DNA from: a virus | Taxonomy: Duplodnaviria; Heunggongvirae; Uroviricota; Caudoviricetes | Strand: one strand, 5' to 3' | DNA length: 43,597 nucleotides | IMG/VR virus record: IMGVR_UViG_2711768020_000006 | Shown: piece by piece, positions 1 through 43,597 of the stretch | How positions within the stretch are numbered: position 1 is the first letter of the stretch | Layout: every line of letters begins with the position of its first letter | Notes under the pieces: generated by a model | Told to the model about the DNA's origin: nothing | The model's database searches: none | What the model saw: the letters and a program-made list of their open reading frames with translations, nothing else | Made by a program: the position numbers and the translations under genes

Positions 1-100
1 CTGGGGAATATCTCCCCGGCAGCCTTCAGGGAAAAATATCATCAGATGGCTGCTTAAAAAAAGAACAAATGGTAGTGTCCGCTATTGCCAGTACACCTCA
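1..100. repeat. Left copy of a 100-bp perfect inverted repeat shared with 43498-43597; IS66-family 5' region including the first ~10 codons of tnpA
   Basis: Reverse complement of 43498-43597 matches 1-100 base for base; identity breaks at position 101. Confidence 0.9.
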
Positions 101-299
101 GCTATTACCTTCTTCAGAGAGCCCCCAGCTACTTCCTGTGACTCTCGATGCAGCTGCCGAACAGCCAGAATCGCTCGCAGAGGACCCGAAAACCCTCAGT
201 ATCAGCTGTGAGGTAACGTTCCGGCACGGGACGCTCCGCTTCAATGGCAATGTCAGCGAAAAGCTCCTGACTCTGCTGATACAGGAACTGAAGCGATGA
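69..299 (+). CDS. tnpA: IS66-family accessory protein TnpA (orfA)
   Basis: 76-aa ORF whose stop overlaps the tnpB start (ATGA); position and size fit IS66 orf1. Recognised from memory of the family. Confidence 0.6.
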   Translation: MVVSAIASTPQLLPSSESPQLLPVTLDAAAEQPESLAEDPKTLSISCEVTFRHGTLRFNGNVSEKLLTLLIQELKR

Positions 300-619
300 T
301 CCCGTTACCTTCCGGGATCAAAATTTGGCTGGTTGCCGGTATCACCGATATGAGAAATGGCTTCAACGGCCTGGCTGCGAAAGTACAGACGGCGCTGAAA
401 GACGATCCCATGTCCGGCCATGTTTTCATTTTCCGGGGCCGCAGCGGCAGTCAGGTTAAACTGCTGTGGTCCACCAGTGACGGACTGTGCCTCCTGACCA
501 AACGGCTGGAGCGTGGGCGCTTCGCCTGGCCGTCAGCCCGTGATGGCAAAGTGTTCCTTACACAGGCGCAGCTGGCGATGCTGCTGGAAGGTATCGACTG
601 GCGACATATAACCAGGTGA
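296..619 (+). CDS. tnpB: IS66-family TnpB (orfB)
   Basis: 107 aa; N-terminal IWLVAGITDMRNGFNGL and FIFRGRSG..KLLW motifs are typical of IS66 TnpB. The stop codon TGA (617-619) coincides with the proposed prophage left end, so the C-terminus may be altered. Confidence 0.75.
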   Translation: MIPLPSGIKIWLVAGITDMRNGFNGLAAKVQTALKDDPMSGHVFIFRGRSGSQVKLLWSTSDGLCLLTKRLERGRFAWPSARDGKVFLTQAQLAMLLEGIDWRHITR

Positions 620-788
620 ATCATTTGATACCGACAAGGGGTTTAGTGAAAGGAGGTGAAATCACCTGTAAGATACTGAAATAAAACAGGTGATGGCTAG
701 ATGTGCGGATAAGGTCTATTTGATACCGATTGTGCAATAATTAGTCATTTATTATAAAATCGGCAACTCATTTGATACTGTGGTTTTA
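617..788 (+). repeat. Prophage left end (attL-like): three transposase-binding-type repeats at 624-632, 719-727 and 771-778 (TTTGATAC core), plus a 9-bp inverted repeat ATCACCTGT/ACAGGTGAT (661-669 / 686-694)
   Basis: Motif seen directly; the spacing (one terminal site, two sites ~100-150 bp inside) mirrors Mu L1 versus L2/L3. Confidence 0.6.
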
Positions 789-852
789 GTCTTTTAAGGC
801 GTTCCAAACAATGCGAAATACTCGATATAGTGCAAAATGCGGGCTAATGCTA

Positions 853-1398
853 TTAACCCGCTTTTGGTTCTACCGCGTTAGATTTGCGACTTCTCTCAGT
901 TTCTTCCAAAATCTCTCTGACGCGTTCGTCAGACATACCTTCAAGCTGTAATGCAGCTATTCTTTTCCTTCCTTCTAAGCGGATTAGATCTTGATTTTCA
1001 GGCTCTAACAACCGAGCTAAGTACTTGGCTCCATTCAGAACCAAATTTTTCGATAGCTGCTCTAAGTCTTTTTCATCAAGTGCGCTGATAATCGTCATAA
1101 TTATCTTCTTGCTTTCATCTTGATTTTCCTTGATCTCACACCGATTCACTTGTGATGCATCACTGAATCCACATAGCCACTCAACACTTACTCCTTCGAT
1201 AGACGCAATCTGAAGGGCGACACTTAAGGATGGCTCAGTGCCACGAGACAGATAATTGTTTAGTGTTGAAAATGAAAGCCCCCAATCTCTTGCTGCAGCT
1301 CTGACGCTGCGGGAGCCAATCAGCCTTTTCAGACGCTCAGCAATGCTTTCTTTTCTACCACCAGGAAAAGAAAGAGATGTTGTTGTTTGCTTGTTCAT
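853..1398 (-). CDS. Prophage immunity repressor (Mu c analogue) with a Ner/XRE-like HTH
   Basis: Divergent from ner-A-B at the left end, as in Mu; HTH-like segment SVRAAARDWGLSFSTLNNYLSRG; AGGAAG Shine-Dalgarno 9 nt upstream of the ATG. Confidence 0.6.
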   Translation of the reverse strand: MNKQTTTSLSFPGGRKESIAERLKRLIGSRSVRAAARDWGLSFSTLNNYLSRGTEPSLSVALQIASIEGVSVEWLCGFSDASQVNRCEIKENQDESKKIIMTIISALDEKDLEQLSKNLVLNGAKYLARLLEPENQDLIRLEGRKRIAALQLEGMSDERVREILEETERSRKSNAVEPKAG

Positions 1399-1538
1399 TT
1401 TCTTTTCTTCCTATCAATTTGAAATTATTAACTTTTAGTGTTGTCAGCAACCATTGATCCACAATAGACAAAAGAAAGATGTTTTTTTTGCTTTACATGA
1501 AGCAGAAGTGGATCAATACTTATATCAAACTTGATAAC

Positions 1539-1562
1539 TAAGTTTAGTTATCAAATTTCGTA
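1539..1562. promoter_or_regulatory. Candidate operator: perfect 10-bp inverted repeat TTGATAACTA-agtt-TAGTTATCAA between the repressor and ner
   Basis: Dyad seen directly in the divergent c/ner intergenic region. Confidence 0.5.
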
Positions 1563-1583
1563 ACTTTTTAGGATAGATGAATC

Positions 1584-1814
1584 ATGGCGAGAAATGAAGT
1601 TAAGCCTGATTGGCATCCTCAAAGAATTTTGGGGGAAGTCAGAGCCAGAGAAGGAAGCATGAGGGCGCTGGCCCGTAAAGCTGGCGTGGGTCAGAACAAT
1701 CTGTACAACGCGGTATACCGCCATGTTCCCAAGTATGAGGGGATTATCGCGGAATGCCTGGGGGTGCCGCCCGAGGAGATTTGGCCCAGCCGCTACATTC
1801 GTAAGGTCGCGTAA
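1584..1814 (+). CDS. ner: Ner-like DNA-binding regulator
   Basis: 76 aa; resembles Mu Ner (WHP..., ...LARKAGVGQNNLYNAV..., C-terminal IWPSRY); sits immediately upstream of the transposase. Confidence 0.8.
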   Translation: MARNEVKPDWHPQRILGEVRAREGSMRALARKAGVGQNNLYNAVYRHVPKYEGIIAECLGVPPEEIWPSRYIRKVA

Positions 1815-1816
1815 TT

Positions 1817-3904
1817 ATGTTTGCTTCAGTTAAAGAACTGGTTGGATTACCGGGGATGCCGGGAACGGAGCAAGGCGTTCGCTATTCAATCAGGAAGTAT
1901 GCAACCAGCGAAACCAGCAGACGCCGCAAGAAAGGCGCTAAAGGTTTTGAATACAGCATTGACTGTTTACCTGAAGTGACACAGCAGGCATTACGCGAAC
2001 GTTATGCCCTGCAACTGATGACGCAAAAAGCCGATGAATCACCGGCTCCGGTGGTGACAAAGGCCAGACGCTCGTCTGCCGTGGTTGATGCGGTGGAGGC
2101 ATATCGCGGATCACCACAACTGATGGTCGAACGCCTCAATGCCCTGACTGAAAACCAGCGCCAGGTGGCAGACGCACGCATTGCGATCGTCAGTGAGGTG
2201 CTGAAATTCACGCAACAACCCGGTTTCAGCTGCGCTAAAGCTATCCGGTTCCTCGTTAACAGCCTGGCACGATCACAACTGGACGAGCGCATTGTGGCAA
2301 TGGTTGAGACGGCGAACGCCAAAAAGGGAAACAGCCGCGCGTTGAGTGAAATCACGCTGAAACGCTGGATTGCGGCCTTTAACAAGGCACAGAACGCCGC
2401 TGAACGCCTGCTTTTACTGGCACCGGGTAAACGCCAGGAAATAAAAGCCGAAGATATTAACTGGCTGCCCGAATTTCTGGCGCAGTATCGCCAGTCAAAC
2501 GGCCGACCAATGACCGAGGCTTACGAGGATTTTGTTGCTGAATGGCAGCACCGGCACGCTGATGAGCCTTATATGCTCGATATCATGCCCTCTTATGACA
2601 CCATTCGCCGCGCAATGAAGAAACTGCCGGAAGTGGTGAAACAAAAAGGCCGGGTAACTGGCAGTGAATACCGTCAGCTTGAGGGATTCACGCGCCGCGA
2701 CTGGTCCAGAATGCCGGTGAATTATGTCTGGATTGGTGACGGTCACGGCATGAAGCTGAAATGCGCGCACCCGGTTCACGGGCGGCCATTCGCACCGGAA
2801 GTGACCTTTGTTATCGACGGTGGCACGCGCTTTGTGGTGGGCTGGAGCCTTGACCTGGCTGAAAATGTTTTCGCCGTAGCCGGTGCCATACAGCACGGTA
2901 TTCGCCATCATGGCAAACCGTTTCTGTATTACTCGGATAATGGCTCCGGGGAAACCGCCGACGTCCTGGATAAGGAGATTGTGGGGATACTGCCACGACT
3001 GGGGATTAATCACCCGACAGGGATTGCCGGTAATCCGCAGGGACGGGGCATTATCGAACGGCTTAACCGCACATTACCGATGCGCATAGCCCGTAAATAC
3101 CGCACCTATTTCGGGAAAGGAGCAGATCGCGAGACGTTACGTAAAACCAACCGCGATTTACGCTCGGCATTCAGTGCCCTGCAACAGGGCAAACGGCTGA
3201 ACGCCCGGCAGCAGTCAGCGATGCGTGATTTACCGTCCTGGTCTGAACTGATTGATGCCATTCGTGACGGTGTTGAGTGGTACAACAACCGGCCGCACGA
3301 TGAATTACCCATGAAGCCGAACGGTAAACATTACAGCCCGGCGGAGTTCAGAAAAAAACGCCTGGCGGAAGAGGACACGGAAATTGAATGGCTGTCCGAT
3401 GTTGAACTGCGGGATATGTTCCGGCCGATGGTGGAGCGCCCTGTAAGACGCTGTGAAATACGCTGGCTGAATAATATTTACTACGCGCCCGAGCTGCGTG
3501 ACGAGCATGGCCGTAAGGTACTTATCAGCTATGACATTCATGATGCCGAACGAATTACCGTGCGCCGCCCGGATGGCAGCGTGATTTGCGAGGCGGTATG
3601 GGACGGCAATAAACGCGAAGCCTTCCCTGTCAGCGCGGAATACTACAAACAGCAGCAGCGCCTTAAAGGCATGCGTAAACGCGCAGAGGAAAAAATCCGT
3701 GATGCCGAGGATGAGGTTGTCAACGTGCTGGAGCACAAGCCGCAGGAGCCCTGGCTGGAAAACATATACCGCCCTGTGGGTAATACGGTGACCGTTCAGC
3801 AACCGGTCGCTGACGATGAACCTGATGAAGAATACGAGCGTAATTTCCAGCGGGGATTGCAACTGCTCGAAGCGAAATTAAAAGAAAGTGATCCGCTGGC
3901 CTGA
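1817..3904 (+). CDS. A: Mu-type DDE transposase A
   Basis: 695 aa; N-terminal GLPGMPGTEQGVRY enhancer-binding-type motif; candidate DDE residues in VWIGDGHG, YYSDNGSGE and GIIERLN; position after ner. Confidence 0.9.
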   Translation: MFASVKELVGLPGMPGTEQGVRYSIRKYATSETSRRRKKGAKGFEYSIDCLPEVTQQALRERYALQLMTQKADESPAPVVTKARRSSAVVDAVEAYRGSPQLMVERLNALTENQRQVADARIAIVSEVLKFTQQPGFSCAKAIRFLVNSLARSQLDERIVAMVETANAKKGNSRALSEITLKRWIAAFNKAQNAAERLLLLAPGKRQEIKAEDINWLPEFLAQYRQSNGRPMTEAYEDFVAEWQHRHADEPYMLDIMPSYDTIRRAMKKLPEVVKQKGRVTGSEYRQLEGFTRRDWSRMPVNYVWIGDGHGMKLKCAHPVHGRPFAPEVTFVIDGGTRFVVGWSLDLAENVFAVAGAIQHGIRHHGKPFLYYSDNGSGETADVLDKEIVGILPRLGINHPTGIAGNPQGRGIIERLNRTLPMRIARKYRTYFGKGADRETLRKTNRDLRSAFSALQQGKRLNARQQSAMRDLPSWSELIDAIRDGVEWYNNRPHDELPMKPNGKHYSPAEFRKKRLAEEDTEIEWLSDVELRDMFRPMVERPVRRCEIRWLNNIYYAPELRDEHGRKVLISYDIHDAERITVRRPDGSVICEAVWDGNKREAFPVSAEYYKQQQRLKGMRKRAEEKIRDAEDEVVNVLEHKPQEPWLENIYRPVGNTVTVQQPVADDEPDEEYERNFQRGLQLLEAKLKESDPLA

Positions 3905-3977
3905 AATAAAAAAATAACCCGAGGGGTGACTCAGGTTATTTGAGGTTTCAGTCTCGGAGAATGCTGTCTCAAGCGAG

Positions 3978-4919
3978 GTGAATAATATGACCGATATTAA
4001 CGATGTAATCAAGACCATTGATGAACTTATTGATGGCGGCGTACTGACGCAGTATGCCATCGCCAGAGAGGCGGGAATTTCCGACGGCACATTATCGGCT
4101 TTCCGTAAGGGAAAATATAAAGGCGATAACGCTGCTGTGGCTGCTTCCCTGCGCTCCTGGTATGAGAACTGGAATAAACAAAGCGCACTGCCGGAACCGC
4201 CGCAGTTTGTGGAAACTCAGACAGTCCAGGAGCTGCGCGCACTGTTTCAGGCGGTTCGCCTGATGGGCTGTATTAACGTTATTGTGGGCGTACCGGGTGT
4301 GGGTAAAACGGCCACTGCCCGTAATTACTGCCAGGAGCAACCAAACACCTGGATGATCACCCTGTCACCCGCGCACTCCAGCGTCACGGAGTGTCTGCTG
4401 GAGCTGGCCGATGCGCTGGGGATTGATTACACCCGCGCGAACAAAGGGGCATTATCCCGCGCCATCCGCCGTCGCCTGATGGGAACGCGTGGACTGGTGA
4501 TTGTGGATGAGGCGGATCATCTTGGTATTGACGGTCTGGAGCAACTCCGGGCAATTCAGGACGCCACGGGGATCGGGATGGTGCTTATTGGTAACCCGCG
4601 CGGATTGTTTAAAGGTGGACGCCGCGCCTTTGATGATTTATCGCGCCTGTTCAGCCGTCTTGCCCGTACAAAACAACTTCGCAAGGCCAAAAAGGCGGAT
4701 GTGCTGGCCATTGCCATGGCGTGGGGGATCAGTGGTGAGGCCGAGCTGGCCGTCATGCAGGCTATCGCTGAAAAGCCGGGAGCGTTACGCGTTCTGACAC
4801 ATACGCTTAACCAGGCGTGGCTCACCGCCAGCGGTGAAGGCGCGGCGCTGACAGAAAAACATATTAATGCGGCCTTTAAAGAGGTTTATACCAACCCTGA
4901 ATTACTCTCACAGGTGTGA
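3978..4919 (+). CDS. B: Mu B-type transposition ATPase (AAA+ target DNA activator)
   Basis: 313 aa; Walker A GVPGVGKT and Walker B LVIVDEADHL; N-terminal HTH; follows A. Confidence 0.9.
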   Translation: MNNMTDINDVIKTIDELIDGGVLTQYAIAREAGISDGTLSAFRKGKYKGDNAAVAASLRSWYENWNKQSALPEPPQFVETQTVQELRALFQAVRLMGCINVIVGVPGVGKTATARNYCQEQPNTWMITLSPAHSSVTECLLELADALGIDYTRANKGALSRAIRRRLMGTRGLVIVDEADHLGIDGLEQLRAIQDATGIGMVLIGNPRGLFKGGRRAFDDLSRLFSRLARTKQLRKAKKADVLAIAMAWGISGEAELAVMQAIAEKPGALRVLTHTLNQAWLTASGEGAALTEKHINAAFKEVYTNPELLSQV

Positions 4920-4921
4920 TT

Positions 4922-5143
4922 ATGGCGGTATTTAATATTCCTGATATTTACGGACGCTTTTACCTGGTTAATTTCGATAACGTGAAGGTGATTTCACTGG
5001 CCGAAAATAAAGAATGTGGCGATTTACTTTTTGAATTTAATGACCGCACACGAATGGTGATATCTGCCGGACTTGATCGCGAAGGTGCGACAGAAGTTTA
5101 CAGCGGAATATGCCGTTCTGTTGGTGCGAAACAAGTCAGCTAA
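4922..5143 (+). CDS. Hypothetical early protein
   Basis: ORF with AGGTG Shine-Dalgarno; ATG chosen over the tracker's GTG at 4916. Confidence 0.4.
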   Translation: MAVFNIPDIYGRFYLVNFDNVKVISLAENKECGDLLFEFNDRTRMVISAGLDREGATEVYSGICRSVGAKQVS

Positions 5144-5155
5144 ATGAGGTGTTAT

Positions 5156-5410
5156 ATGAATATGCAATCCTGCGGTAACAAAATGAATTTATTCGACTCC
5201 CTGAACAGCGCGCGCCGTCTGACCGAACTTGCCGGTGCGGTACTGGAACGCAGTAAGCGCTATCCGCAACGTTTTGCACTGAAAACCACGCCGCCGGTAG
5301 GCAACGTGCAGGGAACCGGTGAAATTGAAATCACCATACAGACCAACGGCCTGCGCCGCCGTGTGAAGGCCACCCGCATCAGCGGCTGCACGGTTTACTG
5401 GGAGGTGTGA
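5156..5410 (+). CDS. Hypothetical early protein
   Basis: ORF; GAGGT Shine-Dalgarno 5 nt upstream of the ATG at 5156. Confidence 0.4.
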   Translation: MNMQSCGNKMNLFDSLNSARRLTELAGAVLERSKRYPQRFALKTTPPVGNVQGTGEIEITIQTNGLRRRVKATRISGCTVYWEV

Positions 5411-5411
5411 G

Positions 5412-5693
5412 GTGAAAAAAAATCTCATTGCATGGGCGTGGTCGAGTGGTCTTATTGAGTTTGGTTACGTCCTGCCGGAAGGTGCATTGCCGATAGTTGC
5501 CGGAAAGCCTGCCACGGTACGGCATGTGATTGAGGTTATGGCGCGTCATGGACGTGATGAACAGGAGCAGTTACTGGTTCCGGGGATACCGGAAGCGGTG
5601 ACGGAGGAAGAAGCCTTTAATGCCATGATTCGGTTCTGCCGTGAGGTTAGACGCCGGGTCAGTTATCCAAACAGAACGAGGACCAGAGGATGA
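5412..5693 (+). CDS. Hypothetical early protein (GTG start)
   Basis: ORF abutting the previous stop; GGAGGTG Shine-Dalgarno. Confidence 0.4.
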   Translation: MKKNLIAWAWSSGLIEFGYVLPEGALPIVAGKPATVRHVIEVMARHGRDEQEQLLVPGIPEAVTEEEAFNAMIRFCREVRRRVSYPNRTRTRG

Positions 5694-5962
5694 GTAAAGT
5701 CGTACGCATTATTTTCGAATACAAGGAAGATGTTATCTGCAAAAACTCTGATGGCAGCACGCACAGAGGGGTAAGTCTGGATATACGTTCAACCGGAATA
5801 AAGAAGAAAGATAATGGACCCGCCATGATTTTTGGGGTGGTTATGCTGGCAGAAAGCAGAAACTTCGCAGAGTTTGTGGCAATGAAAGCCAGTGCATTCA
5901 TGAAAGACAGAGGCATGGCTTCCGGGGTTATTAACGGTAATGAATTTAATCAACAGGGGTAA
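5690..5962 (+). CDS. Hypothetical early protein, N-terminus MSKVVRIIFEY (paralogue of the next gene)
   Basis: ORF with AGAGGA Shine-Dalgarno; shares its N-terminal motif with 5967-6260. Confidence 0.45.
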   Translation: MSKVVRIIFEYKEDVICKNSDGSTHRGVSLDIRSTGIKKKDNGPAMIFGVVMLAESRNFAEFVAMKASAFMKDRGMASGVINGNEFNQQG

Positions 5963-5966
5963 TTCC

Positions 5967-6260
5967 ATGAGCAAAGTACGCGTTATTTTTGAATTTAATC
6001 ATGTTTCGCATGACGAAAAGTTGGCAGGCAATGACTGTGTTGAAGTGCATGAAAAGATTGGAGTGGATGTGAAAACAGAACGTGATACGGATAACAGGCC
6101 GACGTCACTCTGTGACGTTTATGCAAGTATTCTCCAGTATCACAGTCCTGCAATTATTCAGTTTCTCTCAGCGGAATTTCAGGCATCTGCACAGTCTTTT
6201 GGAGCGGATGCCATCATTAAACGCCACCGCGTGCATAAAGCATCAGGCACACTGCAATAA
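5967..6260 (+). CDS. Hypothetical early protein, N-terminus MSKVRVIFEF
   Basis: ORF; internal ATG with AGGGG Shine-Dalgarno preferred over the tracker start at 5940. Confidence 0.45.
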   Translation: MSKVRVIFEFNHVSHDEKLAGNDCVEVHEKIGVDVKTERDTDNRPTSLCDVYASILQYHSPAIIQFLSAEFQASAQSFGADAIIKRHRVHKASGTLQ

Positions 6261-6271
6261 GGAAAAACAAA

Positions 6272-6802
6272 ATGGCTAAACGCGTTACAAAATTAAAGGC
6301 CGCAGCCGAGGCGGCACCGCAGACCCGGGAAGAAGTCAGCCGTGATATCCGCACCCTGGGAGATATTCAGCGAGAGGCGCTGCGCCTGGAAACGGCGATG
6401 AATGACGAAGTGGCAGAAATCACCGCCCGTTATACGCCGCAGATTGAAAATCTTAAAAAGCAAATCAAAGTGCTTTTTAAAGGGATTCAGGACTGGTGCA
6501 AAACCAACCGTGATGAGCTGACGAACGGCGGCAAAACCAAAACAGCCAATCTGACCACCGGAACGGTGTCATGGCGGCTGGGAACGCCATCATGCAGCGT
6601 CAGCCGTGATGTGGAAGGTGTGATTGAAATGCTGCGCCGTATGGGGCTTGAGCGTTTCATCCGCACGAAAGAGGAAGTGAACAAGGAAGCCGTCCTGGCG
6701 GAGCCGGATGCTGTGAAAGGCATTGCCGGTATCAAGGTGAATAAAGGCGCTGAAAGTTTTTATGTCGAGCCTTTTGAACAGGACGCCGGACTGAATAAAT
6801 AA
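6272..6802 (+). CDS. gam: Gam host-nuclease inhibitor (Ku-like DNA-end-binding protein)
   Basis: 176 aa; strong resemblance to Mu Gam (RLETAMNDEVAEIT, CKTNRDELTNGGKTKTANL, ERFIRTKEEVNKEA). Confidence 0.88.
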   Translation: MAKRVTKLKAAAEAAPQTREEVSRDIRTLGDIQREALRLETAMNDEVAEITARYTPQIENLKKQIKVLFKGIQDWCKTNRDELTNGGKTKTANLTTGTVSWRLGTPSCSVSRDVEGVIEMLRRMGLERFIRTKEEVNKEAVLAEPDAVKGIAGIKVNKGAESFYVEPFEQDAGLNK

Positions 6803-6947
6803 CACCGCATTAATCAATTAAATATCACTTCATTTTAATTATGGCGCTCGCGTCAGGGGACTGCTTGCGCCTGAAAACAGAAAATAAGGGTTAAGAAATA
6901 TGAAATACGTTTATATCGTCATTAATAATGTGGTGGGGAAATAAATC

Positions 6948-7481
6948 ATGATTGATGCAAAAGTGCTTGAAGGGGTTAAAAACTGGCTGTGTATTTATGG
7001 CCGCCTGACCTGCGGTGTACTGGCTGAAAAAATGAATATGCCGCCATCCTCCATGGTTTATTTTCTGCGTGATGCGGTTGATGCAGGCGTGCTGACGGAA
7101 TGTAACGGTTTTTATGATATTCCGCGTCCCCGCCCGGTGCAGCCGGTTCGTCGCAAATGCAGCCAGGAATCTGCGGCTGATGATGTTCAGTGGTGCGGCT
7201 TCAGAAAATCCCTGCCATGGATTGAGGGGCATGATATTCCGTCGATGGCGTGGGAATTTGCTCAGGGCGTTCTGACCTGTGAAACCGTTTATGTGGTGGC
7301 TGAAGTTGATGAGCAGGCCATGAAAGAAGGCGTGCCCCAGTTTGTGATGGCGTATATCGACATACGCCTGGGCGTCATTATCTGCGGTTTAAGCGGCTGG
7401 AATATCACTGAACATGTTCTGCGCTACCTGATTGTTGACCGGACAGCAGCGCCTGCCGGGATATCTGCGGAGGTGGCGTAA
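6948..7481 (+). CDS. Hypothetical early protein (possible N-terminal winged helix)
   Basis: ORF with Shine-Dalgarno; translationally coupled to the next gene. Confidence 0.4.
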   Translation: MIDAKVLEGVKNWLCIYGRLTCGVLAEKMNMPPSSMVYFLRDAVDAGVLTECNGFYDIPRPRPVQPVRRKCSQESAADDVQWCGFRKSLPWIEGHDIPSMAWEFAQGVLTCETVYVVAEVDEQAMKEGVPQFVMAYIDIRLGVIICGLSGWNITEHVLRYLIVDRTAAPAGISAEVA

Positions 7482-7996
7482 TGTTCTTTAAAACATCAAA
7501 CCCTTCCGCGCTGGCTGCGTGGCAAAAATACCAGCAGGACTGCCAGAAAGTTAAGGATGAGGCAAAACGCCTTGAGGCCGTGCTGAATGTTGCGTGCCGG
7601 TCGGTATTTGTATCCGGTATCAGTGGATTTTACTTTAAGGGACTGCGTTTTACGGAGGACAAATATCCTTTTCATCGCGACTTATGGCGAAAACCGACTG
7701 CGTCGAATGGCTGGAGCTGCACACCGCGCACATCACGTATCCCTAAAACCCTGCGTGTTGCCTCTGATGAACTGAACAGTCTGTGGCGTGAATATTCGCC
7801 CGTCACGTATGCCAGAACCGATGCGCTGTTGTTCTGGTTGGGTATTGATTTCTCGGCAATCCTGTTTGGCCCTGTGAAGTGGTTCTGCGTTGACGATGTG
7901 ATTTACCTTCAGTGCGGCGTAAAACCCGCAAAACAGAAAATGACCGAAATACTGTCTGATGAGTTTTATGCTGCTGAAAAGCGAGTCAGGGGGTGA
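7481..7996 (+). CDS. Hypothetical early protein
   Basis: ORF; ATG overlaps the upstream stop. Confidence 0.4.
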   Translation: MFFKTSNPSALAAWQKYQQDCQKVKDEAKRLEAVLNVACRSVFVSGISGFYFKGLRFTEDKYPFHRDLWRKPTASNGWSCTPRTSRIPKTLRVASDELNSLWREYSPVTYARTDALLFWLGIDFSAILFGPVKWFCVDDVIYLQCGVKPAKQKMTEILSDEFYAAEKRVRG

Positions 7997-7999
7997 TGC

Positions 8000-8551
8000 A
8001 TGATGAAATTACAACCCATGGGACTAAAAGGTCGCGCCCCCGCTCATGTCCGTCCGTGGACACCTGAAGAAGATGCGCTGCTGATTGCGCTTTATTCATC
8101 CACCCCGGTTAAGGATATTGCTGCCAGAATAAAAAGAACTGTCTGGGCTGTATATAACCGGACTGGTGTATTGCGCAGTTCATACCCGGAGTTACTGAAA
8201 TATAAACACCCAAGATTTACACCTGATGAAGATAAGTTTATTCGAAAAAATGCCAGAACAATGACCTGCCAGCAAATGGGAGAATATCTCGGACGTAATA
8301 AAGATTCTGTCAGATGTCGGGCAGGAATGATTGGTGCTGGATTAACAAAGTGCGGAGAGTTACGCCCCGGCACGCGCATATCTGATGATGATGTACGTCT
8401 TATACGTGAGCTGCGTGATTCCGATTACCCACGCCGTCTGTCATTCCGGGAAATTGGCGAAAAGTTTGGAATATCTGAACATTCTGCTCACGCAGTTTAT
8501 TACCGTCGCCGGACTGCCGAGGACGCTGTATTACGGGAGTTAACGCCATGA
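8000..8551 (+). CDS. Hypothetical DNA-binding protein with two Myb/SANT-like repeats and a C-terminal HTH
   Basis: Repeats WTPEEDALLIALY...W and FTPDEDKFIRKNA... seen directly; C-terminal LSFREIGEKFGISEHS looks like an HTH. Confidence 0.45.
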   Translation: MMKLQPMGLKGRAPAHVRPWTPEEDALLIALYSSTPVKDIAARIKRTVWAVYNRTGVLRSSYPELLKYKHPRFTPDEDKFIRKNARTMTCQQMGEYLGRNKDSVRCRAGMIGAGLTKCGELRPGTRISDDDVRLIRELRDSDYPRRLSFREIGEKFGISEHSAHAVYYRRRTAEDAVLRELTP

Positions 8552-8880
8552 TAACGACCTTATTTGTTGAATCAGATGAACCTCTTGTGTGTGCCGCCGG
8601 AATGCCGCTCTGTGGCGGAACGCTGACCGGCGTTTATTTCGGGGATTTGCGCGGTTATCCCTGGCATTCACTGGATGACGCATTTCCGCCTGATATGGAG
8701 GCTGTCGTGCTGATTGTTCAGTATGGTGACCAACAGGAACTGCGCATCGGCCATATGGGGTATGAAGGCTTTTTTATTGATGAAGAAACCGGAGCCTGCC
8801 TTGAAGATGAGGACGGACAGGTGACGCACTGGTGCCATCTTTCGGCCTTGCCGGAATTACAGGGGATACATAATGGATGA
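8548..8880 (+). CDS. Hypothetical early protein
   Basis: ORF coupled (ATGA) to the upstream gene. Confidence 0.4.
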   Translation: MITTLFVESDEPLVCAAGMPLCGGTLTGVYFGDLRGYPWHSLDDAFPPDMEAVVLIVQYGDQQELRIGHMGYEGFFIDEETGACLEDEDGQVTHWCHLSALPELQGIHNG

Positions 8881-9016
8881 GCAAATTGTTGAATGTCCCA
8901 CCTGTGGAAATGAGGACCCGGAGTATCTGAAAGAGTGCCCACATTGTGGTGAGATAAAATGTAACCACTGCGATATGGGCGACGACACTGCATGTATAAA
9001 TTGTGAGGATGAATAA
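8873..9016 (+). CDS. Small zinc-ribbon protein (47 aa, four Cys pairs: CPTC, CPHC, CNHC, CINC)
   Basis: Translated by eye; absent from the ORF track because it is under 60 aa. Confidence 0.45.
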   Translation: MDEQIVECPTCGNEDPEYLKECPHCGEIKCNHCDMGDDTACINCEDE

Positions 9017-9017
9017 T

Positions 9018-9305
9018 ATGGAAAAAGAAATCAAATTTGCGCCTAAATCTATCGACGAAGAACTGGCTAAAATCGGCATGCTTGAACGTATGCGGGACAT
9101 TATCGAATATGCGATAAAAGAAAATCTTGCAGCCAGAGAAGCCCTTTTGATAATGGAGCGGGAGATTAACCTGATTAAGGATGCTGTATCTCTGGATAAT
9201 AAAATAGCCCGCGAGGAATACGTTCGCCGTAGGCTCGGTGTTGATGGTTCAGCAATTCTTACATCTGAACATTATGCAAAAATTTTTAATCTTTTTCAGC
9301 GGTAA
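9018..9305 (+). CDS. Hypothetical early protein
   Basis: ORF; ATG at 9018 with GAGGA Shine-Dalgarno preferred over the tracker start at 9003. Confidence 0.4.
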   Translation: MEKEIKFAPKSIDEELAKIGMLERMRDIIEYAIKENLAAREALLIMEREINLIKDAVSLDNKIAREEYVRRRLGVDGSAILTSEHYAKIFNLFQR

Positions 9306-9525
9306 TCCCCATACAGGCCCGGAGATTGTCGAAATGCCAGTCGGTATTAATATATGAGCCATCCTGGATATCTTCTGCATTTTCCGGGGTAGAGTTTTTT
9401 TGAGCGAGATTGATAATATGTATTGCCTCCTCACGGGAAATCAGCCCCTTATCGAACAGGGTTACCATAAGATTTCCAGCCATTGTGAATGCGGCAACAT
9501 CAAGTGCATTTTTTATATCTGACAT
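9286..9525 (-). CDS. Hypothetical small protein encoded antisense to the early operon
   Basis: 79-aa ORF with AAGGA Shine-Dalgarno 9 nt upstream; it fills a plus-strand coding gap (9306-9595). Confidence 0.5.
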   Translation of the reverse strand: MSDIKNALDVAAFTMAGNLMVTLFDKGLISREEAIHIINLAQKNSTPENAEDIQDGSYINTDWHFDNLRACMGITAEKD

Positions 9526-9553
9526 AGATTTTTCCTTTTATGTTAATTGACAT

Positions 9554-9582
9554 GGCGGTGCGGTAACACCGCCCATTTTTTA
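9554..9582 (+). terminator. Rho-independent terminator candidate (GGCGGTG-cggtaa-CACCGCC followed by a T-run)
   Basis: Hairpin and T-tract seen directly. Confidence 0.5.
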
Positions 9583-9595
9583 TGGAGCCACGATA

Positions 9596-10108
9596 ATGAA
9601 TCGCGCTTCCCTGATTACCTTAATACATGTCGCAAAACGCGATCTACAGCTTGACCATGATACCTATACATCCGCGCTGCTGGCAGCCACCGGCAAATCC
9701 AGTTGCCGTGATATGTCACCCGGTGAGTTATCCCGCGTGCTGGATGTTTTCAAAAAACGCGGTTTTAAAGTGCGTCAGAAGCCGGTTAACCGGGCCTTAA
9801 AACCGGGTACGGTGACCGCCAAAATTCGCGCCATCTGGAAAGTGATGCACCGGCAGGGATTTATCTCTGATGGCGGGGAAACGGCCCTTAACCGCTGGGT
9901 GAAATCGCAGACGGCCGCGCAGAACGACGGCGAAGGTGTGGCTAACTGGCAGTGGCTGGAGCAACAACCCGCGCTGGCCTCTGATGTGCTGGAGCGTCTC
10001 AAACGCTGGCACCGCCGCAAAATGCTGGCAGCCCTGGATATGTCGGAACGTGCAGTGATGAGTTATGAGCGTGTTTGCAGGCTGTATGAAAAATCATTCC
10101 CCCGTTAA
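9596..10108 (+). CDS. gemA: GemA-like early protein (Mu gp16 family)
   Basis: 170 aa; position just upstream of the Mor/C-type activator and general resemblance to the Mu GemA family (from memory). Confidence 0.55.
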   Translation: MNRASLITLIHVAKRDLQLDHDTYTSALLAATGKSSCRDMSPGELSRVLDVFKKRGFKVRQKPVNRALKPGTVTAKIRAIWKVMHRQGFISDGGETALNRWVKSQTAAQNDGEGVANWQWLEQQPALASDVLERLKRWHRRKMLAALDMSERAVMSYERVCRLYEKSFPR

Positions 10109-10113
10109 CCCCA

Positions 10114-10143
10114 AATCCCGCCACAGCGCGGGATTTTTATTTT
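10114..10143 (+). terminator. Rho-independent terminator (AATCCCGC-cacagc-GCGGGATT followed by TTTTTATTTT)
   Basis: Hairpin and T-tract seen directly; lies at the end of the early region as the Mu t9.2 terminator does. Confidence 0.7.
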
Positions 10144-10178
10144 AAACTTGCCCTGTGTAATGATGACCGGAGGCGGGT

Positions 10179-10601
10179 ATGGCTGAAACACAGATGAGCA
10201 TGTTTGGTGACAGCGAACAGCTGCACGCGCTGATTGACCGTCTGGATGATATTCCTGATGATGAGCTGAAAAAGAACTGGCCCGGCACGCTGCGGGACCT
10301 GGTTGATGTGATCAGTGCTGAACTGCACCGTCAGGGGATTGAACCTGCTCAGGCGGGAATGCTTGCCCGTAAGGTTGCAGCCGCACAGGCCGGGTACATG
10401 GGCGGGCGTGGTTATTATCTCCCGGTCGGTGAATCCCTTTTCACCGAACTGCGCAATAATGAAATTTTTTCCCGCTGGAGCCAGGGCGAAAAAATTGAAA
10501 CCCTGCGCCGCCACTACCAGATGTCAGAGACGCAGATTTACTCCGTTATCCGCAACCAGCGTCGCCTGCATCAGGAACGCACGCAGCCACGGCTTTTCTG
10601 A
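10179..10601 (+). CDS. Mor/C-family transcriptional activator (middle/late gene activator)
   Basis: 140 aa; position between gemA and the lysis genes; C-terminal HTH (YQMSETQIYSVIRNQRR). Whether it corresponds to Mor or C cannot be decided. Confidence 0.65.
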   Translation: MAETQMSMFGDSEQLHALIDRLDDIPDDELKKNWPGTLRDLVDVISAELHRQGIEPAQAGMLARKVAAAQAGYMGGRGYYLPVGESLFTELRNNEIFSRWSQGEKIETLRRHYQMSETQIYSVIRNQRRLHQERTQPRLF

Positions 10602-10672
10602 TATTCCGCAAATCCTGCCCCCTTTTCCTCACGGTTACGCTGACTCAGAGAACACCATGAGACAGCGTAACA

Positions 10673-11173
10673 ATGCCAAAACTCCCCGCACCCCTGCGTA
10701 AAAAGCTGATTGCCCTTGTTCTGGCCGGAGCCGGGACGTTCACCATTGCCACGCACTACACCGGCTACTGGGAAGGGAAAGAAAACACCACGTACATTGA
10801 TCCCACCGGCACCCCCACCATCTGTTACGGCCATACCGGCCCGGATGTGAAACCGGGGATGACAAAAACTGATGAAGAGTGTCTGGAGCTGCTGGAAAAG
10901 GACATGAAATGGGCCTTTGCGGCTATCGATCGTCATGTTCAGGTGCCGCTTACCCGTGGTCAGACGGTGGCGCTGGCCTCCTGGATTTTCTGGGCCGGTG
11001 AAACGAACTTTCGCAACTCCACGCTCCTGCGCCTTATCAATGCCGGGCAGATGCCCGCGTCCTGTAAGCAGTATATCCGCTGGATTTATTCAAAGGGGGT
11101 AAAACTCCCCGGTCTTGAGGCCCGCCGTTCGGCGGATGAATGGTTATGTCGTTACGATTTGCCGAAAGTCTGA
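10673..11173 (+). CDS. SAR endolysin (T4-lysozyme-like, GH24)
   Basis: N-terminal weakly hydrophobic signal-anchor LIALVLAGAGTFTIA; catalytic E-x8-D-x5-T pattern in YWEGKENTTYIDPTGTPT. Confidence 0.85.
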   Translation: MPKLPAPLRKKLIALVLAGAGTFTIATHYTGYWEGKENTTYIDPTGTPTICYGHTGPDVKPGMTKTDEECLELLEKDMKWAFAAIDRHVQVPLTRGQTVALASWIFWAGETNFRNSTLLRLINAGQMPASCKQYIRWIYSKGVKLPGLEARRSADEWLCRYDLPKV

Positions 11174-11636
11174 ACCGCTTCTGGCGACCGCTCATGATTG
11201 CGCTGCTGTGTGCCGTTGTGCTGCTGCGGGGTGTGCTGTGTCTGCGGTGAACAATCCCTTACCGGCCCTGATTGCCGGAGGCTGTATGGCGGCGCTGGGG
11301 GTGATGAGCGTGCTGGCTGCCGTGGTATGGGGAATGCACCAGAAGACGCAGCGCCTTGAGGACAATAATCATGTGCTTGTGCGTGAACGGGACGAAGCCC
11401 GTCTGGTGCTGGCAAACCAGCAACGCACCCTGCAACTCATTTCACAAATCAGCAAGGCGGCCACGAATGAAAAACAGCAGAACATGCAGCACAGCGAGGA
11501 ACAGCAGAGCATTGTCCGCCGGTCACTGGCAACGGTGCCTGCTGCCGCTGTGCCTGTGCCTGATGATGTGGCTGACCGGGTGCGGCGGGCCGTCTGTGAA
11601 ATACGTGCCGGTGAAGCCGGTGCCGATCCCCGCTGA
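11136..11636 (+). CDS. i-spanin (Rz-like): transmembrane helix plus periplasmic coiled coil
   Basis: Transmembrane segment ALIAGGCMAALGVMSVLAAVVWG followed by a charged helical region; start uncertain (tracker used TTG at 11115). Confidence 0.6.
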   Translation: MNGYVVTICRKSEPLLATAHDCAAVCRCAAAGCAVSAVNNPLPALIAGGCMAALGVMSVLAAVVWGMHQKTQRLEDNNHVLVRERDEARLVLANQQRTLQLISQISKAATNEKQQNMQHSEEQQSIVRRSLATVPAAAVPVPDDVADRVRRAVCEIRAGEAGADPR

Positions 11637-11838
11637 ATGGCTGGCTGACTGCCTGGTCCCTCCCGCGCCGCAGCCGTTCACGTTTGGTGCATCGGTCACT
11701 TACAACCTGCAACTGCTGGCGGTGATTAAAAACTGCAACGTGGACAAGGCCAGCATCCGCCGTCTGGAGACACAGCGACAGCATGAATTTACTGATATGG
11801 CCGGAACGACTGCTGTTCCGGCAGGAAAGACGAAGTAA
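11467..11838 (+). CDS. o-spanin (Rz1-like outer-membrane lipoprotein), overlapping the 3' end of the i-spanin gene in another frame
   Basis: Signal peptide with lipobox LTGC and a Pro-rich mature region; overlapped spanin architecture. Confidence 0.55.
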   Translation: MKNSRTCSTARNSRALSAGHWQRCLLPLCLCLMMWLTGCGGPSVKYVPVKPVPIPAEWLADCLVPPAPQPFTFGASVTYNLQLLAVIKNCNVDKASIRRLETQRQHEFTDMAGTTAVPAGKTK

Positions 11839-11848
11839 GGAAAAAGGT

Positions 11849-12076
11849 ATGGATGATTCAGATTGTGCTCAGGCAGTCATGGAGCGTGCAACAGAACGCG
11901 CCCTTTGTGACCGGCTGACACGTAAGCGCCGGGTGGCGGAGACACCGGGCAGGCGTGTATGCGCGGACTGCGGGGGTGACATTCCGGCTGCCCGTCTGGT
12001 TGCCGTGCCGGATGCCATCCGTTGTGTGAACTGCCAGAACATCATGGAGGCCGGTCATGTGGGTCAGCATCGTTAA
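11849..12076 (+). CDS. TraR/DksA-family C4 zinc-finger protein
   Basis: CADCGG..x17..CVNC motif; AAGGA Shine-Dalgarno; internal ATG preferred over the tracker start at 11783. Confidence 0.65.
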   Translation: MDDSDCAQAVMERATERALCDRLTRKRRVAETPGRRVCADCGGDIPAARLVAVPDAIRCVNCQNIMEAGHVGQHR

Positions 12077-12368
12077 AGATTATGTCGTGCCGATCCTGTC
12101 GGCAACGGCCACAGCCGGGGGGATCTTCATGGCGCTGATGCGCAAAACCTTTGTCCCCCGCGAGGCCTTTGAAAAACTCTCCGACCGGGTTGAGCGGGTG
12201 GAGAGCCGGATTTCCGGCCTGCCCACGCAGCAGGAGGTGAACAGACTCAATATCGAAATCACCACCCTGCGCGGTGAGCTTAAGGCCACCAATGCCACCC
12301 TGAAATCCGTCTCCCATCAGAACGAACTGCTGCTGGAGCAGGCTGTAAGGAAAAAACACAATGAGTGA
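12057..12368 (+). CDS. Membrane/coiled-coil protein, possibly lysis-related
   Basis: N-terminal transmembrane helix (VVPILSATATAGGIFMALM) followed by a coiled coil. Confidence 0.4.
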   Translation: MWVSIVKDYVVPILSATATAGGIFMALMRKTFVPREAFEKLSDRVERVESRISGLPTQQEVNRLNIEITTLRGELKATNATLKSVSHQNELLLEQAVRKKHNE

Positions 12369-12651
12369 TTTCATTACTGAAGATCAGCGTCTTGTCATTC
12401 TGCGGTCGCTGGCGGATTACAACGGCGAACTGGGCGAATCCGTGCTTCAGGACTGCCTGGATGATTACGGTCACCGCGTGTCCCGCGACACCGTTCATAC
12501 CCACATTGCCTGGCTTGCCGAGCAGGGACTGGTGCGTAAGCGCACGCTTGTTAACGGTTATTTCATCGCTGAACTGACCGGCCGGGGTCAGGATGTGGCG
12601 GAAGGCCGCGCCACCGTTCCGGGTGTGAAGAAACCACGCGCAAGGGGGTAA
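12361..12651 (+). CDS. Hypothetical protein (possible winged-helix)
   Basis: ORF coupled to its neighbours. Confidence 0.4.
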   Translation: MSDFITEDQRLVILRSLADYNGELGESVLQDCLDDYGHRVSRDTVHTHIAWLAEQGLVRKRTLVNGYFIAELTGRGQDVAEGRATVPGVKKPRARG

Positions 12652-12653
12652 CG

Positions 12654-13235
12654 ATGGATAAGCCAGCGCGTGGCCGTGTACGCAAGGTGGATTTGCTCCC
12701 CGACAGCATCCGTAAGCCGCTGCTGGAAATGCTGCGTGAAAAACGTCTGACGCAGGTCCAGATCCGCGAGGAAATCAACCGTCTGATCCGTGAAGCAGGT
12801 CTGCCGGAAGAGCAGCAGCTCTCACCGGCGGCCATCAGCCGGGAAGCCTCCCGTAATGAGCTGATTGCCCGTAATCTGCGTGATTTACGCGAGCAGACAA
12901 AAGCCATGATGGCCGAACTGGGGGATAAGCCGACCGGTGAAACCACGGCACTGATTCTGGAGATGTCCCGTGCCCTGATGTACCGCCGTCTGCGTGCCGC
13001 CACCGAATCCCTGAACAGCGACAGCGATGTGGATATGCGCCTTATTAAGGACATCCTCCTGTCGGCACAGCGTGCAGAAAGTGCCGCCGAGCGCAGCATT
13101 AAGCGTGAAAAAGAAATCCGGGCCGCATTTGCTGAAGAGATGGCGAATGCGGTCACCGATGAGTTGCGCGGCGTGGATGGCATGAGCGAGCAGATCGAAT
13201 TCCGTATCAGGCAGATGCTGCTGGGTAAGGCGTAG
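12654..13235 (+). CDS. Mu gp27-like protein (putative terminase small subunit)
   Basis: Position immediately upstream of the large terminase; helical basic protein. Confidence 0.5.
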   Translation: MDKPARGRVRKVDLLPDSIRKPLLEMLREKRLTQVQIREEINRLIREAGLPEEQQLSPAAISREASRNELIARNLRDLREQTKAMMAELGDKPTGETTALILEMSRALMYRRLRAATESLNSDSDVDMRLIKDILLSAQRAESAAERSIKREKEIRAAFAEEMANAVTDELRGVDGMSEQIEFRIRQMLLGKA

Positions 13236-13245
13236 GAGGTGAATC

Positions 13246-13494
13246 ATGGCAACAGATAACCGCTCACTGATGAGCAGTGCCCATCAGAAAGCATTCAGTC
13301 TTGCAACACAGTTACCTCCTGAAACCATAAAGGTATGTCGTGAGTTGACTGAACTCAGCATTGCCGGGGAAATATCCCTGGAACAACTGCATTCGCTGCT
13401 GGCAGAGGCTGCCACTGATGAGTTGAGCGGCGTGGACGTGATGACTGAAGAGCTTGAGTCCCGAATCAAAAGCATTCTGACAGGTAAAGCATGA
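13246..13494 (+). CDS. Small protein whose C-terminus duplicates the C-terminus of the gp27-like protein
   Basis: ATDELSGVDVMTEELESRIKSILTGKA versus AVTDELRGVDGMSEQIEFRIRQMLLGKA; strong AGGAGG Shine-Dalgarno. Confidence 0.45.
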   Translation: MATDNRSLMSSAHQKAFSLATQLPPETIKVCRELTELSIAGEISLEQLHSLLAEAATDELSGVDVMTEELESRIKSILTGKA

Positions 13495-15158
13495 TGAACA
13501 AAGCCAGAGAAACGTCGCCTTCACTGATGCAAATGACGCCTCCCCGCAAAATTGATCTGTCAGGTGAAAAAGCCCTGCTGGGCGTGGATGTGCCGGACAG
13601 CCTTGATTTGCCCGGTGATATGCCGGTGTTTCTGGATTATCAGGCCCGCTGGTTTGCAGATGAAAGTCAGGTCTGCATCGCGGAGAAATCCCGCCGCACC
13701 GGTCTTACCTGGGCGGAAGCCGGGCGTAACGTCATTACTGCTGCAAAACCGAAGCGTCGTGGTGGCCGCAATGTGTTTTATGTGGGATCAAAGCAGGAGA
13801 TGGCGCTGGAATATATTTCTGCCTGCGCGCTGTTCTCCCGTGCCTTTAACCAGCTGGCAGATGCTGATGTGTATGAGCAGACATTCTGGGATCGGGATAA
13901 AAAAGAAGAAATTTTGACCTACATGATCCGCTTTCCGAACAGTGGATTCAAAATTCAGGCATTGTCTTCCCGTCCGTCAAACCTGCGCGGCCTTCAGGGG
14001 GATGTGGTGATTGATGAAGCCGCGTTCCACGAGTCACTGGATGAGCTTCTCAAGGCGGCAATGGCGCTCACTATGTGGGGCGCGCGCGTGCGTATTATCT
14101 CCACGCATAACGGCGTCGATAATCTGTTTAATCAGTACATTCAGGAAGCCCGCGAGGGGCGCAAGGATTACAGCGTCCACCGCATAACCCTGGATGATGC
14201 CATTGCGGACGGGCTGTACCGTCGTATCTGTTACGTCACCGATCAGGAATGGTCACCGGAAAGCGAGCAGAAATGGCGTGATGATCTCTACAAAAACGCC
14301 CCGACCCGTGAGGATGCCGACGAGGAATACGGCTGTATCCCGAAAAAATCCGGCGGTGCCTATATCCCCCACGCGCTTATTGAAATGGCGATGATCCGCG
14401 ACATCCCGATTCTGACGTTTGAAGCCCCGGACAACTTCATCAGCCGTGCCGCATGGCTGCGTGAATCGGAAGTTTTAACCTGGTGTGAAGAACATTTAAA
14501 ACCGCTTTTAGAGAAATTAAATCCCCGTTCCCGCTTCAGCTTCGGGGAAGACTTTGCCCGCACCGGTGACCTGTCCTGCTTTGTGCTGCTGGAAATCACC
14601 GAATCCCTGGCAAAGCGCGAGGTGTTTCGCGTGGAGCTGCGCAACCTGCCGTATGCCCAGCAGGAACAGGTGATGATGTACATCCTGACCCGCGTTCCGG
14701 CGCTGGTCGGTGCGGCGTTCGACGCCACCGGTAACGGCGGCTATCTGGCAGAGGCCGCACTGCTGGCCTTTGGCCCGGACATCATCGACTGCGTGATGTT
14801 GTCGCCGAAGTGGTACGGCGAGTGGATGCCAAAACTGAAAGCCGAGTTTGAAGATCAGAATATCCTCGTCGCCCGCCATCAGACCACGCTTGATGATTTG
14901 CGCCATGTGAAGGTAGTGAATGGTATCCCGCAAATCGACAAGGGGCGCACGAAGGACCAGAACGCAACGGCTGCGAACGCCCGCCGCCATGGTGATTTTG
15001 CCGTGGCGCTCTGTATGGCAAACCGGGCGTCATACATGGAGGGCTTCATCCTGGATGAATCAGCCTGTCAGGCGCTACAGGAGCGGTCGCGGGCAATGGA
15101 GGGCGGTTATCGTGATGACGATGAGGCATATCATGAATTTGATCGGGGGGGCTGGTAG
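13491..15158 (+). CDS. Terminase large subunit (Mu gp28-like)
   Basis: 555 aa, position and size; the ATPase/nuclease architecture is inferred, not verified. Confidence 0.7.
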   Translation: MMNKARETSPSLMQMTPPRKIDLSGEKALLGVDVPDSLDLPGDMPVFLDYQARWFADESQVCIAEKSRRTGLTWAEAGRNVITAAKPKRRGGRNVFYVGSKQEMALEYISACALFSRAFNQLADADVYEQTFWDRDKKEEILTYMIRFPNSGFKIQALSSRPSNLRGLQGDVVIDEAAFHESLDELLKAAMALTMWGARVRIISTHNGVDNLFNQYIQEAREGRKDYSVHRITLDDAIADGLYRRICYVTDQEWSPESEQKWRDDLYKNAPTREDADEEYGCIPKKSGGAYIPHALIEMAMIRDIPILTFEAPDNFISRAAWLRESEVLTWCEEHLKPLLEKLNPRSRFSFGEDFARTGDLSCFVLLEITESLAKREVFRVELRNLPYAQQEQVMMYILTRVPALVGAAFDATGNGGYLAEAALLAFGPDIIDCVMLSPKWYGEWMPKLKAEFEDQNILVARHQTTLDDLRHVKVVNGIPQIDKGRTKDQNATAANARRHGDFAVALCMANRASYMEGFILDESACQALQERSRAMEGGYRDDDEAYHEFDRGGW

Positions 15159-16747
15159 TGGGACGCATCATTGATACTGACGGAAAACCTTTCTCCTTTG
15201 ACCCGGAGATGCAGAGTGCCGCGCTGGATATTCCGCAGATTGCCAGCCGTTATATTGAACATCCGGCTTCGGGTATCACCCCGAACCGGGCGGCGCAGTG
15301 CCTTCGCGGGGCTGAACGTGGCGATCTGATTGCCCAGTCCGATCTGGCCGCTGATATTGAAGAAAAGGACACCCACCTTTTTGCGGAGCTGGGCAAGCGA
15401 CGTCTTGCCATTCAGGGGGTGCCATGGAGTATTGAGCCGCCACCGAACGCCAGCGCGAATGAGAAAAAGGACGCGGAAATGCTCGACGAATATCTGCATT
15501 CCGCAGACTGGTTTGATGCCATGCTGTTTGACGCCACGGATGCCATCCTGAAGGGCTATTCCTGCATGGAAATTGAGCACGGGATGCTCGGTAAAATGCA
15601 CATCATCCGCGCCATCCGCTGGCGTGACAGCGGGCATTTCTGCCTTAACCCGGATGATTTGAGCGAACTGCGGCTGCGTGACGGCAGCCATGCCGGGGTG
15701 GCGTTTCAGCCCTTTGGCTGGATAGTGCATCAGTCGCGTTCACGCACCGGCTACGGTGGTGCGACGGGGCTTGTCAGAACGCTTATCTGGCCGTTCATTT
15801 TCAAAAACTATTCCGTGCGCGATCTGGCGGAATTTCTGGAGGTGTACGGCCTGCCAATGAAGGTCGGGAAATACCCGTCCGGGGCAACACCGGAGCAGAA
15901 AAGTGCCCTGATGCGGGCGGTGATGGATATCGGGCGACGTACAGGCGGGATCATCCCGGCCGGGATGTCGCTGGAGTTTCAGGCGGCAGCGAACGGTCAG
16001 GCCGATCCGTTTGAAACCATGATTTCGTGGGGTGAGCGTTCCATCTCCAAAGCAATACTCGGCGGCACGCTGACCACAGAAGCCGGAGACAAAGGCGCGC
16101 GCTCGCTGGGTGAGGTGCATAACGAGGTGCGCCGGGAAATCAGGGATTCTGATTTACGCCAGCTGGCTGCAACCCTGAACCGCGATCTGGTGTATCCGCT
16201 GTATGCCCTGAACACCGCCCACGCCATTGATATCCGTCGCCTGCCGCGTATCTGTTTCCAGACCAAAGAACCGGGGGATATCACCAAAATAGCCAGTGCG
16301 GTGATGCAACTCAGTGCGGGGATGGATATTCCTGATCCCTGGGTACGGGATCAGACCGGTATTCCACAGCCCACGCCCGGTGAAGCCATATTCCGTGTCC
16401 GTCAGAGCAGTAATGAACCGGCCATGCCTGACAGGGAAACGCTACCGGAAAAACAGGAAAAGACAGAACAGACGGCGCTTTCAGCCCGACTGCCGGAAGC
16501 GAAAAACACGCCGCGTGATGAACTGGACGACATGGGGGACGCGGTGCCTGCCCGCCGCTTACAGGAGGCCATCGATCCGGTGCTGGAGCCGGTCATTGAT
16601 GTCATCAGAACGCGGGGGCTGGCGGAGGCACTGGCAGACCTGCCTGCCCTTTACCGTGAAATGGATGATTCCCGCCTGATGACGCTGCTCAGTGATGCCA
16701 TGTTTGCTGCGGAAATGAAGGGGATGCTGGATGGCTCAGGGGATTGA
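15158..16747 (+). CDS. Portal protein (Mu gp29/H-like)
   Basis: 529 aa between terminase and the MuF-like gene; resembles the Mu-like portal family (from memory). Confidence 0.7.
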   Translation: MGRIIDTDGKPFSFDPEMQSAALDIPQIASRYIEHPASGITPNRAAQCLRGAERGDLIAQSDLAADIEEKDTHLFAELGKRRLAIQGVPWSIEPPPNASANEKKDAEMLDEYLHSADWFDAMLFDATDAILKGYSCMEIEHGMLGKMHIIRAIRWRDSGHFCLNPDDLSELRLRDGSHAGVAFQPFGWIVHQSRSRTGYGGATGLVRTLIWPFIFKNYSVRDLAEFLEVYGLPMKVGKYPSGATPEQKSALMRAVMDIGRRTGGIIPAGMSLEFQAAANGQADPFETMISWGERSISKAILGGTLTTEAGDKGARSLGEVHNEVRREIRDSDLRQLAATLNRDLVYPLYALNTAHAIDIRRLPRICFQTKEPGDITKIASAVMQLSAGMDIPDPWVRDQTGIPQPTPGEAIFRVRQSSNEPAMPDRETLPEKQEKTEQTALSARLPEAKNTPRDELDDMGDAVPARRLQEAIDPVLEPVIDVIRTRGLAEALADLPALYREMDDSRLMTLLSDAMFAAEMKGMLDGSGD

Positions 16748-18062
16748 TTTAGGTTATGCCGCCACGCTTCCCTCAAAAGAGACGGTGGCATACTTCCGCG
16801 CCAAAGGGGCGCATATCAGCTGGAACTGGTTCGAAACAGACGCGGATGTTCATGCCCGCTCATTCACGGCAGCAAAAACGGCACGGCTGGATGTGGTAAC
16901 CACATTACAGGCCGAAGTGCAGCGGGCCATTGATGAGGGGATTTCACAGAAAGAATTTATCCGCACACTGACGCCACGCCTGCAAAAGCTGGGATGGTGG
17001 GGAAAGCAGATTGTGGTGGACAGCGACGGTAACGCGGAAGAAGTGCAGCAGGGCAGTCCCCGTCGTCTGGCGCTGATTTACAACGTGAACACCCGTGTGG
17101 CTTACAATGCCGGGCGTTACACGCAGATGATGAACAACACGGACACGCATCCGTTCTGGCAGTATGTGGCGGTCATGGACAGCCGTACCCGCCCGTCGCA
17201 TTCCGCCCTTAACGGTCTGGTATTCCGCTATGACGATCCGTTCTGGAAAACACACTACCCGCCCAATGGCTGGAACTGCCGCTGCCGTGTGCGGCCATTG
17301 TCTCAGGCCCGTCTGGATGCAATGGGGTTATCCGTTTCATCCGGTGAGGATCATCTCTCCACCCGCAATGTTGAGGCTGGCGTGGATAAACAGACCGGAG
17401 AAGTCAGAGAAATGCCGGTGACCACATATTCAGATGGCGCCAGAACCATGACACCGGATGTGGGCTGGTCATATAACCCCGGCTCGGCAGCGTTCGGCAC
17501 AGACCAGGCGCTGATCCGCAAACTGATCGAGGTGAAAAGCCCGGCGTTACGGGAAATGGTGGTTCAGGAGATGAACAACAGCCCGGAGCGGCAGCTGGCG
17601 TTCCGCATCTGGGCAAAAAACATCATGCAGACCCGGCGAGGTGGTAACGATATCCGCACGCTGGGCTTTATGACTGAAAGCATTGCGCAGGCAGTGGAAA
17701 GCCGGACGGGAACGCCACCGGCCCGCCTGCTGGCGATGAGCGGTAAAAATGTGCTCCATGCGGACAGTGTGAAACATCAGAATGACGGCATCGCTCTGAC
17801 GCCGGAGGACTTCGGGCGCTTACCGGCAATGCTGGCAAGGCCAAAAGCGGTACTGTGGGACAAACGGCACAACAATCTGATGTATATCGTGGAAAATCAG
17901 GATGGCAGTGTGCAGATTGCCGTTAATGCACCGTACAGTCTGAAACGTCAGCCCGACAAACTGGATGTGATTGTGAATGCTTACCGGGTTATCAATATGG
18001 ATAAGCTGAAATCGGATATCCGGGGCGGAATGCTTGAGGTGCTGGAAGGACAAATTGATTAA
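16731..18062 (+). CDS. MuF-like head morphogenesis protein (Mu gp30/F)
   Basis: Conserved MuF motif region VMDSRTRPSHSALNGLVF...NGWNCRCRV. Confidence 0.8.
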   Translation: MAQGIDLGYAATLPSKETVAYFRAKGAHISWNWFETDADVHARSFTAAKTARLDVVTTLQAEVQRAIDEGISQKEFIRTLTPRLQKLGWWGKQIVVDSDGNAEEVQQGSPRRLALIYNVNTRVAYNAGRYTQMMNNTDTHPFWQYVAVMDSRTRPSHSALNGLVFRYDDPFWKTHYPPNGWNCRCRVRPLSQARLDAMGLSVSSGEDHLSTRNVEAGVDKQTGEVREMPVTTYSDGARTMTPDVGWSYNPGSAAFGTDQALIRKLIEVKSPALREMVVQEMNNSPERQLAFRIWAKNIMQTRRGGNDIRTLGFMTESIAQAVESRTGTPPARLLAMSGKNVLHADSVKHQNDGIALTPEDFGRLPAMLARPKAVLWDKRHNNLMYIVENQDGSVQIAVNAPYSLKRQPDKLDVIVNAYRVINMDKLKSDIRGGMLEVLEGQID

Positions 18063-18183
18063 CGGTCAGTGGCGGGGGTCGAACCCGCATACATGATCCA
18101 CCCGGAGGCAGGCACCGACTTTACCAGTTAAGCGTACACTGACCGCCTGTTTATTTTATATTCATCCTTTATGCGGAGGCAAT

Positions 18184-18657
18184 ATGTCATCCATTGATGC
18201 AGCTGTCGTTGTTGACGTTACGCGTCTCCAGCGAGTGTTTGCCCGGCTTCAGTTTGTGGGCGGCGGAAAAGACCTGGCCCGCAGTGTGGCGGCGAGTCTT
18301 CTGTCATCGTCAGAAATGGCGTTTGAGCAGGAAAAAGAGCCGGATGGTGAACGCTGGCATGACTGGTCAGATCCTTACCGTGAGTGGCGTACCCGTAAGG
18401 GATACACGCCCGGCAAAATCCTGACGCTGAACGGCGATCTGGCCCGCCGCCTGACCACGGATTATGGCGATACCTGGGCGCTGATTGGATCAAATGAACC
18501 TTATGCAGCCATTCATCAGTGGGGTGGCCTGCCTGGTATGCCACCGGGACCGGCGGCCATTGGCGCACGTCCGTATATGGGCTTTGATCAGGTGGCAGAA
18601 CAGGAGATCATGGACGAAATCAGAAAACGCTTTAAAAAGGCCACAGAAACGCCGTAA
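18184..18657 (+). CDS. Virion morphogenesis protein (Mu G-like)
   Basis: 157 aa, position after the MuF-like gene; resembles the Mu G family (from memory). Confidence 0.6.
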   Translation: MSSIDAAVVVDVTRLQRVFARLQFVGGGKDLARSVAASLLSSSEMAFEQEKEPDGERWHDWSDPYREWRTRKGYTPGKILTLNGDLARRLTTDYGDTWALIGSNEPYAAIHQWGGLPGMPPGPAAIGARPYMGFDQVAEQEIMDEIRKRFKKATETP

Positions 18658-18834
18658 TGGTTTAAGGTATGCAAACGTATTACCTTACCCCCTTCAGGCG
18701 CGTGTCGTGATTTTCTAACCTGTATTTAACGGGCTTTAAAATCTGCGTGAAGCGCCTTTCTCATTCCCCCCCTGTCAGCACTTTCTGAAGTCCCGCAAAA
18801 CCAGCCCCAAAAATACCCGGCTTATGCTGCCGGT

Positions 18835-19968
18835 ATGAAGACAGAAAATCACCCAAAAGACGCAAATCGCCCCTCCGGTTTAGCCGTGCTTTCAGCTTCG
18901 CTGACTGCATCCGGCGACGGATGGTGTCAGTTACTGCCAGCCGGTCGGGTAAAGGCCCGTGACGGTCGCCCGGAAAAACCGACTGAAGGCTGGCTGATTA
19001 ACGAATCCGCCTGTAACCGGATGAAAGCCGGGCTTTCCGCCCTGCATCAGCCGTTACTGATTGATTATGACCATCACTCCGTGAATGCGCAGAAAAACGG
19101 ATTCAAGGCTATTGCTGCAGGATGGGTTAAGCCGGAAAACATCGAATGGCGTGAGGGTCAGGGGATTTTCATTAAACCTGAATGGACACCACAGGCACAA
19201 AAACATATTGATGACCGTGAATATGCCTATCTGTCTGCATATATGCATTATTTCGCTGACACCGGGGAACCCTACCTGTTGCGCATGGCTTCCCTGACGA
19301 ATGATCCGGGTATTACGGGTATGAACCCTGTCGCGGCACTCAGTGCTGATGATCTCTATGTCGTTTCCCCTTCTCAGGAGCAATCCCCCATGAATGAGCA
19401 ATTACGCCAGTTGCTGACGGCGCTCGGTCTGACCGTGGCTGACGGTGACGAATTTACACCGGAACTGGGCACGGCGGCGCTGTCTGCCCTTACCGGGATC
19501 AAAACCCGTGCGGATGCGCACGACACCCTGAAAACGCAGGTTGCCAGCCTGTCGGCAGAACTGGAAACCGCAAAAGGCACACCAACTGGCGGCACTATTG
19601 ATCTGACGAAATATGTGCCCGTTGAGACGTATAACGCCCTGCGTACCGAATATGCCGCGCTGTCGGCACAACACGGCAGCACCACGCTGGAGCAGTTGCT
19701 GGATAAGGCCGAGTCCGAAGGACGCATTTTCAAAAGCGAACGCGGATACATGGAAGGACTCGGACAACAGATTGGCGTCGCGGCACTTTCTGCACAGCTT
19801 GACGCCCGCCAGCCGGTTGCGGCTCTGACCACTCTTCAGACCGACACCGTAACCGTGCCGGATAAAAAGACCGCCACCGCTGTGCTGTCGGCTGAAGATA
19901 TCGCCGCCGCACGTCTGTTGGGTAAAACCGAAGCCGAGTTCCTGAAAATGAAAGAGGAAATGCAATAA
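18835..19968 (+). CDS. Head protease/scaffold protein (Mu I-like)
   Basis: 377 aa immediately upstream of the major head gene; Ala/Thr-rich helical C-terminal half; start uncertain. Confidence 0.65.
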   Translation: MKTENHPKDANRPSGLAVLSASLTASGDGWCQLLPAGRVKARDGRPEKPTEGWLINESACNRMKAGLSALHQPLLIDYDHHSVNAQKNGFKAIAAGWVKPENIEWREGQGIFIKPEWTPQAQKHIDDREYAYLSAYMHYFADTGEPYLLRMASLTNDPGITGMNPVAALSADDLYVVSPSQEQSPMNEQLRQLLTALGLTVADGDEFTPELGTAALSALTGIKTRADAHDTLKTQVASLSAELETAKGTPTGGTIDLTKYVPVETYNALRTEYAALSAQHGSTTLEQLLDKAESEGRIFKSERGYMEGLGQQIGVAALSAQLDARQPVAALTTLQTDTVTVPDKKTATAVLSAEDIAAARLLGKTEAEFLKMKEEMQ

Positions 19969-20915
19969 TGCCTACCCCGATTACACCGGCGATGATCACC
20001 GCCCTGATGACGGGCTACCGTTCTGATTTTCAGGCCGGGATGTCCATGGCTCCGTCGCAGTACCAGAAAATTGCGATGACCGTGCCGTCCACCTCGAAAT
20101 CCAACACCTACGGCTGGCTGGGGCAGTTCCCGCAGTTCCGTGAGTGGATCGGCTCCCGCGTCATCGAGAAGATGAAAGCCTATGGCTACGCCATCGTGAA
20201 CAAAACCTTTGAAGGCACCGTTGCCATTAGCCGCGATGACTTTGAAGACGACAATCTCGGCATCTACTCCCCGTTATTCCAGGAAATGGGTCGTGCCGCT
20301 GCGGCACAACCGGATGAACTGGTCTTTGCTGCACTGCGTGATGGTCTGAATGCGGCCTGCTATGACGGCCAGAACTTCTTTGATACCGAACACCCTGTTT
20401 ACCCCAAAGTGGATGGCTCCGGTGATGCACAGATGGTCAGCAATATGTTTGTGGCAAAAACCGGCTCTGTCGGTGCACAGGCGGATTACAGCGGCCCGGC
20501 CTGGTATCTGCTTGACTGCTCCCGCGCGGTAAAACCGCTGATTTATCAGGATCGCCGCAAAGCCGAACTGGTTGCCCAGACAAAAGTCGATGAAGGCCGT
20601 GCGTTTACTGATAACGAGTTTGTGTTCGGTGCTTCCGCCCGTCGCAATGTGGGCTACGGCTTCTGGCAGATGGCCTACATGATGCAGTCACCGCTGACGC
20701 TGGATGCGCTGTGGCACGGCTGGTCAGCCATGCGTGACTTTAAGGCTGACGGTGGCCGCAAACTCGGCATCAAACCCACCCATATTGTTGTCCCCACCTC
20801 GCTGGAAAAACAGGCGGTGCAGCTGCTGGAGCGCGAGCTGTTCGCAGACGGTAACGCCACAGTCTCTAACGAGATGAAGGGCAAGCTGGAGCTGGTTGTC
20901 GCGGATTATCTGTAA
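19968..20915 (+). CDS. Major head (capsid) protein (Mu T-like)
   Basis: 315 aa, position, and a stable hairpin just downstream (20926-20951). Confidence 0.75.
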   Translation: MPTPITPAMITALMTGYRSDFQAGMSMAPSQYQKIAMTVPSTSKSNTYGWLGQFPQFREWIGSRVIEKMKAYGYAIVNKTFEGTVAISRDDFEDDNLGIYSPLFQEMGRAAAAQPDELVFAALRDGLNAACYDGQNFFDTEHPVYPKVDGSGDAQMVSNMFVAKTGSVGAQADYSGPAWYLLDCSRAVKPLIYQDRRKAELVAQTKVDEGRAFTDNEFVFGASARRNVGYGFWQMAYMMQSPLTLDALWHGWSAMRDFKADGGRKLGIKPTHIVVPTSLEKQAVQLLERELFADGNATVSNEMKGKLELVVADYL

Positions 20916-20958
20916 ACGGTGAGCCGGGCTTACGGCCCGGCCCCTGCGGAGGGCAAAT

Positions 20959-21318
20959 ATGAATGAACATCACACTGTGGCAGCAACAGATGATTCAGGC
21001 CTTCAGGTCAGTGGTGACAGTCCTGTCACGGTACTGGCAGAAGTGCGTTGCAGTCGTACGCATTTTCGTCGTGCGGGGTTCCTGTTCATGCGGGGACGCC
21101 AGCAGGTTGACGTCACCCCGGAGCAGCTTGCCCGACTGGAAGCGGAGCCATGCCTCACTGTACGAATACTACAGACGCCTGGTGATGATGCGGGAGCCGT
21201 GGCGGGTGTGGTTCATGCAGAGACCGGTGCAGATTTAGCCGAAGCCGAAACCGTACAGGATGCTCCCCGGAAAAAGACCGGCAATAACGCCAGACAGGCG
21301 AAAAAGGCGCGCGCATGA
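20959..21318 (+). CDS. Hypothetical head-associated protein (Mu gp35 position)
   Basis: ORF in Mu synteny. Confidence 0.4.
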   Translation: MNEHHTVAATDDSGLQVSGDSPVTVLAEVRCSRTHFRRAGFLFMRGRQQVDVTPEQLARLEAEPCLTVRILQTPGDDAGAVAGVVHAETGADLAEAETVQDAPRKKTGNNARQAKKARA

Positions 21319-21734
21319 ATTACGCCACCGAAACCGATATGCGGGCACGTTACCGCGAGGATTTGCTCAGGCCATTACTGGCCGTGCCCCGTTCGGATGA
21401 ACCGGACACGCGCAAGCTGAACCGGGCACTGACGGACGCGTCTGCCCTTATCGACAGCTATCTGTCTTCCCGTTACACGCTGCCGCTGGCGGTGGTTCCG
21501 GCGGTCCTTGTTCAGCATTGCTGCACGATTGCCTTTTATTACCTGTGCGATCAGCGGGCATCCGATCAGGCGCGTGACCGTTACCGTGAGGCGCTGGCCT
21601 GGCTGAAAGATGTCATGAACGGTAACGTGCCGGTCGGCGTGGATACAGACGGTGCGGCCCCTGAATCCGGGGATTTACCGCAGGTGCAGTCTGATGCGGC
21701 GGTGTTCGGGCGCAACCAGAAGGGCTTTATATGA
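21315..21734 (+). CDS. Head-tail connector-type protein (Mu gp36 position)
   Basis: ORF, translationally coupled. Confidence 0.45.
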   Translation: MNYATETDMRARYREDLLRPLLAVPRSDEPDTRKLNRALTDASALIDSYLSSRYTLPLAVVPAVLVQHCCTIAFYYLCDQRASDQARDRYREALAWLKDVMNGNVPVGVDTDGAAPESGDLPQVQSDAAVFGRNQKGFI

Positions 21735-22294
21735 TTACGGAAACCGAGCAGGCGTACATCGCCCGTATCCGTGAGTATTTCGGGAATGAACTGGTGTCTG
21801 TTGACACACATCCCGGCGACTGGAGCGACAGCGTACTGCGCACCATGCTGATTAACGCCCCGGCTATCTATGTTGCCTGGCTGGGTGCCGGTGAAGGGCG
21901 TACCCGTGGGCGTCTGGTCAGTCACTGGGTGTTCTACGTCATCGGCGACATGCTCAATGGCCGTGAGGTCAGCCGTCCCGGGCTTTATCAGATTGTGGCC
22001 CGCCTGATTACCGTGCTGGACGGCTTCAGAGCAGAAAAAACCTCACCGCTTTACTTTGAAAAGGCGGTCAACGGTTACACCGAAACGCAGGCAGGCAGCG
22101 GTGCCGTGATGTACGCCCTGTATTTCTCATGCGAGGAAATGATCGACCCGCTGACGGATATCAGCTCGCTGGATGATTTCCTGCGCCATTACGAAACCTT
22201 TACCGAACCGGAAGGCACGCCGGAATTTAAGGCACACATCCGTCTGCCTGGTGCAACTGCCGCCGGTGAAAACGCCGGACTGTCAGAGGAATAA
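21731..22294 (+). CDS. Head/tail completion protein (Mu gp37 position)
   Basis: ORF, translationally coupled. Confidence 0.45.
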   Translation: MITETEQAYIARIREYFGNELVSVDTHPGDWSDSVLRTMLINAPAIYVAWLGAGEGRTRGRLVSHWVFYVIGDMLNGREVSRPGLYQIVARLITVLDGFRAEKTSPLYFEKAVNGYTETQAGSGAVMYALYFSCEEMIDPLTDISSLDDFLRHYETFTEPEGTPEFKAHIRLPGATAAGENAGLSEE

Positions 22295-22297
22295 CAG

Positions 22298-22576
22298 ATG
22301 ACAACCATTTTTATTAAACCTGCGCCGGGATGCCTGATCCGCGATCCCGACACGATGACTCCGCTCTCTCAGGACGGGGAAGAGAAACCCTTCACTCCGT
22401 TCTGGTGCCGCCGTCTTAATGATGGCGACGTCATTGTGGTGGATAAAACGGCGGAGCCTGCCCCGGCTGCCACAACTGCTAATACCGGCGCGGCGGCAAA
22501 ACCAGCGGGAGCGGTAGCAGAAAAAACTGCGGCGGTGGCTGAAAAAACCGCAGCATCAGATAAGGGGACGTCCTGA
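22298..22576 (+). CDS. Hypothetical protein (Mu gp38 position)
   Basis: ORF with an Ala-rich repetitive C-terminus. Confidence 0.4.
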   Translation: MTTIFIKPAPGCLIRDPDTMTPLSQDGEEKPFTPFWCRRLNDGDVIVVDKTAEPAPAATTANTGAAAKPAGAVAEKTAAVAEKTAASDKGTS

Positions 22577-24078
22577 TGATTAACTTTGATTATATCGGCG
22601 ATAACAATCGCATTCCGCTGGTACAGATTGAAATCAATAATTCAATGGCCGTGACCGGCACTCCACCACAGCGTCAGGCGGTACTGTTGTTTGGTCAGGC
22701 TGCAATGAAAGACACTACCATTCAGGGGCGCGGTCAGCTTGATGTACCAGTACGTATTACCCGAGCTTCACAAGCAAGAGAACTCTGGGGGCGAGGTTCC
22801 ATGATTGCACTGATGGTAGAGGAATTTATCGCCATTAACCCTGACACAGAGTTATATGCCATTGCACAGGGGGCTGGAACAGGTCAGTCCAGGGCATGCG
22901 TGATGAATATCATTGGAACAGCATTGGCAGACGGGGTGTTAAGTGTTTACATCGGCGGTCGCCGTTACCTCCTGCCCGTCAGTAAGGGGAAAAAAGGTAA
23001 AGAGCTTGTGGAAGAGCTGGCTAAGGTCATTAACGCTGACACTGATGCGCCATTCACTGCTATCGCAGCTGAAGTCAGTGGTGATAATGCTGAAGGACTT
23101 AAAGGCAGCATGGGGGTTAACGCCCGCTTTATCGGTGAATGCTCAGCTCATGATTTACGGGTGAACTATTATGACGGTGAAACTACACCGGCCGGTCTTA
23201 CGCTGGAGCTCGTCGCGCCAACACAGAAGGCAACAAACCCCGATATCACCCGTAGCGTCTCAGGGATGGGGAATCGTCAGTACAACTACATCGTCATGCC
23301 CTATAAGGATGCGGCAAATCTCAAAATTCTGGCGGATGAACTGCTGAAACGCTGGGGACCGGTAAAAATGTCGGACGGTATGGTCTGGATGGCGCATACC
23401 GGCACCTTCGGTACGGCAACCAGTTTTGGTGAATCCCGTAATGACTTCCTGTTTACCTGCACTTCTATTCCTAAAGCACCAGAGCCGGATTATGTCTGGG
23501 CTGCCTCCATTTGTGCGGTCTGTGCGCCCTCCCTGTCAACGGATCCGGCCCGACCATTACAGACACTGGCGCTGCCTGCCCGTATGGCACCTGAAGCACC
23601 GGATCGTCTGACGCGGGAAGAGCGAAACAGCCTGCTTTATACCGGCATGTCCACGGTGACCGTCGCGGCCGCGGATGTGGTGCAGATTGAACGTCAGGTG
23701 ACGATGTACCGTCAGAATGCATACGGCGAAATCGATCCCAGCTATCTGGATGTGGAAACCATCTACACCCTGTCATATCTGCGTTATTCCCTGCGCACCT
23801 TTATCACGCAGCGTTTTCCGCGCCATAAACTGGCTGATGACGGGACGCCCGTTCGTGCCGGTCAGAATATCGTGACACCGGAGATCATGAAACTTCAGTT
23901 AATTTCGCTGGGGGAAGAATGGGTGGATCTGGGACTGGTCGAAAATCTGGACACCTTTAAAAAGAATCTGCTCGTGGAGCGCAACACAAAAGACCGTAAC
24001 CGTCTGGATGTGATGTGTACACCGGATCTGGTTAACCAGTTCCGCTTCATGGCCGCGCAGATCCGTTTCATTTTGTGA
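22576..24078 (+). CDS. Tail sheath protein (Mu L-like)
   Basis: 500 aa, directly upstream of a ~120-aa tube-sized gene. Confidence 0.7.
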   Translation: MINFDYIGDNNRIPLVQIEINNSMAVTGTPPQRQAVLLFGQAAMKDTTIQGRGQLDVPVRITRASQARELWGRGSMIALMVEEFIAINPDTELYAIAQGAGTGQSRACVMNIIGTALADGVLSVYIGGRRYLLPVSKGKKGKELVEELAKVINADTDAPFTAIAAEVSGDNAEGLKGSMGVNARFIGECSAHDLRVNYYDGETTPAGLTLELVAPTQKATNPDITRSVSGMGNRQYNYIVMPYKDAANLKILADELLKRWGPVKMSDGMVWMAHTGTFGTATSFGESRNDFLFTCTSIPKAPEPDYVWAASICAVCAPSLSTDPARPLQTLALPARMAPEAPDRLTREERNSLLYTGMSTVTVAAADVVQIERQVTMYRQNAYGEIDPSYLDVETIYTLSYLRYSLRTFITQRFPRHKLADDGTPVRAGQNIVTPEIMKLQLISLGEEWVDLGLVENLDTFKKNLLVERNTKDRNRLDVMCTPDLVNQFRFMAAQIRFIL

Positions 24079-24086
24079 GGTAAGGC

Positions 24087-24452
24087 ATGAGCGGAAAACA
24101 GTATCAGGGCACGGCCACCATCCGTGTGAACGGGCAGGAGTACGACACCCTTGAGGGGGCCACGTTCTCCCCGTCCGGCTTTGAGCGTGAAGTGGTGAAA
24201 GGCGCGAAAGTTTACGGCTATCGCGAGAAACCCCGTGAGGCGACGCTGGACTGTAAATTCCCGGCGGGCGGAGAAGGTTCACCGGCTGCCGATGAAATCA
24301 ACACCTGGACTGCGGTCACGATTGAGTTCGTGGCCGATACCGGTGAAGTCCACATGATGACGAAGGCCTGGAGCAGTGAACCGGCCTCGCTTGACGGTGG
24401 TGGTGATATCTCCGCGAAGTTCGCCAGCGCCACCAGTACCCGTGTCCAGTAA
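24087..24452 (+). CDS. Tail tube protein (Mu M-like)
   Basis: 121 aa after the sheath gene. Confidence 0.6.
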   Translation: MSGKQYQGTATIRVNGQEYDTLEGATFSPSGFEREVVKGAKVYGYREKPREATLDCKFPAGGEGSPAADEINTWTAVTIEFVADTGEVHMMTKAWSSEPASLDGGGDISAKFASATSTRVQ

Positions 24453-24466
24453 TCAGGAAAAATGTA

Positions 24467-24943
24467 ATGAGCACACGTAAGAAAAAAACGGCGGTTTCTG
24501 ACGAGGCCGTGATGGAGGCTATCCGGGATGCACTTGAAGACGGCGATCCCCGCACCGCCGGGCTGGCTGAACAACTGGCGAACGGCTATGTGGATCTGCT
24601 CGACGGTCTGCCGTTCGGGGAATCCCGTGAATACCGCGTCACCTTCCGCGAACTGACGGCAAAAGACAGCATTGATGCGGAGAGCGAGGCCGAGCGTCTT
24701 ATGGAAACCCGAAACGGTCCGGTTCTTGTGGCCTCACCGGCACTGCGCGGCATTGCGCTGCTGCGCCGTCAGATTGCCGCTGTCGGCCAGATTGAGGGGC
24801 CATTGTCTCCGCGTCAGATAGGACAGCTCAGCGAGCGCGATCTCTCCCGACTGATGGCGGCAGTAAGCCTGCTTGATTCCGCGATGGCCGGAAAGCTGGT
24901 CGCTGAACGGGGGCGACCAGATGCAGTGCCGGGATCAGATTGA
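24467..24943 (+). CDS. Tail assembly chaperone candidate (between tube and tape measure)
   Basis: Position; acidic helical protein. Confidence 0.45.
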   Translation: MSTRKKKTAVSDEAVMEAIRDALEDGDPRTAGLAEQLANGYVDLLDGLPFGESREYRVTFRELTAKDSIDAESEAERLMETRNGPVLVASPALRGIALLRRQIAAVGQIEGPLSPRQIGQLSERDLSRLMAAVSLLDSAMAGKLVAERGRPDAVPGSD

Positions 24944-25070
24944 AGAAGCCGCAATTGTGCTGGGGATGGTGACAAAAAGCGGCCCGGAGTGGGCGCTTAA
25001 CCTCCCCTTATCGCAGCTTTACCGGCACTGCCGACAGACCGAAAAAATTCTCAGAACGAAGCAGTAACCC

Positions 25071-27128
25071 ATGGCAAAAAACCTGAAAGCCTCCCTGATT
25101 GTCGATTTACTCGGCAATATTTCTGCCAAATCCCGCCAGTGGTCACAGGAGCTGGGGGCATTCTCCCGTTCCGGCAGGACGGGGCTGGGTGGTCTTGGAA
25201 ATGCAGCACGTCGTGCCGGTCAGGAGACAGAACTTGTCGGCTCCCGTATGCAGCGAACGCTTGCCGGTGTTCGTGGCAGTATCCGCACGGTGACGTCAGA
25301 TTTTGACCGCCTTCAGGGCAGCATTACCGGCACCATCGGGCGGATAAGCAACCTTTACGGGATGCTGGCGGGAGGGGCTGCGGTCTACGGGTTTAATAAA
25401 GCCTTTATCCGCCCGGCCGCAGAGATGGAGAACTATATTCTGCGTCTCAACGCCATTAATCATGGCGATACGGCAAAAACGGAAGCAGTGAAAGCCTGGG
25501 CGGTACAGAACGCCAAAGACACCACCTGGGGGCTGGCGGGGGTTATGCAGGAATACGCCTCCAGTCGCGGGTTCGGTATGAGTGACAGGGAAGCCCGTCG
25601 CTTTATTACCATGCTTCAGGATCAGGGCGGCTATCACGGCTGGTCACTGTCAGATGCACAGGGTGCGTCCCTGCAACTCAAACAGATGTTTGCCCGCCAG
25701 AGTATCCAGGCAGCGGACGCCAATATTCTGACCGGATACGGGATTAACGTTTACCAGTTGCTGGCCGATAAGCTGGGTGTAAACCAGAAGATCATCCGTG
25801 AGAAAGGCGAGAAAGGAAAACTGGGACCGGACAGCATTCGCCTGTTATTTCAGGTGATGGCCGAACAGGCAAAAGGTGCCCAGAAAAACGCCATGAATTC
25901 CTGGACGGGAATGACGTCCATGATGGGCGATGTCTGGGACGGATTTGCCCGCGAGGTGATGGCAAAGGGACCGTTTGACAGCCTGAAAAAGAGCCTGAAA
26001 GGCTTTCTGGATTATGCTGATGCGGCACAGAAAAGCGGCTTACAGGATAAGCTGGCCACACAGACGGCCTCAGCCCTGAATCAGGGATTTGAGTATGCCA
26101 GAGACGCTGCGACCGGCTTTTACCGGGTCATTCAGAAAGTCAGGGAAACGCTTCAGGCACTGCGCGACGCCGGTTATGGCGATGCGCTGGATCGCATTGG
26201 TCAGGGTGCGCAGACCGCCGCAAAGTACCTGATGTATATGTATCTCGCCTCCCGTGCGCTGAAGGTGCTCAGGTTTGCGGGGACGGGGGCATTACGTCTC
26301 GGCGCAACCCCCTTACGCTATGGCATGGCGATGACCTCCGTGCTGACGTCGCCCTTCCGCAAACCGCAGACCACTGTACCGGGAACGCAGCCCGGACGCG
26401 CTGGCCGGTTCCTGAATTTCCTTACCGGGGTAAATCCGGCTGCCGTTCAGCCCGTGCTGGTCACCAATTGGCCTGCGGGTGGCCTGGCCTCAGGTGGCGG
26501 GGATGTGGTGGTCAGCGGTGACGGCAAAACCGTGCGCGGCCGTAAAAAACGCGGCCCCGGACGTGGACGGGGTGTCACGACCGTCGTGACTGCCGGTGAG
26601 CAACTGGCGGAGAGTGCCGGTAAACAGGGCTTCTTCGGTCGTATGATGAGCCGTGCCGGTGGTCTGCTAACGGCGGCCGGAAACCGCATGGGGCTGGGGC
26701 GTTTTGCCGGGCTGTTCCGTGGTGCCGGTCGGCTGGGTGGTGGTGCCCTGTGGGCCGGTGCCATGGCGGCTCCTGTACTGCTGGACAGCAGCGCCAGTGC
26801 AGCCGATAAAGCCGGTGCCGTGGGTTCCCTTGCCGGAAGTATCGCCGGTGGCGCGCTGGGGGCGGCTGCCGGTCCGGTCGGGGTTGCCATTGGTTCCACG
26901 GTGGGCAGCTATCTCGGTGATTATCTGGGGGGCTGGCTGACGCAGGCCTGGCAGAAACTGCGTGGCGGCAGTGACGAAAACGGCGGACAGGCCACCGCGA
27001 AAACCGCCGCACGGGTGGAGCTTGTTGCCCCTGAAGGCTGGCGGGCGCGCAGTATTGATGTGGATGATACCGCACAGCATGGCCTGGATGTGAACGTCTG
27101 GAACGGAGGGAACTATGGCCTCTACTGA
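25071..27128 (+). CDS. Tail tape measure protein
   Basis: 685 aa, Gly/Ala-rich with a predicted helical N-terminus and Gly-rich C-terminus; position. Confidence 0.75.
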   Translation: MAKNLKASLIVDLLGNISAKSRQWSQELGAFSRSGRTGLGGLGNAARRAGQETELVGSRMQRTLAGVRGSIRTVTSDFDRLQGSITGTIGRISNLYGMLAGGAAVYGFNKAFIRPAAEMENYILRLNAINHGDTAKTEAVKAWAVQNAKDTTWGLAGVMQEYASSRGFGMSDREARRFITMLQDQGGYHGWSLSDAQGASLQLKQMFARQSIQAADANILTGYGINVYQLLADKLGVNQKIIREKGEKGKLGPDSIRLLFQVMAEQAKGAQKNAMNSWTGMTSMMGDVWDGFAREVMAKGPFDSLKKSLKGFLDYADAAQKSGLQDKLATQTASALNQGFEYARDAATGFYRVIQKVRETLQALRDAGYGDALDRIGQGAQTAAKYLMYMYLASRALKVLRFAGTGALRLGATPLRYGMAMTSVLTSPFRKPQTTVPGTQPGRAGRFLNFLTGVNPAAVQPVLVTNWPAGGLASGGGDVVVSGDGKTVRGRKKRGPGRGRGVTTVVTAGEQLAESAGKQGFFGRMMSRAGGLLTAAGNRMGLGRFAGLFRGAGRLGGGALWAGAMAAPVLLDSSASAADKAGAVGSLAGSIAGGALGAAAGPVGVAIGSTVGSYLGDYLGGWLTQAWQKLRGGSDENGGQATAKTAARVELVAPEGWRARSIDVDDTAQHGLDVNVWNGGNYGLY

Positions 27129-28473
27129 CACGCCGGGGCGTGGCTCCTTTCGTGGCGTACCGTTCCTGGTTTATCAGGAGCAGCGGGAACGGGGCGGACG
27201 TAACATTGTGCGCCGTGAATACCCACTGCGTGAAAGCGGCGGTGCGGATGATCTGGGGCCAAAACTCCCGGAGTTCACATTCACGGTTCTGGTGACCGGA
27301 GACGATCTTCAGACACAGCGAAGCCGCCTGCGTGATGCGCTGCGTGCACCCGGTGCCGGTGAACTGATGCACCCGGATTACGGCACGTTAAACGTGCTGA
27401 TAAACAGCTTTGAAAGCCGTTATAACGCCAGCGAGCAGGGAACGGTTGAGTTCACGATCAACGTGATCCCCGCCAGTGACGATACCGCCCCTGCGGTGGC
27501 AGAAGATACGGCAGCTGCGCTGGAGCAGAAAAGCGGCTCAGCAATGAATCAGCTGTTTAACACGCTTTCAGACGGCTGGACGGTGATTTCAGACGGTCTG
27601 CATGATGTACAGGCCATGACCGACACCATCAGCGATAAGATTGATGCACTGGAGAATGCCGTTTCGGGGATGGGGATTGTGCAGGATATCAGTGCCTTTA
27701 CGGCCAGTTTTACTGCCCTGAAAGGCAATGCCGCCGCCCTGATTAATGCGCCCCGTCGCATGGCTGAATCGCTGGCCGGAATGTTTGCCGTGCTGACCGG
27801 GCTGCCCGGCGATCCTTCCCTGTCTCTGACCGGAAAAGCCGGAACGCCGTCCGGCAGCCTGACCACAAACCGTGACAGCATGGCAGAGCAGGCCATGCCG
27901 CAGCTGTACCGCACACTTTCCTCCCTGCGTTACACCCTCAGCGAACAGGATGATCCACAGCGCCTGATTGGCCTGACGCCTGCGGCACAGAAAAATATCC
28001 GTCTGCTGCGGAGCGTGATGCAGAGTGCAACCCTGGTGTCGCAGGCACAGACGCTCGGAAAACTGCTGGATCAGGTCATCCGGCAGAATACGACGCACGT
28101 TCAGGATACTGACCGTTCGGGCGGACTGGCCTGGCTGGAAAGTTCTGCTGATGTGCAGCGTATCAACCGGGATTTGAGCGATGCCATGGAACAACAGGTG
28201 CTGGATCTGTCCGCACAGGGCTATACCGGGACTGCCCTTGCATTACGTGATGCAGGGCTTGCGCTGACAGAAGATTTAACCACACGGAGCGTGCATCTTC
28301 CCGGTGCTTTTCAGGTCATGGTTCGCACCACCGAACCGGCACTGGTCACGCTGTACCGTGCCACCGGCAACAGCAGTCGCTGGCAGTATTTTGTCCGCAG
28401 AAACAATATCCCCGATCCGGTTTTTGTTCCGGGTGGCCGCAGCGTGGAGGTGATCAGTGAGCAGCAGGATTGA
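27115..28473 (+). CDS. Mu P-like DNA circularisation protein
   Basis: 452 aa in Mu synteny after the tape measure. Confidence 0.6.
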   Translation: MASTDTPGRGSFRGVPFLVYQEQRERGGRNIVRREYPLRESGGADDLGPKLPEFTFTVLVTGDDLQTQRSRLRDALRAPGAGELMHPDYGTLNVLINSFESRYNASEQGTVEFTINVIPASDDTAPAVAEDTAAALEQKSGSAMNQLFNTLSDGWTVISDGLHDVQAMTDTISDKIDALENAVSGMGIVQDISAFTASFTALKGNAAALINAPRRMAESLAGMFAVLTGLPGDPSLSLTGKAGTPSGSLTTNRDSMAEQAMPQLYRTLSSLRYTLSEQDDPQRLIGLTPAAQKNIRLLRSVMQSATLVSQAQTLGKLLDQVIRQNTTHVQDTDRSGGLAWLESSADVQRINRDLSDAMEQQVLDLSAQGYTGTALALRDAGLALTEDLTTRSVHLPGAFQVMVRTTEPALVTLYRATGNSSRWQYFVRRNNIPDPVFVPGGRSVEVISEQQD

Positions 28474-29581
28474 ACTGTATATCGGTGGCAGTATTTTTTC
28501 CGGCTGGCTGACGGTCAGCGTCCGTCGCTCGCTGGAGCATCTGGCCGGGTCGTTTGAACTGGGGCTGATGCTGCCCGGTGAGCGCATCCCCTCAGCCCTG
28601 CGAACCGGTCAGTCCCTGACGCTCAGAATTAACGGGCAGACGGTCATCAGTGGCTGGCTGGATCAGGTCAGTCAGCGGATCAGTGCAACCCGTCATCAGA
28701 TCAGCATCAGCGGTCGGGATAAAACCGGCGACCTGGTGGACTGTGCCGCCATCCATCCCGGCAGCCAGTGGCGCAACCGGACGCTGGCACAGATTGCCGC
28801 AGATTTATGTGCGCCCTTCGGGATAGCCGTGCGCTGGCAGGTTAACGACGACACGGCTGCACGCCCCTTCAGCTCTTTTACGCTGGAAAACTCAGAAACC
28901 GTGGCGGATGCGCTGACCCGTGCTGCCCGGCATCGCGGGGTGCTGGTGACCAGTAATGCTGACGGCGATCTGGTGTTCACCCAGGCAGGAAGCCAGCAGA
29001 CGGACAGACTGGTGCTGGGAGATAACCTGCTTGATGCCGATTACAACACGGACTGGCGAGGACGATACAGCGAATACCGTGTCCGGGGACACGGGCGCGG
29101 TGGTGGCAAACGGGGAGACAGCGAATCCGCCGCCCGTCTGGCAGCACCTGTGGGCGTCATCAGTGATGAGCAGATCGGCCGCTACCGGTCGAAAATCATC
29201 CTCGCCGATCAACAGACAGACACCACCGGTGCACGGCAGCGTGCCCTGCGTGAAATGCGCCGTGCGATTGCCCGTTCAGAACGGTTTTCTGCCACCGTGC
29301 GTGGCTGGTTCCGGGATGATGGCCGGTTATGGGATGTCAATCTGCTGACCGGTGTTTCAGCCCTGCGTTTCGGTATAGAACAGACTGAACTGCTGGTCTG
29401 TCAGGTGGAGTTTTTACTTGATGAACATAACGGGGAAGTCACCCGGCTGGTACTGGCACCGCGTGACGGCTTTATCGTTCCGGCAGAGCCGGACAGTAAG
29501 GGCCGGGGTGGTTCCGGTGACGATGTTGATGCCTTTATTCGCCAGCAGATGAAAAAACAGGGGATCAGCTTTGATGAATGA
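28457..29581 (+). CDS. Baseplate hub-type tail protein (Mu Q-like)
   Basis: Synteny. Confidence 0.55.
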   Translation: MSSRIELYIGGSIFSGWLTVSVRRSLEHLAGSFELGLMLPGERIPSALRTGQSLTLRINGQTVISGWLDQVSQRISATRHQISISGRDKTGDLVDCAAIHPGSQWRNRTLAQIAADLCAPFGIAVRWQVNDDTAARPFSSFTLENSETVADALTRAARHRGVLVTSNADGDLVFTQAGSQQTDRLVLGDNLLDADYNTDWRGRYSEYRVRGHGRGGGKRGDSESAARLAAPVGVISDEQIGRYRSKIILADQQTDTTGARQRALREMRRAIARSERFSATVRGWFRDDGRLWDVNLLTGVSALRFGIEQTELLVCQVEFLLDEHNGEVTRLVLAPRDGFIVPAEPDSKGRGGSGDDVDAFIRQQMKKQGISFDE

Positions 29582-30185
29582 TGAAGTGTTCAGCCGCCTG
29601 ATTGCCCCGGTAACGCGCGGTATTCGCCTGTTGTTTGGCCGGGGCGTTCTGACCGGCACACATGACGAACTGAAAATGCAGAATGTGCAGCTCACCGGCA
29701 TGGACGGCGAAACCTTTGATGATGTGGAGCGTCCCCAGCAGTACGGGCAGATCAGCGTTCCCCTGCCGGGTGCGGAAACCTTTTTTGCCTGTCTGGGCGG
29801 ACAGCGGGATCAGACTGTGGTGCTTGTGGTGGAAGACCGGCGCAGCCGCCCGACCGGACTCACAGCCGGAGATACGGGGGTGTATCACCATGAGGGGCAC
29901 CGGATACGGTTAACAAAGGATGGTCGCATTATTGTGACATGCAAAATGCTGGAGATTTACGCCGATGAGGGGATGCGGGTGGATACGCCGGAGGCCACCT
30001 TTACGGGCAATGTGACGGTGGATAAAAACCTGCATGTTAAGGGTAATTTCGTGCTTGATGGTACAGGTAAATCAGACGGGCTGTTCACGATGTCTGATGC
30101 CGTTATTGCCGGGATCACCTATTCCGGCCATGTGCATCAGGATAACGGCAAAGGCAGTAAGACAGGAGCGCCGGAGAATGGCTGA
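29571..30185 (+). CDS. Baseplate spike/assembly protein (Mu V-like)
   Basis: Synteny and size. Confidence 0.55.
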   Translation: MMNDEVFSRLIAPVTRGIRLLFGRGVLTGTHDELKMQNVQLTGMDGETFDDVERPQQYGQISVPLPGAETFFACLGGQRDQTVVLVVEDRRSRPTGLTAGDTGVYHHEGHRIRLTKDGRIIVTCKMLEIYADEGMRVDTPEATFTGNVTVDKNLHVKGNFVLDGTGKSDGLFTMSDAVIAGITYSGHVHQDNGKGSKTGAPENG

Positions 30186-30615
30186 TATTGCAATTGTATG
30201 GGATCAGGGGTGCGGTTCGCTGCAACTGAACGGTGCCGACTTGCTGACGGATGACAGTCTGCTGACGGCCGTTCTGATTTCGCTGTTTACTGACCGCCGG
30301 GCGCTGGCATCGGATGAAATCCCTGACGGTACGCGCGACCGCCGGGGATGGTGGGGAGACAGTTTTCGCCCGCGCCCCATTGGCTCCCGTCTGTGGCTTC
30401 TCAGCCGGGAAAAAACGCTGGCCTCGGTGATAAGCCGTGCCCGTGCTTACGCGGATGAGGCGCTGGGCTGGCTCAGTCAGGATGGCGTGGCGTCATCCGT
30501 GGTCTGTCATGCAGAACGTGTGGGACACGCGCGGCTGGCGCTTTCGGTGCGCATAACCCTGCCTGATGGTTCAGTGAGGCCCATGATTTTTTATGCTGAT
30601 CTTAAGGGGGAGTAA
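30178..30615 (+). CDS. Baseplate protein (Mu W/gp46-like)
   Basis: ATG at 30178 with GGAG Shine-Dalgarno (tracker ORF 30034-30615 trimmed); synteny. Confidence 0.55.
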   Translation: MADIAIVWDQGCGSLQLNGADLLTDDSLLTAVLISLFTDRRALASDEIPDGTRDRRGWWGDSFRPRPIGSRLWLLSREKTLASVISRARAYADEALGWLSQDGVASSVVCHAERVGHARLALSVRITLPDGSVRPMIFYADLKGE

Positions 30616-31697
30616 TGCCTTATCAGCCTTTACCGCTGGCACAGTTAATCACGCAGACACAGCAGGATATCAGCCAGCGCCTGCCCGGCTCGCAGCCGGG
30701 TGTGAATGAAACCACCCTGAATGCCATTGCTTACGCTCAGGCAGGGTTATCTGCTCAGGAGCATGAGCATCTGGCCTGGATTGCGCGTCAGATCATCCCG
30801 ACCGAAGCCGATGAAGCCGAACTGCTGAAACACTGTGCATTCTGGGGCGTCATGCGTAAGCCTGCCTCTCGGGGGGACGGGCCGGTTCAGCTGATGCTGA
30901 CCACGGATGCGGGGATCAAGGAAGGTGTGCTTCTCCAGCGAAGTGATGGCGTGGTTTACCGTATCACCACCTCCCTGACCGGTAAGGCCGGTACGCTGAA
31001 TGTCAGTGTGGAAGCCGAAAGTGCCGGTCGTGCGGGGAATGCCCCGGCAGGGACAAAACTGACATTTATCACACCGCAGGCGGGGATCAACCAGACGGCC
31101 ACGGTGACCGGAACGGGGATCACCGGTGGTGCGGATGTGGAAACCGTGCCGGAGCTGCTTTCCCGTCTGGTTTTCCGGGTGCAGAATCCACCGTCCGGCG
31201 GCACGCAGTATGATTTTGAACGCTGGGCGCGTGAAGTGCCGGGCGTGACGCGGGCATGGTGCCGCCCGGAATGGCCGCAGGCGGGCAGCGTGGGGGTAAC
31301 GTTTGTTCAGGATAATAACCCGGATATTTTCCCCGGTGACGGTGATGTTCAGCGGGTGGCGGATTATATCCGCAGTCATGATGATCCGGCGACCGGCCAG
31401 CCTGTCGGACAGCCTCTGGGGCCGACGGTGACCGTGTTTAAACTGACCAATAAGCCGGTGCCCTTCAGCATCAGGATCATCCCGAAAACACCGGAGAATC
31501 AGGCGGCCGTAAAACAGGCGCTGACCGACCTGTTGTATAACGAATCCCGGCCCGGCGGTCTGGTTCTGCCGTCGTCTTTCTGGCGGGCGGTGGCAGGGGT
31601 GAAAAATCTGGAGGATTTTGAAGTGCGCAGTCCGCTGACGTCAGTTCAGGCGGGAGACAGTGAGCTGCTGACGGTAGGAGAAATCACATGGCTGTAA
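30615..31697 (+). CDS. Baseplate J-like protein (Mu gp47-like)
   Basis: 360 aa; synteny. Confidence 0.6.
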   Translation: MPYQPLPLAQLITQTQQDISQRLPGSQPGVNETTLNAIAYAQAGLSAQEHEHLAWIARQIIPTEADEAELLKHCAFWGVMRKPASRGDGPVQLMLTTDAGIKEGVLLQRSDGVVYRITTSLTGKAGTLNVSVEAESAGRAGNAPAGTKLTFITPQAGINQTATVTGTGITGGADVETVPELLSRLVFRVQNPPSGGTQYDFERWAREVPGVTRAWCRPEWPQAGSVGVTFVQDNNPDIFPGDGDVQRVADYIRSHDDPATGQPVGQPLGPTVTVFKLTNKPVPFSIRIIPKTPENQAAVKQALTDLLYNESRPGGLVLPSSFWRAVAGVKNLEDFEVRSPLTSVQAGDSELLTVGEITWL

Positions 31698-32248
31698 CCC
31701 TGACCCCGCATCAGCGCGCCCTGTTGCAGTTACTGCCTGACGGGCTGGCATGGGACAAGCGTCCGTCATCCGTACTGGCATCATTATGTCTGGGCCTCAG
31801 TCATTCGACAGCGCGTGTATCCTGGACGGGTAAACAGCTGCTTGCCGAGCGTTTCCCTGACACGTCGCGCCTGCTGCTGGAAGACTGGGAGCGTTATCTC
31901 GGGCTTCCCGAGTGTGATATGGCCGGAGCCACCCTCACGGAGCGACAGCGTTATGCCGGAAATAAATACCGGATGAAGCCCTCGCTGAACCGTGAATTTT
32001 ATATCCGGTTTGCGGCGGAGTTTGGTTATCAGATTGACATTCAGCCCTCACCGGATTCGCAGTGGGTCAGTATTGTCACGATTAACAGTGAAACCGGCTA
32101 CCGGAATATGAATGTGCTGGATGATATTCTCACGCCGCTGCGTATTTATGAAGGCGGTGCGCTGGAATGTATTCTGAACCGTTATAAGCCTGCATGGCAG
32201 ACGTTTATTTACGTTTATGCAAACAGCCATGAAGAGGAGACTATTTAA
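31688..32248 (+). CDS. Tail protein (Mu gp48-like)
   Basis: Synteny immediately upstream of the tail fibre gene. Confidence 0.55.
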
Positions 32249-33129
32249 TGTTTCATGTTGATAATAATTCCGGCGTGGCGAATATGCCTGCGCTGGCACC
32301 GGCGCAGAGTAATACCACCACCTGGTTTACCGAAGGTGACGGACAAAAAGGTATCAGCTGGATTGGTCAGGACTGGCTGAATATTCTCCAGGCCGAACTG
32401 CTGAATATTCTGGCTGAAGCCAGTATTCAGCCGGATAAGGCGCAGTTAAACCAGCTTACGCTGTCCATTAAAGCCATTATCGCTGCGAATGCCTTTTCCC
32501 GGAAAAATAACCTGAAAGAAATTGCTGATGCCGGTGCGGAGGCCCAGCGTCTGGCCCGTGGTTATCTTGGTCTGGGGACGCTTGCCACAAAAAACAGTCT
32601 TGGTCCCGCTGACGTTAATGCCCTGGCGAAGGATCAGAATCTCGCCGACCTGGAGAATAAGGGAACCGCCCGTAATAATCTGGATGTTTACAGCAAAAGC
32701 GAAGGTGATAACCGTTACCTGCGCAGGGAGCAGAACGGCGCAGACATTCCGGATAAAGGGGCTTTTATCGATAACGTCGGTTTACGGGAAACGGTAAACA
32801 GGGCGGCGAATGCCCTGCCATCGGACGGCACCGCCGTTGCCGCGAACAGGCTGGCAAATGCCCACACAATTAATGGTGTTCCCTTTGACGGGACGCAGGA
32901 TATCACTATCTCATCAGGAACAGTAACCGCCATAAGACTGGGGTCGGTGACCGCACATATGCCCGGAACATGGGAAAGCTGGGATCTGAATCTGGGGGGC
33001 GGCAATGTTCTTACCGGAATTAAAGTACAGGATGTCGGTAAGAATACGGCAGATAACGTCGGCGGCGTGTATTACCGGCCGTTGCAGTATCTGTTAAATG
33101 GAGCATGGGTGACGGCTGCAAGTATATAA
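32248..33129 (+). CDS. Tail fibre protein (Mu S-like); C-terminal ~117 aa lie inside the invertible segment
   Basis: Position before the tail-fibre assembly gene and invertase; the crossover site lies within the ORF at 32765-32790. Confidence 0.7.
32765..32790. promoter_or_regulatory. Left recombination site (gix-like, 26 bp) of the invertible segment
   Basis: TTATCGATAACGTCGGTTTACGGGAA; its reverse complement shares the half-site TTCCCGTAAACC and central GA with the right site. Confidence 0.65.
32778..32905. repeat. Left inverted repeat of the invertible segment (~120 bp, imperfect) paired with 33965-34094
   Basis: Reverse complement of 33965-34094 aligns, with a short divergent internal stretch. 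Confidence 0.75.
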
Positions 33130-33137
33130 TGATATTC

Positions 33138-33162
33138 AGAAGGCCTTCCGGCCTTCTTTATT
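33138..33162. terminator. Bidirectional terminator-like hairpin (GAAGGCC-ttcc-GGCCTTC) between the convergent tail fibre and assembly genes
   Basis: Hairpin followed by a T-run on the plus strand. Confidence 0.5.
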
Positions 33163-33682
33163 ACTGTGGCTGCTCAGGCCATTTAATGGCGTTAAATTCA
33201 GCTTCTGTTTTAATGGCGGGTAGTTCCATTTTCTTCACCTGACTGATGTATGCCATCCATTGGGTAAGTGCTGCTCTGTCTTCATCGCTGATGGTGCCCA
33301 GTTGTAGCTCCGTTCTCCAGTCATTAATTTTTTCATATGCCTGATTAAGATATGACTGGCGCATTGCTTCCAGTTTTCTTGCGTAGTTAACCGGAATACG
33401 GGAGATTATGCCATTATCAAACTTCCAGTTTCCTGAAATATCCGTGCCTTCAGGGAGTTCATCGACCTCAACCACAGAAAACCCCGCAGGATACAGCGCC
33501 GAGGCGTCCTGTGATATTGAGCAGATAACGCCGCTGTCAGGTGTTATGCAAAGTTTATATTTTTTGGTGAATAATGGCAGGGATTCGTAGAAATCCTTAC
33601 CATCTTCACTCTGGAAATACTGAACATTATTACCATATGGCATATTTTCAGGATAATAACGGGTTATATTTTTTAGTTCCAT
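33161..33682 (-). CDS. Tail fibre assembly protein (Mu U/U'-type)
   Basis: 173 aa; C-terminal region GTISDEDRAALTQWMAYISQV typical of tail-fibre assembly chaperones. Confidence 0.75.
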   Translation of the reverse strand: MELKNITRYYPENMPYGNNVQYFQSEDGKDFYESLPLFTKKYKLCITPDSGVICSISQDASALYPAGFSVVEVDELPEGTDISGNWKFDNGIISRIPVNYARKLEAMRQSYLNQAYEKINDWRTELQLGTISDEDRAALTQWMAYISQVKKMELPAIKTEAEFNAIKWPEQPQ

Positions 33683-33733
33683 AAAATCCTCCTGGAAATA
33701 AATCTGTTTTAAAATATATTATTTACTGACTAT

Positions 33734-34094
33734 TTATAACTGAGATACCGTAATCCATGTACCTCCGACTAATTTTTGCAGGGGTCTGAATGCTATAAAA
33801 TCGTTTGAAGCATCAACTTTACTGTCAATCTGCAGGCCTGCCATAACATTACCGTACGCAGAGTAATATGCCCCACCGTACATTACCTGCCTGTTCTCTG
33901 CTCCCAGCCTGATATCCTGGATATATCGGGAATCCGCATCCTGCTGTGTTATACCAGAAGTGATGTTTATGTCCTGCGTCCCGTCAAAGGGAACCCCATT
34001 AATATTTCTTGGGGTGGCGAGTCTATTCGCGGCAACGGCGGTGCCGTCCGATGGCAGAGCATTCGCCGCCCTGTTTACCGTTTCCCGTAAACCG
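33734..34094 (-). CDS. Alternative tail-fibre C-terminal cassette (S'v-like), promoterless in this orientation
   Basis: Reverse-strand translation from the right inverted repeat continues the tail-fibre frame for ~119 codons to a TAA at 33734-33736 (complement). Confidence 0.6.
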
Positions 34095-34107
34095 AGGTTT
34101 TCAGGAA
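34082..34107. promoter_or_regulatory. Right recombination site (gix-like, 26 bp)
   Basis: TTCCCGTAAACCGAGGTTTTCAGGAA, close to the Mu gix sequence as I recall it. Confidence 0.65.
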
Positions 34108-34172
34108 AGCCAGGATTAACTCTGTTTTATTCCTCATGCGACAATTCCGGCTTTTTATAATAAGGAAATCGT

Positions 34173-34745
34173 ATGCTGATTGGGTATATCAGGGTGTCAA
34201 CAAATGACCAGAATACGGCGCTACAAAGAAATGCGCTGGAATGTGCAGGATGTGAGCTGTTTTTCGAAGACAGAATAAGCGGTAAGACAAGGGAGCGTCC
34301 CGGACTTAAACGCGCATTAAAGCGACTCCGGCCAGGGGATACCCTGCTGGTCTGGAAACTGGATCGCCTTGGACGCAGTATGCAGCACCTTGTCCTTTTA
34401 ACAGAAGAACTCCGGCAACGCGGCGTTAACTTCCGCAGCATTACGGACAATATTGATACATCCACTCCCATGGGACGTTTCTTTTTCCATATAATGGGCG
34501 CGCTGGCGGAAATGGAGCGGGAACTCATTATTGAACGTACACGCGCGGGTCTTGCTGCTGCCCGTGCTCAGGGGCGTCATGGCGGCAGACCTCAGAAACT
34601 GACAGAGAAAGAGCGGGAGCAAATCGCCCGTTTGCTGGCTAATGGCGAGTCCCGTAAACAAATCGCACTGATATTTGATATTGGCCTTTCCACCCTTTAT
34701 CGTTATTTTCCTGCCTCACCAGCTCCGTCACCAAAAGTACCGTGA
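34173..34745 (+). CDS. gin: Serine recombinase, Gin/Pin/Hin-family DNA invertase
   Basis: 190 aa; N-terminal MLIGYIRVSTNDQ with the catalytic Ser motif; C-terminal HTH; adjacent to the inverted-repeat-bounded segment. Confidence 0.9.
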   Translation: MLIGYIRVSTNDQNTALQRNALECAGCELFFEDRISGKTRERPGLKRALKRLRPGDTLLVWKLDRLGRSMQHLVLLTEELRQRGVNFRSITDNIDTSTPMGRFFFHIMGALAEMERELIIERTRAGLAAARAQGRHGGRPQKLTEKEREQIARLLANGESRKQIALIFDIGLSTLYRYFPASPAPSPKVP

Positions 34746-34830
34746 CGCTTTTTTGAATTTCCGCAAAACACATATTTTTCAGCGGTCGCTATTCTGACTC
34801 TGTTTAATTCAGAAACAGGCAGAAAAGACG

Positions 34831-36885
34831 ATGTCAGACTCCAAGTGGAAAATGCTCTCCGCCATGCCCGGAGAGTTTTCAGTCAAGGTTGCCGGTGGCA
34901 CGGTGGCATTTATTGAAAGCCCTTTCCGCCCTTCGGGTAATAAAGGGGGGATCACCTTCGCAGACTGCGTGATCCGCTTCAGCACGAAAGAGCCATTATG
35001 GGTAATGCCGGTATCCGGTAATCCCAGTGCAGAAATCACCAGTTCAGGCGTGACTGGCATCATTCCAATCACATCTGACGTGGCCGGAACGCTCACGCCC
35101 TCCGACTGGAATGCACCGGATAACGCCGGGCCTTCCGGTAGCACGAATGGCAGCAGTTCAGAGCCGGAATATTACTTTGTTGTCATTCTCGCGGGTCAGT
35201 CAAATGGCATGGCCTACGGCGAGGGGCTGCCGTTACCGGATTCGTTTGACCGCCCGGACCCACGCATTAAGCAACTGGCACGCCGCAGTACGGTAACGCC
35301 CAACGGTACGTCGTGTACATACAACGACATCATTCCGGCAGACCACTGCCTGCATGATGTTCAGGATATGAGCGGGATAAACCACCCGAAAGCTGATCTG
35401 GCAAAAGGCCAGTACGGGACTGTCGGTCAGGGGTTGCATATTGCCAAAAAACTGCTTCCCTATATCCCACAGAATGCCGGGATACTTCTGGTGCCCTGTT
35501 GTCGTGGCGGGTCAGCATTCACCACTGGAGCCGACGGCTCATTCAGTGAGGCCAGCGGTGCTTCCGCTGATTCTTCACGCTGGGGGGCCGGTAAACCTCT
35601 GTATCAGGACCTGGTAAGCCGCACCAAAGTCGCGCTGGCGAAAAACCCGAAAAACAAACTTCTGGCTGTGGTCTGGATGCAGGGAGAGGCAGACCTTGCC
35701 TCAGGAAGCCAGCAGCATAATAGTTTATTCACGGCCATGGTTCAGCAGTTCAGAACTGACCTGGCTCCGCTTGCTGCGCAGTGCGTGAGTGGAAATGCCA
35801 CCACGGTGCCGTGGATTTGCGGTGATACCACGTATTACTGGAAAAACGCTGGCACCGATAAATATGAGGCAGTATACGGTGGCTACAAAGGCAAGGAAGC
35901 ACAGAAAATTTTCTTTGTACCGTTCCTGACGGATGAGAATGGACAGAGCACGCCAACGAATGCTCCGGCGGAAGACCCGGATATTGTGGCTGTCGGGTAT
36001 TACGGTGCAGCATCCCGAACCCAGGGCAGTTTTGTTTCGACACAGCGTGACAGCCATTTCAGCTCATGGGCACGCAGGGGCGTCATTTCAGACCGTCTGG
36101 CCTCAGCTATTATGCTCCATGCAGGGCGCACGGCTGAACTGATGCGTGGGCAGACCGTGACACCACCGGATGAGAAGCCGTCACCTGATACACCATCAAA
36201 ACCGTCCACGCCACCCGCAGACACCACGACGATGAGTACGCTATTTGCTTACCGGGCATCTGAGTCTGAAGGACGGTTGACACCACAGGGTTGGGCTGCC
36301 GGAGGTGGCAAGGCTCAAATCGTGGATGATGCCGGAGCCAGCGGGGGTAAGGCAATGAAACTGACCAAGGAAACAGGAAGAGCCCCCTGGTACCTTGAGC
36401 ATGATGCTGGTAATGGTGCGGACCTGCTGGGTAAAGGTGGTCTTGTCAGTTGTCGTTTTAAACTCGATGGCGCGCTTACGGCTAATCAGTACGCACTGGC
36501 GCTGTACTGGCCGGTTTCTGCCCTGCCGCAAGGGGTTACTCTGGAAGGAAATGCCGGTCATAACCTGCTGGCATCGTTCTACGTACAGAGCGATGCCACA
36601 GACCTTAACGTGATGTATCACAAAGGAAACACGGCGCAGAACACGAAGCTGGGGTCATTCGGCGCATTTAATAACGAATGGCATACGCTGGGCTTCCGTT
36701 TTGCCGGTAACAACAGTATTGAGGTGACGCCGGTCATTGATGGTAAGGACGGGACACCATTCATGCTGTCGCAGTCTCCGGTCGGCACGTTTACGGCAGA
36801 CAAGTTGCGCGTGACCGATATCACTAAAAATGCGACTTACCCGGTACTGATTGACAGTATCGTGGTGGAAGTGAATAACGCGTAA
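34831..36885 (+). CDS. Cargo protein: SASA/SGNH-type carbohydrate esterase domain plus a C-terminal beta-sandwich (lectin/LamG-like) domain
   Basis: 684 aa; GQSNG motif (ILAGQSNGMAYG) and VVWMQGEADL motif; Pro/Ser/Thr-rich linker; no obvious signal peptide. Confidence 0.55.
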   Translation: MSDSKWKMLSAMPGEFSVKVAGGTVAFIESPFRPSGNKGGITFADCVIRFSTKEPLWVMPVSGNPSAEITSSGVTGIIPITSDVAGTLTPSDWNAPDNAGPSGSTNGSSSEPEYYFVVILAGQSNGMAYGEGLPLPDSFDRPDPRIKQLARRSTVTPNGTSCTYNDIIPADHCLHDVQDMSGINHPKADLAKGQYGTVGQGLHIAKKLLPYIPQNAGILLVPCCRGGSAFTTGADGSFSEASGASADSSRWGAGKPLYQDLVSRTKVALAKNPKNKLLAVVWMQGEADLASGSQQHNSLFTAMVQQFRTDLAPLAAQCVSGNATTVPWICGDTTYYWKNAGTDKYEAVYGGYKGKEAQKIFFVPFLTDENGQSTPTNAPAEDPDIVAVGYYGAASRTQGSFVSTQRDSHFSSWARRGVISDRLASAIMLHAGRTAELMRGQTVTPPDEKPSPDTPSKPSTPPADTTTMSTLFAYRASESEGRLTPQGWAAGGGKAQIVDDAGASGGKAMKLTKETGRAPWYLEHDAGNGADLLGKGGLVSCRFKLDGALTANQYALALYWPVSALPQGVTLEGNAGHNLLASFYVQSDATDLNVMYHKGNTAQNTKLGSFGAFNNEWHTLGFRFAGNNSIEVTPVIDGKDGTPFMLSQSPVGTFTADKLRVTDITKNATYPVLIDSIVVEVNNA

Positions 36886-37029
36886 GCAGGATAAAAAAAT
36901 GCCGCCGGTAAGGGAAAACAAGAAACCGGCGGCAAAAAGATCGTTATATCCAAAGCAAAAAATGCAGTGCACCTTTTTACCTAACAGATATTACCGGTGT
37001 CAACACCATGTCAATAATTGGGAGGGATA

Positions 37030-37212
37030 ATGACATTTTTACAGCTTATTTTATTGTATTTCTGCACGGCAGTATGTGCGTTATATCTGGTGAGTGGTGG
37101 TTATAAGGCCATCAGAAATTATGTTCGCCGCAAAATTGAGGACGCAGCAGCTGAAAAACTCAGTAAAACAGCGCAGGTAACTCCGCTCCCAAAAGACCCG
37201 ACCCAGCCCTGA
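37030..37212 (+). CDS. Small membrane protein (one N-terminal transmembrane helix, basic tail)
   Basis: 60 aa; GGAGG Shine-Dalgarno; tracker start at 37018 (TTG) trimmed. Confidence 0.4.
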   Translation: MTFLQLILLYFCTAVCALYLVSGGYKAIRNYVRRKIEDAAAEKLSKTAQVTPLPKDPTQP

Positions 37213-37247
37213 TTGCAGGGCTTTATTCCCGCATAAGGAGGATATAC

Positions 37248-37502
37248 ATGCCAGAAATTAAAGGCACCGTCACTGAAGACCTGGTAAAACAGGCACTGTA
37301 TTCCGGTGAAGTAAATAAGTTGCTGAAAGCGCAGGTCCGCAAGGATTTTGAGGCACAAATCGACACTTACGTTGATGAAGTGCTGGCAAAACTTATTGGG
37401 CCAGCAGTTGCGGCCAGTGATGCTGATAATGAGCCGAAAACCGACGCGCAGCCAGAGCAACCAGACCCGGCTCAGCCCGGAACTGACAGTACCATGATGT
37501 AA
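37248..37502 (+). CDS. Small helical protein with an acidic Pro-rich C-terminal tail
   Basis: 84 aa with a strong AAGGAGG Shine-Dalgarno; preceded by a hairpin plus T-run (37205-37229). Confidence 0.45.
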   Translation: MPEIKGTVTEDLVKQALYSGEVNKLLKAQVRKDFEAQIDTYVDEVLAKLIGPAVAASDADNEPKTDAQPEQPDPAQPGTDSTMM

Positions 37503-37669
37503 CAATACAAACCGGTGGTGTCCTCTGCCGGTTTGACACTAATGAAAACATCTTTGCCGCTATCCAGCCATATGTAATCGCTGGATAGTATTTCGTATTC
37601 AGAAATATAGCTGCTTATGGAGCAGTCAATCCTGCTTCCCCATCCGGGCAGGCAAATGAACCGGTATCA

Positions 37670-37963
37670 TTAGTCCGATTCACGCTTTTGTAGAATCGTT
37701 CCCAGAATGCTATACAGCTCATTAGCCTGTTGCTCCATCATTGAGACGGAGGCTATACGGTGCAAAGTGATTTCAGGAGGTGGCACACCTCCATCTTCTT
37801 GCTGTGGAGGAAAAACATAAGATTTAATAAAAAAGTTGAAGCATATGAACTCTCCCGCACTCGAACTGTATTTGCAGGCATCTGAATAATCGGAAAAATA
37901 ATCATTATAGATTTCCGCATTTTCAATCATTTTTCGATTTCTCGTCGTTACATGATTGTCCAT
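37670..37963 (-). CDS. Hypothetical protein, AT-rich, divergent from com-mom
   Basis: 97-aa ORF with AGAGG Shine-Dalgarno; visibly lower GC than the surrounding phage DNA. Confidence 0.45.
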   Translation of the reverse strand: MDNHVTTRNRKMIENAEIYNDYFSDYSDACKYSSSAGEFICFNFFIKSYVFPPQQEDGGVPPPEITLHRIASVSMMEQQANELYSILGTILQKRESD

Positions 37964-38148
37964 AGCAGCCTCTTACGCTGGCAATTAACCAATTGACTTC
38001 TATAAATTAGTTGATTTGTTTGCTTTGCGGTATTCAAATGTACAATCATTCAGCACTTATGCGTTACAGCACCGTTTAAAATTAGTGATCAAACTCATAA
38101 ATTTTCGCTAATGACATTTCGTGTTATTTGTTGTATCAATTAAATAAA

Positions 38149-38175
38149 TCAAATCGATCGTTTTTGTCGATCGAT
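38149..38175. promoter_or_regulatory. GATC-containing inverted repeat (AATCGATCG-n7-CGATCGATT) upstream of com-mom; candidate methylation-sensitive regulatory site
   Basis: Palindrome and two GATC sites seen directly. Confidence 0.4.
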
Positions 38176-38219
38176 TGAGTGATAAAGATATCAACAACAA
38201 AGCAGGAGGTTATGCGGCC

Positions 38220-43597: not shown

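Follow-up and report, generated by a model that had tools for sequence, protein, structure and literature searches.

Truncated IS600 ends at both termini of a Mu-like prophage contig from Shigella sonnei

IS600 belongs to the IS3 family; all Shigella species show an expansion of five IS families, IS600 among them (PMC7373316). The complete element is 1,264 bp long, with termini (left TGAGGTAGCC..., right ...GTACACCTCA) of the 5'-TG...CA-3' type. These form imperfect terminal inverted repeats, in which 18 of the first 26 positions agree between the two ends by our own count.

As for the chromosomal surroundings that concern us here, the closed S. sonnei genomes shown in our comparisons carry the order IS110/IS66::IS600/tail-fibre/DUF4376, followed by the gene of the 608-aa IpaHb and then by murR...purL. 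In most of the closed S. sonnei genomes shown, ipaH3 is found at another locus, near yebW, between two IS600 copies.

We analysed one stretch of DNA of 43,597 bp, called the window throughout, that begins and ends with the same sequence in opposite orientation. Very probably, this is a contig truncated in IS600 at both ends, in which two loci were joined within an ipaH repeat, most likely falsely. The finding is an ordinary one.

Identity of the terminal repeat

The two arms, at 1-100 and 43498-43597, are exact reverse complements over 100 of 100 nt, both by inspection of the ends and with a repeat finder, which bears out what a preliminary description of this DNA had reported. They are separated by a spacer of 43,397 nt. 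Complementarity breaks right after 100 nt, with g at position 101 and c at the matching base of the other arm. We calculate that about 1e-51 perfect inverted repeats of 100 nt would be expected by chance in 43.6 kb. Chance is not the explanation, since the same 100 nt recur in 2,887 of 5,426 complete E. coli genomes, at up to 43 places per genome.

When compared to elements annotated as “IS3-like element IS600 family transposase”, the arms have an identity of 100/100. They are 100% identical to the final stretch of a complete 1,264-bp IS600 (locus L002 of our comparison, 2001-2100). Frame 1 of positions 1-100 translates as LGNISPAAFREKYHQMAA*, corresponding to the last 18 codons and the stop of IS600 orfB. 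In the full copy at L002, the coding sequence ends at the equivalent of window position 57 and the element at 100.

The left contig end (1..100, plus strand) is composed of the last 100 nt of IS600, with the 3' end and stop of orfB at 1-57 (plus strand) and the non-coding end at 58-100 (plus strand). The latter contains the imperfect right terminal repeat of about 26 bp, which finishes in ...GTACACCTCA (...CCTCA). At the right contig end (43498..43597, minus strand) the same 100 nt are found. Judged by this identity, both arms belong to the right end of IS600, an IS3-family element, with no IS66 sequence in them. The repeat is an already fully known element and not a new genetic element.

The preliminary description had read the arms as two IS66 5' regions, with the first ten codons of tnpA inside the repeat, facing inward around the whole block. 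This reading draws on an ATG at position 69, which opens a 76-codon ORF (69-299) running into tnpA; some annotations call it as a gene, in at least one genome (L048, 14659-14889). However, positions 1-100 are 100% IS600, and the ATG sits within the IS600 terminal repeat, in frame by chance with the 3' 65 codons of tnpA. The ORF is a hybrid that starts in the IS600 right terminal repeat and continues into the 3' part of IS66 tnpA. IS66-family homology begins only at 101, with the best matches covering 101-606 at 99.6%, and the alignments to L004 and L008 also start there. The uninterrupted tnpA has 126 aa, with window position 101 in codon 61, and its true start is found beyond the IS600 (L007, 8357-8554; the uninterrupted gene is at L008, 176-556). 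At the other end, the right arm is adjoined by the region upstream of ipaH3, without IS66. We give the IS66 reading practically no chance; neither the ten tnpA codons nor the pair of inward IS66 ends survives the comparison.

The IS66-family element and the Mu-like prophage

An IS66-family element is present just inside the left arm. Positions 101..606 (plus strand) contain tnpA up to 299, in the form of its 3' 65 codons, and tnpB from 296 onward (PF05717, TnpB_IS66), corresponding to L004 3501-4006. The tnpB is interrupted at 606 by a Mu-like prophage, and the remainder of the element, with the 3' end of tnpB and tnpC, is found at 39240..39828 (plus strand). An internal deletion has removed 1,080 bp of tnpC between direct repeats of 16 nt (window 39369-39384). 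The deletion is common to Mu-less S. sonnei genomes, so that this copy of IS66 is defunct.

Next, a lambdoid tail-fibre remnant and a DUF4376 gene are located at 39848..41444 (plus strand). The remnant has a contig-specific in-frame deletion of 144 bp at 40136/40137, between GGAT microhomologies. It is absent from all other S. sonnei loci compared, and the resulting 340-aa product exists, in the whole collection, on this contig only. The deletion is private to this contig or, alternatively, an error of the assembly.

The Mu-like prophage is 38,633 bp long (607..39239, plus strand) and includes a repressor, MuA, MuB, a G segment, gin and mom. Within the IS66 tnpB it is flanked by a duplication of 4 bp, and not of 5 bp, with the sequence GACA (603-606 and 39240-39243). 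The exact empty site is seen in Mu-less S. sonnei (L020 and L028). Closed S. sonnei CP176614.1 shares this insertion, as do about 110 blocks of the collection.

Relatives of this prophage are annotated as Mu-like phages within Stx phages, where the duplication is likewise of 4 bp, and occur at many different sites of E. coli and Shigella. A 97-aa ORF and the 173-aa tail-fibre assembly protein, both from near the right end of the prophage, led to this Mu-like phage at many unrelated sites in E. coli and Shigella. No close full-length relative was found in the phage collection, where the only matches are Mu-like phages in Stx phages, at about 94% over parts, and Yersinia phages, at about 81%. 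Our literature search for a Mu-like prophage together with ipaH in S. sonnei returned nothing useful.

The invertible G segment (32760-34111) is bounded by inverted repeats at 32770-32855 and 34017-34102, and gin is found at 34173-34745. In CP176614.1 (L055) the orientation of this segment is opposite to that of the window, which fits an active Gin-type invertible tail-fibre switch.

Two other genomes vary around the prophage. In S. sonnei 53G (L033, 8724), the right end of the prophage adjoins the equivalent of window position 40306, and the interval 39241-40305, with the IS66 remainder and the 5' part of the tail fibre, is missing. This is the result either of a deletion next to the prophage or of a separate insertion event. 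The draft contig CWZC01000017.1 (L008, 1-360) has the same Mu insertion, at 100% over 10.5 kb, with an uninterrupted tnpA after 90 nt of IS1. IS600 is absent from the tnpA of L008, where Mu is present, but it is found there in Mu-less genomes. This is either a lineage difference, in conflict with a simple order of events, or a further chimeric path through the IS66 segment, which is multi-copy.

Contig ends, IS600 insertions and the join between ipaH loci

The 340-aa tail-fibre protein has a single source in the whole collection, the contig CWWF01000021.1 (GCA_001253395.1), which is 43,597 bp long, with a range ending at 43597. The window thus corresponds to this short-read draft contig in full, and the species is Shigella sonnei. 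The sources of the neighbouring IpaHb name S. sonnei, and the closed genomes that match include S. sonnei 53G (HE616528.1). As the window is an entire draft contig, its termini are therefore contig ends within a multi-copy IS. The preliminary description had offered an assembly artefact at repeat boundaries as a fallback, and in this it was essentially right.

In the mechanism that we propose, both contig ends would stop 100 nt into IS600, and a single IS right end would be met twice, facing inward. The perfect identity of the arms would come from near-identical IS600 copies, the real repeat being the 1,264-bp element. A length of 100 nt at both ends is most likely a fixed overlap of the assembler into the repeat, of about k-1. 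We only infer that 100 equals k-1.

Other drafts were also considered as a source for the k-mer size. The contig CWZC01000017.1, another CW-series draft, ends 90 nt within IS1. Several S. sonnei drafts stop 100-103 nt past the last base separating IpaHb from ipaH3; in CXAK01000042.1 (L056), from a similar accession series, the stop is 103 nt, not 100, past the last distinguishing SNP. These depths are suggestive, not conclusive.

Full IS600 copies are present in other genomes at the same junctions. For the left one, closed CP176614.1 has a full-length IS600 at L007 8542-9805, with the 5' part of tnpA beyond it, and L020 has a full copy as well. For the right one, closed S. sonnei have a full-length IS600 at L009 and L010 (8579-9842), located 158 bp upstream of ipaH3. 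Only the inner half-sites appear in the window (101-103 and 43495-43497), and both sides were read in the closed genomes. The left IS600 has a 3-bp duplication, GCT, with its inner copy at 101..103 (plus strand) and the form ...aaagctGCT[IS600]GCTattacc in L007 and L020. For the right IS600 the duplication is CTA, with its inner copy at 43495..43497 (minus strand) and the form ...gcaagCTA[IS600]CTAttcacag in L009 and L010. Furthermore, the EIEC locus L003 is an uninterrupted empty site for the right IS600.

Read from these junctions, the left and right IS600 are independent simple insertions. The left copy would have entered an IS66-family tnpA, in an element also struck in tnpB by the Mu-like prophage. 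The right copy would have entered 158 bp upstream of ipaH3, which is at a different locus in closed genomes.

The gene ipaH3, encoding a 571-aa T3SS effector E3 ubiquitin ligase, is located at 41624..43339 (minus strand). Four tandem 60-nt units, 62-85% identical, are found within it at 42791-43030; these are coding repeats of the leucine-rich-repeat domain and no separate element. The conserved 3' half of ipaH together with 72 bp downstream makes up a stretch of 728 bp (41552..42279) that is 100% identical at the IpaHb and ipaH3 loci. At 42280, the first base that tells the two loci apart, the IpaHb locus has T; the window has C, like the ipaH3 locus.

We observed that window 1-42279 tracks the IpaHb locus, with L020 matching 1-606 and then 39240 onward across the empty prophage site. 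Positions 41552-43597 are 100% identical to the ipaH3 locus (L010). As the two flanks match different loci, the contig moves from the IpaHb locus to the ipaH3 locus within 41552-42279. The closed genome CP176614.1 matches window 1-10620 (L007, 99.99% over 10.6 kb) and 31768-42406 (L055), where the differences are the inverted G segment and the 144-bp deletion. With the same IS600/IS66/Mu left junction, this genome has DUF4376 and then IpaHb-murR-purL (L055), and not ipaH3-IS600.

Two other candidates for the switch were set aside. A third locus, with a 547-aa ipaH beside mlrA (L019 and L026), was considered as the source of 40170-42586 on account of its lower number of mismatches, and is ruled out by the per-site table. 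In the same table, the extra mismatches of L020 are confined to 40102-40136, where the 144-bp deletion produces an overlap. Position 42188 was rejected as a crossover mark, being a private variant of L009.

Among the places listed, DUF4376 is next to IpaHb in 9 of 9 of S. sonnei type, and among the distinct neighbourhoods listed it is next to ipaH3 in 0 of 10. The two IS600 copies concerned share the plus strand of CP179952.1, at about 1.018 and 2.488 Mb, and are thus direct repeats separated by about 1.47 Mb. None of the closed relatives examined, which place the IS600 copies at different loci, has the 43-kb block in either orientation.

Three accounts of the block have to be weighed. One is a composite transposon, in which two IS600 copies captured and moved the 43 kb as a unit. 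The same IS does lie inverted at both ends of a block with a prophage and a virulence gene. However, GCT/GCT and CTA/CTA around the individual copies mark single-IS insertions, the empty site of the right copy is intact in EIEC, and the two copies are some 1.47 Mb apart in CP179952.1. Because the two IS600 copies are each flanked by a separate 3-bp duplication in closed genomes, composite-transposon movement is ruled out, bar the slightest residual chance. On the same ground we refute the suggestion in the preliminary description that the region was captured by IS elements.

Another account takes the contig as correct, homologous recombination between IpaHb and ipaH3 having inverted about 1.47 Mb and swapped the flanks in this isolate. 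In CP179952.1, IpaHb is on the minus strand (about 1.02 Mb) and ipaH3 on the plus strand (about 2.49 Mb). Because the two genes are inverted there, a crossover in the identical 728 bp would give exactly the structure of the window. Shigella chromosomes are heavily rearranged. The exact ipaH3 protein is also found on contigs of 20-50 kb in 8 blocks of the collection, which could reflect either a recurrence of this linkage among related isolates or a repetition of the same error. Against a real inversion, the arrangement appears in none of the closed neighbourhoods shown for ipaH3 or IpaHb, including CP176614.1 with the same Mu. The switch also falls precisely within a repeat with three or more copies, which is often not crossed in short-read assemblies. 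We consider the inversion unlikely, if well above negligible.

The account that we prefer is a misassembly, and the join of the IpaHb and ipaH3 loci in this contig is probably of that kind. The assembler would have joined the two loci within the 728 bp common to both genes. The repeat at 41552-42279 has at least three copies, and many short-read assemblies fail to cross it. Partial IpaHb proteins are found at contig ends in other drafts, and full-length IpaHb is present on 20-50 kb contigs in 138 blocks. Greedy scaffolding and gap filling can cause false joins (PMC5320598), in a widely used pipeline that may not be the one behind this assembly. In a real chromosome, two IS600 copies probably do not bracket these 43 kb. 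The arms had also been described as a substrate for inversion of the segment; this holds in principle for inverted IS600 copies, but closed genomes indicate that the copies are probably not 43 kb apart.

Comparison with known systems

Terminal inverted repeats of draft contigs call for caution, as in IS-rich genomes such as those of Shigella they are usually the truncated ends of one IS. In the same way, contigs that cross multi-copy families such as ipaH may link distant loci. Read literally, this contig would falsely imply a 43-kb virulence block that can be inverted or mobilised, and a role for IS66. If the join were true, recombination between ipaH paralogues would drive a megabase inversion, of modest interest for Shigella genome plasticity. 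Such an inversion would leave a 43.4-kb IS66/Mu/ipaH3 block between full inverted IS600 copies, invertible by IS600 x IS600 recombination.

In terms of the ipaH loci of S. sonnei, window 39240-42279 matches the IpaHb locus, near purL, and 41552-43597 matches the ipaH3 locus, near yebW/pphA, at 100%. Unlike these loci, the contig joins IpaHb and ipaH3 in a way found in none of the closed genomes examined.

Compared with a standard IS66 element (tnpA-tnpB-tnpC), one copy is present just inside the left arm (101-606 and 39240-39828). It differs in being a single degraded copy, with IS600 and Mu-like insertions and the tnpC deletion, and none is found at the right end.

The window also resembles other repeat-bounded short-read contigs. 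It is a whole contig with both ends at the same IS600 coordinate; likewise, a contig of another CW-series draft enters IS1 by 90 nt before it ends, and in other drafts the breaks come about 100 nt beyond the last base separating the ipaH paralogues. The difference is that the mechanism behind the 100-nt depth is inferred here.

Finally, the arms agree with IS600 of Shigella and E. coli in the C-terminus of orfB, the stop, and the right terminal repeat ending in CA, with 100% identity. They also share its 3-bp target duplications and its nature as a multi-copy element expanded in all Shigella species. There is no biological difference from IS600, just 100 of its 1,264 nt being visible at each contig end.

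Follow-up and report, generated by a model that had tools for sequence, protein, structure and literature searches.

The conserved dyad in the c/ner control region of a Mu-like prophage is probably a Ner operator

Which molecule reads the dyad that lies between the leftward repressor gene and ner in a Mu-like transposable prophage? The first-pass annotation of this locus had remarked that the dyad half-site is close to the core of the prophage end repeats, and had proposed on the model of Mu that one sequence may serve both immunity and transposition. The question was examined in the whole stretch of DNA that was analysed (43,597 nt; the window) and in related prophages. Sequence comparisons suggest that the dyad at 1527–1558 is probably the operator of the phage's Ner, a Cro-like regulator, and is of the Mu/D108 type; it would most likely be an ordinary phage switch element, in an immunity type that is new within a known phage family.

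The prophage was delimited from both ends. The sequence from its start (TATAACCAGG) onward is common to 8 independent insertions, the flanks of which are all different, and the right terminus (...GCGCTATA) is followed by GACA. GACA is duplicated on the two sides of the prophage (603–606 and 39240–39243), and the match to IS66 tnpB stops at 606. Gene order at the left end is three end repeats, repressor, 185-bp control region, ner, A and B, and the features are as follows.

607 to 39239, plus strand: Mu-like transposable prophage, 38.6 kb; the host site is an IS66-family element
623 to 633 (L1), 718 to 728 (L2) and 770 to 780 (L3), plus strand: transposase-binding repeats of the left end, consensus ATTTGATACYG
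853 to 1398, minus strand: repressor gene, c analogue, 181 aa, with an N-terminal XRE-type helix-turn-helix
1399 to 1583: c/ner control region, 185 bp, the whole gap between the leftward repressor gene and ner
1584 to 1814, plus strand: ner, 76 aa, Ner/HTH_35 family (Pfam HTH_35, E = 1e-21)
1817 to 3904, plus strand: transposase A, 695 aa, with Pfam HTH_Tnp_Mu_1 and Mu-transpos_C
3978 to 4919: gene B, next after A in the left-end order
39156 to 39166 (R3), 39191 to 39201 (R2) and 39213 to 39223 (R1), minus strand: right-end repeats

The motif TTGATAC(C/T) occurs three times per prophage end (625, 720 and 772 on the plus strand; 39221, 39199 and 39164 on the minus strand), with the outermost repeat 18 nt from the terminus at both ends. 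Most relatives examined have the same three left-end sites, always TTGATAC, in any immunity type. Of 5,426 complete E. coli genomes, 233 contain related prophages, and 22 of these have the window's ner and A N-terminus. Many carriers of the prophage lineage are Shiga-toxin strains.

The repressor matched the Pfam families HTH_3 and Phage_CI_repr, both weakly, and its RefSeq relatives are labelled as XRE family regulators. Residues 100–168 are 38% identical to the type-B repressor of L024, a repressor with a MuA-like N-terminus. Structure matches for the window Ner were Mu Ner (PDB 1NEQ, E = 3.7e-13) and EnrR (7F9H, E = 2.9e-11), and sequence identity was 43% to Mu Ner and 41% to D108 Ner. The GMPG...GV motif that had been noticed at the N-terminus of A is present there (VGLPGMPGTEQGV; Pfam HTH_Tnp_Mu_1, E = 1.3e-8), in a MuA I-alpha-like winged-helix domain that is encoded by approximately 1817–2041 and aligns with the N-termini of MuA and D108 A. 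BLASTP between the N-termini of the window repressor and the window A returned no alignment; the positive control, the corresponding c and A pair of L024, gave E = 5e-15. The boundary between immunity types falls in A codons 39–58, similarly to that between Mu and D108. Covariation of the transposase N-terminus with the immunity module is retained.

By repeat search the dyad was called as arms 1527–1541 and 1544–1558, 15 nt each and 93% complementary. It is better read as 12-nt arms (AAAYTTGATAAC) around an 8-nt spacer, and its surroundings are as follows.

1492 to 1520, plus strand: predicted early promoter Pe, with -35 TTTACA (1492–1497), a 17-nt spacer and -10 AATACT (1515–1520)
1527 to 1558, no strand: dyad, read as the Ner operator, composed of AAACTTGATAAC (1527–1538), spacer TAAGTTTA (1539–1546) and GTTATCAAATTT (1547–1558)
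1557 to 1564, plus strand: extra degenerate half-site TTCGTAAC, part of direct repeat D3 (TATCAAACTTGATAACT / TATCAAATTTCGTAACT, 26 nt apart)

Dinucleotide shuffling of the region produced a perfect inverted repeat of at least 11 nt with a gap of at most 10 nt in 8 of 3000 trials (P = 0.003). The half-site TTGATAAC is found at 1531 (plus strand) and 1547 (minus strand), with one further copy in the 43.6-kb window, at 17988. Together with the two arms, TTCGTAAC and a copy of TATATCAA at 1520–1527 (minus strand) give four alternating half-sites, and among relatives 1557–1564 is invariant and 1520–1527 variable. Pe is the sole sigma-70-like match within 1300–1700 by consensus prediction, and its hexamers are identical in sequence and place in W- and K-type relatives. 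The dyad is set off by 6 nt from the predicted -10 on its left and by 25 nt from ner on its right. On the minus strand to the right of the dyad, where Mu has a leftward repressor promoter, inspection by eye gave only the weak match TTCATT-17-TATCCT, which is not taken to be one; conservation of its -10 is uninformative, since TATCCT is the reverse of the ner Shine-Dalgarno sequence.

Among window-type relatives, ner has 9–13 synonymous third-position differences per 77. Over the 57 noncoding nucleotides of 1527–1583, variation was confined to three spacer positions (1539, 1542 and 1546) and to 1530 in L009, where C>T makes the arms perfectly symmetric and is the sole arm change among relatives. 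The probability that at least three of four variable sites fall within the 8-nt spacer is 0.007, and the probability that the other 49 nt stay unchanged at the third-position rate is approximately 0.001. Judged from this variation, the arms are under purifying selection, and the pattern is characteristic of protein binding to two specific arms across a spacer whose sequence is not fixed. The dyad that had been described in the control region is present there, conserved and operator-like.

Operators can be assigned to their proteins without experiments by means of natural recombinants between immunity modules, and such recombinants were used here to find which protein the dyad follows. The E. 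coli loci L003–L006 have an identical Ner (WP_001575658.1) and repressors of 100% down to 41% identity; all retain the whole sequence rightward from the dyad, and in L004 and L005 the leftward DNA is unalignable. The dyad is kept beside this identical Ner with three repressor types, some 41–43% identical. Reverse recombinants were obtained from a homologue search with the repressor plus a look-up of gene contexts. In L188, L190, L193 and L195 the repressors are 64–69% identical with the recognition helix GLSFSTLNNYL unchanged, and the Pe hexamers and the GTGGATCA / TGATCCAC motifs are retained; Ner is of another type (53–55% identical), and TTATCYG repeats replace the dyad. The K-type element and K-type Ner are found with a third repressor type in L191 and L197. 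The transposase recognition helix GMPGT(E/A)QGVRY(S/A)I(R/K)K is common to loci of both kinds, those with the window-type dyad and those with the K-type element, and L190 has a different A helix (GLPGTVQGIRAALNKW) beside a K-type element. Across these loci the dyad is seen to track Ner type, and neither repressor type nor transposase N-terminal type, so that it would be neither the operator of the immunity repressor nor a site specified by the transposase N-domain.

The repressors of L004 and L005 keep STLNNY and may share the specificity of the window's, so the argument about the repressor rests on L188, L190, L193 and L195. In all loci found, window-type Ner was paired with the window-type A N-terminus; what distinguishes Ner from the A N-domain is therefore indirect, coming from the K-type loci, where the N-domain is 68–75% identical and not the same. 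A scan with the dyad pattern TTGATAAC-N8-GTTATCAA returned 40 stretches in viral contigs and at least 120 in metagenomes; among the matches listed, six were Mu-like loci (tblastn), all with window-type Ner and A N-terminus, the rest were chance matches, and there was no recombinant splitting Ner from the A N-terminus. Intermediate Ner relatives were sought in viral and genome collections, which yielded only identical copies or proteins of 45% identity or less, and a homologous-protein search with Ner gave 2 matches, both all but identical to the window Ner and one of them a fragment; without such intermediates, there is no graded covariation series for the window Ner. Covariation between types was seen in the K- and S-type Ner proteins, which share the helix-3 sequence RDSLK and both accompany (T/A)TATCCG repeats that recur every 13 bp; in the window Ner the helix-3 place is taken by GQNNLYNAVY, and its sites are TTGATAAC. 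This pairing of Ner helix with repeat is supporting evidence for reading the dyad as a Ner site. Next to ner, the S, K and H types have elements of another build, longer and with direct repeats, so a rule of one dyad per Ner does not appear uniform across types.

Reading the dyad as an O3-like operator of the immunity repressor, with an XRE-type dimer on the palindrome, is very unlikely. XRE repressors do bind palindromes, and L004 and L005 keep the dyad with repressors that share STLNNY with the window's, but the identical recognition helix is found in L188, L190, L193 and L195, the control regions of which are without the dyad. A half-site spacing of 10 bp is usual for XRE-type dimers. In the dyad, the centres of the conserved TTGATAAC cores lie 16 bp from each other. 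A better candidate, the 18-bp TGATCCAC-AA-GTGGATCA in the Pe spacer, has the 10-bp half-site spacing and tracks repressor type. An RNA hairpin, formed by the 5' leader when the early operon is transcribed and acting in stability or attenuation, is highly improbable as the reason for the palindrome. The leader does fold to a 10-bp hairpin (minimum free energy -12.6 kcal/mol, against -8.25 ± 2.4 in shuffles), and some dyad is found at the corresponding place in every immunity type. Against this, the z-score is just -1.8; in L004, L005 and L012 the predicted 1539–1546 pair is lost, uncompensated, through 1539 T>A; the K- and S-type elements are mostly direct rather than inverted repeats; and the element swaps as a block with Ner type.

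The immunity repressor most likely binds elsewhere, at GTGGATCA/TGATCCAC half-sites within and upstream of Pe, for which the candidate operators in the window are as follows.

1455 to 1472, no strand: candidate distal repressor operator, TGATCCAC-AA-TAGACAAA; the left half is consensus and the right half degenerate
1498 to 1515, no strand: candidate repressor operator in the Pe spacer, TGAAGCAG-AA-GTGGATCA

Each of these sites has one good half in the window, and the Pe-spacer site forms a 10-nt inverted repeat (I11) with 1453–1462. The right half GTGGATCA is invariant across relatives with the GLSFSTLNNYL repressor helix, and in L190 a perfect 18-bp palindrome, TGATCCAC-AA-GTGGATCA, lies between -35 and -10. 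At the distal place (T)GATCCACAA is kept together with this helix beside either Ner type (L003, L188 and L195); it is more degenerate in L193 and L190, and other repressor types are without it. From this co-occurrence we infer the assignment of both sites to the repressor.

The resemblance to the end repeats was evaluated against chance. The half-site TTGATAAC is identical to the end core TTGATACC at 7 of 8 positions, and to that extent the first-pass annotation was correct. When the 185-bp AT-rich region was shuffled, 12% of the shuffles contained at least one match with at most one mismatch to TTGATACC, and the two observed matches count as one event because both arms belong to one palindrome. 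Measured against the longer consensus ATTTGATACCG, the closer of the two arms differs at 2 positions, as do 15 other non-end places in the window, where chance expectation at the 2-mismatch level is 10.4 ± 2.9 over the whole window. The two classes of site are also fixed differently at position 7, which is C in 43 of 43 end sites (6 in the window, and 37 at the left ends of 13 relatives; five Ner types are represented) and A throughout the dyad arms of all relatives (TTGATAA). In S, B and H types the A core is 96–98% identical and the end sites are the same, and the ner-proximal elements are unrelated and contain no TTGATAAC dyad; the end-binding part of the transposase therefore does not need this dyad. 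The likeness of the dyad to the end repeats looks like chance in these comparisons.

That the transposase, through its I-alpha-like or its end-binding domain, also binds the dyad as a transpositional enhancer is the form in which immunity and transposition might share one sequence, and it is very unlikely. In its favour are the HTH_Tnp_Mu_1 domain of A, the immunity heterology that extends into A codons 39–58 and suggests that the A N-domain reads the control region, the L005 control region, which is conserved almost only from the dyad to ner with the same A N-domain, and an excess of TTGATAC-like 7-mers in 1399–1583 (6 observed, 0.85 expected). These points are countered by the K-type loci, where the A helix is almost unchanged and the TTGATAAC dyad is absent, by the different A helix of L190 beside the same K-type element, by the S, B and H relatives and position 7 as described above, and by the unrelatedness of the repressor and the A N-domain here. 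The Mu enhancer is moreover of different build, consisting of two A-site clusters around an IHF site within O1–O3, and MuA uses one region for the ends and another for the enhancer (PMC3145075). Even in Mu, an end-site look of the enhancer would not be expected. The Mu operator can act as enhancer too because c and MuA have a DNA-binding domain in common (PMC3145075); here the Mu basis for a shared operator and enhancer is missing, because the repressor is of XRE type and without similarity to the A N-terminus. The proposal that one sequence serves both immunity and transposition is not borne out for the dyad, which follows Ner type.

The preferred reading, a Ner operator, would work as follows. 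Ner molecules would fill both 12-bp arms AAAYTTGATAAC, with the 8-bp AT-rich spacer of variable sequence between them, and the degenerate flanking half-sites may be occupied by Ner too. Since the site would span approximately +1 to +32 of the predicted Pe, bound Ner would lower ner-A-B transcription and, if Mu is a guide, may lower leftward transcription of the repressor as well. The Ner proteins of Mu and D108 are monomers in solution. EnrR, of the Ner family, is also a monomer, and its crystal contains two cross-contacting copies on an AT-rich palindrome (PMC9023278). As it stands, the assignment gives a function to a conserved palindrome of a Mu-like prophage lineage and matters little beyond that.

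The location of the enhancer in Mu-like phages whose repressor and transposase no longer share a DNA-binding domain is the question that this locus raises. With the Mu-type DNA-binding domain of the repressor swapped for an XRE domain, the I-alpha-like domain of A is without a repressor operator to share; it probably still reads something in the immunity module, because the heterology between types runs into codons 39–58. A k-mer search of control regions with a window-like A N-domain gave no enhancer candidate, returning only the purine tract AAAAGAAA/TTTCTTTT. This tract was rejected as an enhancer, being present also in L190 and overlapping the repressor ribosome-binding region. Six TTGAT-cored sites are found in the 185 bp, namely the two Ner-operator arms, two repressor half-sites, and sites at 1411 and 1522. 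It is conceivable, as a long shot, that these are weak transposase sites jointly forming an enhancer, for which Ner and the repressor would compete with the transposase and so gate transposition; if true, an end-like motif, and not a protein domain common to repressor and transposase, would mediate the gating.

Among known systems, the dyad was compared with the Ner sites of D108 and Mu. The D108 Ner operator, reportedly described by Kukolj et al. in 1989, is said to consist of 11-bp perfect inverted repeats with an 8-bp spacer; the Mu Ner site of Tolias and DuBow in 1986 is said to be two 12-bp sites, ANYTARCTAAGT, 6 bp apart. Dyads were read directly in both phage sequences, and we take these to be the experimentally defined Ner operators. 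In D108, CCGTGAGCTAC-N8-GTAGCTCACGG ends 24 nt before ner. In Mu, AGCTAGCTAAGT-N6-ACTTAGTTAAAT starts 7 nt after the -10 read for Mu Pe, whose hexamers (TTTACA-17-TATCTT) lie within the annotated early-promoter span, and it sits between two spans annotated in the Mu GenBank record as part of the Ner binding region. By these sequence-level tests the window dyad appears to belong with the Mu and D108 Ner operators.

The likeness to D108 is one of arrangement: both have two inverted arms of 11–12 bp around an 8-bp AT-rich spacer, the dyad ends 24–25 nt before the ner start codon and downstream of the early promoter (in the window, of the predicted one), and the neighbouring gene encodes a Ner/HTH_35 protein of 41% identity. 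The arms themselves are unrelated (CCGTGAGCTAC in D108, AAAYTTGATAAC in the window), the window has extra degenerate half-sites on both sides, and the repressor is of Mu type in D108 but of XRE type in the window. With Mu the window shares an inverted pair of 12-bp arms, which starts 7 nt after the -10 read in Mu and 6 nt after the one predicted in the window; the predicted Pe hexamers resemble those of Mu, with -35 TTTACA in both. The window spacer, at 8 bp, is longer than that of Mu (6 bp). The centre of the window dyad, TAACTAAGT, also matches the Mu Ner half-site core at 9 of 9 positions, with CTAAGT shared. This match was discarded as accidental, because the centre is not conserved among relatives with identical Ner, which have TAACTAACT or TAACAAAAT there (spacers TAAGTTTA, TAACTTTG and AAAATTTA).

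The Mu operator/enhancer (internal activation sequence, O1–O3) lies in the same c-ner control region, and the window A keeps an I-alpha-like N-terminal domain that co-varies with the immunity module. The differences are that c and MuA share a domain in Mu and the repressor and A of the window are unrelated, and that the window dyad is downstream of the predicted Pe and tracks Ner rather than A; the sister prophage L024 retains the Mu arrangement, with c and A N-termini alike. As with Cro and OR of lambda, a small second repressor is encoded by the first gene of the lytic operon, and a palindrome lies between divergent repressor and lytic genes. Ner is of another fold family (HTH_35), and its site appears to be separate from those of the repressor, unlike the shared sites of lambda.

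Matches within one mismatch of TTGATAC, the core of the prophage-end repeats, were counted in the 185-bp control region between the repressor gene and ner (1399-1583). Six 7-mers were observed against 0.85 expected, a number reached by 0 of 5000 shuffles, and these represent fewer than six independent events because four of them fall in two palindromic pairs. The TTGATAC-like 7-mers were located in the control region at:

1411
1454
1510
1522
1531
1548

Over the whole window, 55 occurrences of TTGATACC (≤1 mismatch) were counted, compared with 27.6 ± 5.7 in shuffled sequence. End sites and arms of the dyad read as the Ner operator (1527-1558) made up only 8 of the 55, and the whole-window excess may be an effect of composition or codon usage.

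Two further repeated elements were recorded around the repressor gene start and the predicted early promoter, Pe (1492-1520):

1455-1472, candidate repressor operator, consensus TGATCCAC-AA-GTGGATCA
1498-1515, candidate repressor operator, same consensus
1346-1355, minus strand, purine motif GAAAAGAAAG
1365-1374, plus strand, purine motif GAAAAGAAAG
1399-1407, minus strand, purine motif GAAAAGAAAG
1469-1478, plus strand, purine motif GAAAAGAAAG

One copy of the candidate repressor operator occupies the spacer of Pe, and in the K-type locus L190 this element is a perfect 18-bp palindrome. The four GAAAAGAAAG copies are arranged as two inverted pairs, located around the repressor gene start and on the upstream side of the Pe -35. 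Two of these copies, which overlap the repressor's conserved K-E-S codons, form a terminator-like hairpin. AAAAGAAA, upstream of Pe, was retained by every relative of the window and K immunity types. Ner-proximal elements of K-type loci (L188, L190, L191, L193, L195 and L197) and of the S-type locus L022 consisted of direct repeats recurring every 13 bp, with three copies of TTATCYG in the former and two of ATATCCG in the latter, accompanied by an outer inverted copy. The helix-3 sequence RDSLK was common to the K-type and S-type Ner proteins.

Repressors in this prophage family share a common C-terminal domain and carry N-terminal DNA-binding domains of two unrelated kinds. An XRE helix-turn-helix N-terminus was found in the repressors of the window (853-1398) and of the S, H and K types. 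The repressor of the related locus L024 (777-1283) has a Mu-c/MuA-like winged helix, which resembles the N-terminus of that locus's own transposase (E = 5e-15). The difference has the appearance of a domain exchange inside a single repressor family.

Prophage termini were read at both ends. The target-site duplication is 4 bp in the window (GACA, 603-606 and 39240-39243), and an independent insertion for which LC727895 carries the annotation likewise has 4 bp (AGAG; L001 1495-1498, L199 181-184); that of Mu is 5 bp. Left termini were compared in the window, L001, L003-L006, L009-L011, L022, L023 and L070, all of them independent insertions: eight, including the window (607-610), have 5'-TATAACC and the remaining four have 5'-TGTAACC. 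The right terminus was ...GCGCTATA-3' in both copies read (window 39236-39239). Read together, these termini indicate that at least some active prophage copies end in 3'-TA, not in CA, the canonical transposon terminus. Both flanks (window 1-606 and 39240-43597) are IS66-family DNA, with tnpA and tnpB on the left, tnpB being interrupted near its 3' end, and a transposase gene on the right; the transposable phage thus sits within an insertion sequence.

The annotated transposase start seems too far downstream in the H-type loci L025 (1783) and L026 (1773). By tblastn, the N-terminus of the window A protein aligned from residue 1, ~48 nt upstream of the annotated start (L025 1735, L026 1725).

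In ~210 E. coli genomes, the match to the window A gene started only at codons 39-58 (window 1933-1990), and the repressor gene, ner and the A N-terminus are therefore an immunity module swapped as one unit. The immunity module of Mu and D108 is likewise exchanged as a unit; the window repressor, however, is not Mu-like.

Follow-up and report, generated by a model that had tools for sequence, protein, structure and literature searches.

Uncharacterised Mu early genes, a highly conserved zinc-ribbon peptide and an antisense gene upstream of gemA in the probable distal half of the semi-essential region of a Mu-like prophage from E. coli

In bacteriophage Mu, the function of the semi-essential (SE) early genes is described as 'largely unknown' (PMC3820752), while gem has been reported to be active in lysogens (PMC3820752). 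Within this region Mu gp11 to gp14 (AF083977) form a tightly packed, same-strand series of uncharacterised genes, and our literature searches on the functions of Mu gp11-14, on a 'semi-early' promoter and on DUF2513 found nothing usable. Outside Mu itself, the Pseudomonas Mu-like phage Fc02 carries exclusion genes (PMC9936078), and Gam and GemA interact with host DNA-repair/defence pathways in Pseudomonas Mu-like phages (PMC12407980). Here we compare with these systems a block of small genes at positions 6948-9525 of a 43,597-nt stretch of viral DNA (the window).

The window is 100% identical to a Mu-like prophage of E. coli strain 600029, in which genes for the Mu transposase, MuB, Gam, GemA, Mor and lysozyme flank the matching stretch. 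Regions of Stx phages labelled 'inserted Mu-like phage' match it at 90.7%, and 232 of the 5426 complete E. coli genomes searched matched at least part of a 2.9-kb query interval. A preliminary description of this DNA had taken the block for the semi-essential, poorly characterised stretch that Mu-like phages carry between gam and gemA. This reading holds, and Pfam confirms both flanks (Table 1). The element is an E. coli Mu-like transposable prophage, and 6948-9525 very probably makes up the distal half of its semi-essential early region. In all likelihood this region combines, as a mosaic, early genes that are known from Mu but uncharacterised; it is ordinary overall, and its modest points of interest are a hyper-conserved zinc ribbon and a position-specific antisense gene. 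Four of the six rightward genes are homologues of gp11, gp12, gp13 and gp14 and keep the Mu order (BLASTP and synteny). All six are tightly packed, and as their stop and start codons overlap or abut they are presumably read as one operon; transcription from the early promoter would then carry the six genes together. An Rfam scan of 6800-10200 (E <= 1) returned a chance Trp-leader match outside the interval and nothing else.

Table 1. Coordinates of the genes and the stem-loop in and around the block, with the evidence for each assignment
Feature	Coordinates	Strand	Evidence
Gam, host-nuclease inhibitor, left flank	6272..6802	+	Pfam Phage_Mu_Gam E 5.5e-42; 57% identity to Mu Gam
Mu gp11 orthologue, 177 aa	6948..7481	+	68% identity over full length; Pfam Gp11_C E 5.7e-41; phrog_1949
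Mu gp12 orthologue, 171 aa	7481..7996	+	55% identity to Mu gp12; phrog_2314 E 1e-84
183-aa protein, three tandem Myb/SANT-like repeats and a C-terminal helix	8000..8551	+	AF2, family profile, hhalign
110-aa protein, between the Myb-like gene and gp13	8548..8880	+	phrog_6925 E 2e-51
47-aa predicted zinc-ribbon peptide, Mu gp13/E14 orthologue	8873..9016	+	88% identity; phrog_5584 E 3e-26
Mu gp14 orthologue, 95 aa	9018..9305	+	49% identity to Mu gp14; phrog_6075 E 5e-44
79-aa leftward accessory gene, antisense	9286..9525	-	pN/pS, family motifs, RefSeq annotation
GC-rich 7-bp stem-loop, then CATTTTTTAT	9554..9573	+	terminator-like match on the early (+) transcript
GemA, right flank	9596..10108	+	Pfam GemA E 1.8e-28; about 46-48% identity to Mu GemA

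Alignment with the Mu genes, which the preliminary description had proposed as a check, recovers homologues of gp11 to gp14, but their Mu counterparts are uncharacterised as well. The two gene series agree in order, strand and tight packing, with protein identities of 49-88%, and these genes are conserved and core-like across Muviruses rather than variable cargo. The window differs from Mu in having two additional genes between gp12 and gp13. Overlaps are short along the series: the gp11 stop and the gp12 start share 1 nt, and the stop of the 183-aa gene and the start of the 110-aa gene share 4 nt. The 110-aa protein has no match among Mu proteins by BLASTP and, on this comparison, its gene is the only one of the seven ORFs without a Mu relative; its C-terminal region shows a weak, below-threshold likeness to DUF551 in Pfam (E 0.062).

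The other additional gene encodes the 183-aa protein, whose identical RefSeq entry is named 'SANT/Myb-like DNA-binding domain-containing protein'. Two aromatic-TP-acidic motifs are present, W20-TPEED and F74-TPDED. The protein itself scores below the Pfam gathering cut-offs (19.7 bits vs 24.4 for PF00249, 16.5 bits vs 22.9 for PF13921); homologues at 41-62% identity, from E. coli and Salmonella Mu-like prophages, have precomputed matches to PF00249 and/or PF13921. A profile of the family matches c-Myb R2R3 (1h88_C) in register (E 5e-6), and the AlphaFold (AF2) model (pLDDT 84) consists of three three-helix bundles, at 22-59 (helices 22-32, 37-44 and 48-59), 75-110 (75-84, 90-97 and 101-110) and 129-169 (129-140, 149-156 and 160-169). 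The preliminary description was right about the Myb-like tandem repeats and their coordinates, but the 'C-terminal HTH' that it had added to two repeats is a third, diverged copy (RISDDDVRLIRELR), as seen in the model and in the repeat alignment. The protein thus shares with c-Myb R2R3 and the SANT/Myb family (PF00249, PDB 1h88) tandem three-helix repeats of ~50 aa with an aromatic-TP-acidic opening. It differs from them in having three repeats instead of two, with the third diverged, and in its non-canonical triple-Trp spacing: the three-aromatic core of each Myb repeat is not kept, only the first aromatic being in place (W20, F74), while the remaining core positions are aliphatic and an Ile opens repeat 3. 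A Foldseek search of the PDB with the model ranked tandem-HTH DNA binders best, all weak (E > 0.03).

A relative of this protein is found in Mu itself. Mu gp9/E8 matches it by hhalign (probability 97.5%, E 7.6e-12) and aligns to repeats 2 and 3, which makes the 183-aa protein a longer, three-repeat relative of gp9/E8; the positions differ, gp9 lying upstream of gam and the 183-aa gene between gp12 and gp13. The 'SANT/Myb' annotation can accordingly be refined to a three-repeat relative of Mu gp9. From the fold and the homology we infer DNA binding and a target site: by analogy with c-Myb, this is probably a sequence-specific DNA-binding protein, which would bind as a monomer through the third helices of successive repeats, in the manner of R2R3.

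The 47-aa peptide encoded next carries four CxxC pairs (C8/C11, C22/C25, C30/C33 and C41/C44); generic zinc-ribbon models of Pfam gave sub-threshold matches only. It is 88% identical to residues 20-60 of Mu gp13 (the C-terminal 41 aa), with all 8 Cys retained, and its pN/pS is 0.09 against Mu (pS 0.70, synonymous sites being saturated) and 0.08 against the SE11 prophage. Its ORF is absent from the RefSeq annotation of the identical genome, and one might suspect that it and the 79-aa leftward ORF described below are chance ORFs or decaying remnants without a product. We regard this as very improbable: for the zinc ribbon, the pN/pS and the eight retained Cys argue against it, as does the annotation of the gene in Mu, D108 and SfMu. 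The preliminary description, which had picked out this ORF as a zinc ribbon, is borne out: judged by its strong constraint it is a real gene, the orthologue of Mu gp13/E14 and so not new to this element, and its omission leaves a gap in the RefSeq prophage annotation. The gene is found in Mu, D108, SfMu and Yersinia Muviruses, and the 2-nt step from its stop (9016) to the gp14-like start (9018) is arranged equally in Mu, L012 and SE11. At another related locus (L016), the 60-aa gene directly upstream of the gp14 position encodes a different protein that lacks the 8-Cys module.

The N-terminus of gp13 is the variable part of the protein. The zinc-ribbon module occurs with N-termini that give proteins of 47, 52, 60 and 231 aa, and the 19-residue N-terminus of Mu gp13, whose codons in Mu overlap with the 3' end of gp12, is missing in the window version, which starts with MDEQIV; this Mu-type N-terminus was lost because two genes were inserted between gp12 and gp13. 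A gp12-gp13 fusion was considered for the 231-aa protein (locus L015) and rejected, since the N-terminal domain of that protein shows no relation to gp12. Identity to Mu is lower for the other early proteins (transposase 23%, MuB 48%, Gam 57%, GemA about 46-48%), and of the early proteins gp13 is the one best conserved between the two phages, as would be expected if it binds an invariant partner.

This conservation would also fit a conserved host target of a different kind of locus, a host-takeover or anti-defence island that neutralises restriction, CRISPR, other defences or host functions, especially through the Myb-like protein, the zinc ribbon and the DUF551-like protein. The preliminary description had favoured such functions, and the genes are indeed small, belong to the early region, are uncharacterised and in part differ from one related prophage to the next. 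Cassettes have been exchanged in the interval from the 110-aa gene to gemA, relatives carry an inserted DUF5420 gene behind gam, and Gam and GemA have the host interactions cited above. We consider this explanation unlikely. PADLOC, which models defence systems and not anti-defence proteins, gave no match to any of the seven proteins (E <= 0.1), nor to two alternative occupants of the leftward slot (a DUF2513 protein and a 116-aa protein; same threshold); Pfam, NCBIfam and PHROGs assign no function to the accessory genes, NCBIfam giving no meaningful match to any encoded protein; and gp11-gp14 belong to the core-like Muvirus genes noted above. The proposal is thus unsupported, though not refuted: the preliminary description would have given it up if every ORF had proved orthologous to a characterised Mu protein, and the orthology found here does not have that effect, as it leads to Mu proteins that are uncharacterised too.

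The seventh ORF, of 79 aa, points leftward between gp14 and gemA. As the preliminary description had stated, it has its own Shine-Dalgarno (AAGGA, 8 nt before the ATG), and a strong Shine-Dalgarno is present in every copy of the gene compared. Its pN/pS is 0.18-0.32 in its own frame vs 0.7-1.1 in the other two same-strand frames, and in a pair of Mu-type leftward ORFs (see below) the own frame has the lowest value among all six. Alignments to relatives contain no indels, and homologues down to 31-49% identity keep the motifs FDvAAFTlAGN, KGviS.eEA and DWHLDNL, the last of which, among the distant relatives, is seen in the 79-aa frame and in no other; the window protein conforms to the family pattern [FL]D-x-[AVC]-[AS]-F ... 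KG-x-[ILV]-[ST] ... E followed by DWH[LF]DNL, and matches phrog_32893 (E 1.3e-45). On these grounds, and with the RefSeq call, the ORF is judged a genuine protein-coding accessory gene. A product-less remnant would be easier to reconcile with the frameshifted versions of 88-92 aa found in several assemblies, some of them at an A7 run in the middle of the gene (a T-run at 9395-9401 on the + strand), and with the current Mu reference, where a rightward ORF, Mu_54, stands in place of the leftward one; the frame-specific constraint, the indel-free alignment and the frame-restricted DWHLDNL speak against it. The frameshifted versions rather suggest that some lineages can do without the gene or are losing it. 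The protein is predicted to form three helices (single-sequence AF2 model, mediocre, pLDDT 71), with nothing below E 3.7 in a Foldseek search of the PDB.

Mu has a counterpart of this gene, which is missing from its current reference. The Mu leftward ORF (7896-8162) is homologous to the N-terminal half of the 79-aa protein (hhalign probability 93%, E 3e-7), a relation visible only with the family profile and not significant by BLASTP. It was called 'F-134' in the old record M64097, is annotated by RefSeq in the E. coli W prophage (WP_000431116.1), and is SfMu_16 in SfMu; the annotation of the backward gene can be refined accordingly, as the ORF dropped from the Mu reference. Both lie antisense between gp14 and gemA, with a convergent overlap with gp14 (20 nt in the window) and a hairpin upstream, and both share the homologous N-terminal ~54 residues, but the C-terminal halves are unrelated, of the DWHLDNL type in the window and of an acidic 88-aa type in Mu.

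The position of the leftward gene is constant and its presence is not. In every locus examined (the window and the seven loci L011-L017) it lies antisense directly upstream of gemA, and it is present in 14 of the 5426 complete E. coli genomes. The M18 prophage does not have it, the Yersinia phage vB_YpM_3 has no leftward gene annotated and a 51-nt gap before gemA, and in some related phages an unrelated DUF2513 gene fills the slot in the same orientation. Homology of DUF2513 to the 79-aa family was considered and rejected (hhalign probability 0.2%). A profile search of genome contigs with the leftward family alignment and a viral-contig search with P0041 gave no match.

A stem-loop (Table 1) separates the start of the leftward gene from the Shine-Dalgarno of gemA. 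Six divergent genomes have it at the matching place, with 100% pairing and compensatory changes in 2 pairs; it is absent from M18, which is without the leftward gene, and retained where the DUF2513 gene replaces it. In the window a T-run follows it, as in an intrinsic terminator, and in Mu terminator hairpins lie within or adjoin annotated middle and late promoters. Together with the invariant adjacency to gemA, such a hairpin in front of the gemA ribosome-binding site would suit a regulatory device for gemA-mor in which the peptide is secondary: early read-through into gemA and mor would be attenuated by the stem-loop and the leftward transcript, or placed under antisense control, and this would set the timing of the middle genes or keep them silent in lysogens. 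We hold this to be distinctly unlikely, as the 79-aa peptide is under purifying selection with motifs conserved in relatives of 31-49% identity, every copy of the gene has a strong Shine-Dalgarno, the unrelated DUF2513 gene can take the slot while the hairpin is retained, and the entire unit is missing from some functional-looking relatives.

A bolder and rather unlikely reading concerns a protein-coding slot and gp13 jointly. The leftward slot upstream of gemA, marked by the hairpin and present in Mu too, would hold either a family with a shared N-terminal domain and swappable C-terminal halves or the unrelated DUF2513 gene; expressed in the lysogen, it would confer superinfection exclusion or another trait of lysogenic conversion. 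The role of gp13 would be to bind one invariant host protein that Mu development requires. If the antisense slot were such a locus, or if gp13 targeted a host factor, the long-neglected semi-essential region of a classic model phage would gain a first function. The explanation preferred here is more modest: since the leftward gene points against the early operon, early transcription would oppose its expression, so that the gene is most likely expressed in lysogens, in which repression keeps the early promoter off, in the manner of a moron. Two classical moron features, an own promoter and an own terminator, are lacking: a consensus scan of six genomes, which can miss atypical promoters, found no conserved sigma-70-like promoter for the leftward gene (the only match in the window is a weak 9/12 inside gemA), and the convergent overlap with gp14 leaves no room for a terminator. 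The exclusion genes of Fc02 also differ in location, as they adjoin the repressor and the leftward gene adjoins gemA. Like morons and other accessory genes expressed in lysogens, the leftward gene is small, opposes the lytic operon, and is present, absent or replaced among close, collinear relatives. Its G+C (0.41-0.455 in windows starting at 9200-9400) is likewise below that of gemA (0.51-0.60) and gp11-gp12, within a low-GC stretch that also includes the core-like gp13-gp14 (0.39-0.43).

Compared with phage Mu (AF083977), the block between gam and gemA is an ordinary mosaic semi-essential region of the Mu type, carried by a Mu-like transposable prophage of E. coli. All ORFs named in the preliminary description were found in place, and RefSeq annotation covers each of them except the 47-aa zinc-ribbon ORF, which the annotation pipeline presumably missed because it is short. 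As judged by homology searches, four ORFs are syntenic Mu homologues, one is related to Mu gp9 and another matches a neglected leftward Mu ORF; only the 110-aa ORF is devoid of any Mu counterpart. The six rightward genes are tightly packed (1 nt shared between the gp11 stop and gp12 start, 4 nt between the 183-aa stop and 110-aa start, an 8-nt overlap of the 110-aa stop with the zinc-ribbon start and a 1-nt gap from the zinc-ribbon stop to the gp14-like start), a single-operon layout. The modest interest of the block rests on two points: the exceptional constraint on the gp13 zinc ribbon and a conserved yet swappable antisense slot before gemA.

Features of the gam-gemA interval and their Mu counterparts
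Feature	Position	Strand	Observation
gp11 counterpart	6948-7481	+	68% identity to Mu gp11; Pfam Gp11_C E 5.7e-41
gp12 counterpart	7481-7996	+	55% identity to Mu gp12
183-aa ORF	8000-8551	+	no syntenic Mu partner; between gp12 and gp13
110-aa ORF	8548-8880	+	no syntenic Mu partner; between gp12 and gp13
gp13/E14 counterpart	8873-9016	+	88% over C-terminal 41 residues
gp14 counterpart	9018-9305	+	49% identity to Mu gp14
Leftward 79-aa gene	9286-9525	-	
GC-rich 7-bp stem-loop	9554-9573	+	between leftward start (9525) and gemA start (9596)

A prophage in E. coli strain 600029 matches interval 6800-9700 at 100% identity, and the interval recurs in 13 other complete genomes at 92-99.9% identity over at least 92% of its length; parts of it were found in 232 of 5426 genomes, and a Stx1a phage record matches it at 90.7% identity in a region labeled 'inserted Mu-like phage'. 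In RefSeq, the interval is preceded by a repressor, a Ner-like protein, the Mu transposase, MuB, several small genes and Gam (Pfam E 5.5e-42), and followed by GemA ('gp16 family', Pfam E 1.8e-28), a Mor-family activator and a lysozyme.

The 47-aa ORF does contain the four CxxC pairs that had been noted. It is a real, unannotated ORF, but not a new one, since it corresponds to the known Mu gene gp13/E14. Its 41-residue module (ECPTCGNE.PEYLKECPHCG..KCNHCDMGDDTAC.NCE.E) stays almost unchanged from Mu, D108 and SfMu to Yersinia Muviruses and E. coli prophages, and with 88% identity to Mu gp13 (window 8891-9013) it is the best-conserved protein of the early region (1584-11137), as compared to 23% for the transposase, 48% for MuB, 57% for Gam, 68% for gp11 and 46% for GemA. 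Synonymous sites are near saturation (pS 0.70 vs pN 0.064 against Mu, ratio 0.09; pN/pS 0.08 against the SE11 prophage), so this conservation reflects constraint rather than recent exchange. The module is found behind differing N-termini, in proteins of 47, 52 and 60 aa, and in the Muvirus-like contig L015 (4510-5205, minus strand of the locus) a 231-aa protein of the phrog_6418 type carries it at the C-terminus; the gene for this protein occupies the place of gp12. This protein is not a gp12-gp13 fusion, its N-terminal ~175 residues being unrelated to gp12. Similarity of the 47-aa protein to generic zinc ribbons was sub-threshold only. For a small, rigid, metal-stabilised module under such strong constraint, the simplest explanation is that it binds an invariant partner, as we infer for gp13. 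As a separate observation, the 'semi-essential' gp11 and gp13 are far better conserved with respect to Mu than the essential transposition proteins.

The 183-aa protein had been described as carrying two Myb/SANT-like repeats and a C-terminal HTH. Both repeats are present (WTPEED, residue 20; FTPDED, residue 74), but the C-terminal bundle is rather a third, diverged repeat. Relatives (41-99% identity) occur only in E. coli and Salmonella, in Mu-like prophages; several of them carry precomputed Pfam Myb hits, and the window's copy scores just under the Pfam thresholds. A family profile (18 members) matched c-Myb R2R3 (1h88_C) with E 5e-6, in register across two repeats. The AlphaFold model built from this alignment (pLDDT 84) shows three successive three-helix bundles and a terminal helix, the third bundle aligning with the first two; Foldseek matches to it were weak, the best being tandem-HTH DNA binders (Cbp1, SNAPc, DUX4, Tc3, Pax). 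Repeats 2 and 3 also match Mu gp9/E8 (hhalign probability 97.5%, E 7.6e-12), a 95-aa protein encoded upstream of gam, whereas its 183-aa relative is encoded between gp12 and gp13; no gp9 homologue was detected upstream of gam when the early proteins of the window's phage were compared with Mu. In mycobacteriophages, the same repeat type matches regions with HNH endonuclease and DNA methylase annotations, and a full-length relative in a Mu-like Citrobacter phage is annotated as a DNA-binding protein. Altogether, the predicted fold and the homology identify a three-repeat Myb-like protein, which probably binds DNA at a specific target.

As described, the 79-aa ORF is encoded on the minus strand, with AAGGA 8 nt ahead of its ATG. 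Alignment of five natural variants (92-100% DNA identity) requires no indels, and pN/pS values are 0.18-0.32 in the annotated frame vs 0.7-1.1 in the other two same-strand frames. An exhaustive HMMER search recovered nine representatives of the family, including proteins of 67-85 aa at 31-49% identity, with common motifs FDvAAFTlAGN, KGviS.eEA and DWHLDNL. Several public assemblies contain forms of 88-92 aa; the C-terminal motif is confined to the 79-aa frame, indicating that these are frameshift derivatives. The shifts occurred at two or more independent positions, some at an A7 run (T7 on the + strand at 9395-9401) and others elsewhere, and the resulting C-termini match the window's alternative frame (61-aa ORF 9249-9434); they could reflect homopolymer slippage, sequencing error or gene decay. 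A single-sequence model of the 79-aa protein shows three helices with moderate confidence, for which Foldseek found no fold match in the PDB.

At seven further loci (one divergent IMG/VR Mu-like contig and six Muvirus-like contigs), the homologue is also antisense and directly upstream of gemA, converging onto and overlapping the 3' end of the gp14-like gene. Mu itself has a leftward 88-aa ORF (7896-8162, minus strand) at exactly the matching position. BLASTP did not link it to the 79-aa protein, but the family profile matched its N-terminal 54 residues (hhalign probability 93%, E 3e-7). Compared with a 66%-identical relative of the same length, the Mu ORF shows no indels and a pN/pS of 0.55, the lowest among six frames. 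It is the putative 'F-134' of the old Mu left-end record M64097 and RefSeq annotates its type in the E. coli W Mu prophage, as does the SfMu record under the name SfMu_16, whereas the current Mu reference has instead a rightward 55-aa ORF, Mu_54 (7960-8127). On this evidence the leftward ORF is better supported than Mu_54, and the Mu annotation at 7896-8162 may need revising.

Among 5426 complete E. coli genomes, the slot holds the 79-aa type in 14, the Mu type (88 aa) in 56 and, in 6, one allele of an unrelated DUF2513 gene in the same orientation. TOE17 (L003 3575-4621) carries a 116-aa coiled-coil-like gene and a DUF2513 gene. In the E. coli M18 prophage (L018 5573-6253), unrelated rightward genes abutting gemA, one encoding a predicted membrane protein, replace the whole gp13-gp14-leftward segment, and in Yersinia phage vB_YpM_3 just 51 nt separate the gp14-like gene from gemA. 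The interval is mosaic among close relatives, as seen in the M18 and TOE17 stretches and in L004 1588-2166; many relatives have a DUF5420 gene lodged between gam and gp11, and in others the region is interrupted by IS903B, ISKpn26 or IS1A.

The stem-loop lies ahead of the gemA Shine-Dalgarno and is followed in the window by a T-run (CATTTTTTAT), making it terminator-like on the early strand. Six divergent Mu-like genomes keep it in this position, fully paired and with compensatory changes in two pairs. It also stands beside the TOE17-type DUF2513 gene and is lost where the leftward gene is; no Rfam family matched it (6800-10200, E <= 1). The leftward gene is constantly accompanied by gemA and the hairpin, which makes a regulatory role for gemA-mor a rival, if less likely, reading. 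The anti-operon orientation of the leftward gene, its replacement/absence polymorphism and its low G+C (0.41-0.455 vs 0.51-0.60 in gemA) are most economically explained by a moron-like gene that is expressed in the lysogen, the composition alone not singling it out because the low-GC stretch extends to the adjacent gp13-gp14. Lysogen-expressed exclusion genes have a precedent in the Pseudomonas Mu-like phage Fc02 (PMC9936078). A consensus scan of the window for a promoter of the leftward gene yielded only a weak 9/12 match, inside gemA, and the six genomes compared share no conserved sigma-70-like element; as the gene converges onto and overlaps gp14, there is no space for a terminator.

Classical genetics mapped functions including arm (amplified replication of Mu) to this general region. 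The preliminary description correctly recognized a Mu-type semi-essential region, but its host-takeover or anti-defence proposal found no direct support: PADLOC returned no hits for the seven proteins or for the DUF2513 and 116-aa slot alternatives, and neither a functional family nor a structural analogue emerged. In the literature, the function of the Mu semi-essential genes is described as still largely unknown (PMC3820752) and GemA as molecularly uncharacterised (PMC12407980).

Outside the block, two adjacent small genes upstream of gam (5690-5962 and 5967-6260), with no detectable Mu counterpart, both start with MSKV.R.IFE and look like tandem paralogues, their proteins sharing weak similarity (22% identity, E 6e-4). 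A second terminator-like hairpin (10113-10136, plus strand), with a 9-bp stem and then TTATTTTAAA, comes immediately behind the gemA stop, before the Mor/C-like gene. This gene (10179-10601) is the sole Mor/C-family activator between gemA and the lysozyme gene and resembles Mu C (40%) more than Mu Mor (28%), so that the phage apparently has neither the separate Mor gene nor the gp18-gp20 block of Mu there; a TraR/DksA-family gene is found further downstream. Finally, the left end of the prophage (window about 1-606, by offset from L002 734-1807) borders on a truncated gene for a regulator of the SgrR family, with queC adjoining, and the insertion thus appears to have disrupted that host gene.

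Follow-up and report, generated by a model that had tools for sequence, protein, structure and literature searches.

The stretch of DNA analysed here (the window) is 43,597 nt in length and represents an E. coli Mu-like prophage, with genes for a repressor, ner, transposase A and B, a semi-essential early region, gemA, a Mor/C-family activator and lysozyme. The region described below, with a reversed gene and its hairpins, is 100% identical to the corresponding sequence of several complete E. coli chromosomes. A homologue of Mu gp14 (E15) is encoded on the plus strand at 9018..9305 (phrog_6075, E 6e-44) and converges with a small minus-strand gene at 9286..9525, the two coding sequences overlapping by 20 nt. 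On its other side the reversed gene is divergent from gemA (9596..10108, plus strand; PF06252, E 1.8e-28; named "gp16 family protein" by PGAP), with a gap of 70 bp between them. gemA begins with the ATG at 9596, preceded by the Shine-Dalgarno sequence GGAG at 9584-9587. It is followed by the gene for the Mor/C-family activator (PF08765, E 6.7e-31), which is the sole member of that family in the window and is nearer to Mu C than to Mor (40% against 28% identity); a second terminator-like hairpin, at 10113-10145, precedes this C-like gene. The GC content of the block from gp13 to gp15 is 41-43%, compared with 50-59% in the flanks.

The reversed gene has an ATG start and encodes 79 aa. The protein is acidic (pI 4.5) and predicted to be all-helical, and an AlphaFold2 model with a pLDDT of 80 contains four helices. 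The Shine-Dalgarno sequence AAGGA (9533..9537, minus strand) is separated from the ATG by a 7-nt spacer. In an identical prophage the ORF has already been annotated by PGAP as a hypothetical protein (WP_001280088.1).

The reversed gene and Mu gene 15

The window protein matches phrog_32893 over its full length with an E value of 1.3e-45, and Mu gp15 (Mup15, NP_050619.1; phrog_8747) also matches this family (E 6e-4). When a profile of the window family was aligned with Mu gp15 using hhalign, residues 1-54 were matched with a probability of 93% (E 3e-7). Identity between the window protein and Mu gp15 is about 19-28%, and pairwise BLASTP alone was not significant. In the RefSeq record of Mu (NC_000929), Mup15/gp15 (88 aa) is located on the minus strand between gp14 (E15) and gemA, and D108 carries an unannotated gp15 homologue in the equivalent place. 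The window gene resembles Mu gene 15 in occupying this slot, in its minus-strand orientation and in its convergent overlap with gp14; the two loci further share a GGCGGTG-N6-CACCGCC hairpin before gemA and a minus-strand terminator-like hairpin inside gp14 (see section on hairpins). They differ at the C-terminus of the protein, where DWHLDNL is the motif of the window type and LFNKLWASRP that of the D108 type.

When 1.84 billion representatives were searched exhaustively with phmmer, 9 proteins were returned. In homologues at 33-49% identity, conservation extends along the full length, and both the N-terminal motif (DVAAFTLAGNLL..L..KG.IS.EEA) and the C-terminal motif (DWHLDNL) are kept. All homologues with recovered surroundings are antisense to the run of genes in which they lie. 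Where a nearby gemA could be identified, the gp15 homologue is divergent from it at a distance of about 70 bp; locus L030 is an exception, the divergent neighbour there being the gene that directly precedes gemA. On the basis of these profile matches and the conserved synteny, the reverse ORF is identified as a divergent counterpart of phage Mu gene 15. The gene 15 family comprises small proteins (about 75-90 aa) that are acidic and helical, and its genes are oriented leftward against the rightward early operon. It is a known family, already annotated though uncharacterised, of which the window protein is a further member.

A preliminary description of this DNA had regarded a strand switch inside an early operon as unusual. 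For this phage group that is not the case. Mu, D108 and many E. coli and Klebsiella prophages share a reversed gene in this slot, and the arrangement is normal for Mu and its close relatives, rather than peculiar to this prophage.

In all of the homologues compared (14/14), no frame but the sense frame is open throughout; the antisense frames are open for 17-84 codons, inconsistently. The 79-aa reverse ORF of the preliminary description, with its good Shine-Dalgarno sequence, is confirmed. An AGGA or GGAG motif is found 7-9 nt 5' of the start codon in the 12 gp15-family homologues listed. For the closest informative pair (window and L013) dN/dS is 0.23, and across the window-type family pN is 0.34-0.51 against a pS of 0.67-0.92, with synonymous sites saturated. 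These patterns of substitution and frame conservation indicate that the gp15-like ORF evolves as a protein-coding gene and, judged by them, the antisense gene is genuine.

Within the gene, the coding (minus) strand has seven consecutive A (9395..9401); single-base indel variants occur at this run in some assemblies, and both alternative reading frames downstream of the run are present among the aligned assemblies. Because these variants derive mainly from draft or Logan assemblies and all complete genomes keep the 79-aa frame, we set aside the ideas of programmed frameshifting and of phase variation at this run.

The newer GenBank record of Mu (AF083977.1) places a 55-aa plus-strand ORF, Mu_54, where RefSeq has gp15; the best match of Mu_54 to PHROG has an E value of 0.027, which is not significant. 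One could argue from this record and from the frameshift variants at the A7 run that the reverse ORF is open by chance and that the real gene, if any, lies on the plus strand as Mu_54, but this is extremely improbable and is already refuted on comparative grounds: by the sense frame shared by all homologues, the motifs conserved over the full length, a pN below pS, the conserved Shine-Dalgarno sequence, the integrity of the frame in complete genomes and the insignificant PHROG match of Mu_54. The minus-strand gp15 annotation is thus favoured by the comparative data over the plus-strand Mu_54, which settles the conflict between the RefSeq (gp15, minus) and GenBank (Mu_54, plus) annotations.

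Searches for the function of the protein were largely uninformative. No PADLOC defence model was matched at E values up to 1 by the window protein, by Mu gp15 or by the DUF2513 protein that takes its place in other prophages (see section on transcription), and the window protein and its relatives gave no informative match to Pfam. Among 16 family members there were four matches to SHOCT or SHOCT-like domains (PF22746 in three, PF20612 in one), all of them sub-threshold with best E values of 0.057-0.08, and the window protein itself gave none. The motif G-x-I-S-x-E-E-A resembles SHOCT, and is noted here as a lead only. A sequence profile search of the PDB returned weak matches to the Hsp70 lid (best E 0.027) and nothing else, and Foldseek against BFVD returned nothing at E below 0.5. 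Our best guess is that the gene 15 product is a small protein-binding accessory factor and not a DNA-binding regulator or an enzyme. A search for published work on gp15, on a promoter upstream of gemA or on antisense transcription in Mu retrieved nothing; an RNA-seq paper on Pseudomonas phage Fc02 concerns a different region.

Strand-specific hairpins on either side of the reversed gene

Hairpin A lies on the plus strand at 9554..9583, between the reversed gene and gemA. It consists of GGCGGTG (9554-9560), the loop CGGTAA and CACCGCC (9567-9573), followed by CATTTTTTAT. The 7-bp stem contains six GC pairs and encloses a 6-nt loop, six T are found at 9576-9581, and the stem alone has a folding energy of -13.2 kcal/mol. 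The element ends 13 nt before the gemA ATG, and its stem 22 nt before gemA. Under strict terminator criteria (a perfect 7-bp stem, at least 6 GC pairs, a loop of 3-8 nt and 6 or more T in 8), the 43.6-kb window contains only two qualifying places, counting either strand: hairpin A and 41561-41580. The strict scan gave 3 overlapping hits at these two places, compared with a mean of 0.07 in 100 dinucleotide shuffles (counted as distinct stem starts). A looser terminator scan showed no excess, with 13 sites against 13.7 expected; the argument therefore rests on the quality and conservation of hairpin A, and not on the number of sites.

Mu, D108 and every gp15-bearing prophage for which gemA was recovered have hairpin A 19-22 nt before the gemA start, except that in L030 it stands before the gene upstream of gemA. 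The main forms are GGCGGTG-TTGCAG-CACCGCC, GGCGGTG-CGGTAA-CACCGCC and GGCGGTG-CTGTAA-CACCGCC. In variant stems the pairing is kept and the sequence has changed, as in GGCCGCGC-TAAC-GCGTGGCC, GGTGGCGG-N8-CCGCCGCC and GGCGGC-N8-GCCGCC. When 17 distinct locus types were aligned, 99.2% of the cells were paired, three of the seven pairs had changes on both sides, and the covariation score was reached by none of 500 shuffles. The preliminary description had placed a plus-strand terminator hairpin before gemA; all sequence features of such a terminator are present, a site of this kind is rare by chance, and the hairpin is conserved in related prophages, so that the proposal withstands its own test of conservation.

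Three wobble cells in the alignment are G.U on the plus strand and C.A mismatches on the minus strand, so that hairpin A fits a plus-strand RNA. The stem energies of the variants range from -10 to -17 kcal/mol, with 3-7 U in the nine bases after the stem and at least 5 U in the tail of 10 of the 17 variants. With its six consecutive U, the tail in the window is among the best and that of Mu (CCCUUUCC) among the weakest, the U-tract of the window being much better than that of Mu. Hairpin A is conserved and specific to the plus strand, and from these properties we infer termination activity.

A cis-acting RNA element controlling read-through into gemA and the activator gene had also been envisaged. 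The conserved plus-strand hairpin is compatible with such an element, but no alternative (antiterminator) structure was found for hairpin A, and the Rfam 15 covariance models gave no match within 9286-9600 even at E values up to 1. It is simpler to regard the hairpin as a plain attenuating terminator.

In the prophages with a GemA 84-100% identical to that of the window, hairpin A is present exactly where a reversed gene, or a deletion remnant, precedes gemA, and is absent where a same-strand gene abuts gemA. The hairpin therefore seems to travel with the reversed cassette rather than with gemA. Exceptions are L099, where hairpin A follows a same-strand gene, and three DUF2513-like loci without hairpin A. 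Few independent recombination events lie behind this link between hairpin and reversed gene. Loci with a more distant GemA (Pectobacterium, Pantoea, Mixta, Pseudomonas and others) lack both the reversed gene and hairpin A.

Hairpin B lies on the minus strand at 9196..9235, with its stem at plus 9206-9235 and the U-tract ATTTTATTAT, which is the complement of plus 9196-9205. It is located 50 nt downstream of the stop codon of the gp15-like gene and is embedded in the coding motif NKIAREEYVRRRLG of the gp14-like gene. The hairpin recurs in Mu, in D108 and in all other gp14-bearing loci, and for Mu, AF083977.1 gives a TransTermHP terminator (7839-7873) at the matching site. When 15 distinct sequences were aligned without gaps, 88.5% of the cells were paired. 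Pair 19-38 has switched from GC to AU in four sequences, a change that replaces Arg by His or Gln in gp14, with the C-to-U change in the opposite arm being synonymous in most. Wobble pairs (U.G or G.U on the minus strand) account for 19 cells, which would be A.C mismatches in a plus-strand RNA. These wobble cells fit the minus strand only, and hairpin B is thus a minus-strand RNA structure that gp14 must encode. The minus-strand fold is also more stable than the plus-strand fold in most variants. In the window itself, hairpin B has one A.C mismatch and an energy of -10.8 kcal/mol, against -16.8 kcal/mol in close relatives. Hairpin B is an element of the gene 15 unit that resembles an intrinsic terminator, conserved and strand-specific, and presumably acts as one.

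Proposed transcription through the locus and alternative readings

Taken together, we think it probable, though far from certain, that the window carries the counterpart of Mu gene 15 as a self-contained convergent unit, and that hairpin A is a plus-strand terminator of variable strength, strong in the window. The unit would consist of the Shine-Dalgarno sequence, the ORF and terminator B, placed head-on inside the rightward early operon with its start 70 bp from gemA. Rightward early transcripts would cross gene 15 in antisense and would then be stopped or attenuated at hairpin A, before reaching gemA. Mu offers a precedent in its annotated terminator at 9179-9200, which overlaps the middle promoter. 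Between hairpins B and A, both strands of an interval of ~330 nt would be transcribed, each transcript ending at the far side. Excludon-like arrangements are opposed convergent transcription units that overlap across one gene; the present locus would be similar, with two opposed units overlapping one gene and a putative terminator at each far end.

Gene 15 might be expressible when the early promoter is silent, and would be opposed by antisense early transcription after induction. Hairpin A and the terminator at 10113-10145 may both limit read-through into gemA and the single C-like late activator, and with two such attenuators in series between the early promoter and the late activator, the late programme could be delayed or buffered. 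Mor is a product of the early transcript in Mu (PMC2582627). Hairpin A can therefore not be a complete stop, at least in Mu, in agreement with its weak tail there.

A less likely possibility, which nevertheless deserves consideration, is that the reversed gene is an exchangeable accessory cassette of the lysogenic-conversion or moron type, expressed from the repressed prophage and insulated by the hairpins, with the host or competing phages as its target (e.g., exclusion, anti-defence or host modulation). In sister prophages the slot before gemA is occupied by a reversed DUF2513 gene instead of gp15, and in prophages with a GemA 84-92% identical to that of the window gp15 is either replaced in this way or absent. 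The DUF2513 cassette, too, has a minus-strand hairpin with a U-rich tail at its end, and one deletion derivative retains hairpin A only. A relationship between gp15 and DUF2513 was rejected (hhalign probability 0.3%), so that unrelated reversed genes with similar flanking hairpins occupy the same slot. This exchange speaks for a cassette, as do the unit's own Shine-Dalgarno sequence and terminator, the GC content of 41-43% within flanks of 50-59% and the small, acidic proteins. The adjoining gem region of Mu would, moreover, be constitutively expressed in lysogens according to the title of Paolozzi and Ghelardini 1992 (cited in PMC3820752).

Several observations weigh against the cassette. The PADLOC models were not matched, and neither fold nor family searches were informative. 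Neither a built-in promoter scan nor our own scoring of 14 loci (12 gp15, 2 DUF2513) yielded a convincing sigma-70 promoter for the reversed gene; the candidates are weak and inconsistently placed, and in the best of them the -35 element falls within the hairpin loop and the leader is too short. The low-GC block is not confined to the reversed gene but extends over gp13 and gp14. Finally, within the Mu clade the gene is old, vertically conserved and nearly always accompanied by gp14, unlike a recently inserted moron: in a tblastn survey gp14 homologues were confined to loci that also bear gp15, and no gp14-like gene was detected in the DUF2513 loci.

The suggestion in the preliminary description that the gene is a moron can be accepted in part. 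Like the morons of temperate phages, it consists of one small gene that brings its own translation signals and a terminator, it is replaceable, as seen with DUF2513, and it belongs to a block with a lower GC content than its flanks. It differs from them in being reversed and in overlapping a backbone gene, and the antiquity of the gene in the Mu clade and its co-inheritance with gp14 do not fit the designation. Of the sigma-70-like matches, all of them weak, none has a conserved position together with a workable leader.

Hairpin A might instead form a stem-loop at the 5' end of a gemA-mor mRNA, or serve in the processing or stability of this mRNA, which would start from a promoter just upstream; we consider this rather unlikely. 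In AF083977.1 a "semi-early promoter" is annotated at 8151-8217 and spans the Mu hairpin A, and in many loci AT-rich hexamers resembling a -10 element lie 2-6 nt upstream of the stem (e.g., AATAT-GGCGG). The weak U-tract of the Mu tail and the fixed distance of 19-22 nt from hairpin to gemA ATG would also be in keeping with such an element. However, there is no conserved -35 element, the tail has at least 5 U in 10 of the 17 variants, and the six consecutive U of the window would be needless for a 5' stabiliser.

The convergent unit could conceivably go further than attenuation, with the terminators and the reversed gene forming a sense/antisense switch that gates entry into the late programme; we hold this to be doubtful. 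In the lysogen, gemA and the activator gene would be shielded from early-promoter leakage by hairpin A together with leftward transcription of gene 15. Once the prophage is induced, antisense interference from early transcription would shut off gene 15, and only a small read-through fraction would reach the activator, the build-up of which would then depend on template amplification.

Least probable among the readings of hairpin A, and in our view very improbable, is a function as double-stranded DNA, either as a palindromic protein-binding site or as a conserved boundary for the recombinational exchange of cassettes. The GGCGG/CCGCC core is nearly invariant despite diverged flanks and differing cargo, and mosaic breakpoints adjoin the hairpin. 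In Mu, the early-operon terminator at 9179-9200, which we take to be t9.2, lies inside the Mor-activated middle promoter Pm (annotated 9163-9233); its dyad presumably is a Mor-binding site as well. Hairpin A resembles this terminator in having a GC-rich stem and a T-run at a boundary of the rightward cascade, before a regulatory gene. In the window, a look-alike of the Mu terminator is the hairpin at 10113-10145, before the C-like activator. Hairpin A differs in lying 22 nt before a start codon, where there is no room for a downstream promoter, and in being tied to the reversed cassette, and no activator site can be argued for it. Against a role of the DNA itself, the variant stems (GGCCGCGC/GCGTGGCC, GGTGGCGG/CCGCCGCC and GGCGGC/GCCGCC) keep the pairing and not the sequence, and the G.U pairs are sensible only in a plus-strand RNA. 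Hairpin A as a Mor/C-binding dyad was rejected on spacing: a Mor/C-type site is centred at -43.5 (PMC2582627), which would put the rightward start inside gemA and the leftward start inside the gp15 ORF.

Significance for Mu and related prophages

These results do not alter the general picture of Mu biology. What they add is new but modest, namely the terminator-like element embedded in gp14 and the evidence for the minus-strand gp15 annotation of Mu. Gene 15 would accordingly be seen as a bounded leftward unit, with its terminator written inside the coding sequence of the opposing gene. The slot before gemA appears to be a place for alternative reversed cargo in Mu-type prophages. It has long been known that middle transcription in Mu requires DNA replication (PMC2582627), and a sense/antisense switch, if true, would provide a concrete mechanism for this requirement. 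If hairpin A truly attenuates read-through, it would be a control point for the expression of gemA and of the late activator.

The gp15-like gene and its low-GC block

The block formed by the homologues of Mu gp13, gp14 and gp15 (window 8900-9600) has a GC content of 41-43%, while that of both flanks is 50-59%. Its homologue of Mu gp13/E14 is a 47-aa ORF on the plus strand (8873-9016) with a four-cysteine zinc-ribbon, matching phrog_5584 at E 3e-26. Strain DETEC-S792 harbours an identical prophage, where this ORF carries no PGAP annotation.

For gp15 the public annotations of Mu conflict. GenBank AF083977.1 places Mu_54 on the plus strand (Mu 7960-8127; 3961-4128 of the Mu locus L001), whereas RefSeq places gp15 on the minus strand (Mu 7896-8162; L001 3897-4163). 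The minus-strand gp15 is the one supported by conservation in relatives.

The gp15-like gene of the window (9286-9525, minus strand) contains a run of seven A residues, read as T7 on the plus strand (9395-9401). Some database entries, mostly draft or Logan assemblies, have one-base indels at this run that shift reading into one or the other alternative frame, with products of 59 to 92 aa; the 79-aa frame is intact in all complete genomes checked. Programmed slippage is a less likely explanation of these indels than sequencing error or occasional inactivation.

Terminator-like hairpins and the activator gene

Besides hairpin A, the terminator-like element before gemA (9554-9583, plus strand), only one further site in the window passes strict terminator criteria. 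It lies on the plus strand close to the right end (41561-41587) and reads GAGGCCCG-GGGG-CGGGCCTC followed by TGTTTTT.

The only Mor/C-family gene in the window (10179-10601) is separated from gemA by a second terminator-like hairpin in the interval 10113-10178 (plus strand; AAATCCCGC-N6-GCGGGATTT, then TTATTTT). This is similar in layout to Mu, where a terminator and the middle promoter are annotated at 9163-9233. Since the encoded activator shares more identity with Mu C (40%) than with Mor (28%), and no mor gene is found coupled to gemA, a single activator seems to serve this phage.

PGAP also annotates a 'tRNA-OTHER' on the minus strand of the identical prophage L003 (18600-18684; window about 17799-17883), amid the head-morphogenesis genes; ARAGORN returned no tRNA or tmRNA in the whole window.

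The slot before gemA in related prophages

Two related prophages, L004 of E. coli 2012EL-2448 (about 2366-3133) and L005 of strain 2018-166, are decaying at the exact position of hairpin A. In one of them IS1 interrupts the hairpin loop with a 9-bp target duplication, and in the other an IS1 goes together with the loss of gemA through to the tail genes by deletion.

In sister Mu-like prophages the slot is filled by a reversed DUF2513-family gene encoding 134-151 aa (e.g., L006 1545-1955, minus strand; similar at L065, L090, L100 and L135). This gene bears no relationship to gp15, and PADLOC gave no hit for it. The slot before gemA behaves like a place that takes up alternative reversed cargo.

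Follow-up and report, generated by a model that had tools for sequence, protein, structure and literature searches.

The gap between the G-like and I-like genes of a Mu-like prophage is described here as a composite control region, the first ~100 bp of which are very probably the central strong gyrase site (SGS) of the prophage, followed by a probable late promoter. The gyrase-site reading rests on the position of the segment, its homology to the sites of two related phages, a match to the gyrase motif and conservation across lineages; by homology with Mu, gyrase would be expected to bind and cleave the DNA at this place and to influence the synapsis of the prophage ends. A first-pass annotation had named the gap as a candidate SGS, a proposal that gains support from the homology to the Sp18 and Mu sites and from a motif peak at the position homologous to the Mu cut. 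That proposal was nevertheless incomplete, as the gap also holds the probable late promoter and a hairpin, and as its motif score is not the best of the prophage. All coordinates refer to the window, that is, the whole stretch of 43,597 nucleotides that was analysed (IMG/VR record IMGVR_UViG_2711768020_000006). The prophage and the two genes that delimit the gap are as follows.

607-39239, plus strand: Mu-like (Sp18-type) transposable prophage, 38,633 bp, with the predicted gyrase site in a central position.
18184-18657, plus strand: G-like virion morphogenesis gene (PF05069, E 1e-33), product 55% identical to Mu G.
18835-19968, plus strand: I-like protease/scaffold gene (PF10123, E 8e-89), the first head-operon gene downstream of the gap.

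The ends of the prophage are marked by a terminal inverted repeat (607-634 and 39212-39239), and also by the junctions at which similarity to Sp18 and to the Mu-like insert of Stx1_JNE122137 starts and stops. Between these ends the prophage is collinear with Sp18 (70-96% identity) and with Mu (64-72%), and homologues of the portal protein (H), F, T and gp36 surround the G-like and I-like genes in the same order as in Mu. The G-I gap extends exactly from 18658 to 18834. Because the prophage ends at 607 and 39239, the gap lies 18,051-18,227 bp from the left end, 47% of the way along the element; the distance of about 18.0-18.2 kb given earlier agrees with the measured 18.05-18.23 kb. The predicted gyrase dyad falls at 0.468 of the prophage length, and its equivalents at 0.487 in Mu and 0.472 in Sp18. 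Three places in the genome of E. coli JE86-ST05 match the G-I query, the best of them at 100% identity; such sequence matches would fit an element that is still transposing and suggest that the phage is mobile.

The Pfam matches of the two flanking genes and the listing of open reading frames confirm that the gap is 177 bp long and free of ORFs. In Pseudomonas Mu-like phages the same slot is used for accessory genes, for instance anti-CRISPR genes. A small gene of this type, or a small RNA, hidden in the gap would therefore have precedents in other Mu-like phages, and the 676-bp gap of the Edwardsiella-type relatives (L041 and L046) could hold a gene. However, no ORF of at least 20 aa lies inside the gap, in accordance with the previous statement that no anti-CRISPR ORF is found in this slot. 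The four ORFs that touch the gap are out-of-frame overlaps with G or I, and one of these (18761-18910, minus strand) is disrupted by 1-bp indels in relatives. A protein-coding gene is effectively refuted by this absence of ORFs and by the 1-bp indels. An Rfam search of the gap gave no match and a scan of its plus strand found no sigma-70 consensus promoter, which argues against a hidden gene or RNA; overall, this explanation is extremely improbable.

The gyrase site was located with a reconstruction of the published E. coli gyrase matrix (130 bp, periodic G/C content; Sutormin et al. 2019). The input consisted of 587 cleavage sites with published coordinates and motif scores, together with the first 250 kb of E. 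coli W3110, and a two-fold symmetric 130-bp matrix was fitted by trimmed least squares, the strand asymmetry of the original being omitted. About 85% of the sites are fitted nearly exactly (residual scale 0.12 bits), and the rest have only positive residuals, which is expected of a published score that takes the higher value of the two strands. Held-out residuals have a median of 0.03 and an interquartile range of -0.27 to 0.38; the held-out error is about 0.3-0.5 bits for 83% of the sites. Three controls lay outside the fit: the Mu fragment scored 13.38 (published values, 13.33 in-genome and 14.3 for the fragment), the consensus scored 34.1 (published, 36.8), and the Mu SGS came out at rank 1 in the Mu genome with a score of 12.42 and its stagger at 17876-17879, the published analysis also giving it the highest score in Mu. 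Other scoring schemes were rejected. An unweighted count of consensus matches failed the Mu control, the Mu SGS ranking 801 with exact matches and 473 with G/C versus A/T matches. Plain ridge regression reached a cross-validated r of 0.875, but with a compressed scale (consensus 24.6; Mu 9.2, rank 2), and an asymmetric matrix, fitted forward-only or by expectation-maximisation, performed less well (r 0.66-0.76), the number of equations being too small.

Within 18600-18900 the motif has its local maximum at 18673, in the sequence TAAGGTATGC/AAAC/GTATTACCTT, with a score of 8.12 that is reached by 3.1e-4 of the W3110 background positions (top 0.03%). The parts of the predicted site, none of which is assigned to a strand, are the following.

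18610-18656: predicted left arm, motif positions -63 to -17, in the 3' end of G (last ~47 nt); partial score 4.57 (background mean 0.07, sd 2.11).
18657-18692: predicted core, motif positions -16 to +19; partial score 3.52 (background sd 1.81).
18673-18676: predicted 4-nt cleavage stagger AAAC, 16-19 nt past the G stop, at the local maximum of the matrix.
18693-18739: predicted right arm, motif positions +20 to +66, a segment conserved with Mu; partial score 4.0 (background 0.09, sd 2.11).

The left arm, core and right arm thus each score about 2 sd above the background mean. A palindrome in the core, AAGGTA-N11-TACCTT (18664-18686), is centred on the predicted dyad and forms a stem in the RNA fold, and the right arm carries the phased A/T tracts GATTTTCTAAC, GTATTTAACGG and GCTTTAAAA. 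Unlike in Mu, where the site ranks first, this is not the strongest predicted gyrase site of its prophage: it ranks 33 of 38,633, with 32 positions scoring higher and the best of these (10.95) at 24730. The Sp18 site has a score of 7.04 and ranks 69 of 38,754 in Sp18; since this reportedly functional site is not at the top of its genome either, top rank is not a strict requirement. On the E. coli chromosome, ordinary sites that score this high occur about 3 times per 10 kb, and no organising role is known for these common sites. The site in the gap is set apart from these chromosomal sites by its conserved position and its homology, not by its score, and the motif supports the place of the site rather than an exceptional strength.

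The closest described counterpart is found in Sp18, a prophage of E. coli O157:H7 Sakai (10972-49730 of L003). Its gap occupies the same slot, between the G and I genes ECs_4972 and ECs_4973, and is 176 bp long against 177 bp here; the predicted cut is likewise 16 nt past the G stop. Over the 105 bp that follow the G stop, 3 substitutions separate the window from Sp18, and these two share with the Stx1_JNE122137 insert a right-arm stretch of 63 identical bp. Two of the three substitutions fall at the predicted cleavage site, which reads AAAC/GT here and AAAT/GC in Sp18, and with these changes the matrix score rises to 8.12, against 7.04 in Sp18. Divergence from Sp18 is greater on the promoter side of the gap, and gene I is mosaic from about 19002. 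A review (PMC10052514, citing Oram & Pato 2004) names the Sp18 site as the only one, among all sites tried, found able to replace the Mu SGS. Judged by its sequence, the site in the gap is a near-identical allele of this reportedly functional site.

The resemblance to the site of Mu itself is more distant, but it extends to the architecture of the whole region. The Mu record describes a 196-bp G-I gap with a gyrase cut at 17879/17880, a predicted terminator at 17908-17953 and a C-dependent late promoter, P_I, at 17977-18043. The first-pass annotation had rightly placed the Mu site in the G-I region; the position it gave, 18.1 kb, differs trivially from the ~17.9 kb of the record. Using the 133-bp Mu fragment and the consensus from the supplement of Sutormin et al. 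2019, we fixed the Mu stagger as AATC, 17876-17879, which is 17-20 nt past the G stop. The flanking genes are the same in both phages, the site is central in both (0.47 here, 0.49 in Mu), the left arm lies within the 3' end of G in both, and the predicted cut is 16 nt past the G stop here and 17 in Mu. In Mu and in the window alike, a right arm with phased A/T tracts is followed by a hairpin and then by the late promoter. The best ungapped 26-mer between the two gaps has 22 of 26 positions identical (CGGGATTTTTAAACCGGTATTTAACG in Mu, CGTGATTTTCTAACCTGTATTTAACG in the window). In both phages this block, part of the Mu right arm, begins 48 nt past the G stop. Across 200 shuffles the best match was 19/26, and identity to Mu in the coding flanks is only about 70%. 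A lack of similarity to the Mu site had been named at the outset as an observation that would speak against a gyrase site; since the alignment reveals 22 of 26 identities in the same register, this objection falls away. The two sites also differ. The Mu site scores 12.4 and is the top of its genome, whereas the window site scores 8.1 and ranks 33; the tract nearest the core is TTTTTTAAAA in Mu and CCCCCTTCAGG in the window, and the core sequences are not alignable except for GG-AT.

Other strong sites are less comparable. Those of pSC101 par and pBR322 are preferred gyrase binding and cleavage sites; to our knowledge, they have no sequence relation or positional logic comparable to that of the window site. 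According to PMC10052514, neither can take the place of the Mu SGS, whose deletion delays Mu DNA synthesis after induction by about 100 min. The prophage domain and end synapsis of Mu require the SGS (PMC3820752), and the right arm of this site is essential while its left arm is dispensable (PMC10052514, PMC13284261).

The position of the site beside the G stop was then compared across lineages. A search with the G protein yielded 35 viral contigs and a search with the G alignment 13 genome loci, and for each locus the top-scoring motif position was recorded within an interval that starts 30 nt ahead of the G stop and ends 150 nt beyond it. The offset of the cut is identical in all 24 close relatives scored, in Sp18 and in the Stx1_JNE122137 insert. 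By lineage, the offsets from the G stop (nt), motif scores and ranks are as follows.

Mu: offset +17, score 12.4, rank 1 of 36,588.
Citrobacter braakii, L034-L039 (the Citrobacter type also includes L045): +15, 10.7-13.4, rank 1-2 of ~20,000.
Edwardsiella, L041 (the Edwardsiella type also includes L046): +13, 11.2, rank 2 of ~20,000.
Enterobacteriaceae L047: +18, 10.4, rank 1 of ~20,000.
Enterobacteriaceae L048: +18, 17.4, rank 1 of 15,162.
Erwinia tracheiphila: +26, 12.4, rank 1 of ~20,000.
Apirhabdus: -4, 12.0, rank 1 of ~20,000.
Kluyvera, three loci: +18, 8.1-9.4, ranks 1, 3 and 10 of ~20,000.
L040: +10, 8.3, rank 74 of ~20,000.
Window/Sp18 type: +16, 6.5-8.8, weaker.

A top-three site near the G stop is therefore present in 8 of the 10 enterobacterial Mu-like lineages, while a top-three position would fall inside the 180-nt search window by chance about 3% of the time. 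The distant loci from Oleiphilus, Treponema and a proteobacterium of 70% G+C show no top-ranked site near the G stop. When aligned on the predicted cut, the right arms of the window, of Mu and of nine other lineages are in register, with TTTTAAA/TTTGAAA at +15 to +22, CGCG at +23 to +27, GATTT(T)nAAAC at +35 to +45 and GTnTTTAAC at +47 to +55. The first of these A/T tracts (TTTTAAA in Mu and most relatives) is missing in the window lineage, which retains every other tract of the right arm.

Within the window/Sp18 lineage, constraint was assessed by counting variable columns among 20 distinct sequences of this type.

G third codon positions: 43 of 157 variable.
G first and second codon positions: 12 of 317 variable.
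18658-18692, core side: 8 of 35 variable.
18693-18760, right arm/hairpin: 4 of 68 variable.
18761-18834, promoter side: 24 of 74 variable.

The right-arm/hairpin segment is constrained like non-synonymous sites, more so than the third codon positions of G (Fisher p = 1.4e-4) and more so than the promoter side (p = 9e-5), and is thus under purifying selection. The variants of the core side cluster at the predicted cut (18671, 18672, 18676, 18677, 18678 and 18682). Because the conserved segment overlaps a stable hairpin, the constraint could act on a terminator and not on gyrase wrapping. Two features bear on this point.

18696-18757, plus strand: long imperfect hairpin overlapping the right arm; -23.7 kcal/mol, z -4.2, none of 200 shuffles as stable.
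18757-18775, plus strand: pyrimidine tract CTTTCTCATTCCCCCCCTG, containing a polymorphic run and 1-bp indels; variable columns 18760-18776.

In Mu, a hairpin annotated as a predicted terminator occupies the corresponding place, and the hairpin of the window is possibly a lineage-specific terminator of the upstream late (lys-to-G) transcript. The pyrimidine tract, which has similar counterparts in L048 and in Mu, may be a terminator tail or an upstream promoter element. The gap might accordingly be a transcription boundary and nothing else, a terminator hairpin for the lys-to-G transcript followed by a late promoter for I, at which gyrase would have no special role. The stability of the hairpin, the predicted terminator and mapped late promoter of the Mu gap, the retention of the hairpin in Mu and in the window despite differing 3' arm sequences, and the rank of 33 of the gyrase motif in the prophage are all in favour of this explanation. 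However, it is in the primary sequence of the 5' arm and loop (GATTTTnnAACCnGTATTTAACGG) that Mu and the window agree, whereas a terminator would need a paired stem. The T-run after the hairpin is poor (tail CCUUUCUCAUUCC), and a consensus scan of the plus strand of the gap called no terminator. Moreover, no significant hairpin forms in the relatives from Kluyvera (z +1.8) and Edwardsiella (z -0.2), and yet these keep a motif of rank 1-3 (rank 10 at one Kluyvera locus) together with the phased tracts, and the Citrobacter-type gap, which is only 81 bp long, still has its best site 15 nt past the G stop (rank 1-2). The Sp18 allele, finally, is reported to work as an SGS (PMC10052514). Since the roles of terminator and gyrase site are not exclusive, the boundary explanation stands only in its 'nothing but' form, and in that form it is distinctly unlikely.

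The remainder of the gap holds the probable late promoter. The elements concerned are the following.

18786-18808, plus strand: 23-nt motif TGAAGTCCCGCAAAACCAGCCCC, candidate C/Mor-type late activator binding site (P_I-like promoter).
18823-18828, plus strand: TATGCT, -10-like hexamer of the putative late promoter, invariant among relatives.
10179-10601, plus strand: C/Mor-family late activator gene (PF08765, E 7e-31).
10673-11173: lysozyme gene (PF00959), after the twin promoter motif.

The sole other copy of the 23-mer in the window, at 10599-10621, is located between the Mor-family gene, which it directly follows, and the lysozyme gene. The copies agree at 18 of 23 positions (a value reached by none of 300 shuffles), the whole promoter shares 28 of 46 in register, and TTAYGCTG is equally distant from the 23-mer in both. 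Judging from the position of the -10-like hexamer, the putative +1 would fall on the A of the gene I ATG. The late-promoter motif differs from that of Mu, TyCCGCAAAnCC here against ccATAAcCCC there, and two copies were found in the window versus four in Mu; no further copy, such as would be expected for the P and mom promoters, was present in the window with at most 9 mismatches in 28. Because of the analogy with Mu Plys and P_I, the last ~50 bp of the gap are probably a C/Mor-activated late promoter for the head genes from I onwards. As is typical of C-dependent promoters of this type, the candidate lies upstream of I and pairs a weak -10 with an upstream motif found at another putative late promoter, the plus-strand scan calling no sigma-70 consensus promoter, and the phage encodes a Mor/C-family activator; Mu has P_I in the corresponding place.

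The repeats of the right arm also call for comment. As an alternative to gyrase, these TTTnAAAC repeats might bind another DNA-bending protein (host IHF, Fis or HU, or a phage-encoded protein) that organises the centre of the prophage, the role of gyrase being secondary; we know of no right-arm-binding factor of this kind. In favour of such a protein, generic bendability would not require repeats of this sequence specificity and of this conservation between genera, and the prophage domain of Mu depends on IHF, Fis, HU and MuB as well (PMC3820752). However, cryoEM shows the Mu right arm wrapped on one GyrA CTD, with the A/T minor grooves toward the protein and the T-segment presented (PMC11626157), and the same periodicity belongs to the genome-wide gyrase motif, so that another protein as the main ligand is quite improbable.

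For the central SGS that we favour, the course of events can be proposed from what is described for Mu. Host DNA gyrase would bind the site, with the cleavage dyad about 17 nt past the G stop, at 18673-18676. The right arm (about 18693-18740), with its A/T tracts one helical turn apart, would wrap one GyrA CTD and present the T-segment, and gyrase would then supercoil processively from this fixed place. With the site near the middle of the 38.6-kb prophage, the growing plectoneme would have the site at its tip and the two prophage ends would be drawn together, which would allow the transposase to build the transpososome quickly after induction. The right arm would at the same time overlap a hairpin that may end the upstream late transcript.

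Several features might go beyond this scheme. The register-locked TTTnAAAC repeats, conserved past the G stop in Mu-like prophages of at least 7 enterobacterial genera, may represent a sequence-specific signal and not generic bendability, a signal whose reader could be the GyrA C-terminal domain or some additional factor. The window and Sp18 sites lack the first repeat and score 7-8, and yet the Sp18 site reportedly works; what makes a site 'strong' would thus escape the genome-wide cleavage motif. The cluster of substitutions at the cleavage site among near-identical prophages could be a tuning of strength, like the nuB mutations of Mu, and the overlap with the possible terminator hairpin could link gyrase loading to the end of late transcription. 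This more far-reaching reading, of a sequence-specific right arm, a strength beyond the genome-wide motif, its tuning and a coupling to transcription, is rather unlikely.

A central SGS is an expected and already described feature of the Mu-like phage family, and the current picture of Mu biology is unchanged. An annotation should describe the gap as strong gyrase site and late promoter P_I rather than as an empty spacer, and a deletion or insertion in it is expected to slow the replication of the prophage after induction. The ten-lineage set, in which the cut is 13-18 nt past the G stop in most cases and the right arms are in register, constitutes an alignment in which the features of a 'strong' site can be sought; it also provides a simple rule for locating gyrase sites in new Mu-like prophages. 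Stx phages and other elements of pathogenic E. coli harbour prophages of this type, which can be present in several copies and whose mobility bears on genome rearrangement in these pathogenic strains.

The substitutions that distinguish near-identical prophages in the initial portion of the gap between the G-like and I-like genes (18658-18834), the proposed location of a strong gyrase site and of the late promoter, are concentrated where gyrase is predicted to cut, between positions 18671 and 18682. The variants found there (GC-AAAC-GT, AC-AAAC-GC, GT-AAAC-GT and GC-AAAT-GC, hyphens enclosing the four bases of the predicted cut) move the gyrase motif score, calculated with a matrix rebuilt from published E. 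coli cleavage scores, within 6.5-8.8. This clustering is reminiscent of the nuB mutations of Mu, which altered the strength of the gyrase site (PMC10052514). [quoted passage not shown] Should the -10 element of the late promoter be TATGCT (18823-18828), the mRNA would begin with the first base of the ATG of gene I (the A at 18835) and would be leaderless. No Shine-Dalgarno sequence precedes this ATG. In Mu, a ribosome-binding site is annotated and the leader is longer.

In the Citrobacter-type relatives (L034-L039 and L045), the entire G-I gap is just 80-81 bp long (10478-10558 in these loci) and is mostly occupied by a predicted gyrase site scoring 10.7-13.4, the TTTTGAAA repeats of which extend to the I start codon; neither a terminator nor a late promoter of the Mu type has room there. 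When considering the whole window, the top gyrase-motif score (10.95, at 24730) exceeds every position in the first 250 kb of E. coli W3110, and is located in the tail-gene region rather than in the central gap. High scores are also clustered at 26649-26826.

Comparison with Sp18, the Mu-like prophage of E. coli O157:H7 Sakai, indicates that gene I becomes mosaic. Identity falls from 92.5% over 13400-19002 to 80.6% over 19302-32920, and the intervening stretch within gene I (19002-19302) does not align, which places a recombination boundary shortly 3' of the gap. Further downstream, at 32770-34102, a segment of about 1.2 kb with a low G+C content of 0.43 is enclosed by inverted repeats with lengths of 86 nt (93%) and 50 nt (84%); this is most likely an invertible tail-fibre region resembling the G segment.

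The left terminus of the prophage (607-616) reads TATAACCAGG, and junction comparison gives TGTAACCAGG for both Sp18 and the related Mu-like insert of Stx1_JNE122137; the otherwise conserved terminal TG is TA in the window prophage. The right end (39232-39239) is ...GCGCTATA in the window and in Sp18 alike, ending in TA where Mu has CA. At the flanks, the duplicated sequence seems to comprise 4 bp (GACA) and not 5. The insertion point is close to the 3' end of an IS66-family tnpB gene (PF05717), and the right flank comprises only the following:

39240-43597: IS66 transposase (C-terminal part only), lambdoid tail-fibre gene, DUF4376 gene and type III effector (LRR and NEL E3-ligase domains)

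With such flanks (1-606 and 39240-43597), the host site looks like another prophage. The two ends of the window (1-100 and 43498-43597) are perfect inverted copies (100 nt, 100%); they may represent a pair of IS66-family copies in inverted orientation, or stem from the way in which the window was assembled.

A query spanning the G-I region (18400-19100) has three matches in the chromosome of E. coli JE86-ST05 (NZ_AP022815.1), the best at 100% identity, and related Mu-like inserts are annotated within Stx1a and Stx2c phages. Together, these occurrences suggest recent transposition.

Follow-up and report, generated by a model that had tools for sequence, protein, structure and literature searches.

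A nanS-p cassette at the right end of a Mu-like prophage

The window, by which we mean the whole stretch of 43,597 nucleotides analysed here, carries a full Mu-like prophage, in which the gpT major head protein (19968..20915) and the Mu transposase are both encoded, and its first 25 kb are approximately 92% identical to the "Mu-like phage" insertions in LC727881 and LC727895. Between gin and com-mom we identified an open reading frame of 684 aa on the plus strand (34831..36885), starting with ATG in the ORF listing, which represents the Mu-type allele of a nanS-p-type sialate O-acetylesterase gene. It is preceded by the G-segment invertase gene gin (34173..34745, plus strand; Pfam Resolvase and HTH_7), which has 70% DNA identity to the gin of Mu, and is followed, at the right end of the prophage, by the com-mom operon (38220..39111, plus strand; Pfam Zn_ribbon_Com and Mom), the DNA of which is identical in a relative (L003) where it has been annotated by RefSeq. 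The esterase gene adjoins the tail-fibre/gin module. A preliminary description of this DNA had placed an ORF of this length between gin and com-mom and had called the interval empty in Mu; both statements are borne out, gin ending at 35673 and com starting at 35768 in the Mu genome (NC_000929). SfMu has no room for the esterase cassette, as its gin-mom PCR amplicon (1.5 kb) is too short. A promoter and terminator scan of positions 34000-39300 yielded no more sites than shuffled sequence, promoter-like matches being fewer than in the shuffled sequence.

Two small genes accompany the esterase. The first (37030..37212, plus strand) encodes a DUF1378 protein (Pfam E 1.2e-31) with a hydrophobic N-terminal stretch resembling a membrane helix; it is identical in L003 according to the RefSeq annotation, and 309 phage records contain such a gene, some 150 bp after nanS-p. 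The second gene travelling with nanS-p (37248..37502, plus strand) encodes a small acidic DUF826 protein (Pfam E 6e-16; phrog_311 E 5e-28). Both were found downstream of the esterase in all Mu-type loci whose contig reaches far enough, and in a lambdoid prophage (L040) the order is nanS-p, DUF1378, DUF826 and then a holin gene. The retention of the pair with nanS-p when the cassette leaves the lysis genes suggests that DUF1378 and DUF826 serve the esterase rather than lysis, and offers a modest clue to what these two widespread, uncharacterised domains do. A further ORF of low GC content (37670..37963, minus strand; GC 36-42%), of 97 aa in our listing and 87 aa in RefSeq, occupies the slot between DUF826 and com. 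It had no Pfam, PHROG, NCBIfam or PADLOC match, was found in only some of the related loci, with other small ORFs instead in L002-type phages, and lies outside the conserved nanS-p cassette. Thus, of the unit of esterase and three downstream small genes that had been suggested previously, DUF1378 and DUF826 do belong with the esterase, but the third gene is variable and does not.

This gene content also bears on the proposal that the esterase and the three small genes constitute a defence or counter-defence system. The cassette lies in a variable slot at the end of the prophage, beside com/mom, an anti-restriction DNA modification system, and the same slot contains the variable low-GC ORF. However, PADLOC matched neither the esterase nor DUF1378 nor the minus-strand ORF to a defence system, and for DUF826 reported only a partial match to PbeC that falls below the threshold (E 0.008, 12.9 bits). 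In lambdoid prophages, too, nanS-p is followed by DUF1378 and DUF826, beside the lysis genes, the third small gene is not conserved, and a metabolic or glycan-directed function of the esterase is well supported, all of which make a defence module highly improbable.

Domain architecture and exchange with lambdoid prophages

The core of the protein is an SGNH type II (SASA) esterase domain (35164..36120, plus strand). Residues 110-428 match the E. coli NanS/YjhS structure 3PT5 (phmmer, 319 residues, E 1.8e-117), the Pfam SASA match (E 1.5e-13) is above the gathering score, and the protein matches phrog_143 with an E value of 1.7e-296. The motifs from which a SASA/SGNH-type esterase had first been proposed were recovered, ILAGQSNGMAYG at residues 119-130 and VVWMQGEADL at residues 280-289. 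The predicted catalytic residues are Ser124 (codon 35200-35202, plus strand), for which GQS124N aligns with NanS Ser19, and His409 (codon 36055-36057, plus strand), for which SH409FS aligns with NanS His301, these being the residues to which catalytic roles have been assigned in NanS (PMC9063846). The SHFS and MQGE motifs were retained in every full-length relative (108/108 each), and GQSN in 107/108. The aligned Ser and His thus argue against an inactive esterase, as the preliminary description had allowed for. A full-length AF2 model had a mean pLDDT of 49, probably because the input alignment (26 sequences) was shallow and nearly identical, and the active-site geometry is therefore read from the sequence alignment only.

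Two linkers and a C-terminal domain were identified in addition to the esterase. Linker 1 (residues 81-111; 35071..35163, plus strand) is rich in Ser, Gly and Thr and is predicted to be disordered, with AF2 pLDDT values below 50 at residues 81-107. Linker 2 (residues 431-468; 36121..36234, plus strand) is the Pro/Ser/Thr linker noted previously, with 8 Pro, 8 Thr and 3 Ser in 38 residues, and the equivalent linker of phi24B gp84 contains an autoproteolysis site (preprint 10.64898/2026.04.10.717836). The remainder of the protein, residues 469-684 (36235..36882, plus strand), corresponds to the beta-sandwich-like domain of approximately 200 aa in the preliminary description, and is a predicted lectin-like jelly-roll domain and putative carbohydrate-binding module. 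Residues 469-683 match 6YP6, the C-terminal domain of a phage NanS-p (phmmer, E 7.1e-98), and Pfam DUF6645 is contained within it at residues 533-650 (E 7e-68); the fold and the proposed role of this domain are taken from the literature on NanS-p. It is highly variable between alleles, with identities down to 40%. The absence of a signal peptide, also noted previously, is consistent with a highest 15-residue Kyte-Doolittle mean of 1.08 within residues 1-60.

Judged by these homologies, the protein is unambiguously a sialate O-acetylesterase of the NanS-p type. The preliminary description, which offered three readings of the gene, held that none could be decided from sequence, but this identity follows from the matches to 3PT5, 6YP6 and phrog_143 and from the name given by NCBI to the cluster of near-identical proteins, "sialate O-acetylesterase [Shigella sonnei]". 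With published NanS-p it shares the NanS-like SASA domain, the conserved Ser and His, the 6YP6-type C-terminal domain, the prophage location and the DUF1378 and DUF826 genes that follow; it has neither the N-terminal DUF1737 nor the lambdoid late-region site between Q/stx and the holin gene.

Relatives at approximately 65% identity were found in 349 phage records, mostly of Stx-converting phages, among them 933W, whose L0105 is the characterised NanS-p. Comparison across Mu-like prophages identified close homologues in the same position in many of them, annotated as sialate O-acetylesterases rather than as the ordinary tail fibre proteins that would have counted against the preliminary description. 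E. coli HH35 and 600029 are examples of lysogens in which the copy is intact. The esterase cassette is not rare. Scanning genomes with the esterase domain recovered alleles bearing DUF1737 (Escherichia sp. and E. albertii), single-domain NanS-like genes (Proteus and one Bacillota MAG) and nothing else, and a search of the available literature for nanS-p in Mu-like phage found no relevant report.

We additionally identified a tract common to lambdoid prophages (35164..37158), which has 91.7% nucleotide identity (blastn) to L040, a lambdoid prophage of E. coli 2017.17.03CC that contains an antiterminator, tRNAs, the esterase, DUF1378, DUF826 and a holin. The 5' joint of this tract (35164) coincides exactly with the boundary between the N-terminal and esterase domains, directly after linker 1. 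Lambdoid alleles that bear DUF1737 reach 93% identity to the window protein in the esterase and 96% in the C-terminal domain. These similarities provide evidence of a recent module exchange between Mu-like and lambdoid nanS-p loci.

The distribution of these modules also bears on whether the protein is a receptor-modifying enzyme, that is, an O-antigen or capsule deacetylase (acting for instance on O-acetylated polysialic acid) that assists adsorption or excludes superinfecting phages from the lysogen. Surface-polymer activity of NanS-p has been raised as an open possibility in a review (PMC8065619), the gene is next to the tail-fibre/gin module, and SGNH esterase domains are found in phage tail proteins, to which the window domain has weak matches (phrog_25867 "tail protein", E 1e-6; an Arthrobacter phage minor tail protein, 29% identity). 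However, NanS and NanS-p, the closest characterised relatives, act on free and mucin-bound O-acetylated sialic acids, and an enzyme without a signal peptide could not act on LPS or capsule while still enclosed in a living lysogen. Pfam identified no tail-fibre, adaptor or beta-helix domain in the protein, and the same esterase and C-terminal modules are present in lambdoid, P2-like and Mu-like phages, whose tails and receptors differ greatly. We consider receptor modification unlikely, and the accessory tail spike that the preliminary description had put forward finds no counterpart in the domain content beyond the weak SGNH matches to tail proteins.

The N-terminal domain and possible display on virions

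Residues 1-80 (34831..35070, plus strand) form, in the AF2 model, a small all-beta, cupin-like domain in the place occupied by DUF1737 in lambdoid alleles. Strands are predicted at residues 7-10, 14-29, 41-52, 56-71 and 74-78, with pLDDT values of 76-86, in contrast to DUF1737, the fold of which comprises a helix and three strands (preprint 10.64898/2026.04.10.717836). Pfam gave no match in this domain, DUF1737 included, and fold searches gave weak cupin/jelly-roll matches only. Remote homology to DUF1737 was considered and rejected, the hhalign probability against the DUF1737 alignment being 0.2%.

A HMMER search with the N-terminal domain, run exhaustively over 1.84 billion representative proteins, recovered one Salmonella homologue and otherwise only pieces of the same gene, and no match was found in a scan of species-representative genomes. 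Indexed searches agree, so that only three sequence types of the domain are known, all on esterases of Mu-like prophages: the domain was present in 34/34 viral contigs with the same gene order, and in L002, L003 and the Salmonella locus L004, where the copy has 30% identity. The domain is 97-100% conserved, in front of esterase and C-terminal modules whose identities range over 81-100% and overlap the lambdoid alleles.

The replacement of the N-terminus at a domain boundary, and the reported capsid anchor of a lambdoid phage, together raise the question of whether the esterase is displayed on Mu-type virions via a new anchor. The N-terminal domain would then hold the enzyme on the Mu-type capsid or tail, as DUF1737 does on phi24B capsids, and the phage, which could adhere to mucus, penetrate it or clear glycans en route to the cell, would be the main beneficiary rather than the metabolism of the lysogen. 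Such display can coexist with a role of the enzyme in gut fitness of lysogens, from which it differs in deployment and beneficiary. Support comes in the first instance from phi24B, in which gp84, the homologue of NanS-p, is abundant among the structural proteins and its N-terminal DUF1737 hexamers are found in the capsid hexons (preprint 10.64898/2026.04.10.717836). In the window protein a different N-terminal domain has the same position, ahead of a disordered linker, and a signal peptide is likewise absent. This domain was found only on Mu-like prophage esterases, and its conservation ahead of variable modules follows the pattern expected of a particle-specific adaptor.

Several observations weigh against an anchoring role. 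We detected no sequence or fold match between the N-terminal domain and capsid-binding, decoration or tail-attachment proteins, and no paralogue of it elsewhere in the window, and the Mu capsid requires no cement proteins (PMC11915804). As DUF1737 alleles are also found in P2-like myophages, the type of N-terminal domain does not correspond one-to-one with the type of particle. Between the two E. coli types of the domain the divergence is 38%, against only approximately 8% in the DNA of the corresponding head and tail genes. Finally, in E. coli DLI.5a the esterase is still intact within a heavily deleted Mu remnant from which the head and tail genes are missing.

On balance, virion display through the N-terminal domain is a credible possibility to which we give less than even weight, and we advance only tentatively the more specific idea that this all-beta domain of approximately 80 residues is an unrecognised virion anchor, specific to Mu-type particles, that replaces the DUF1737 anchor of lambdoid phages. 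If so, an active sialate esterase directed at mucin would be carried on the surface of Mu-like phages from E. coli, Shigella and Salmonella, and a single enzymatic payload would be common to phages of differing architecture that exchange their anchors. Of the virion-associated enzyme suggested in the preliminary description, the general notion gains from the capsid decoration by the phi24B homologue, but the window protein lacks the DUF1737 anchor, and the substrate on record is sialic acid of the host and not O-antigen.

Proposed function and comparison with known systems

The explanation that we favour, with a probability of roughly 85%, is that the locus encodes a NanS-p-type sialate esterase, acting as a gut-fitness factor and carried in a cassette with a swapped N-terminal domain. 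It is supported also by the E. coli DLI.5a remnant, in which the esterase has stayed intact despite heavy deletion of the Mu prophage. NanS-p is regarded as a fitness and virulence accessory of Stx (lambdoid) phages. For the substrate, the biological role and the route of exit from the cell, we infer what follows from the characterised homologues, which have been reported to act as esterases on Neu5,9Ac2, to allow growth on this compound and to remove O-acetyl groups from mucin glycans (PMC8065619, PMC8319020). The Ser124/His409 pair would catalyse in the manner of Ser19/His301 of NanS, without a catalytic Asp, and, in sialic acids such as Neu5,9Ac2, the central domain would hydrolyse the O-acetyl esters at C9 and also those at C7 or C8, although the substrate specificity could differ from that of characterised alleles, which are approximately 65% identical (933W). 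The C-terminal lectin-like domain would most likely tether the enzyme to sialylated or mucin glycans. Once de-O-acetylated, the sialic acids of host mucin would become available to sialidases and to the Nan catabolic pathway of E. coli and Shigella, and for this reason the enzyme would be a gut-fitness factor for the lysogen population. As there is no signal peptide, it would leave the cell via prophage-induced lysis, carriage on virions, or both.

With respect to origin, the cassette of nanS-p, DUF1378 and DUF826, which is also present in lambdoid prophages, lies here between gin and com/mom, and the unrelated, predicted all-beta domain that we found only in Mu-like prophages has taken the place of DUF1737. 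Of the lysogenic conversion and superinfection exclusion that the preliminary description had combined in one reading, it is conversion that lies closest to the homologue data, in which lysogens grow on Neu5,9Ac2 (PMC8065619).

The locus thus combines a known enzyme family, a new phage type and a swapped N-terminal module. The basic picture is unchanged, as neither the enzyme family nor its likely role is new, and only two points are unusual, the Mu-like prophage setting and the different, uncharacterised N-terminal domain. These results indicate that the esterase, its carbohydrate-binding module and two small genes also circulate in a common Mu-like prophage lineage of E. coli and Shigella, and that there is a distant relative in Salmonella.

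[quoted passage not shown] The chromosomal 9-O-acetyl-N-acetylneuraminate esterase of E. coli, NanS (YjhS, 3PT5), is likewise SGNH type II with GQSN, QGE and SHFS motifs, but is a single-domain protein of the nanCMS operon, whereas the window protein is phage-borne and has an extra N-terminal domain, two linkers and a C-terminal domain. The P2-like phage vB_EcoM-569R5 (Peduoviridae) provides another NanS-type esterase in a myophage, with approximately 76% DNA identity over part of the esterase domain, but its protein retains DUF1737 and its gene lies after the lysis genes. Finally, the lambdoid NanS-p proteins (933W L0105/z1466; phi24B vb_24B_21/gp84; 6YP6) have the same esterase and C-terminal domains and the same inter-domain linkers as the window protein, no signal peptide, and DUF1378 and DUF826 downstream. 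They differ from it in their N-terminal DUF1737, which is capsid-binding in phi24B, and in the position of the gene, which lies between Q/stx and the lysis genes in lambdoid prophages and between gin and com/mom in this transposable Mu-like myophage.

Identity and catalytic residues of the esterase

The esterase gene lies at 34831..36885 (plus strand, ATG start, 684 aa) in the ORF listing, exactly where the preliminary description had placed it. Residues 110-428 align with E. coli NanS/YjhS, a 9-O-acetyl-N-acetylneuraminate esterase of solved structure (PDB 3PT5, E 1.8e-117), and residues 469-683 with the solved C-terminal domain of a phage NanS-p (PDB 6YP6, E 7.1e-98). Pfam matches were obtained to SASA and DUF6645, and the PHROGs family phrog_143 covers residues 71-684 (E 1.7e-296). 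By tblastn, 349 phage records contain the esterase, with ~65% identity across residues ~94-683. Most of them are from Stx-converting lambdoid phages, and 933W L0105, which is nanS-p according to the literature, is among the matches. Together, these matches rule out that the protein is an orphan. A near-identical cluster in a large protein collection holds 599 member sequences, and while the RefSeq name is "DUF6645 domain-containing protein", NCBI calls a neighbour with 99% identity "sialate O-acetylesterase [Shigella sonnei]"; the correct name is already in public databases.

NanS catalysis depends on Ser19 and His301, with no catalytic Asp (PMC9063846). Aligned with 3PT5, the window protein has Ser124 (GQS124N) and His409 (SH409FS) at these positions, and among 108 full-length relatives the SHFS motif and the QGE block are retained in all 108, and GQSN in 107. 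The retention of this pair and of the motifs argues against an inactive esterase, which the preliminary description had named as grounds for abandoning its reading. Its remaining observations on the protein were borne out: the quoted motifs ILAGQSNGMAYG and VVWMQGEADL occupy residues 119-130 and 280-289, a Pro/Thr/Ser-rich linker spans residues 431-468, and the N-terminus has no hydrophobic segment that could form a signal peptide.

The Mu-like prophage and its surroundings

The window contains a complete Mu-like prophage, with a Mu transposase (1817..3904) and the gpT major head protein (19968..20915). Two Stx-phage records, LC727881 and LC727895, carry insertions annotated "Mu-like phage" with ~92% identity to the matched prophage sequence, within the first 25 kb of the window. 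The esterase gene follows a Gin-type invertase (34173..34745; Resolvase and HTH_7) and precedes com and mom (Pfam Zn_ribbon_Com and Mom). The gin-to-com gap is only 94 bp in phage Mu, and the SfMu gin-mom PCR amplicon measures 1.5 kb, indicating that this interval is empty in classical Mu phages, as had been proposed.

Upstream, inverted repeats of 86 nt (32770-32855 and 34017-34102; 93% complementary) flank a G-like invertible segment of ~1.16 kb. It encodes two alternative tail-fibre tips but a single tail-fibre-assembly gene (33161..33682, minus strand). As the segment is oriented at present, no assembly gene runs in the same direction as the expressed S gene (32248..33129). An identical layout is found in the Mu-like phage of LC727881.

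Immediately past the Mu right end, beyond mom, lies an ipaH island of prophage origin (39330-43339). It includes a fragment of an IS66 transposase (39330..39788), what remains of the N-terminus of a lambdoid-type tail fibre (39842..40870) and a DUF4376 gene (40821..41444) similar to tail-fibre assembly genes, besides the ipaH gene itself, which encodes LRR and NEL E3 ligase domains (41624..43339, minus strand). This gene and its neighbours point to Shigella or enteroinvasive E. coli (EIEC) as the host.

A cassette shared with lambdoid prophages

The esterase gene is followed by DUF1378 (37030..37212) and DUF826 (37248..37502), both identified by Pfam, forming a cassette for which PADLOC returned no defence-system match. 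In a lambdoid prophage of E. coli 2017.17.03CC the order is antiterminator, tRNAs, esterase, DUF1378, DUF826 and holin. DUF1378 was found in 309 phage records, from the same kinds of phage as those with the esterase, and lies ~150 bp 3' of it. Window positions 35164-37158 share 91.7% DNA identity with the 2017.17.03CC prophage; this tract begins at codon 112, the exact boundary between N-terminal region and esterase domain, and ends within DUF1378. Directly 3' of the esterase stop codon, in the tract common to lambdoid prophages, is a hairpin (GCCGCCGGT-N15-ACCGGCGGC, 36900-36932); with the T-run on the minus-strand side, it would act as a terminator of transcription from the minus strand and not from the plus strand.

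The third small gene, a 97-aa ORF (37670..37963, minus strand, GC 36-42%), fills a variable slot between DUF826 and com and lies outside the cassette. It had no match in Pfam, PHROGs, NCBIfam or PADLOC, and occurs in some related loci only. Phages of the LC727881 type have different small ORFs in this slot, including a 64-aa Cys-rich ORF. In the LC727881 phage, which is inserted in an Stx2c phage, a 350-aa C-5 cytosine DNA methyltransferase (L002 9420-10472; Pfam DNA_methylase, E 2e-42) takes the place of mom downstream of com. This resembles an exchange of one DNA-modification payload for another behind an unchanged com leader.

The exact cassette (>=99% identical) was present in 22 of 5,426 complete E. 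coli genomes, and 225, many of them STEC, contained the greater part of this Mu-like lineage's structural region. In E. coli DLI.5a (NZ_CP103972), the Mu-like prophage inside ypdB has decayed to a ~10-kb remnant (L003 14331-24412) without head genes and most tail genes, with truncated transposase and tail sheath and a frameshifted gin; the esterase, DUF1378, DUF826, com and mom are all intact. A DUF1737-SASA esterase also lies right behind the lysis genes of the P2-like myophage vB_EcoM-569R5 (Peduoviridae; L041 3770-5020). NanS-p-type esterases thus occur in lambdoid, P2-like and Mu-like phages, a minimum of three architectures.

The N-terminal domain and comparison with known NanS-p proteins

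Published NanS-p proteins consist of an N-terminal DUF1737, a SASA esterase and a C-terminal domain. The first ~80 residues of the window protein had no Pfam match, and identity with DUF1737 was rejected by hhalign against the DUF1737 alignment (probability 0.2%). AF2, run on a five-sequence alignment, predicted an all-beta domain (residues 7-78, pLDDT 76-86) followed by a disordered Ser/Gly-rich linker (residues 81-111). When 1.84 billion representative proteins were searched exhaustively with HMMER, the only matches were fragments of this gene and a single protein of Salmonella enterica (30% identity), where the domain forms the N-terminus of another GQSN esterase, after the invertase of a Mu-like prophage with Mu Gp45, GP46, Baseplate_J and Gp48 among its neighbours. 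A second E. coli type, 62% identical, is found in the LC727881 Mu-like phage. All 34 IMG/VR loci with the domain share one order: tail fibre and assembly gene, (gin), esterase, DUF1378, DUF826, variable slot, com and mom. No gin was seen between assembly gene and esterase in L010, L011, L013, L015, L018 and L023-L025, where the fibre genes directly precede the esterase.

Across 22 full-length alleles with this Mu-type domain, the N-domain is 97-100% identical, and both esterase and C-terminal domain 81-100%. The last two ranges overlap with what is seen in 86 alleles with DUF1737 (79-93% for the esterase, 81-96% for the C-terminal domain). In some Mu-type loci, C-terminal domain identity drops to 40%. 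Set against the constant N-domain, this variability indicates that phage types exchange enzymatic and binding modules with each other, and that the N-terminal module remains tied to the Mu-like backbone.

By homology, the enzyme would hydrolyse sialic-acid O-acetyl esters. Characterised NanS-p enzymes cleave Neu5,9Ac2, permit growth on it and de-O-acetylate mucin glycans (PMC8065619; PMC8319020). As a signal peptide is absent, exit from the cell would require phage lysis or carriage on the particle. According to a 2026 preprint, the phi24B homologue gp84 is an abundant structural protein, with a DUF1737 hexamer seated in capsid hexons and self-cleavage within linkers. By analogy, the Mu-type N-domain might be an alternative anchor for Mu-type particles. 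In favour are where the domain sits in the protein, its occurrence in Mu-like prophages alone and a sequence that is conserved as the other modules shuffle. We consider this possible but rather doubtful, since neither structure nor sequence connects the domain with a virion protein, the Mu capsid is without cement proteins, and DUF1737 alleles occur in P2-like myophages too. Moreover, divergence between the two N-domain types of E. coli is 38%, against only ~8% DNA difference in their matched head and tail genes, and the DLI.5a remnant keeps its esterase although incapable of forming particles.

Our literature search found no description of nanS-p in a Mu-like phage. Two traits that describe published NanS-p proteins, an N-terminal DUF1737 and a location in the lambdoid late region, have no counterpart here; the protein nonetheless belongs to the NanS-p family, as judged from its esterase and C-terminal domains, its catalytic residues, its prophage origin and the DUF1378 and DUF826 genes behind it.

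Follow-up and report, generated by a model that had tools for sequence, protein, structure and literature searches.

A DUF1378-DUF826 gene pair linked to a predicted NanS-p-type esterase gene in the gin-com cargo region of a Mu-like prophage

The interval between nanS-p and S in Shiga-toxin (Stx) and other lambdoid phages is the closest described counterpart of the locus reported here, and its ORFs appear in the Stx-phage literature only as 'proteins of unknown function' (PMC10462455). Expression of nanS-p itself increases by 1-2.4 logs on mitomycin C (PMC10462455), and DUF1737 has been described as the N-terminal domain of NanS-p from phage 933W (PMC10462455). A second point of reference is provided by the Hfq-dependent small RNAs PasC and PasA, which are encoded directly after the esterase genes of E2348/69 (PMC8550237 Table S6); an 'esterase-PasA-holin-lysozyme' arrangement is described in a preprint (10.64898/2026.05.13.724894). 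The third is the right end of phage Mu, in which the invertase gene gin is followed by the com-mom DNA-modification operon.

Here we report a computational analysis of a cargo locus between gin and com in a Mu-like myovirus prophage, contained in a 43,597-nucleotide stretch of DNA (IMG/VR record IMGVR_UViG_2711768020_000006; hereafter the window). An initial annotation had grouped three small ORFs of this locus together. All three are present exactly at the coordinates that it gave, but they do not form a single unit: ORF1 and ORF2 belong to an esterase block, and ORF3 is independent of it. The locus comprises the following features.

34831-36885, plus strand: esterase gene encoding a 684-aa NanS-p-type protein with SASA and C-terminal DUF6645 domains; anchor gene of the ORF1/ORF2 block
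36893-37003, minus strand: candidate sRNA gene in the esterase-to-ORF1 spacer, with promoter, hairpin and U7
37030-37212, plus strand: ORF1, DUF1378 family, 60 aa
37205-37240, plus strand: inter-cistronic RNA structure, a hairpin and a weaker stem, from folding and variant comparison
37248-37502, plus strand: ORF2, DUF826 family, 84 aa, acidic
37508-37535, plus strand: GC hairpin closing the esterase-DUF1378-DUF826 block (-16.7 kcal/mol, z = -4.05)
37536-38110, no strand assigned: variable cargo slot holding ORF3, from slot clustering and ORF content, with boundaries by pairwise BLAST
37670-37963, minus strand: ORF3, 97 aa, acidic, AT-rich, member of a small unnamed Enterobacteriaceae prophage family
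38111-38220, plus strand: conserved mom control region together with the com leader, forming the right-hand boundary of the cargo
38221-39111, plus strand: com-mom operon (com 38221-38420, mom to 39111; RefSeq annotation), native Mu-type backbone and not cargo

The right side of the locus is of Mu type. A zinc-ribbon Com ORF overlaps a Mom-family gene, whose product scores 261 bits against Pfam Mom and is 79% identical to phage Mu Mom, and upstream of both lies a control region rich in GATC, with sites at 38156-38159 and 38169-38172. This region is 87-92% identical across all Mu-like slot types and aligns with the AAATCGATCG...GATCGATT region of Mu, including the GATC cluster. The gin-like invertase, com, mom and the mom control region are thus conserved between the window and the right end of phage Mu, whereas the gin-com gap of 94 bp in Mu is expanded by inserted cargo to approximately 3.5 kb, which bears out the view that the small genes lie in prophage cargo. 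In a sister lineage (LC727881) the esterase block is kept, mom is replaced by a C5-methyltransferase-like ORF, and a different reverse ORF is present. Searches of phage genomes with the locus by megablast and blastn returned two records only, both of them Mu-like phages inserted in Stx phages, and a scan of genome contigs with the DUF1378 alignment gave no confirmed match.

The first gene of the cargo encodes a predicted sialate O-acetylesterase of the NanS-p type, with Pfam matches to SASA (51 bits, E = 1.5e-13) and DUF6645 (226 bits, E = 7e-68), 54-66% identity to Stx-phage NanS-p from residue ~94 onward, and dN/dS of 0.10-0.17. Its first 110 residues have no Pfam match, and the N-terminal ~95-110 residues bear no relation to DUF1737 as found in lambdoid NanS-p. 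A recombination joint would therefore be placed within the esterase gene, after its N-terminal domain. The literature searched yielded no paper describing NanS-p in Mu-like phages.

The two genes that follow the esterase gene are members of defined families. ORF1 matches DUF1378 (PF07125; 109.4 bits, E = 9e-32, model positions 1-58 of 59) and PHROG 494 (E = 1e-32), and ORF2 matches DUF826 (PF05696; 58.7 bits, E = 6e-16, model positions 1-58 of 75) and, over its full length, PHROG 311 (E = 5e-28); the gathering cut-off is 25 bits for each of the two Pfam models. ORF1 is a basic protein (pI 9.3) preceded by a GGGAGG Shine-Dalgarno sequence, and its hydropathy profile contains one helix (Kyte-Doolittle 19-residue maximum of 2.27, residues 3-21), in agreement with its earlier description as a 60-aa single-helix membrane protein. 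This N-terminal transmembrane helix is followed by a basic helix, KAIRNYVRRK, and the predicted topology is N-out, C-in. Among the Mu-like and Stx-phage copies 25 residues are invariant, including polar and aromatic ones within the hydrophobic helix. ORF2, likewise described correctly as an acidic protein with a strong Shine-Dalgarno sequence, has a pI of 4.24, with 16 Asp/Glu against 8 Lys/Arg, and AAGGAGG located 7 nt upstream of its start; in the family alignment its N-terminal ~57 residues are helical and conserved, and its tail is variable, acidic and proline-rich with a conserved C-terminal Met-Met. Sequence searches of the PDB with ORF1, ORF2 and ORF3 gave no matches. The dN/dS ratio is 0.14-0.30 for ORF1 and 0.085-0.16 for ORF2, and at dS of 0.25-0.96 the synonymous sites of the compared copies approach saturation; judged by these substitution rates, both genes are under purifying selection. 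A 128-aa antisense ORF (37119-37505, minus strand) was rejected as a coding candidate because the substitution pattern fits the plus-strand frames.

The junction between the two genes carries an RNA structure, of which the initial annotation had reported a hairpin plus a T-run. The hairpin is present at 37205-37222, where it spans the ORF1 stop codon (7 bp, -12.1 kcal/mol, z = -3.2); the T-run did not hold up, being only UUUAUU, and the terminator scan made no call. A terminator function was rejected in view of the weak U-tract and the constant co-conservation of the gene downstream. In a weaker stem UAUUCCC pairs with the ORF2 Shine-Dalgarno sequence. Mu-like variants retain the structure, in one case built from another stem sequence, and most lambdoid variants lack it. 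We infer that it serves translational coupling and not termination, and a single mRNA probably yields both ORF1 and ORF2 by coupled translation.

To place the pair in a broader genomic context, we compared 80 related DUF1378 loci. DUF826 follows DUF1378 in all of them at a gap of 23-45 bp, and a NanS-p-type SASA/DUF6645 esterase gene is found just upstream of the pair in every one of the 78 loci where this could be assessed. The trio of esterase, DUF1378 and DUF826 is located in two unrelated backbones, before the holin gene in lambdoid/Stx phages and between gin and com in Mu-like phages; the downstream context is lambdoid (pinholin and lysozyme) in 53 loci and Mu-like (com-mom or com-dcm) in the other 27. 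This linkage, maintained in both backbones, indicates that the pair belongs to the esterase cassette. The dependence is one-way, with the pair needing the esterase context: among phage records the esterase occurs in 347 and DUF1378 in 309, and since ~11% of the esterase-bearing records and both E2348/69 loci are without the pair, the esterase has no need of it. The tight linkage could also be purely historical, since the genes are only ~150 bp apart. Furthermore, the loci L028-L030 are mosaic, with esterases 100% identical, DUF1378 proteins 87-88% identical and a different spacer, and L075 provides a second example of mosaicism within the block, so its parts do not strictly co-evolve.

The closing hairpin at 37508-37535 forms the shared left flank of the variable slot, within the last ~32 bp common to Mu-like variants. 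The sequence after it is TTTTATTTT in other slot types, and in the window this U-tract is replaced at the cassette junction. With these boundaries established, we propose with moderate confidence that the esterase gene, the minus-strand sRNA-like gene, DUF1378, DUF826 and the closing hairpin constitute a mobile block of ~2.7 kb. That ORF1 and ORF2 represent the 3' half of this block and no autonomous module is a reading on which we are evenly divided, and an equal weight is given to the suggestion, drawn from sequence comparison, that the block moved from Stx-type phages into the Mu-like prophage.

An earlier interpretation saw in ORF1 and ORF2 a toxin-antitoxin, abortive-infection or exclusion arrangement, in which ORF1 would act as a small membrane-borne toxin or as an exclusion protein, ORF2 would neutralise it, and both would be carried as toxin-antitoxin, abortive-infection or superinfection-exclusion cargo. 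The layout is in line with this interpretation, in that one operon at a cargo position encodes a small membrane protein with a single helix and, after it, a small acidic protein, and the conserved polar and aromatic residues in the ORF1 helix suggest specific membrane interactions. Moreover, gin is expressed in phage Mu lysogens, and a search of the sequence from gin to the esterase gene revealed no site resembling a terminator, hence read-through expression of the block in a lysogen is possible. However, the NCBIfam and Pfam collections contain no toxin, antitoxin or defence match for ORF1 or ORF2, the PHROG categories are uninformative, and PADLOC has no match for ORF1 or ORF3 and only a chance-level score of 12.9 bits for ORF2. 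Autonomous selfish or defence modules usually move alone, and the pair never occurs without the esterase in the 78 assessable loci. In about two thirds of the loci the block is part of the Q-dependent late operon of lambdoid phages before the holin gene, and its expression would come when the cell is already committed to lysis; this position and the induction by mitomycin C indicate the wrong expression phase for a lysogen-protecting module. We therefore regard the toxin or exclusion interpretation as unlikely, and the locus as ordinary prophage cargo with no recognisable toxin-antitoxin or defence module.

The late-operon position raises a second explanation, in which both proteins are accessories of lysis that might, for example, modulate pinholin or SAR-endolysin timing; they would have been carried with the lambdoid lysis cassette and simply kept by the Mu-like prophage. 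In the 53 lambdoid loci the pinholin gene directly follows the pair, the DUF826 stop codon of VT2-Sakai is located 2 nt from the annotated S ORF, and a small membrane protein with a soluble partner in a late operon together with a mitomycin C-induced nanS-p would fit such a role. This explanation appears quite unlikely in view of the 27 Mu-like loci, the window included, where the pair lies by com-mom, far from any holin or endolysin gene, and yet is maintained at dN/dS of 0.085-0.30 with dS up to ~0.96. Neither protein has a holin or antiholin family match, and E2348/69-type cassettes join the esterase to the holin in the absence of the pair. That the trio is kept under selection in a Mu-like prophage, at a distance from any lysis genes, speaks for a tie of the pair to the esterase and not to lysis; the pair is unlikely to be part of a lysis, toxin-antitoxin or abortive-infection module.

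The spacer between the esterase gene and ORF1 contains a further element, located on the minus strand. A promoter (TTGACA at 37003 to 36998, an 18-nt spacer, and TAAAAA at 36979 to 36974) precedes a ~75-nt body, in which a 10-bp GC hairpin (36934 to 36900; -20 kcal/mol, z = -4.5) leads into a U7 tract (36899 to 36893) abutting the esterase stop codon; a U-run follows the hairpin on the minus strand only. This anatomy of promoter, body and terminator is retained in all 27 distinct spacer variants, which contain 12 different stems. PasA and PasC are likewise minus-strand genes situated right after a SASA esterase gene in a '> < >' orientation, and the terminator of PasC with its U7 tract abuts the esterase stop codon in the same geometry (PMC8550237 Table S6). 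The conserved minus-strand unit, matching PasC and PasA in position and orientation, is therefore considered a candidate sRNA gene. A BLAST comparison of the element with PasA and PasC gave no significant match. The Rfam Esr41 model aligns with it over its full length at 22.2 bits, below the gathering score of 102, and at the gathering threshold Esr41 was absent from 13 related loci. The candidate element shares its anatomy and predicted length of ~75 nt with PasA, PasC and Esr41; Esr41 differs in being encoded on SpLE1 and not in an esterase-to-ORF1 spacer (PMC5286369). If the assignment is correct, the spacer element shows that the PasA/PasC arrangement also occurs in many further types of cassette and in Mu-like phages.

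The conservation of this unit admits a third explanation, that the functional element is mainly RNA, with selection keeping the sRNA gene, which might act in antisense on ORF1 expression, and with little contribution from ORF1 and ORF2. The persistence of the anatomy across the spacer variants, the published Hfq-dependent sRNAs at the same place and in the same orientation, and the retention of the sRNA in cassettes that lack the pair are all compatible with it. Nevertheless, we consider it very unlikely, as the protein-level constraint, strong Shine-Dalgarno sequences and conserved residues of ORF1 and ORF2 indicate that they are functional proteins, to which the sRNA adds and which it does not replace.

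ORF3 differs from the block in composition and in history. As initially described, it is a reverse-oriented, AT-rich 97-aa gene, with a GC content of 39.8% compared with 53.7% for the prophage, and only 2.8% of 294-bp windows are equally AT-rich. The RefSeq annotation gives a shorter form of 86 aa, but the 97-aa start is better supported, because AAGAGG is located 5 nt upstream and a 79%-identical homologue lacks the internal Met. The product has a pI of 4.7, and the gene shows a dN/dS of 0.40 with an excess of synonymous changes (Fisher p = 0.007). Mu-like prophages carry at least five alternative contents in its slot of ~576 bp, and the combination of AT-rich composition and a swap-prone slot upholds the proposal that ORF3 was acquired separately. 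The slot upstream of the mom promoter represents a small accessory-gene hotspot that may be mined for new prophage functions.

The claim that ORF3 shares its promoter region with com-mom could be checked in part: the genes are divergent and 257 bp apart, with conserved mom-control sequence confined to the 110 bp adjoining com, and the 147 bp beside ORF3 belong to the variable cassette. This divergent arrangement around an AT-rich intergenic region is also what would recommend ORF3 as a regulator or partner of the adjacent com-mom operon. We find such a role highly improbable, given that com-mom operates in the absence of ORF3 in Mu, D108 and many Mu-like prophages, that unrelated slot alternatives stand beside the same conserved 110-bp control region, and that the Klebsiella and Salmonella relatives of ORF3 have no called Mom-family gene within ~6 kb.

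When ORF3 alone was searched exhaustively with HMMER against 1.84 billion representatives, only close E. coli copies were recovered, and the family was extended only by a profile seeded with a weak phage match. Its members, exemplified by URC09907.1 (phage vB_EcoS-733R5), Klebsiella P0080 and Salmonella P0089, are of the same size (~100 aa) and align with ORF3 over the full length with 16 invariant positions, at 24-29% identity for most of them and 55-57% for the Salmonella member; the family has no relative in Pfam, PHROG or PDB. The relatives occupy prophage accessory positions, the Salmonella one near a SASA/DUF6645 esterase gene and tail-fibre genes. In other genera they head a small operon with partners of 81, 126 or 128 aa, whereas ORF3 has no downstream partner and no trace of these partners was found within the window. 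A first AF2 model built from three sequences was unusable (pLDDT 59). The predicted fold consists of three long beta-strands and a C-terminal helix; a Foldseek search with the model against viral models gave nothing at E <= 0.001, and such fold matches as were obtained are weak and unspecific. The most likely role for ORF3 is an accessory ('moron') function expressed in the lysogen.

For the esterase block, the biochemical roles that we infer for ORF1 and ORF2 follow from their layout. ORF1 would be a single-pass inner-membrane protein and ORF2 an acidic cytoplasmic protein that docks on the basic juxtamembrane helix of ORF1. Together they might hold, position or release the leaderless esterase at the membrane, or link it with the uptake of sialic acid, and would neither kill the cell nor time its lysis. 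The single helix of ORF1 with its positive C-terminal flank, the charge complementarity of the two proteins and the sequestration of the ORF2 Shine-Dalgarno sequence beside the ORF1 stop codon are consistent with this scheme, and no homology links the pair to an esterase function; docking and service to the esterase are accordingly put forward only tentatively, as a possibility that we find somewhat doubtful. A more far-reaching version, in which the esterase, antisense sRNA, DUF1378 and DUF826 form a mobile 'sialoglycan-foraging' module, with the pair positioning or releasing the esterase and the sRNA tying the module to host regulation, is a speculative long shot. If it were true, a membrane-anchored pair would free a NanS-p without signal peptide in the absence of full phage lysis, similarly to holin-like secretion, an Hfq-dependent sRNA would link foraging to host regulation, and the Mu-like copy, having no lysis cassette, would be the natural experiment that reveals the module.

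These findings do not overturn the current understanding. DUF1378 and DUF826 lie between nanS-p and the holin gene in most Shiga-toxin phages, and the Mu-like prophage offers a clean genetic background for testing the pair. In 933W and VT2-Sakai the esterase, DUF1378 and DUF826 families occur in the same order as in the window, followed by pinholin, with the same spacing (a spacer of ~145-170 bp and the short DUF1378-DUF826 gap) and the same A-run and GC hairpin after the esterase stop codon; the window proteins are 51-52% identical to the Stx/lambdoid copies for DUF1378 and 36-45% for DUF826. In lambdoid/Stx phages the block would have its normal location, immediately ahead of the holin gene in the late operon, from which it may have been transplanted into the gin-com gap. 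The window copy differs in residing between gin and com of a Mu-like myovirus prophage and not in the Q/stx-to-holin interval, in the N-terminal domain of its esterase, which is not DUF1737, in its strong inter-cistronic hairpin, and in ending with a hairpin, whereas the Stx/lambdoid block runs into the lysis genes.

The Mu-like prophage in the window is complete. Its left side carries the repressor and transposase genes, its right side the tail genes together with gin, com and mom. The initial annotation had placed three small genes (ORF1, ORF2 and ORF3) in a cargo locus, and the layout bears this out, with ~3.5 kb of cargo lying between gin and com versus 94 bp in phage Mu. All three ORFs were confirmed at the coordinates first assigned to them, and the right part of the prophage and its flank contain the following features:

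34831-36885, SASA + DUF6645 esterase gene, upstream of ORF1
36893-37003, minus strand, candidate sRNA gene (TTGACA, 18 nt, TAAAAA, ~75-nt body, hairpin and U7)
37030-37212, plus strand, ORF1, 60-aa basic protein with a single strongly hydrophobic N-terminal helix
37248-37502, plus strand, ORF2, 84-aa acidic protein (pI 4.24) with an upstream AAGGAGG Shine-Dalgarno sequence
37670-37963, minus strand, ORF3, 97-aa acidic protein, 39.8% GC
38221-38420, com, intact 66-aa Com-like ORF
39330-39788, IS66 transposase C-terminal fragment
39842-40870, "prophage tail fibre N-terminal" ORF
40821-41444, DUF4376 ORF
41624-43339, minus strand, IpaH-type LRR + NEL E3-ligase effector gene

The features to the right of mom (39330-43339) represent leftovers of a different prophage plus a type III effector; the copy of the same prophage in NZ_AP022815 is flanked by ybfB/rhsC instead. 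In that identical copy, com is marked as frameshifted by RefSeq.

ORF1 is a full-length member of the Pfam family DUF1378 (109 bits) and ORF2 a member of DUF826 (58.7 bits). Judged by their behavior against diverged copies, all three ORFs are coding sequence, with dN/dS of 0.14-0.30 for ORF1, 0.085-0.16 for ORF2 and 0.40 for ORF3 (synonymous excess, p = 0.007), whose frame stays unbroken despite 24 gap columns in the surrounding DNA. Polar and aromatic residues (Y10, C12, Y19, S22, G23, G24, and Y25) are retained in the DUF1378 helix, which is followed by a basic helix; DUF826 combines a conserved helical N-terminal domain with an acidic proline-rich tail that varies, and it ends in a conserved Met-Met. 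Between ORF1 and ORF2, a hairpin followed by a T-run had been described; the hairpin is real (-12.1 kcal/mol, z = -3.2), but the T-run amounts to UUUAUU only, and the terminator scan passed over this element. In the window, the Shine-Dalgarno sequence of ORF2 is sequestered by a stem adjoining the ORF1 stop hairpin, which suggests coupled translation of the two genes. RefSeq has the same four genes in 14 genomes of E. coli with 100% identity across the stretch. With ORF1 and ORF2, two known uncharacterized families gain new copies in a new phage backbone.

The neighboring genes were scored in 80 IMG/VR loci encoding a DUF1378 relative. DUF826 follows DUF1378 on the same strand in every locus, at a gap of 23-45 bp, and the esterase gene lies ~145-170 bp upstream of DUF1378 in 78 loci, the upstream side of the remaining two being lost at contig ends. 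Pinholin and lysozyme genes lie downstream in the 53 lambdoid loci; the 27 Mu-like loci have com followed by mom or a C5-methyltransferase-like ORF where the contig is long enough. In a phage genome collection, the esterase was found in 347 records versus 309 for DUF1378, and prophages of E2348/69 have the esterase without the pair, so the esterase can exist alone; the pair without the esterase was not seen in the 80-locus census, two of whose loci are truncated upstream. VT2-Sakai and PhiR12_4 also have esterase, DUF1378 and DUF826 in this order, placed between stx (or Q) and holin S. In the only paper naming both families, they appear as unknown ORFs located between nanS-p and S (PMC10462455).

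The phage sialate O-acetylesterase NanS-p has this same SASA + DUF6645 architecture. Similarity to lambdoid NanS-p begins at esterase residue ~94; the shared block therefore starts inside the esterase gene, and it ends at the conserved hairpin after DUF826 (37508-37535). The N-terminal ~100 aa (residues 1-110, 34831-35160), with no Pfam match, form a different domain in place of the DUF1737 of lambdoid NanS-p. A PHROG scan gave weak matches to tail-protein families, and a Salmonella P2/Mu-type esterase adjoining tail-fibre genes aligns from its own residue ~10, near the N-terminus; the esterase of myovirus prophages might be tail-associated. Locus L075 (IMGVR_UViG_2617270951_000022) joins gin and an esterase 99% identical to that of the window to Sakai-type DUF1378/DUF826 and holin genes, and is either an assembly chimera or the product of Mu-like/lambdoid recombination through the esterase that both have in common.

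A toxin-antitoxin, abortive-infection or exclusion module had been proposed for these genes. This reading is not supported, given the strict esterase linkage, the lack of matches of ORF1 and ORF2 to defense, toxin and antitoxin profiles, and the location of the block within the Q-dependent late operon of lambdoid phages, where nanS-p is up 1-2.4 logs on mitomycin C (PMC10462455); an absolute tie to one enzyme gene is not expected of an autonomous module of this kind. A pure lysis-accessory role would agree with the lambdoid position, but the Mu-like copies, with synonymous divergence up to ~0.96, are under strong purifying selection while distant from all lysis genes, which argues against it. 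The preferred reading, though itself less likely than not, is that DUF1378 and DUF826 would form a membrane-anchored two-protein unit serving the esterase. The strict linkage itself, found in two phage types, is a useful outcome of the analysis.

ORF3 belongs to a small family that has no name. As a single query, it returned copies from E. coli and Shigella alone, both when 5.8 billion proteins were searched by word index and with exhaustive HMMER; the family was recovered with a profile that started from a weak match in a phage. It comprises ~100-aa proteins with 16 invariant alignment positions from accessory positions of prophages in Salmonella (55-57% identity), Klebsiella, Raoultella, Lelliottia, Enterobacter and Citrobacter. 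The Salmonella relative has a further SASA/DUF6645 esterase gene and tail-fibre genes nearby; those in other genera are the first genes of small operons, in which the partner genes are not conserved, and the window lacks these partners. The 86-aa start given by RefSeq is disfavored in relation to the original 97-aa call, as a 79%-identical homologue lacks the internal Met.

Among the Mu-like loci, the slot bounded by the hairpin that follows DUF826 and by the final 110 bp ahead of com has five unrelated types of content, and this variable slot upstream of mom is likewise a useful result:

ORF3 type, as in the window
64-aa CxxC...CxxC ORF, in LC727881
three more types, with other small ORFs

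These contents vary beside a mom control region whose conservation with Mu extends to the GATC cluster, and ORF3 is AT-rich versus the prophage (53.7% GC; its AT content is matched by only 2.8% of windows of the same size), which supports the separate acquisition suggested earlier. ORF3 was also said to share its promoter region with com-mom; the divergent order holds, but, since the right flank is the Mu-conserved control region, the DNA upstream of ORF3 is shown to be part of the cassette and not the mom promoter. The 78-aa ORF of the alternative slot types (L022/L023/L031; …RNFATAMWIAMQIL…) has a 46-aa relative adjoining the Salmonella esterase (L096 7087-7227; …RDFPEAMWVAMQTI), and slot genes seem to be drawn from a common pool of small accessory genes of esterase/tail regions. 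In a sister Mu-like lineage (L005, LC727881, 6011-7262; also L023, L032, L034), a 350-aa C5 cytosine-methyltransferase-like ORF after com replaces mom. Different enzymes of DNA modification can apparently occupy the slot under com control.

Another useful outcome is a conserved sRNA-like gene in the spacer between the esterase and ORF1, where the plus strand has A7 before a GC hairpin, which gives a hairpin and then U7 on the minus strand. All 27 distinct spacer variants have the same minus-strand order of TTGACx, exactly 18 nt, a TAAAAA-type box (exact in 20, near variants in the others), a body of 72-103 nt, a GC hairpin and a U-run of U5-8. The hairpin has 12 different stem sequences among them, and none has a U-rich plus-strand stretch 3' of it. 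The Rfam model Esr41 matches the window element over its full length, far below threshold (22 bits versus 102). Some lambdoid loci with such a spacer unit (L052/L072 7697-7774; L049/L060) also hold PasC (98.7% identical) or PasA between DUF826 and holin, and these cassettes therefore have two minus-strand units. PasA and PasC are Hfq-dependent sRNAs encoded on the minus strand directly after SASA esterase genes in prophages of E2348/69 (PMC8550237 Table S6; preprint 10.64898/2026.05.13.724894); we found that the PasC terminator adjoins the esterase stop codon directly. Because the window element resembles PasA and PasC in position, orientation and anatomy, while no similarity in sequence is detectable, it is a candidate relative of these sRNAs rather than a member.
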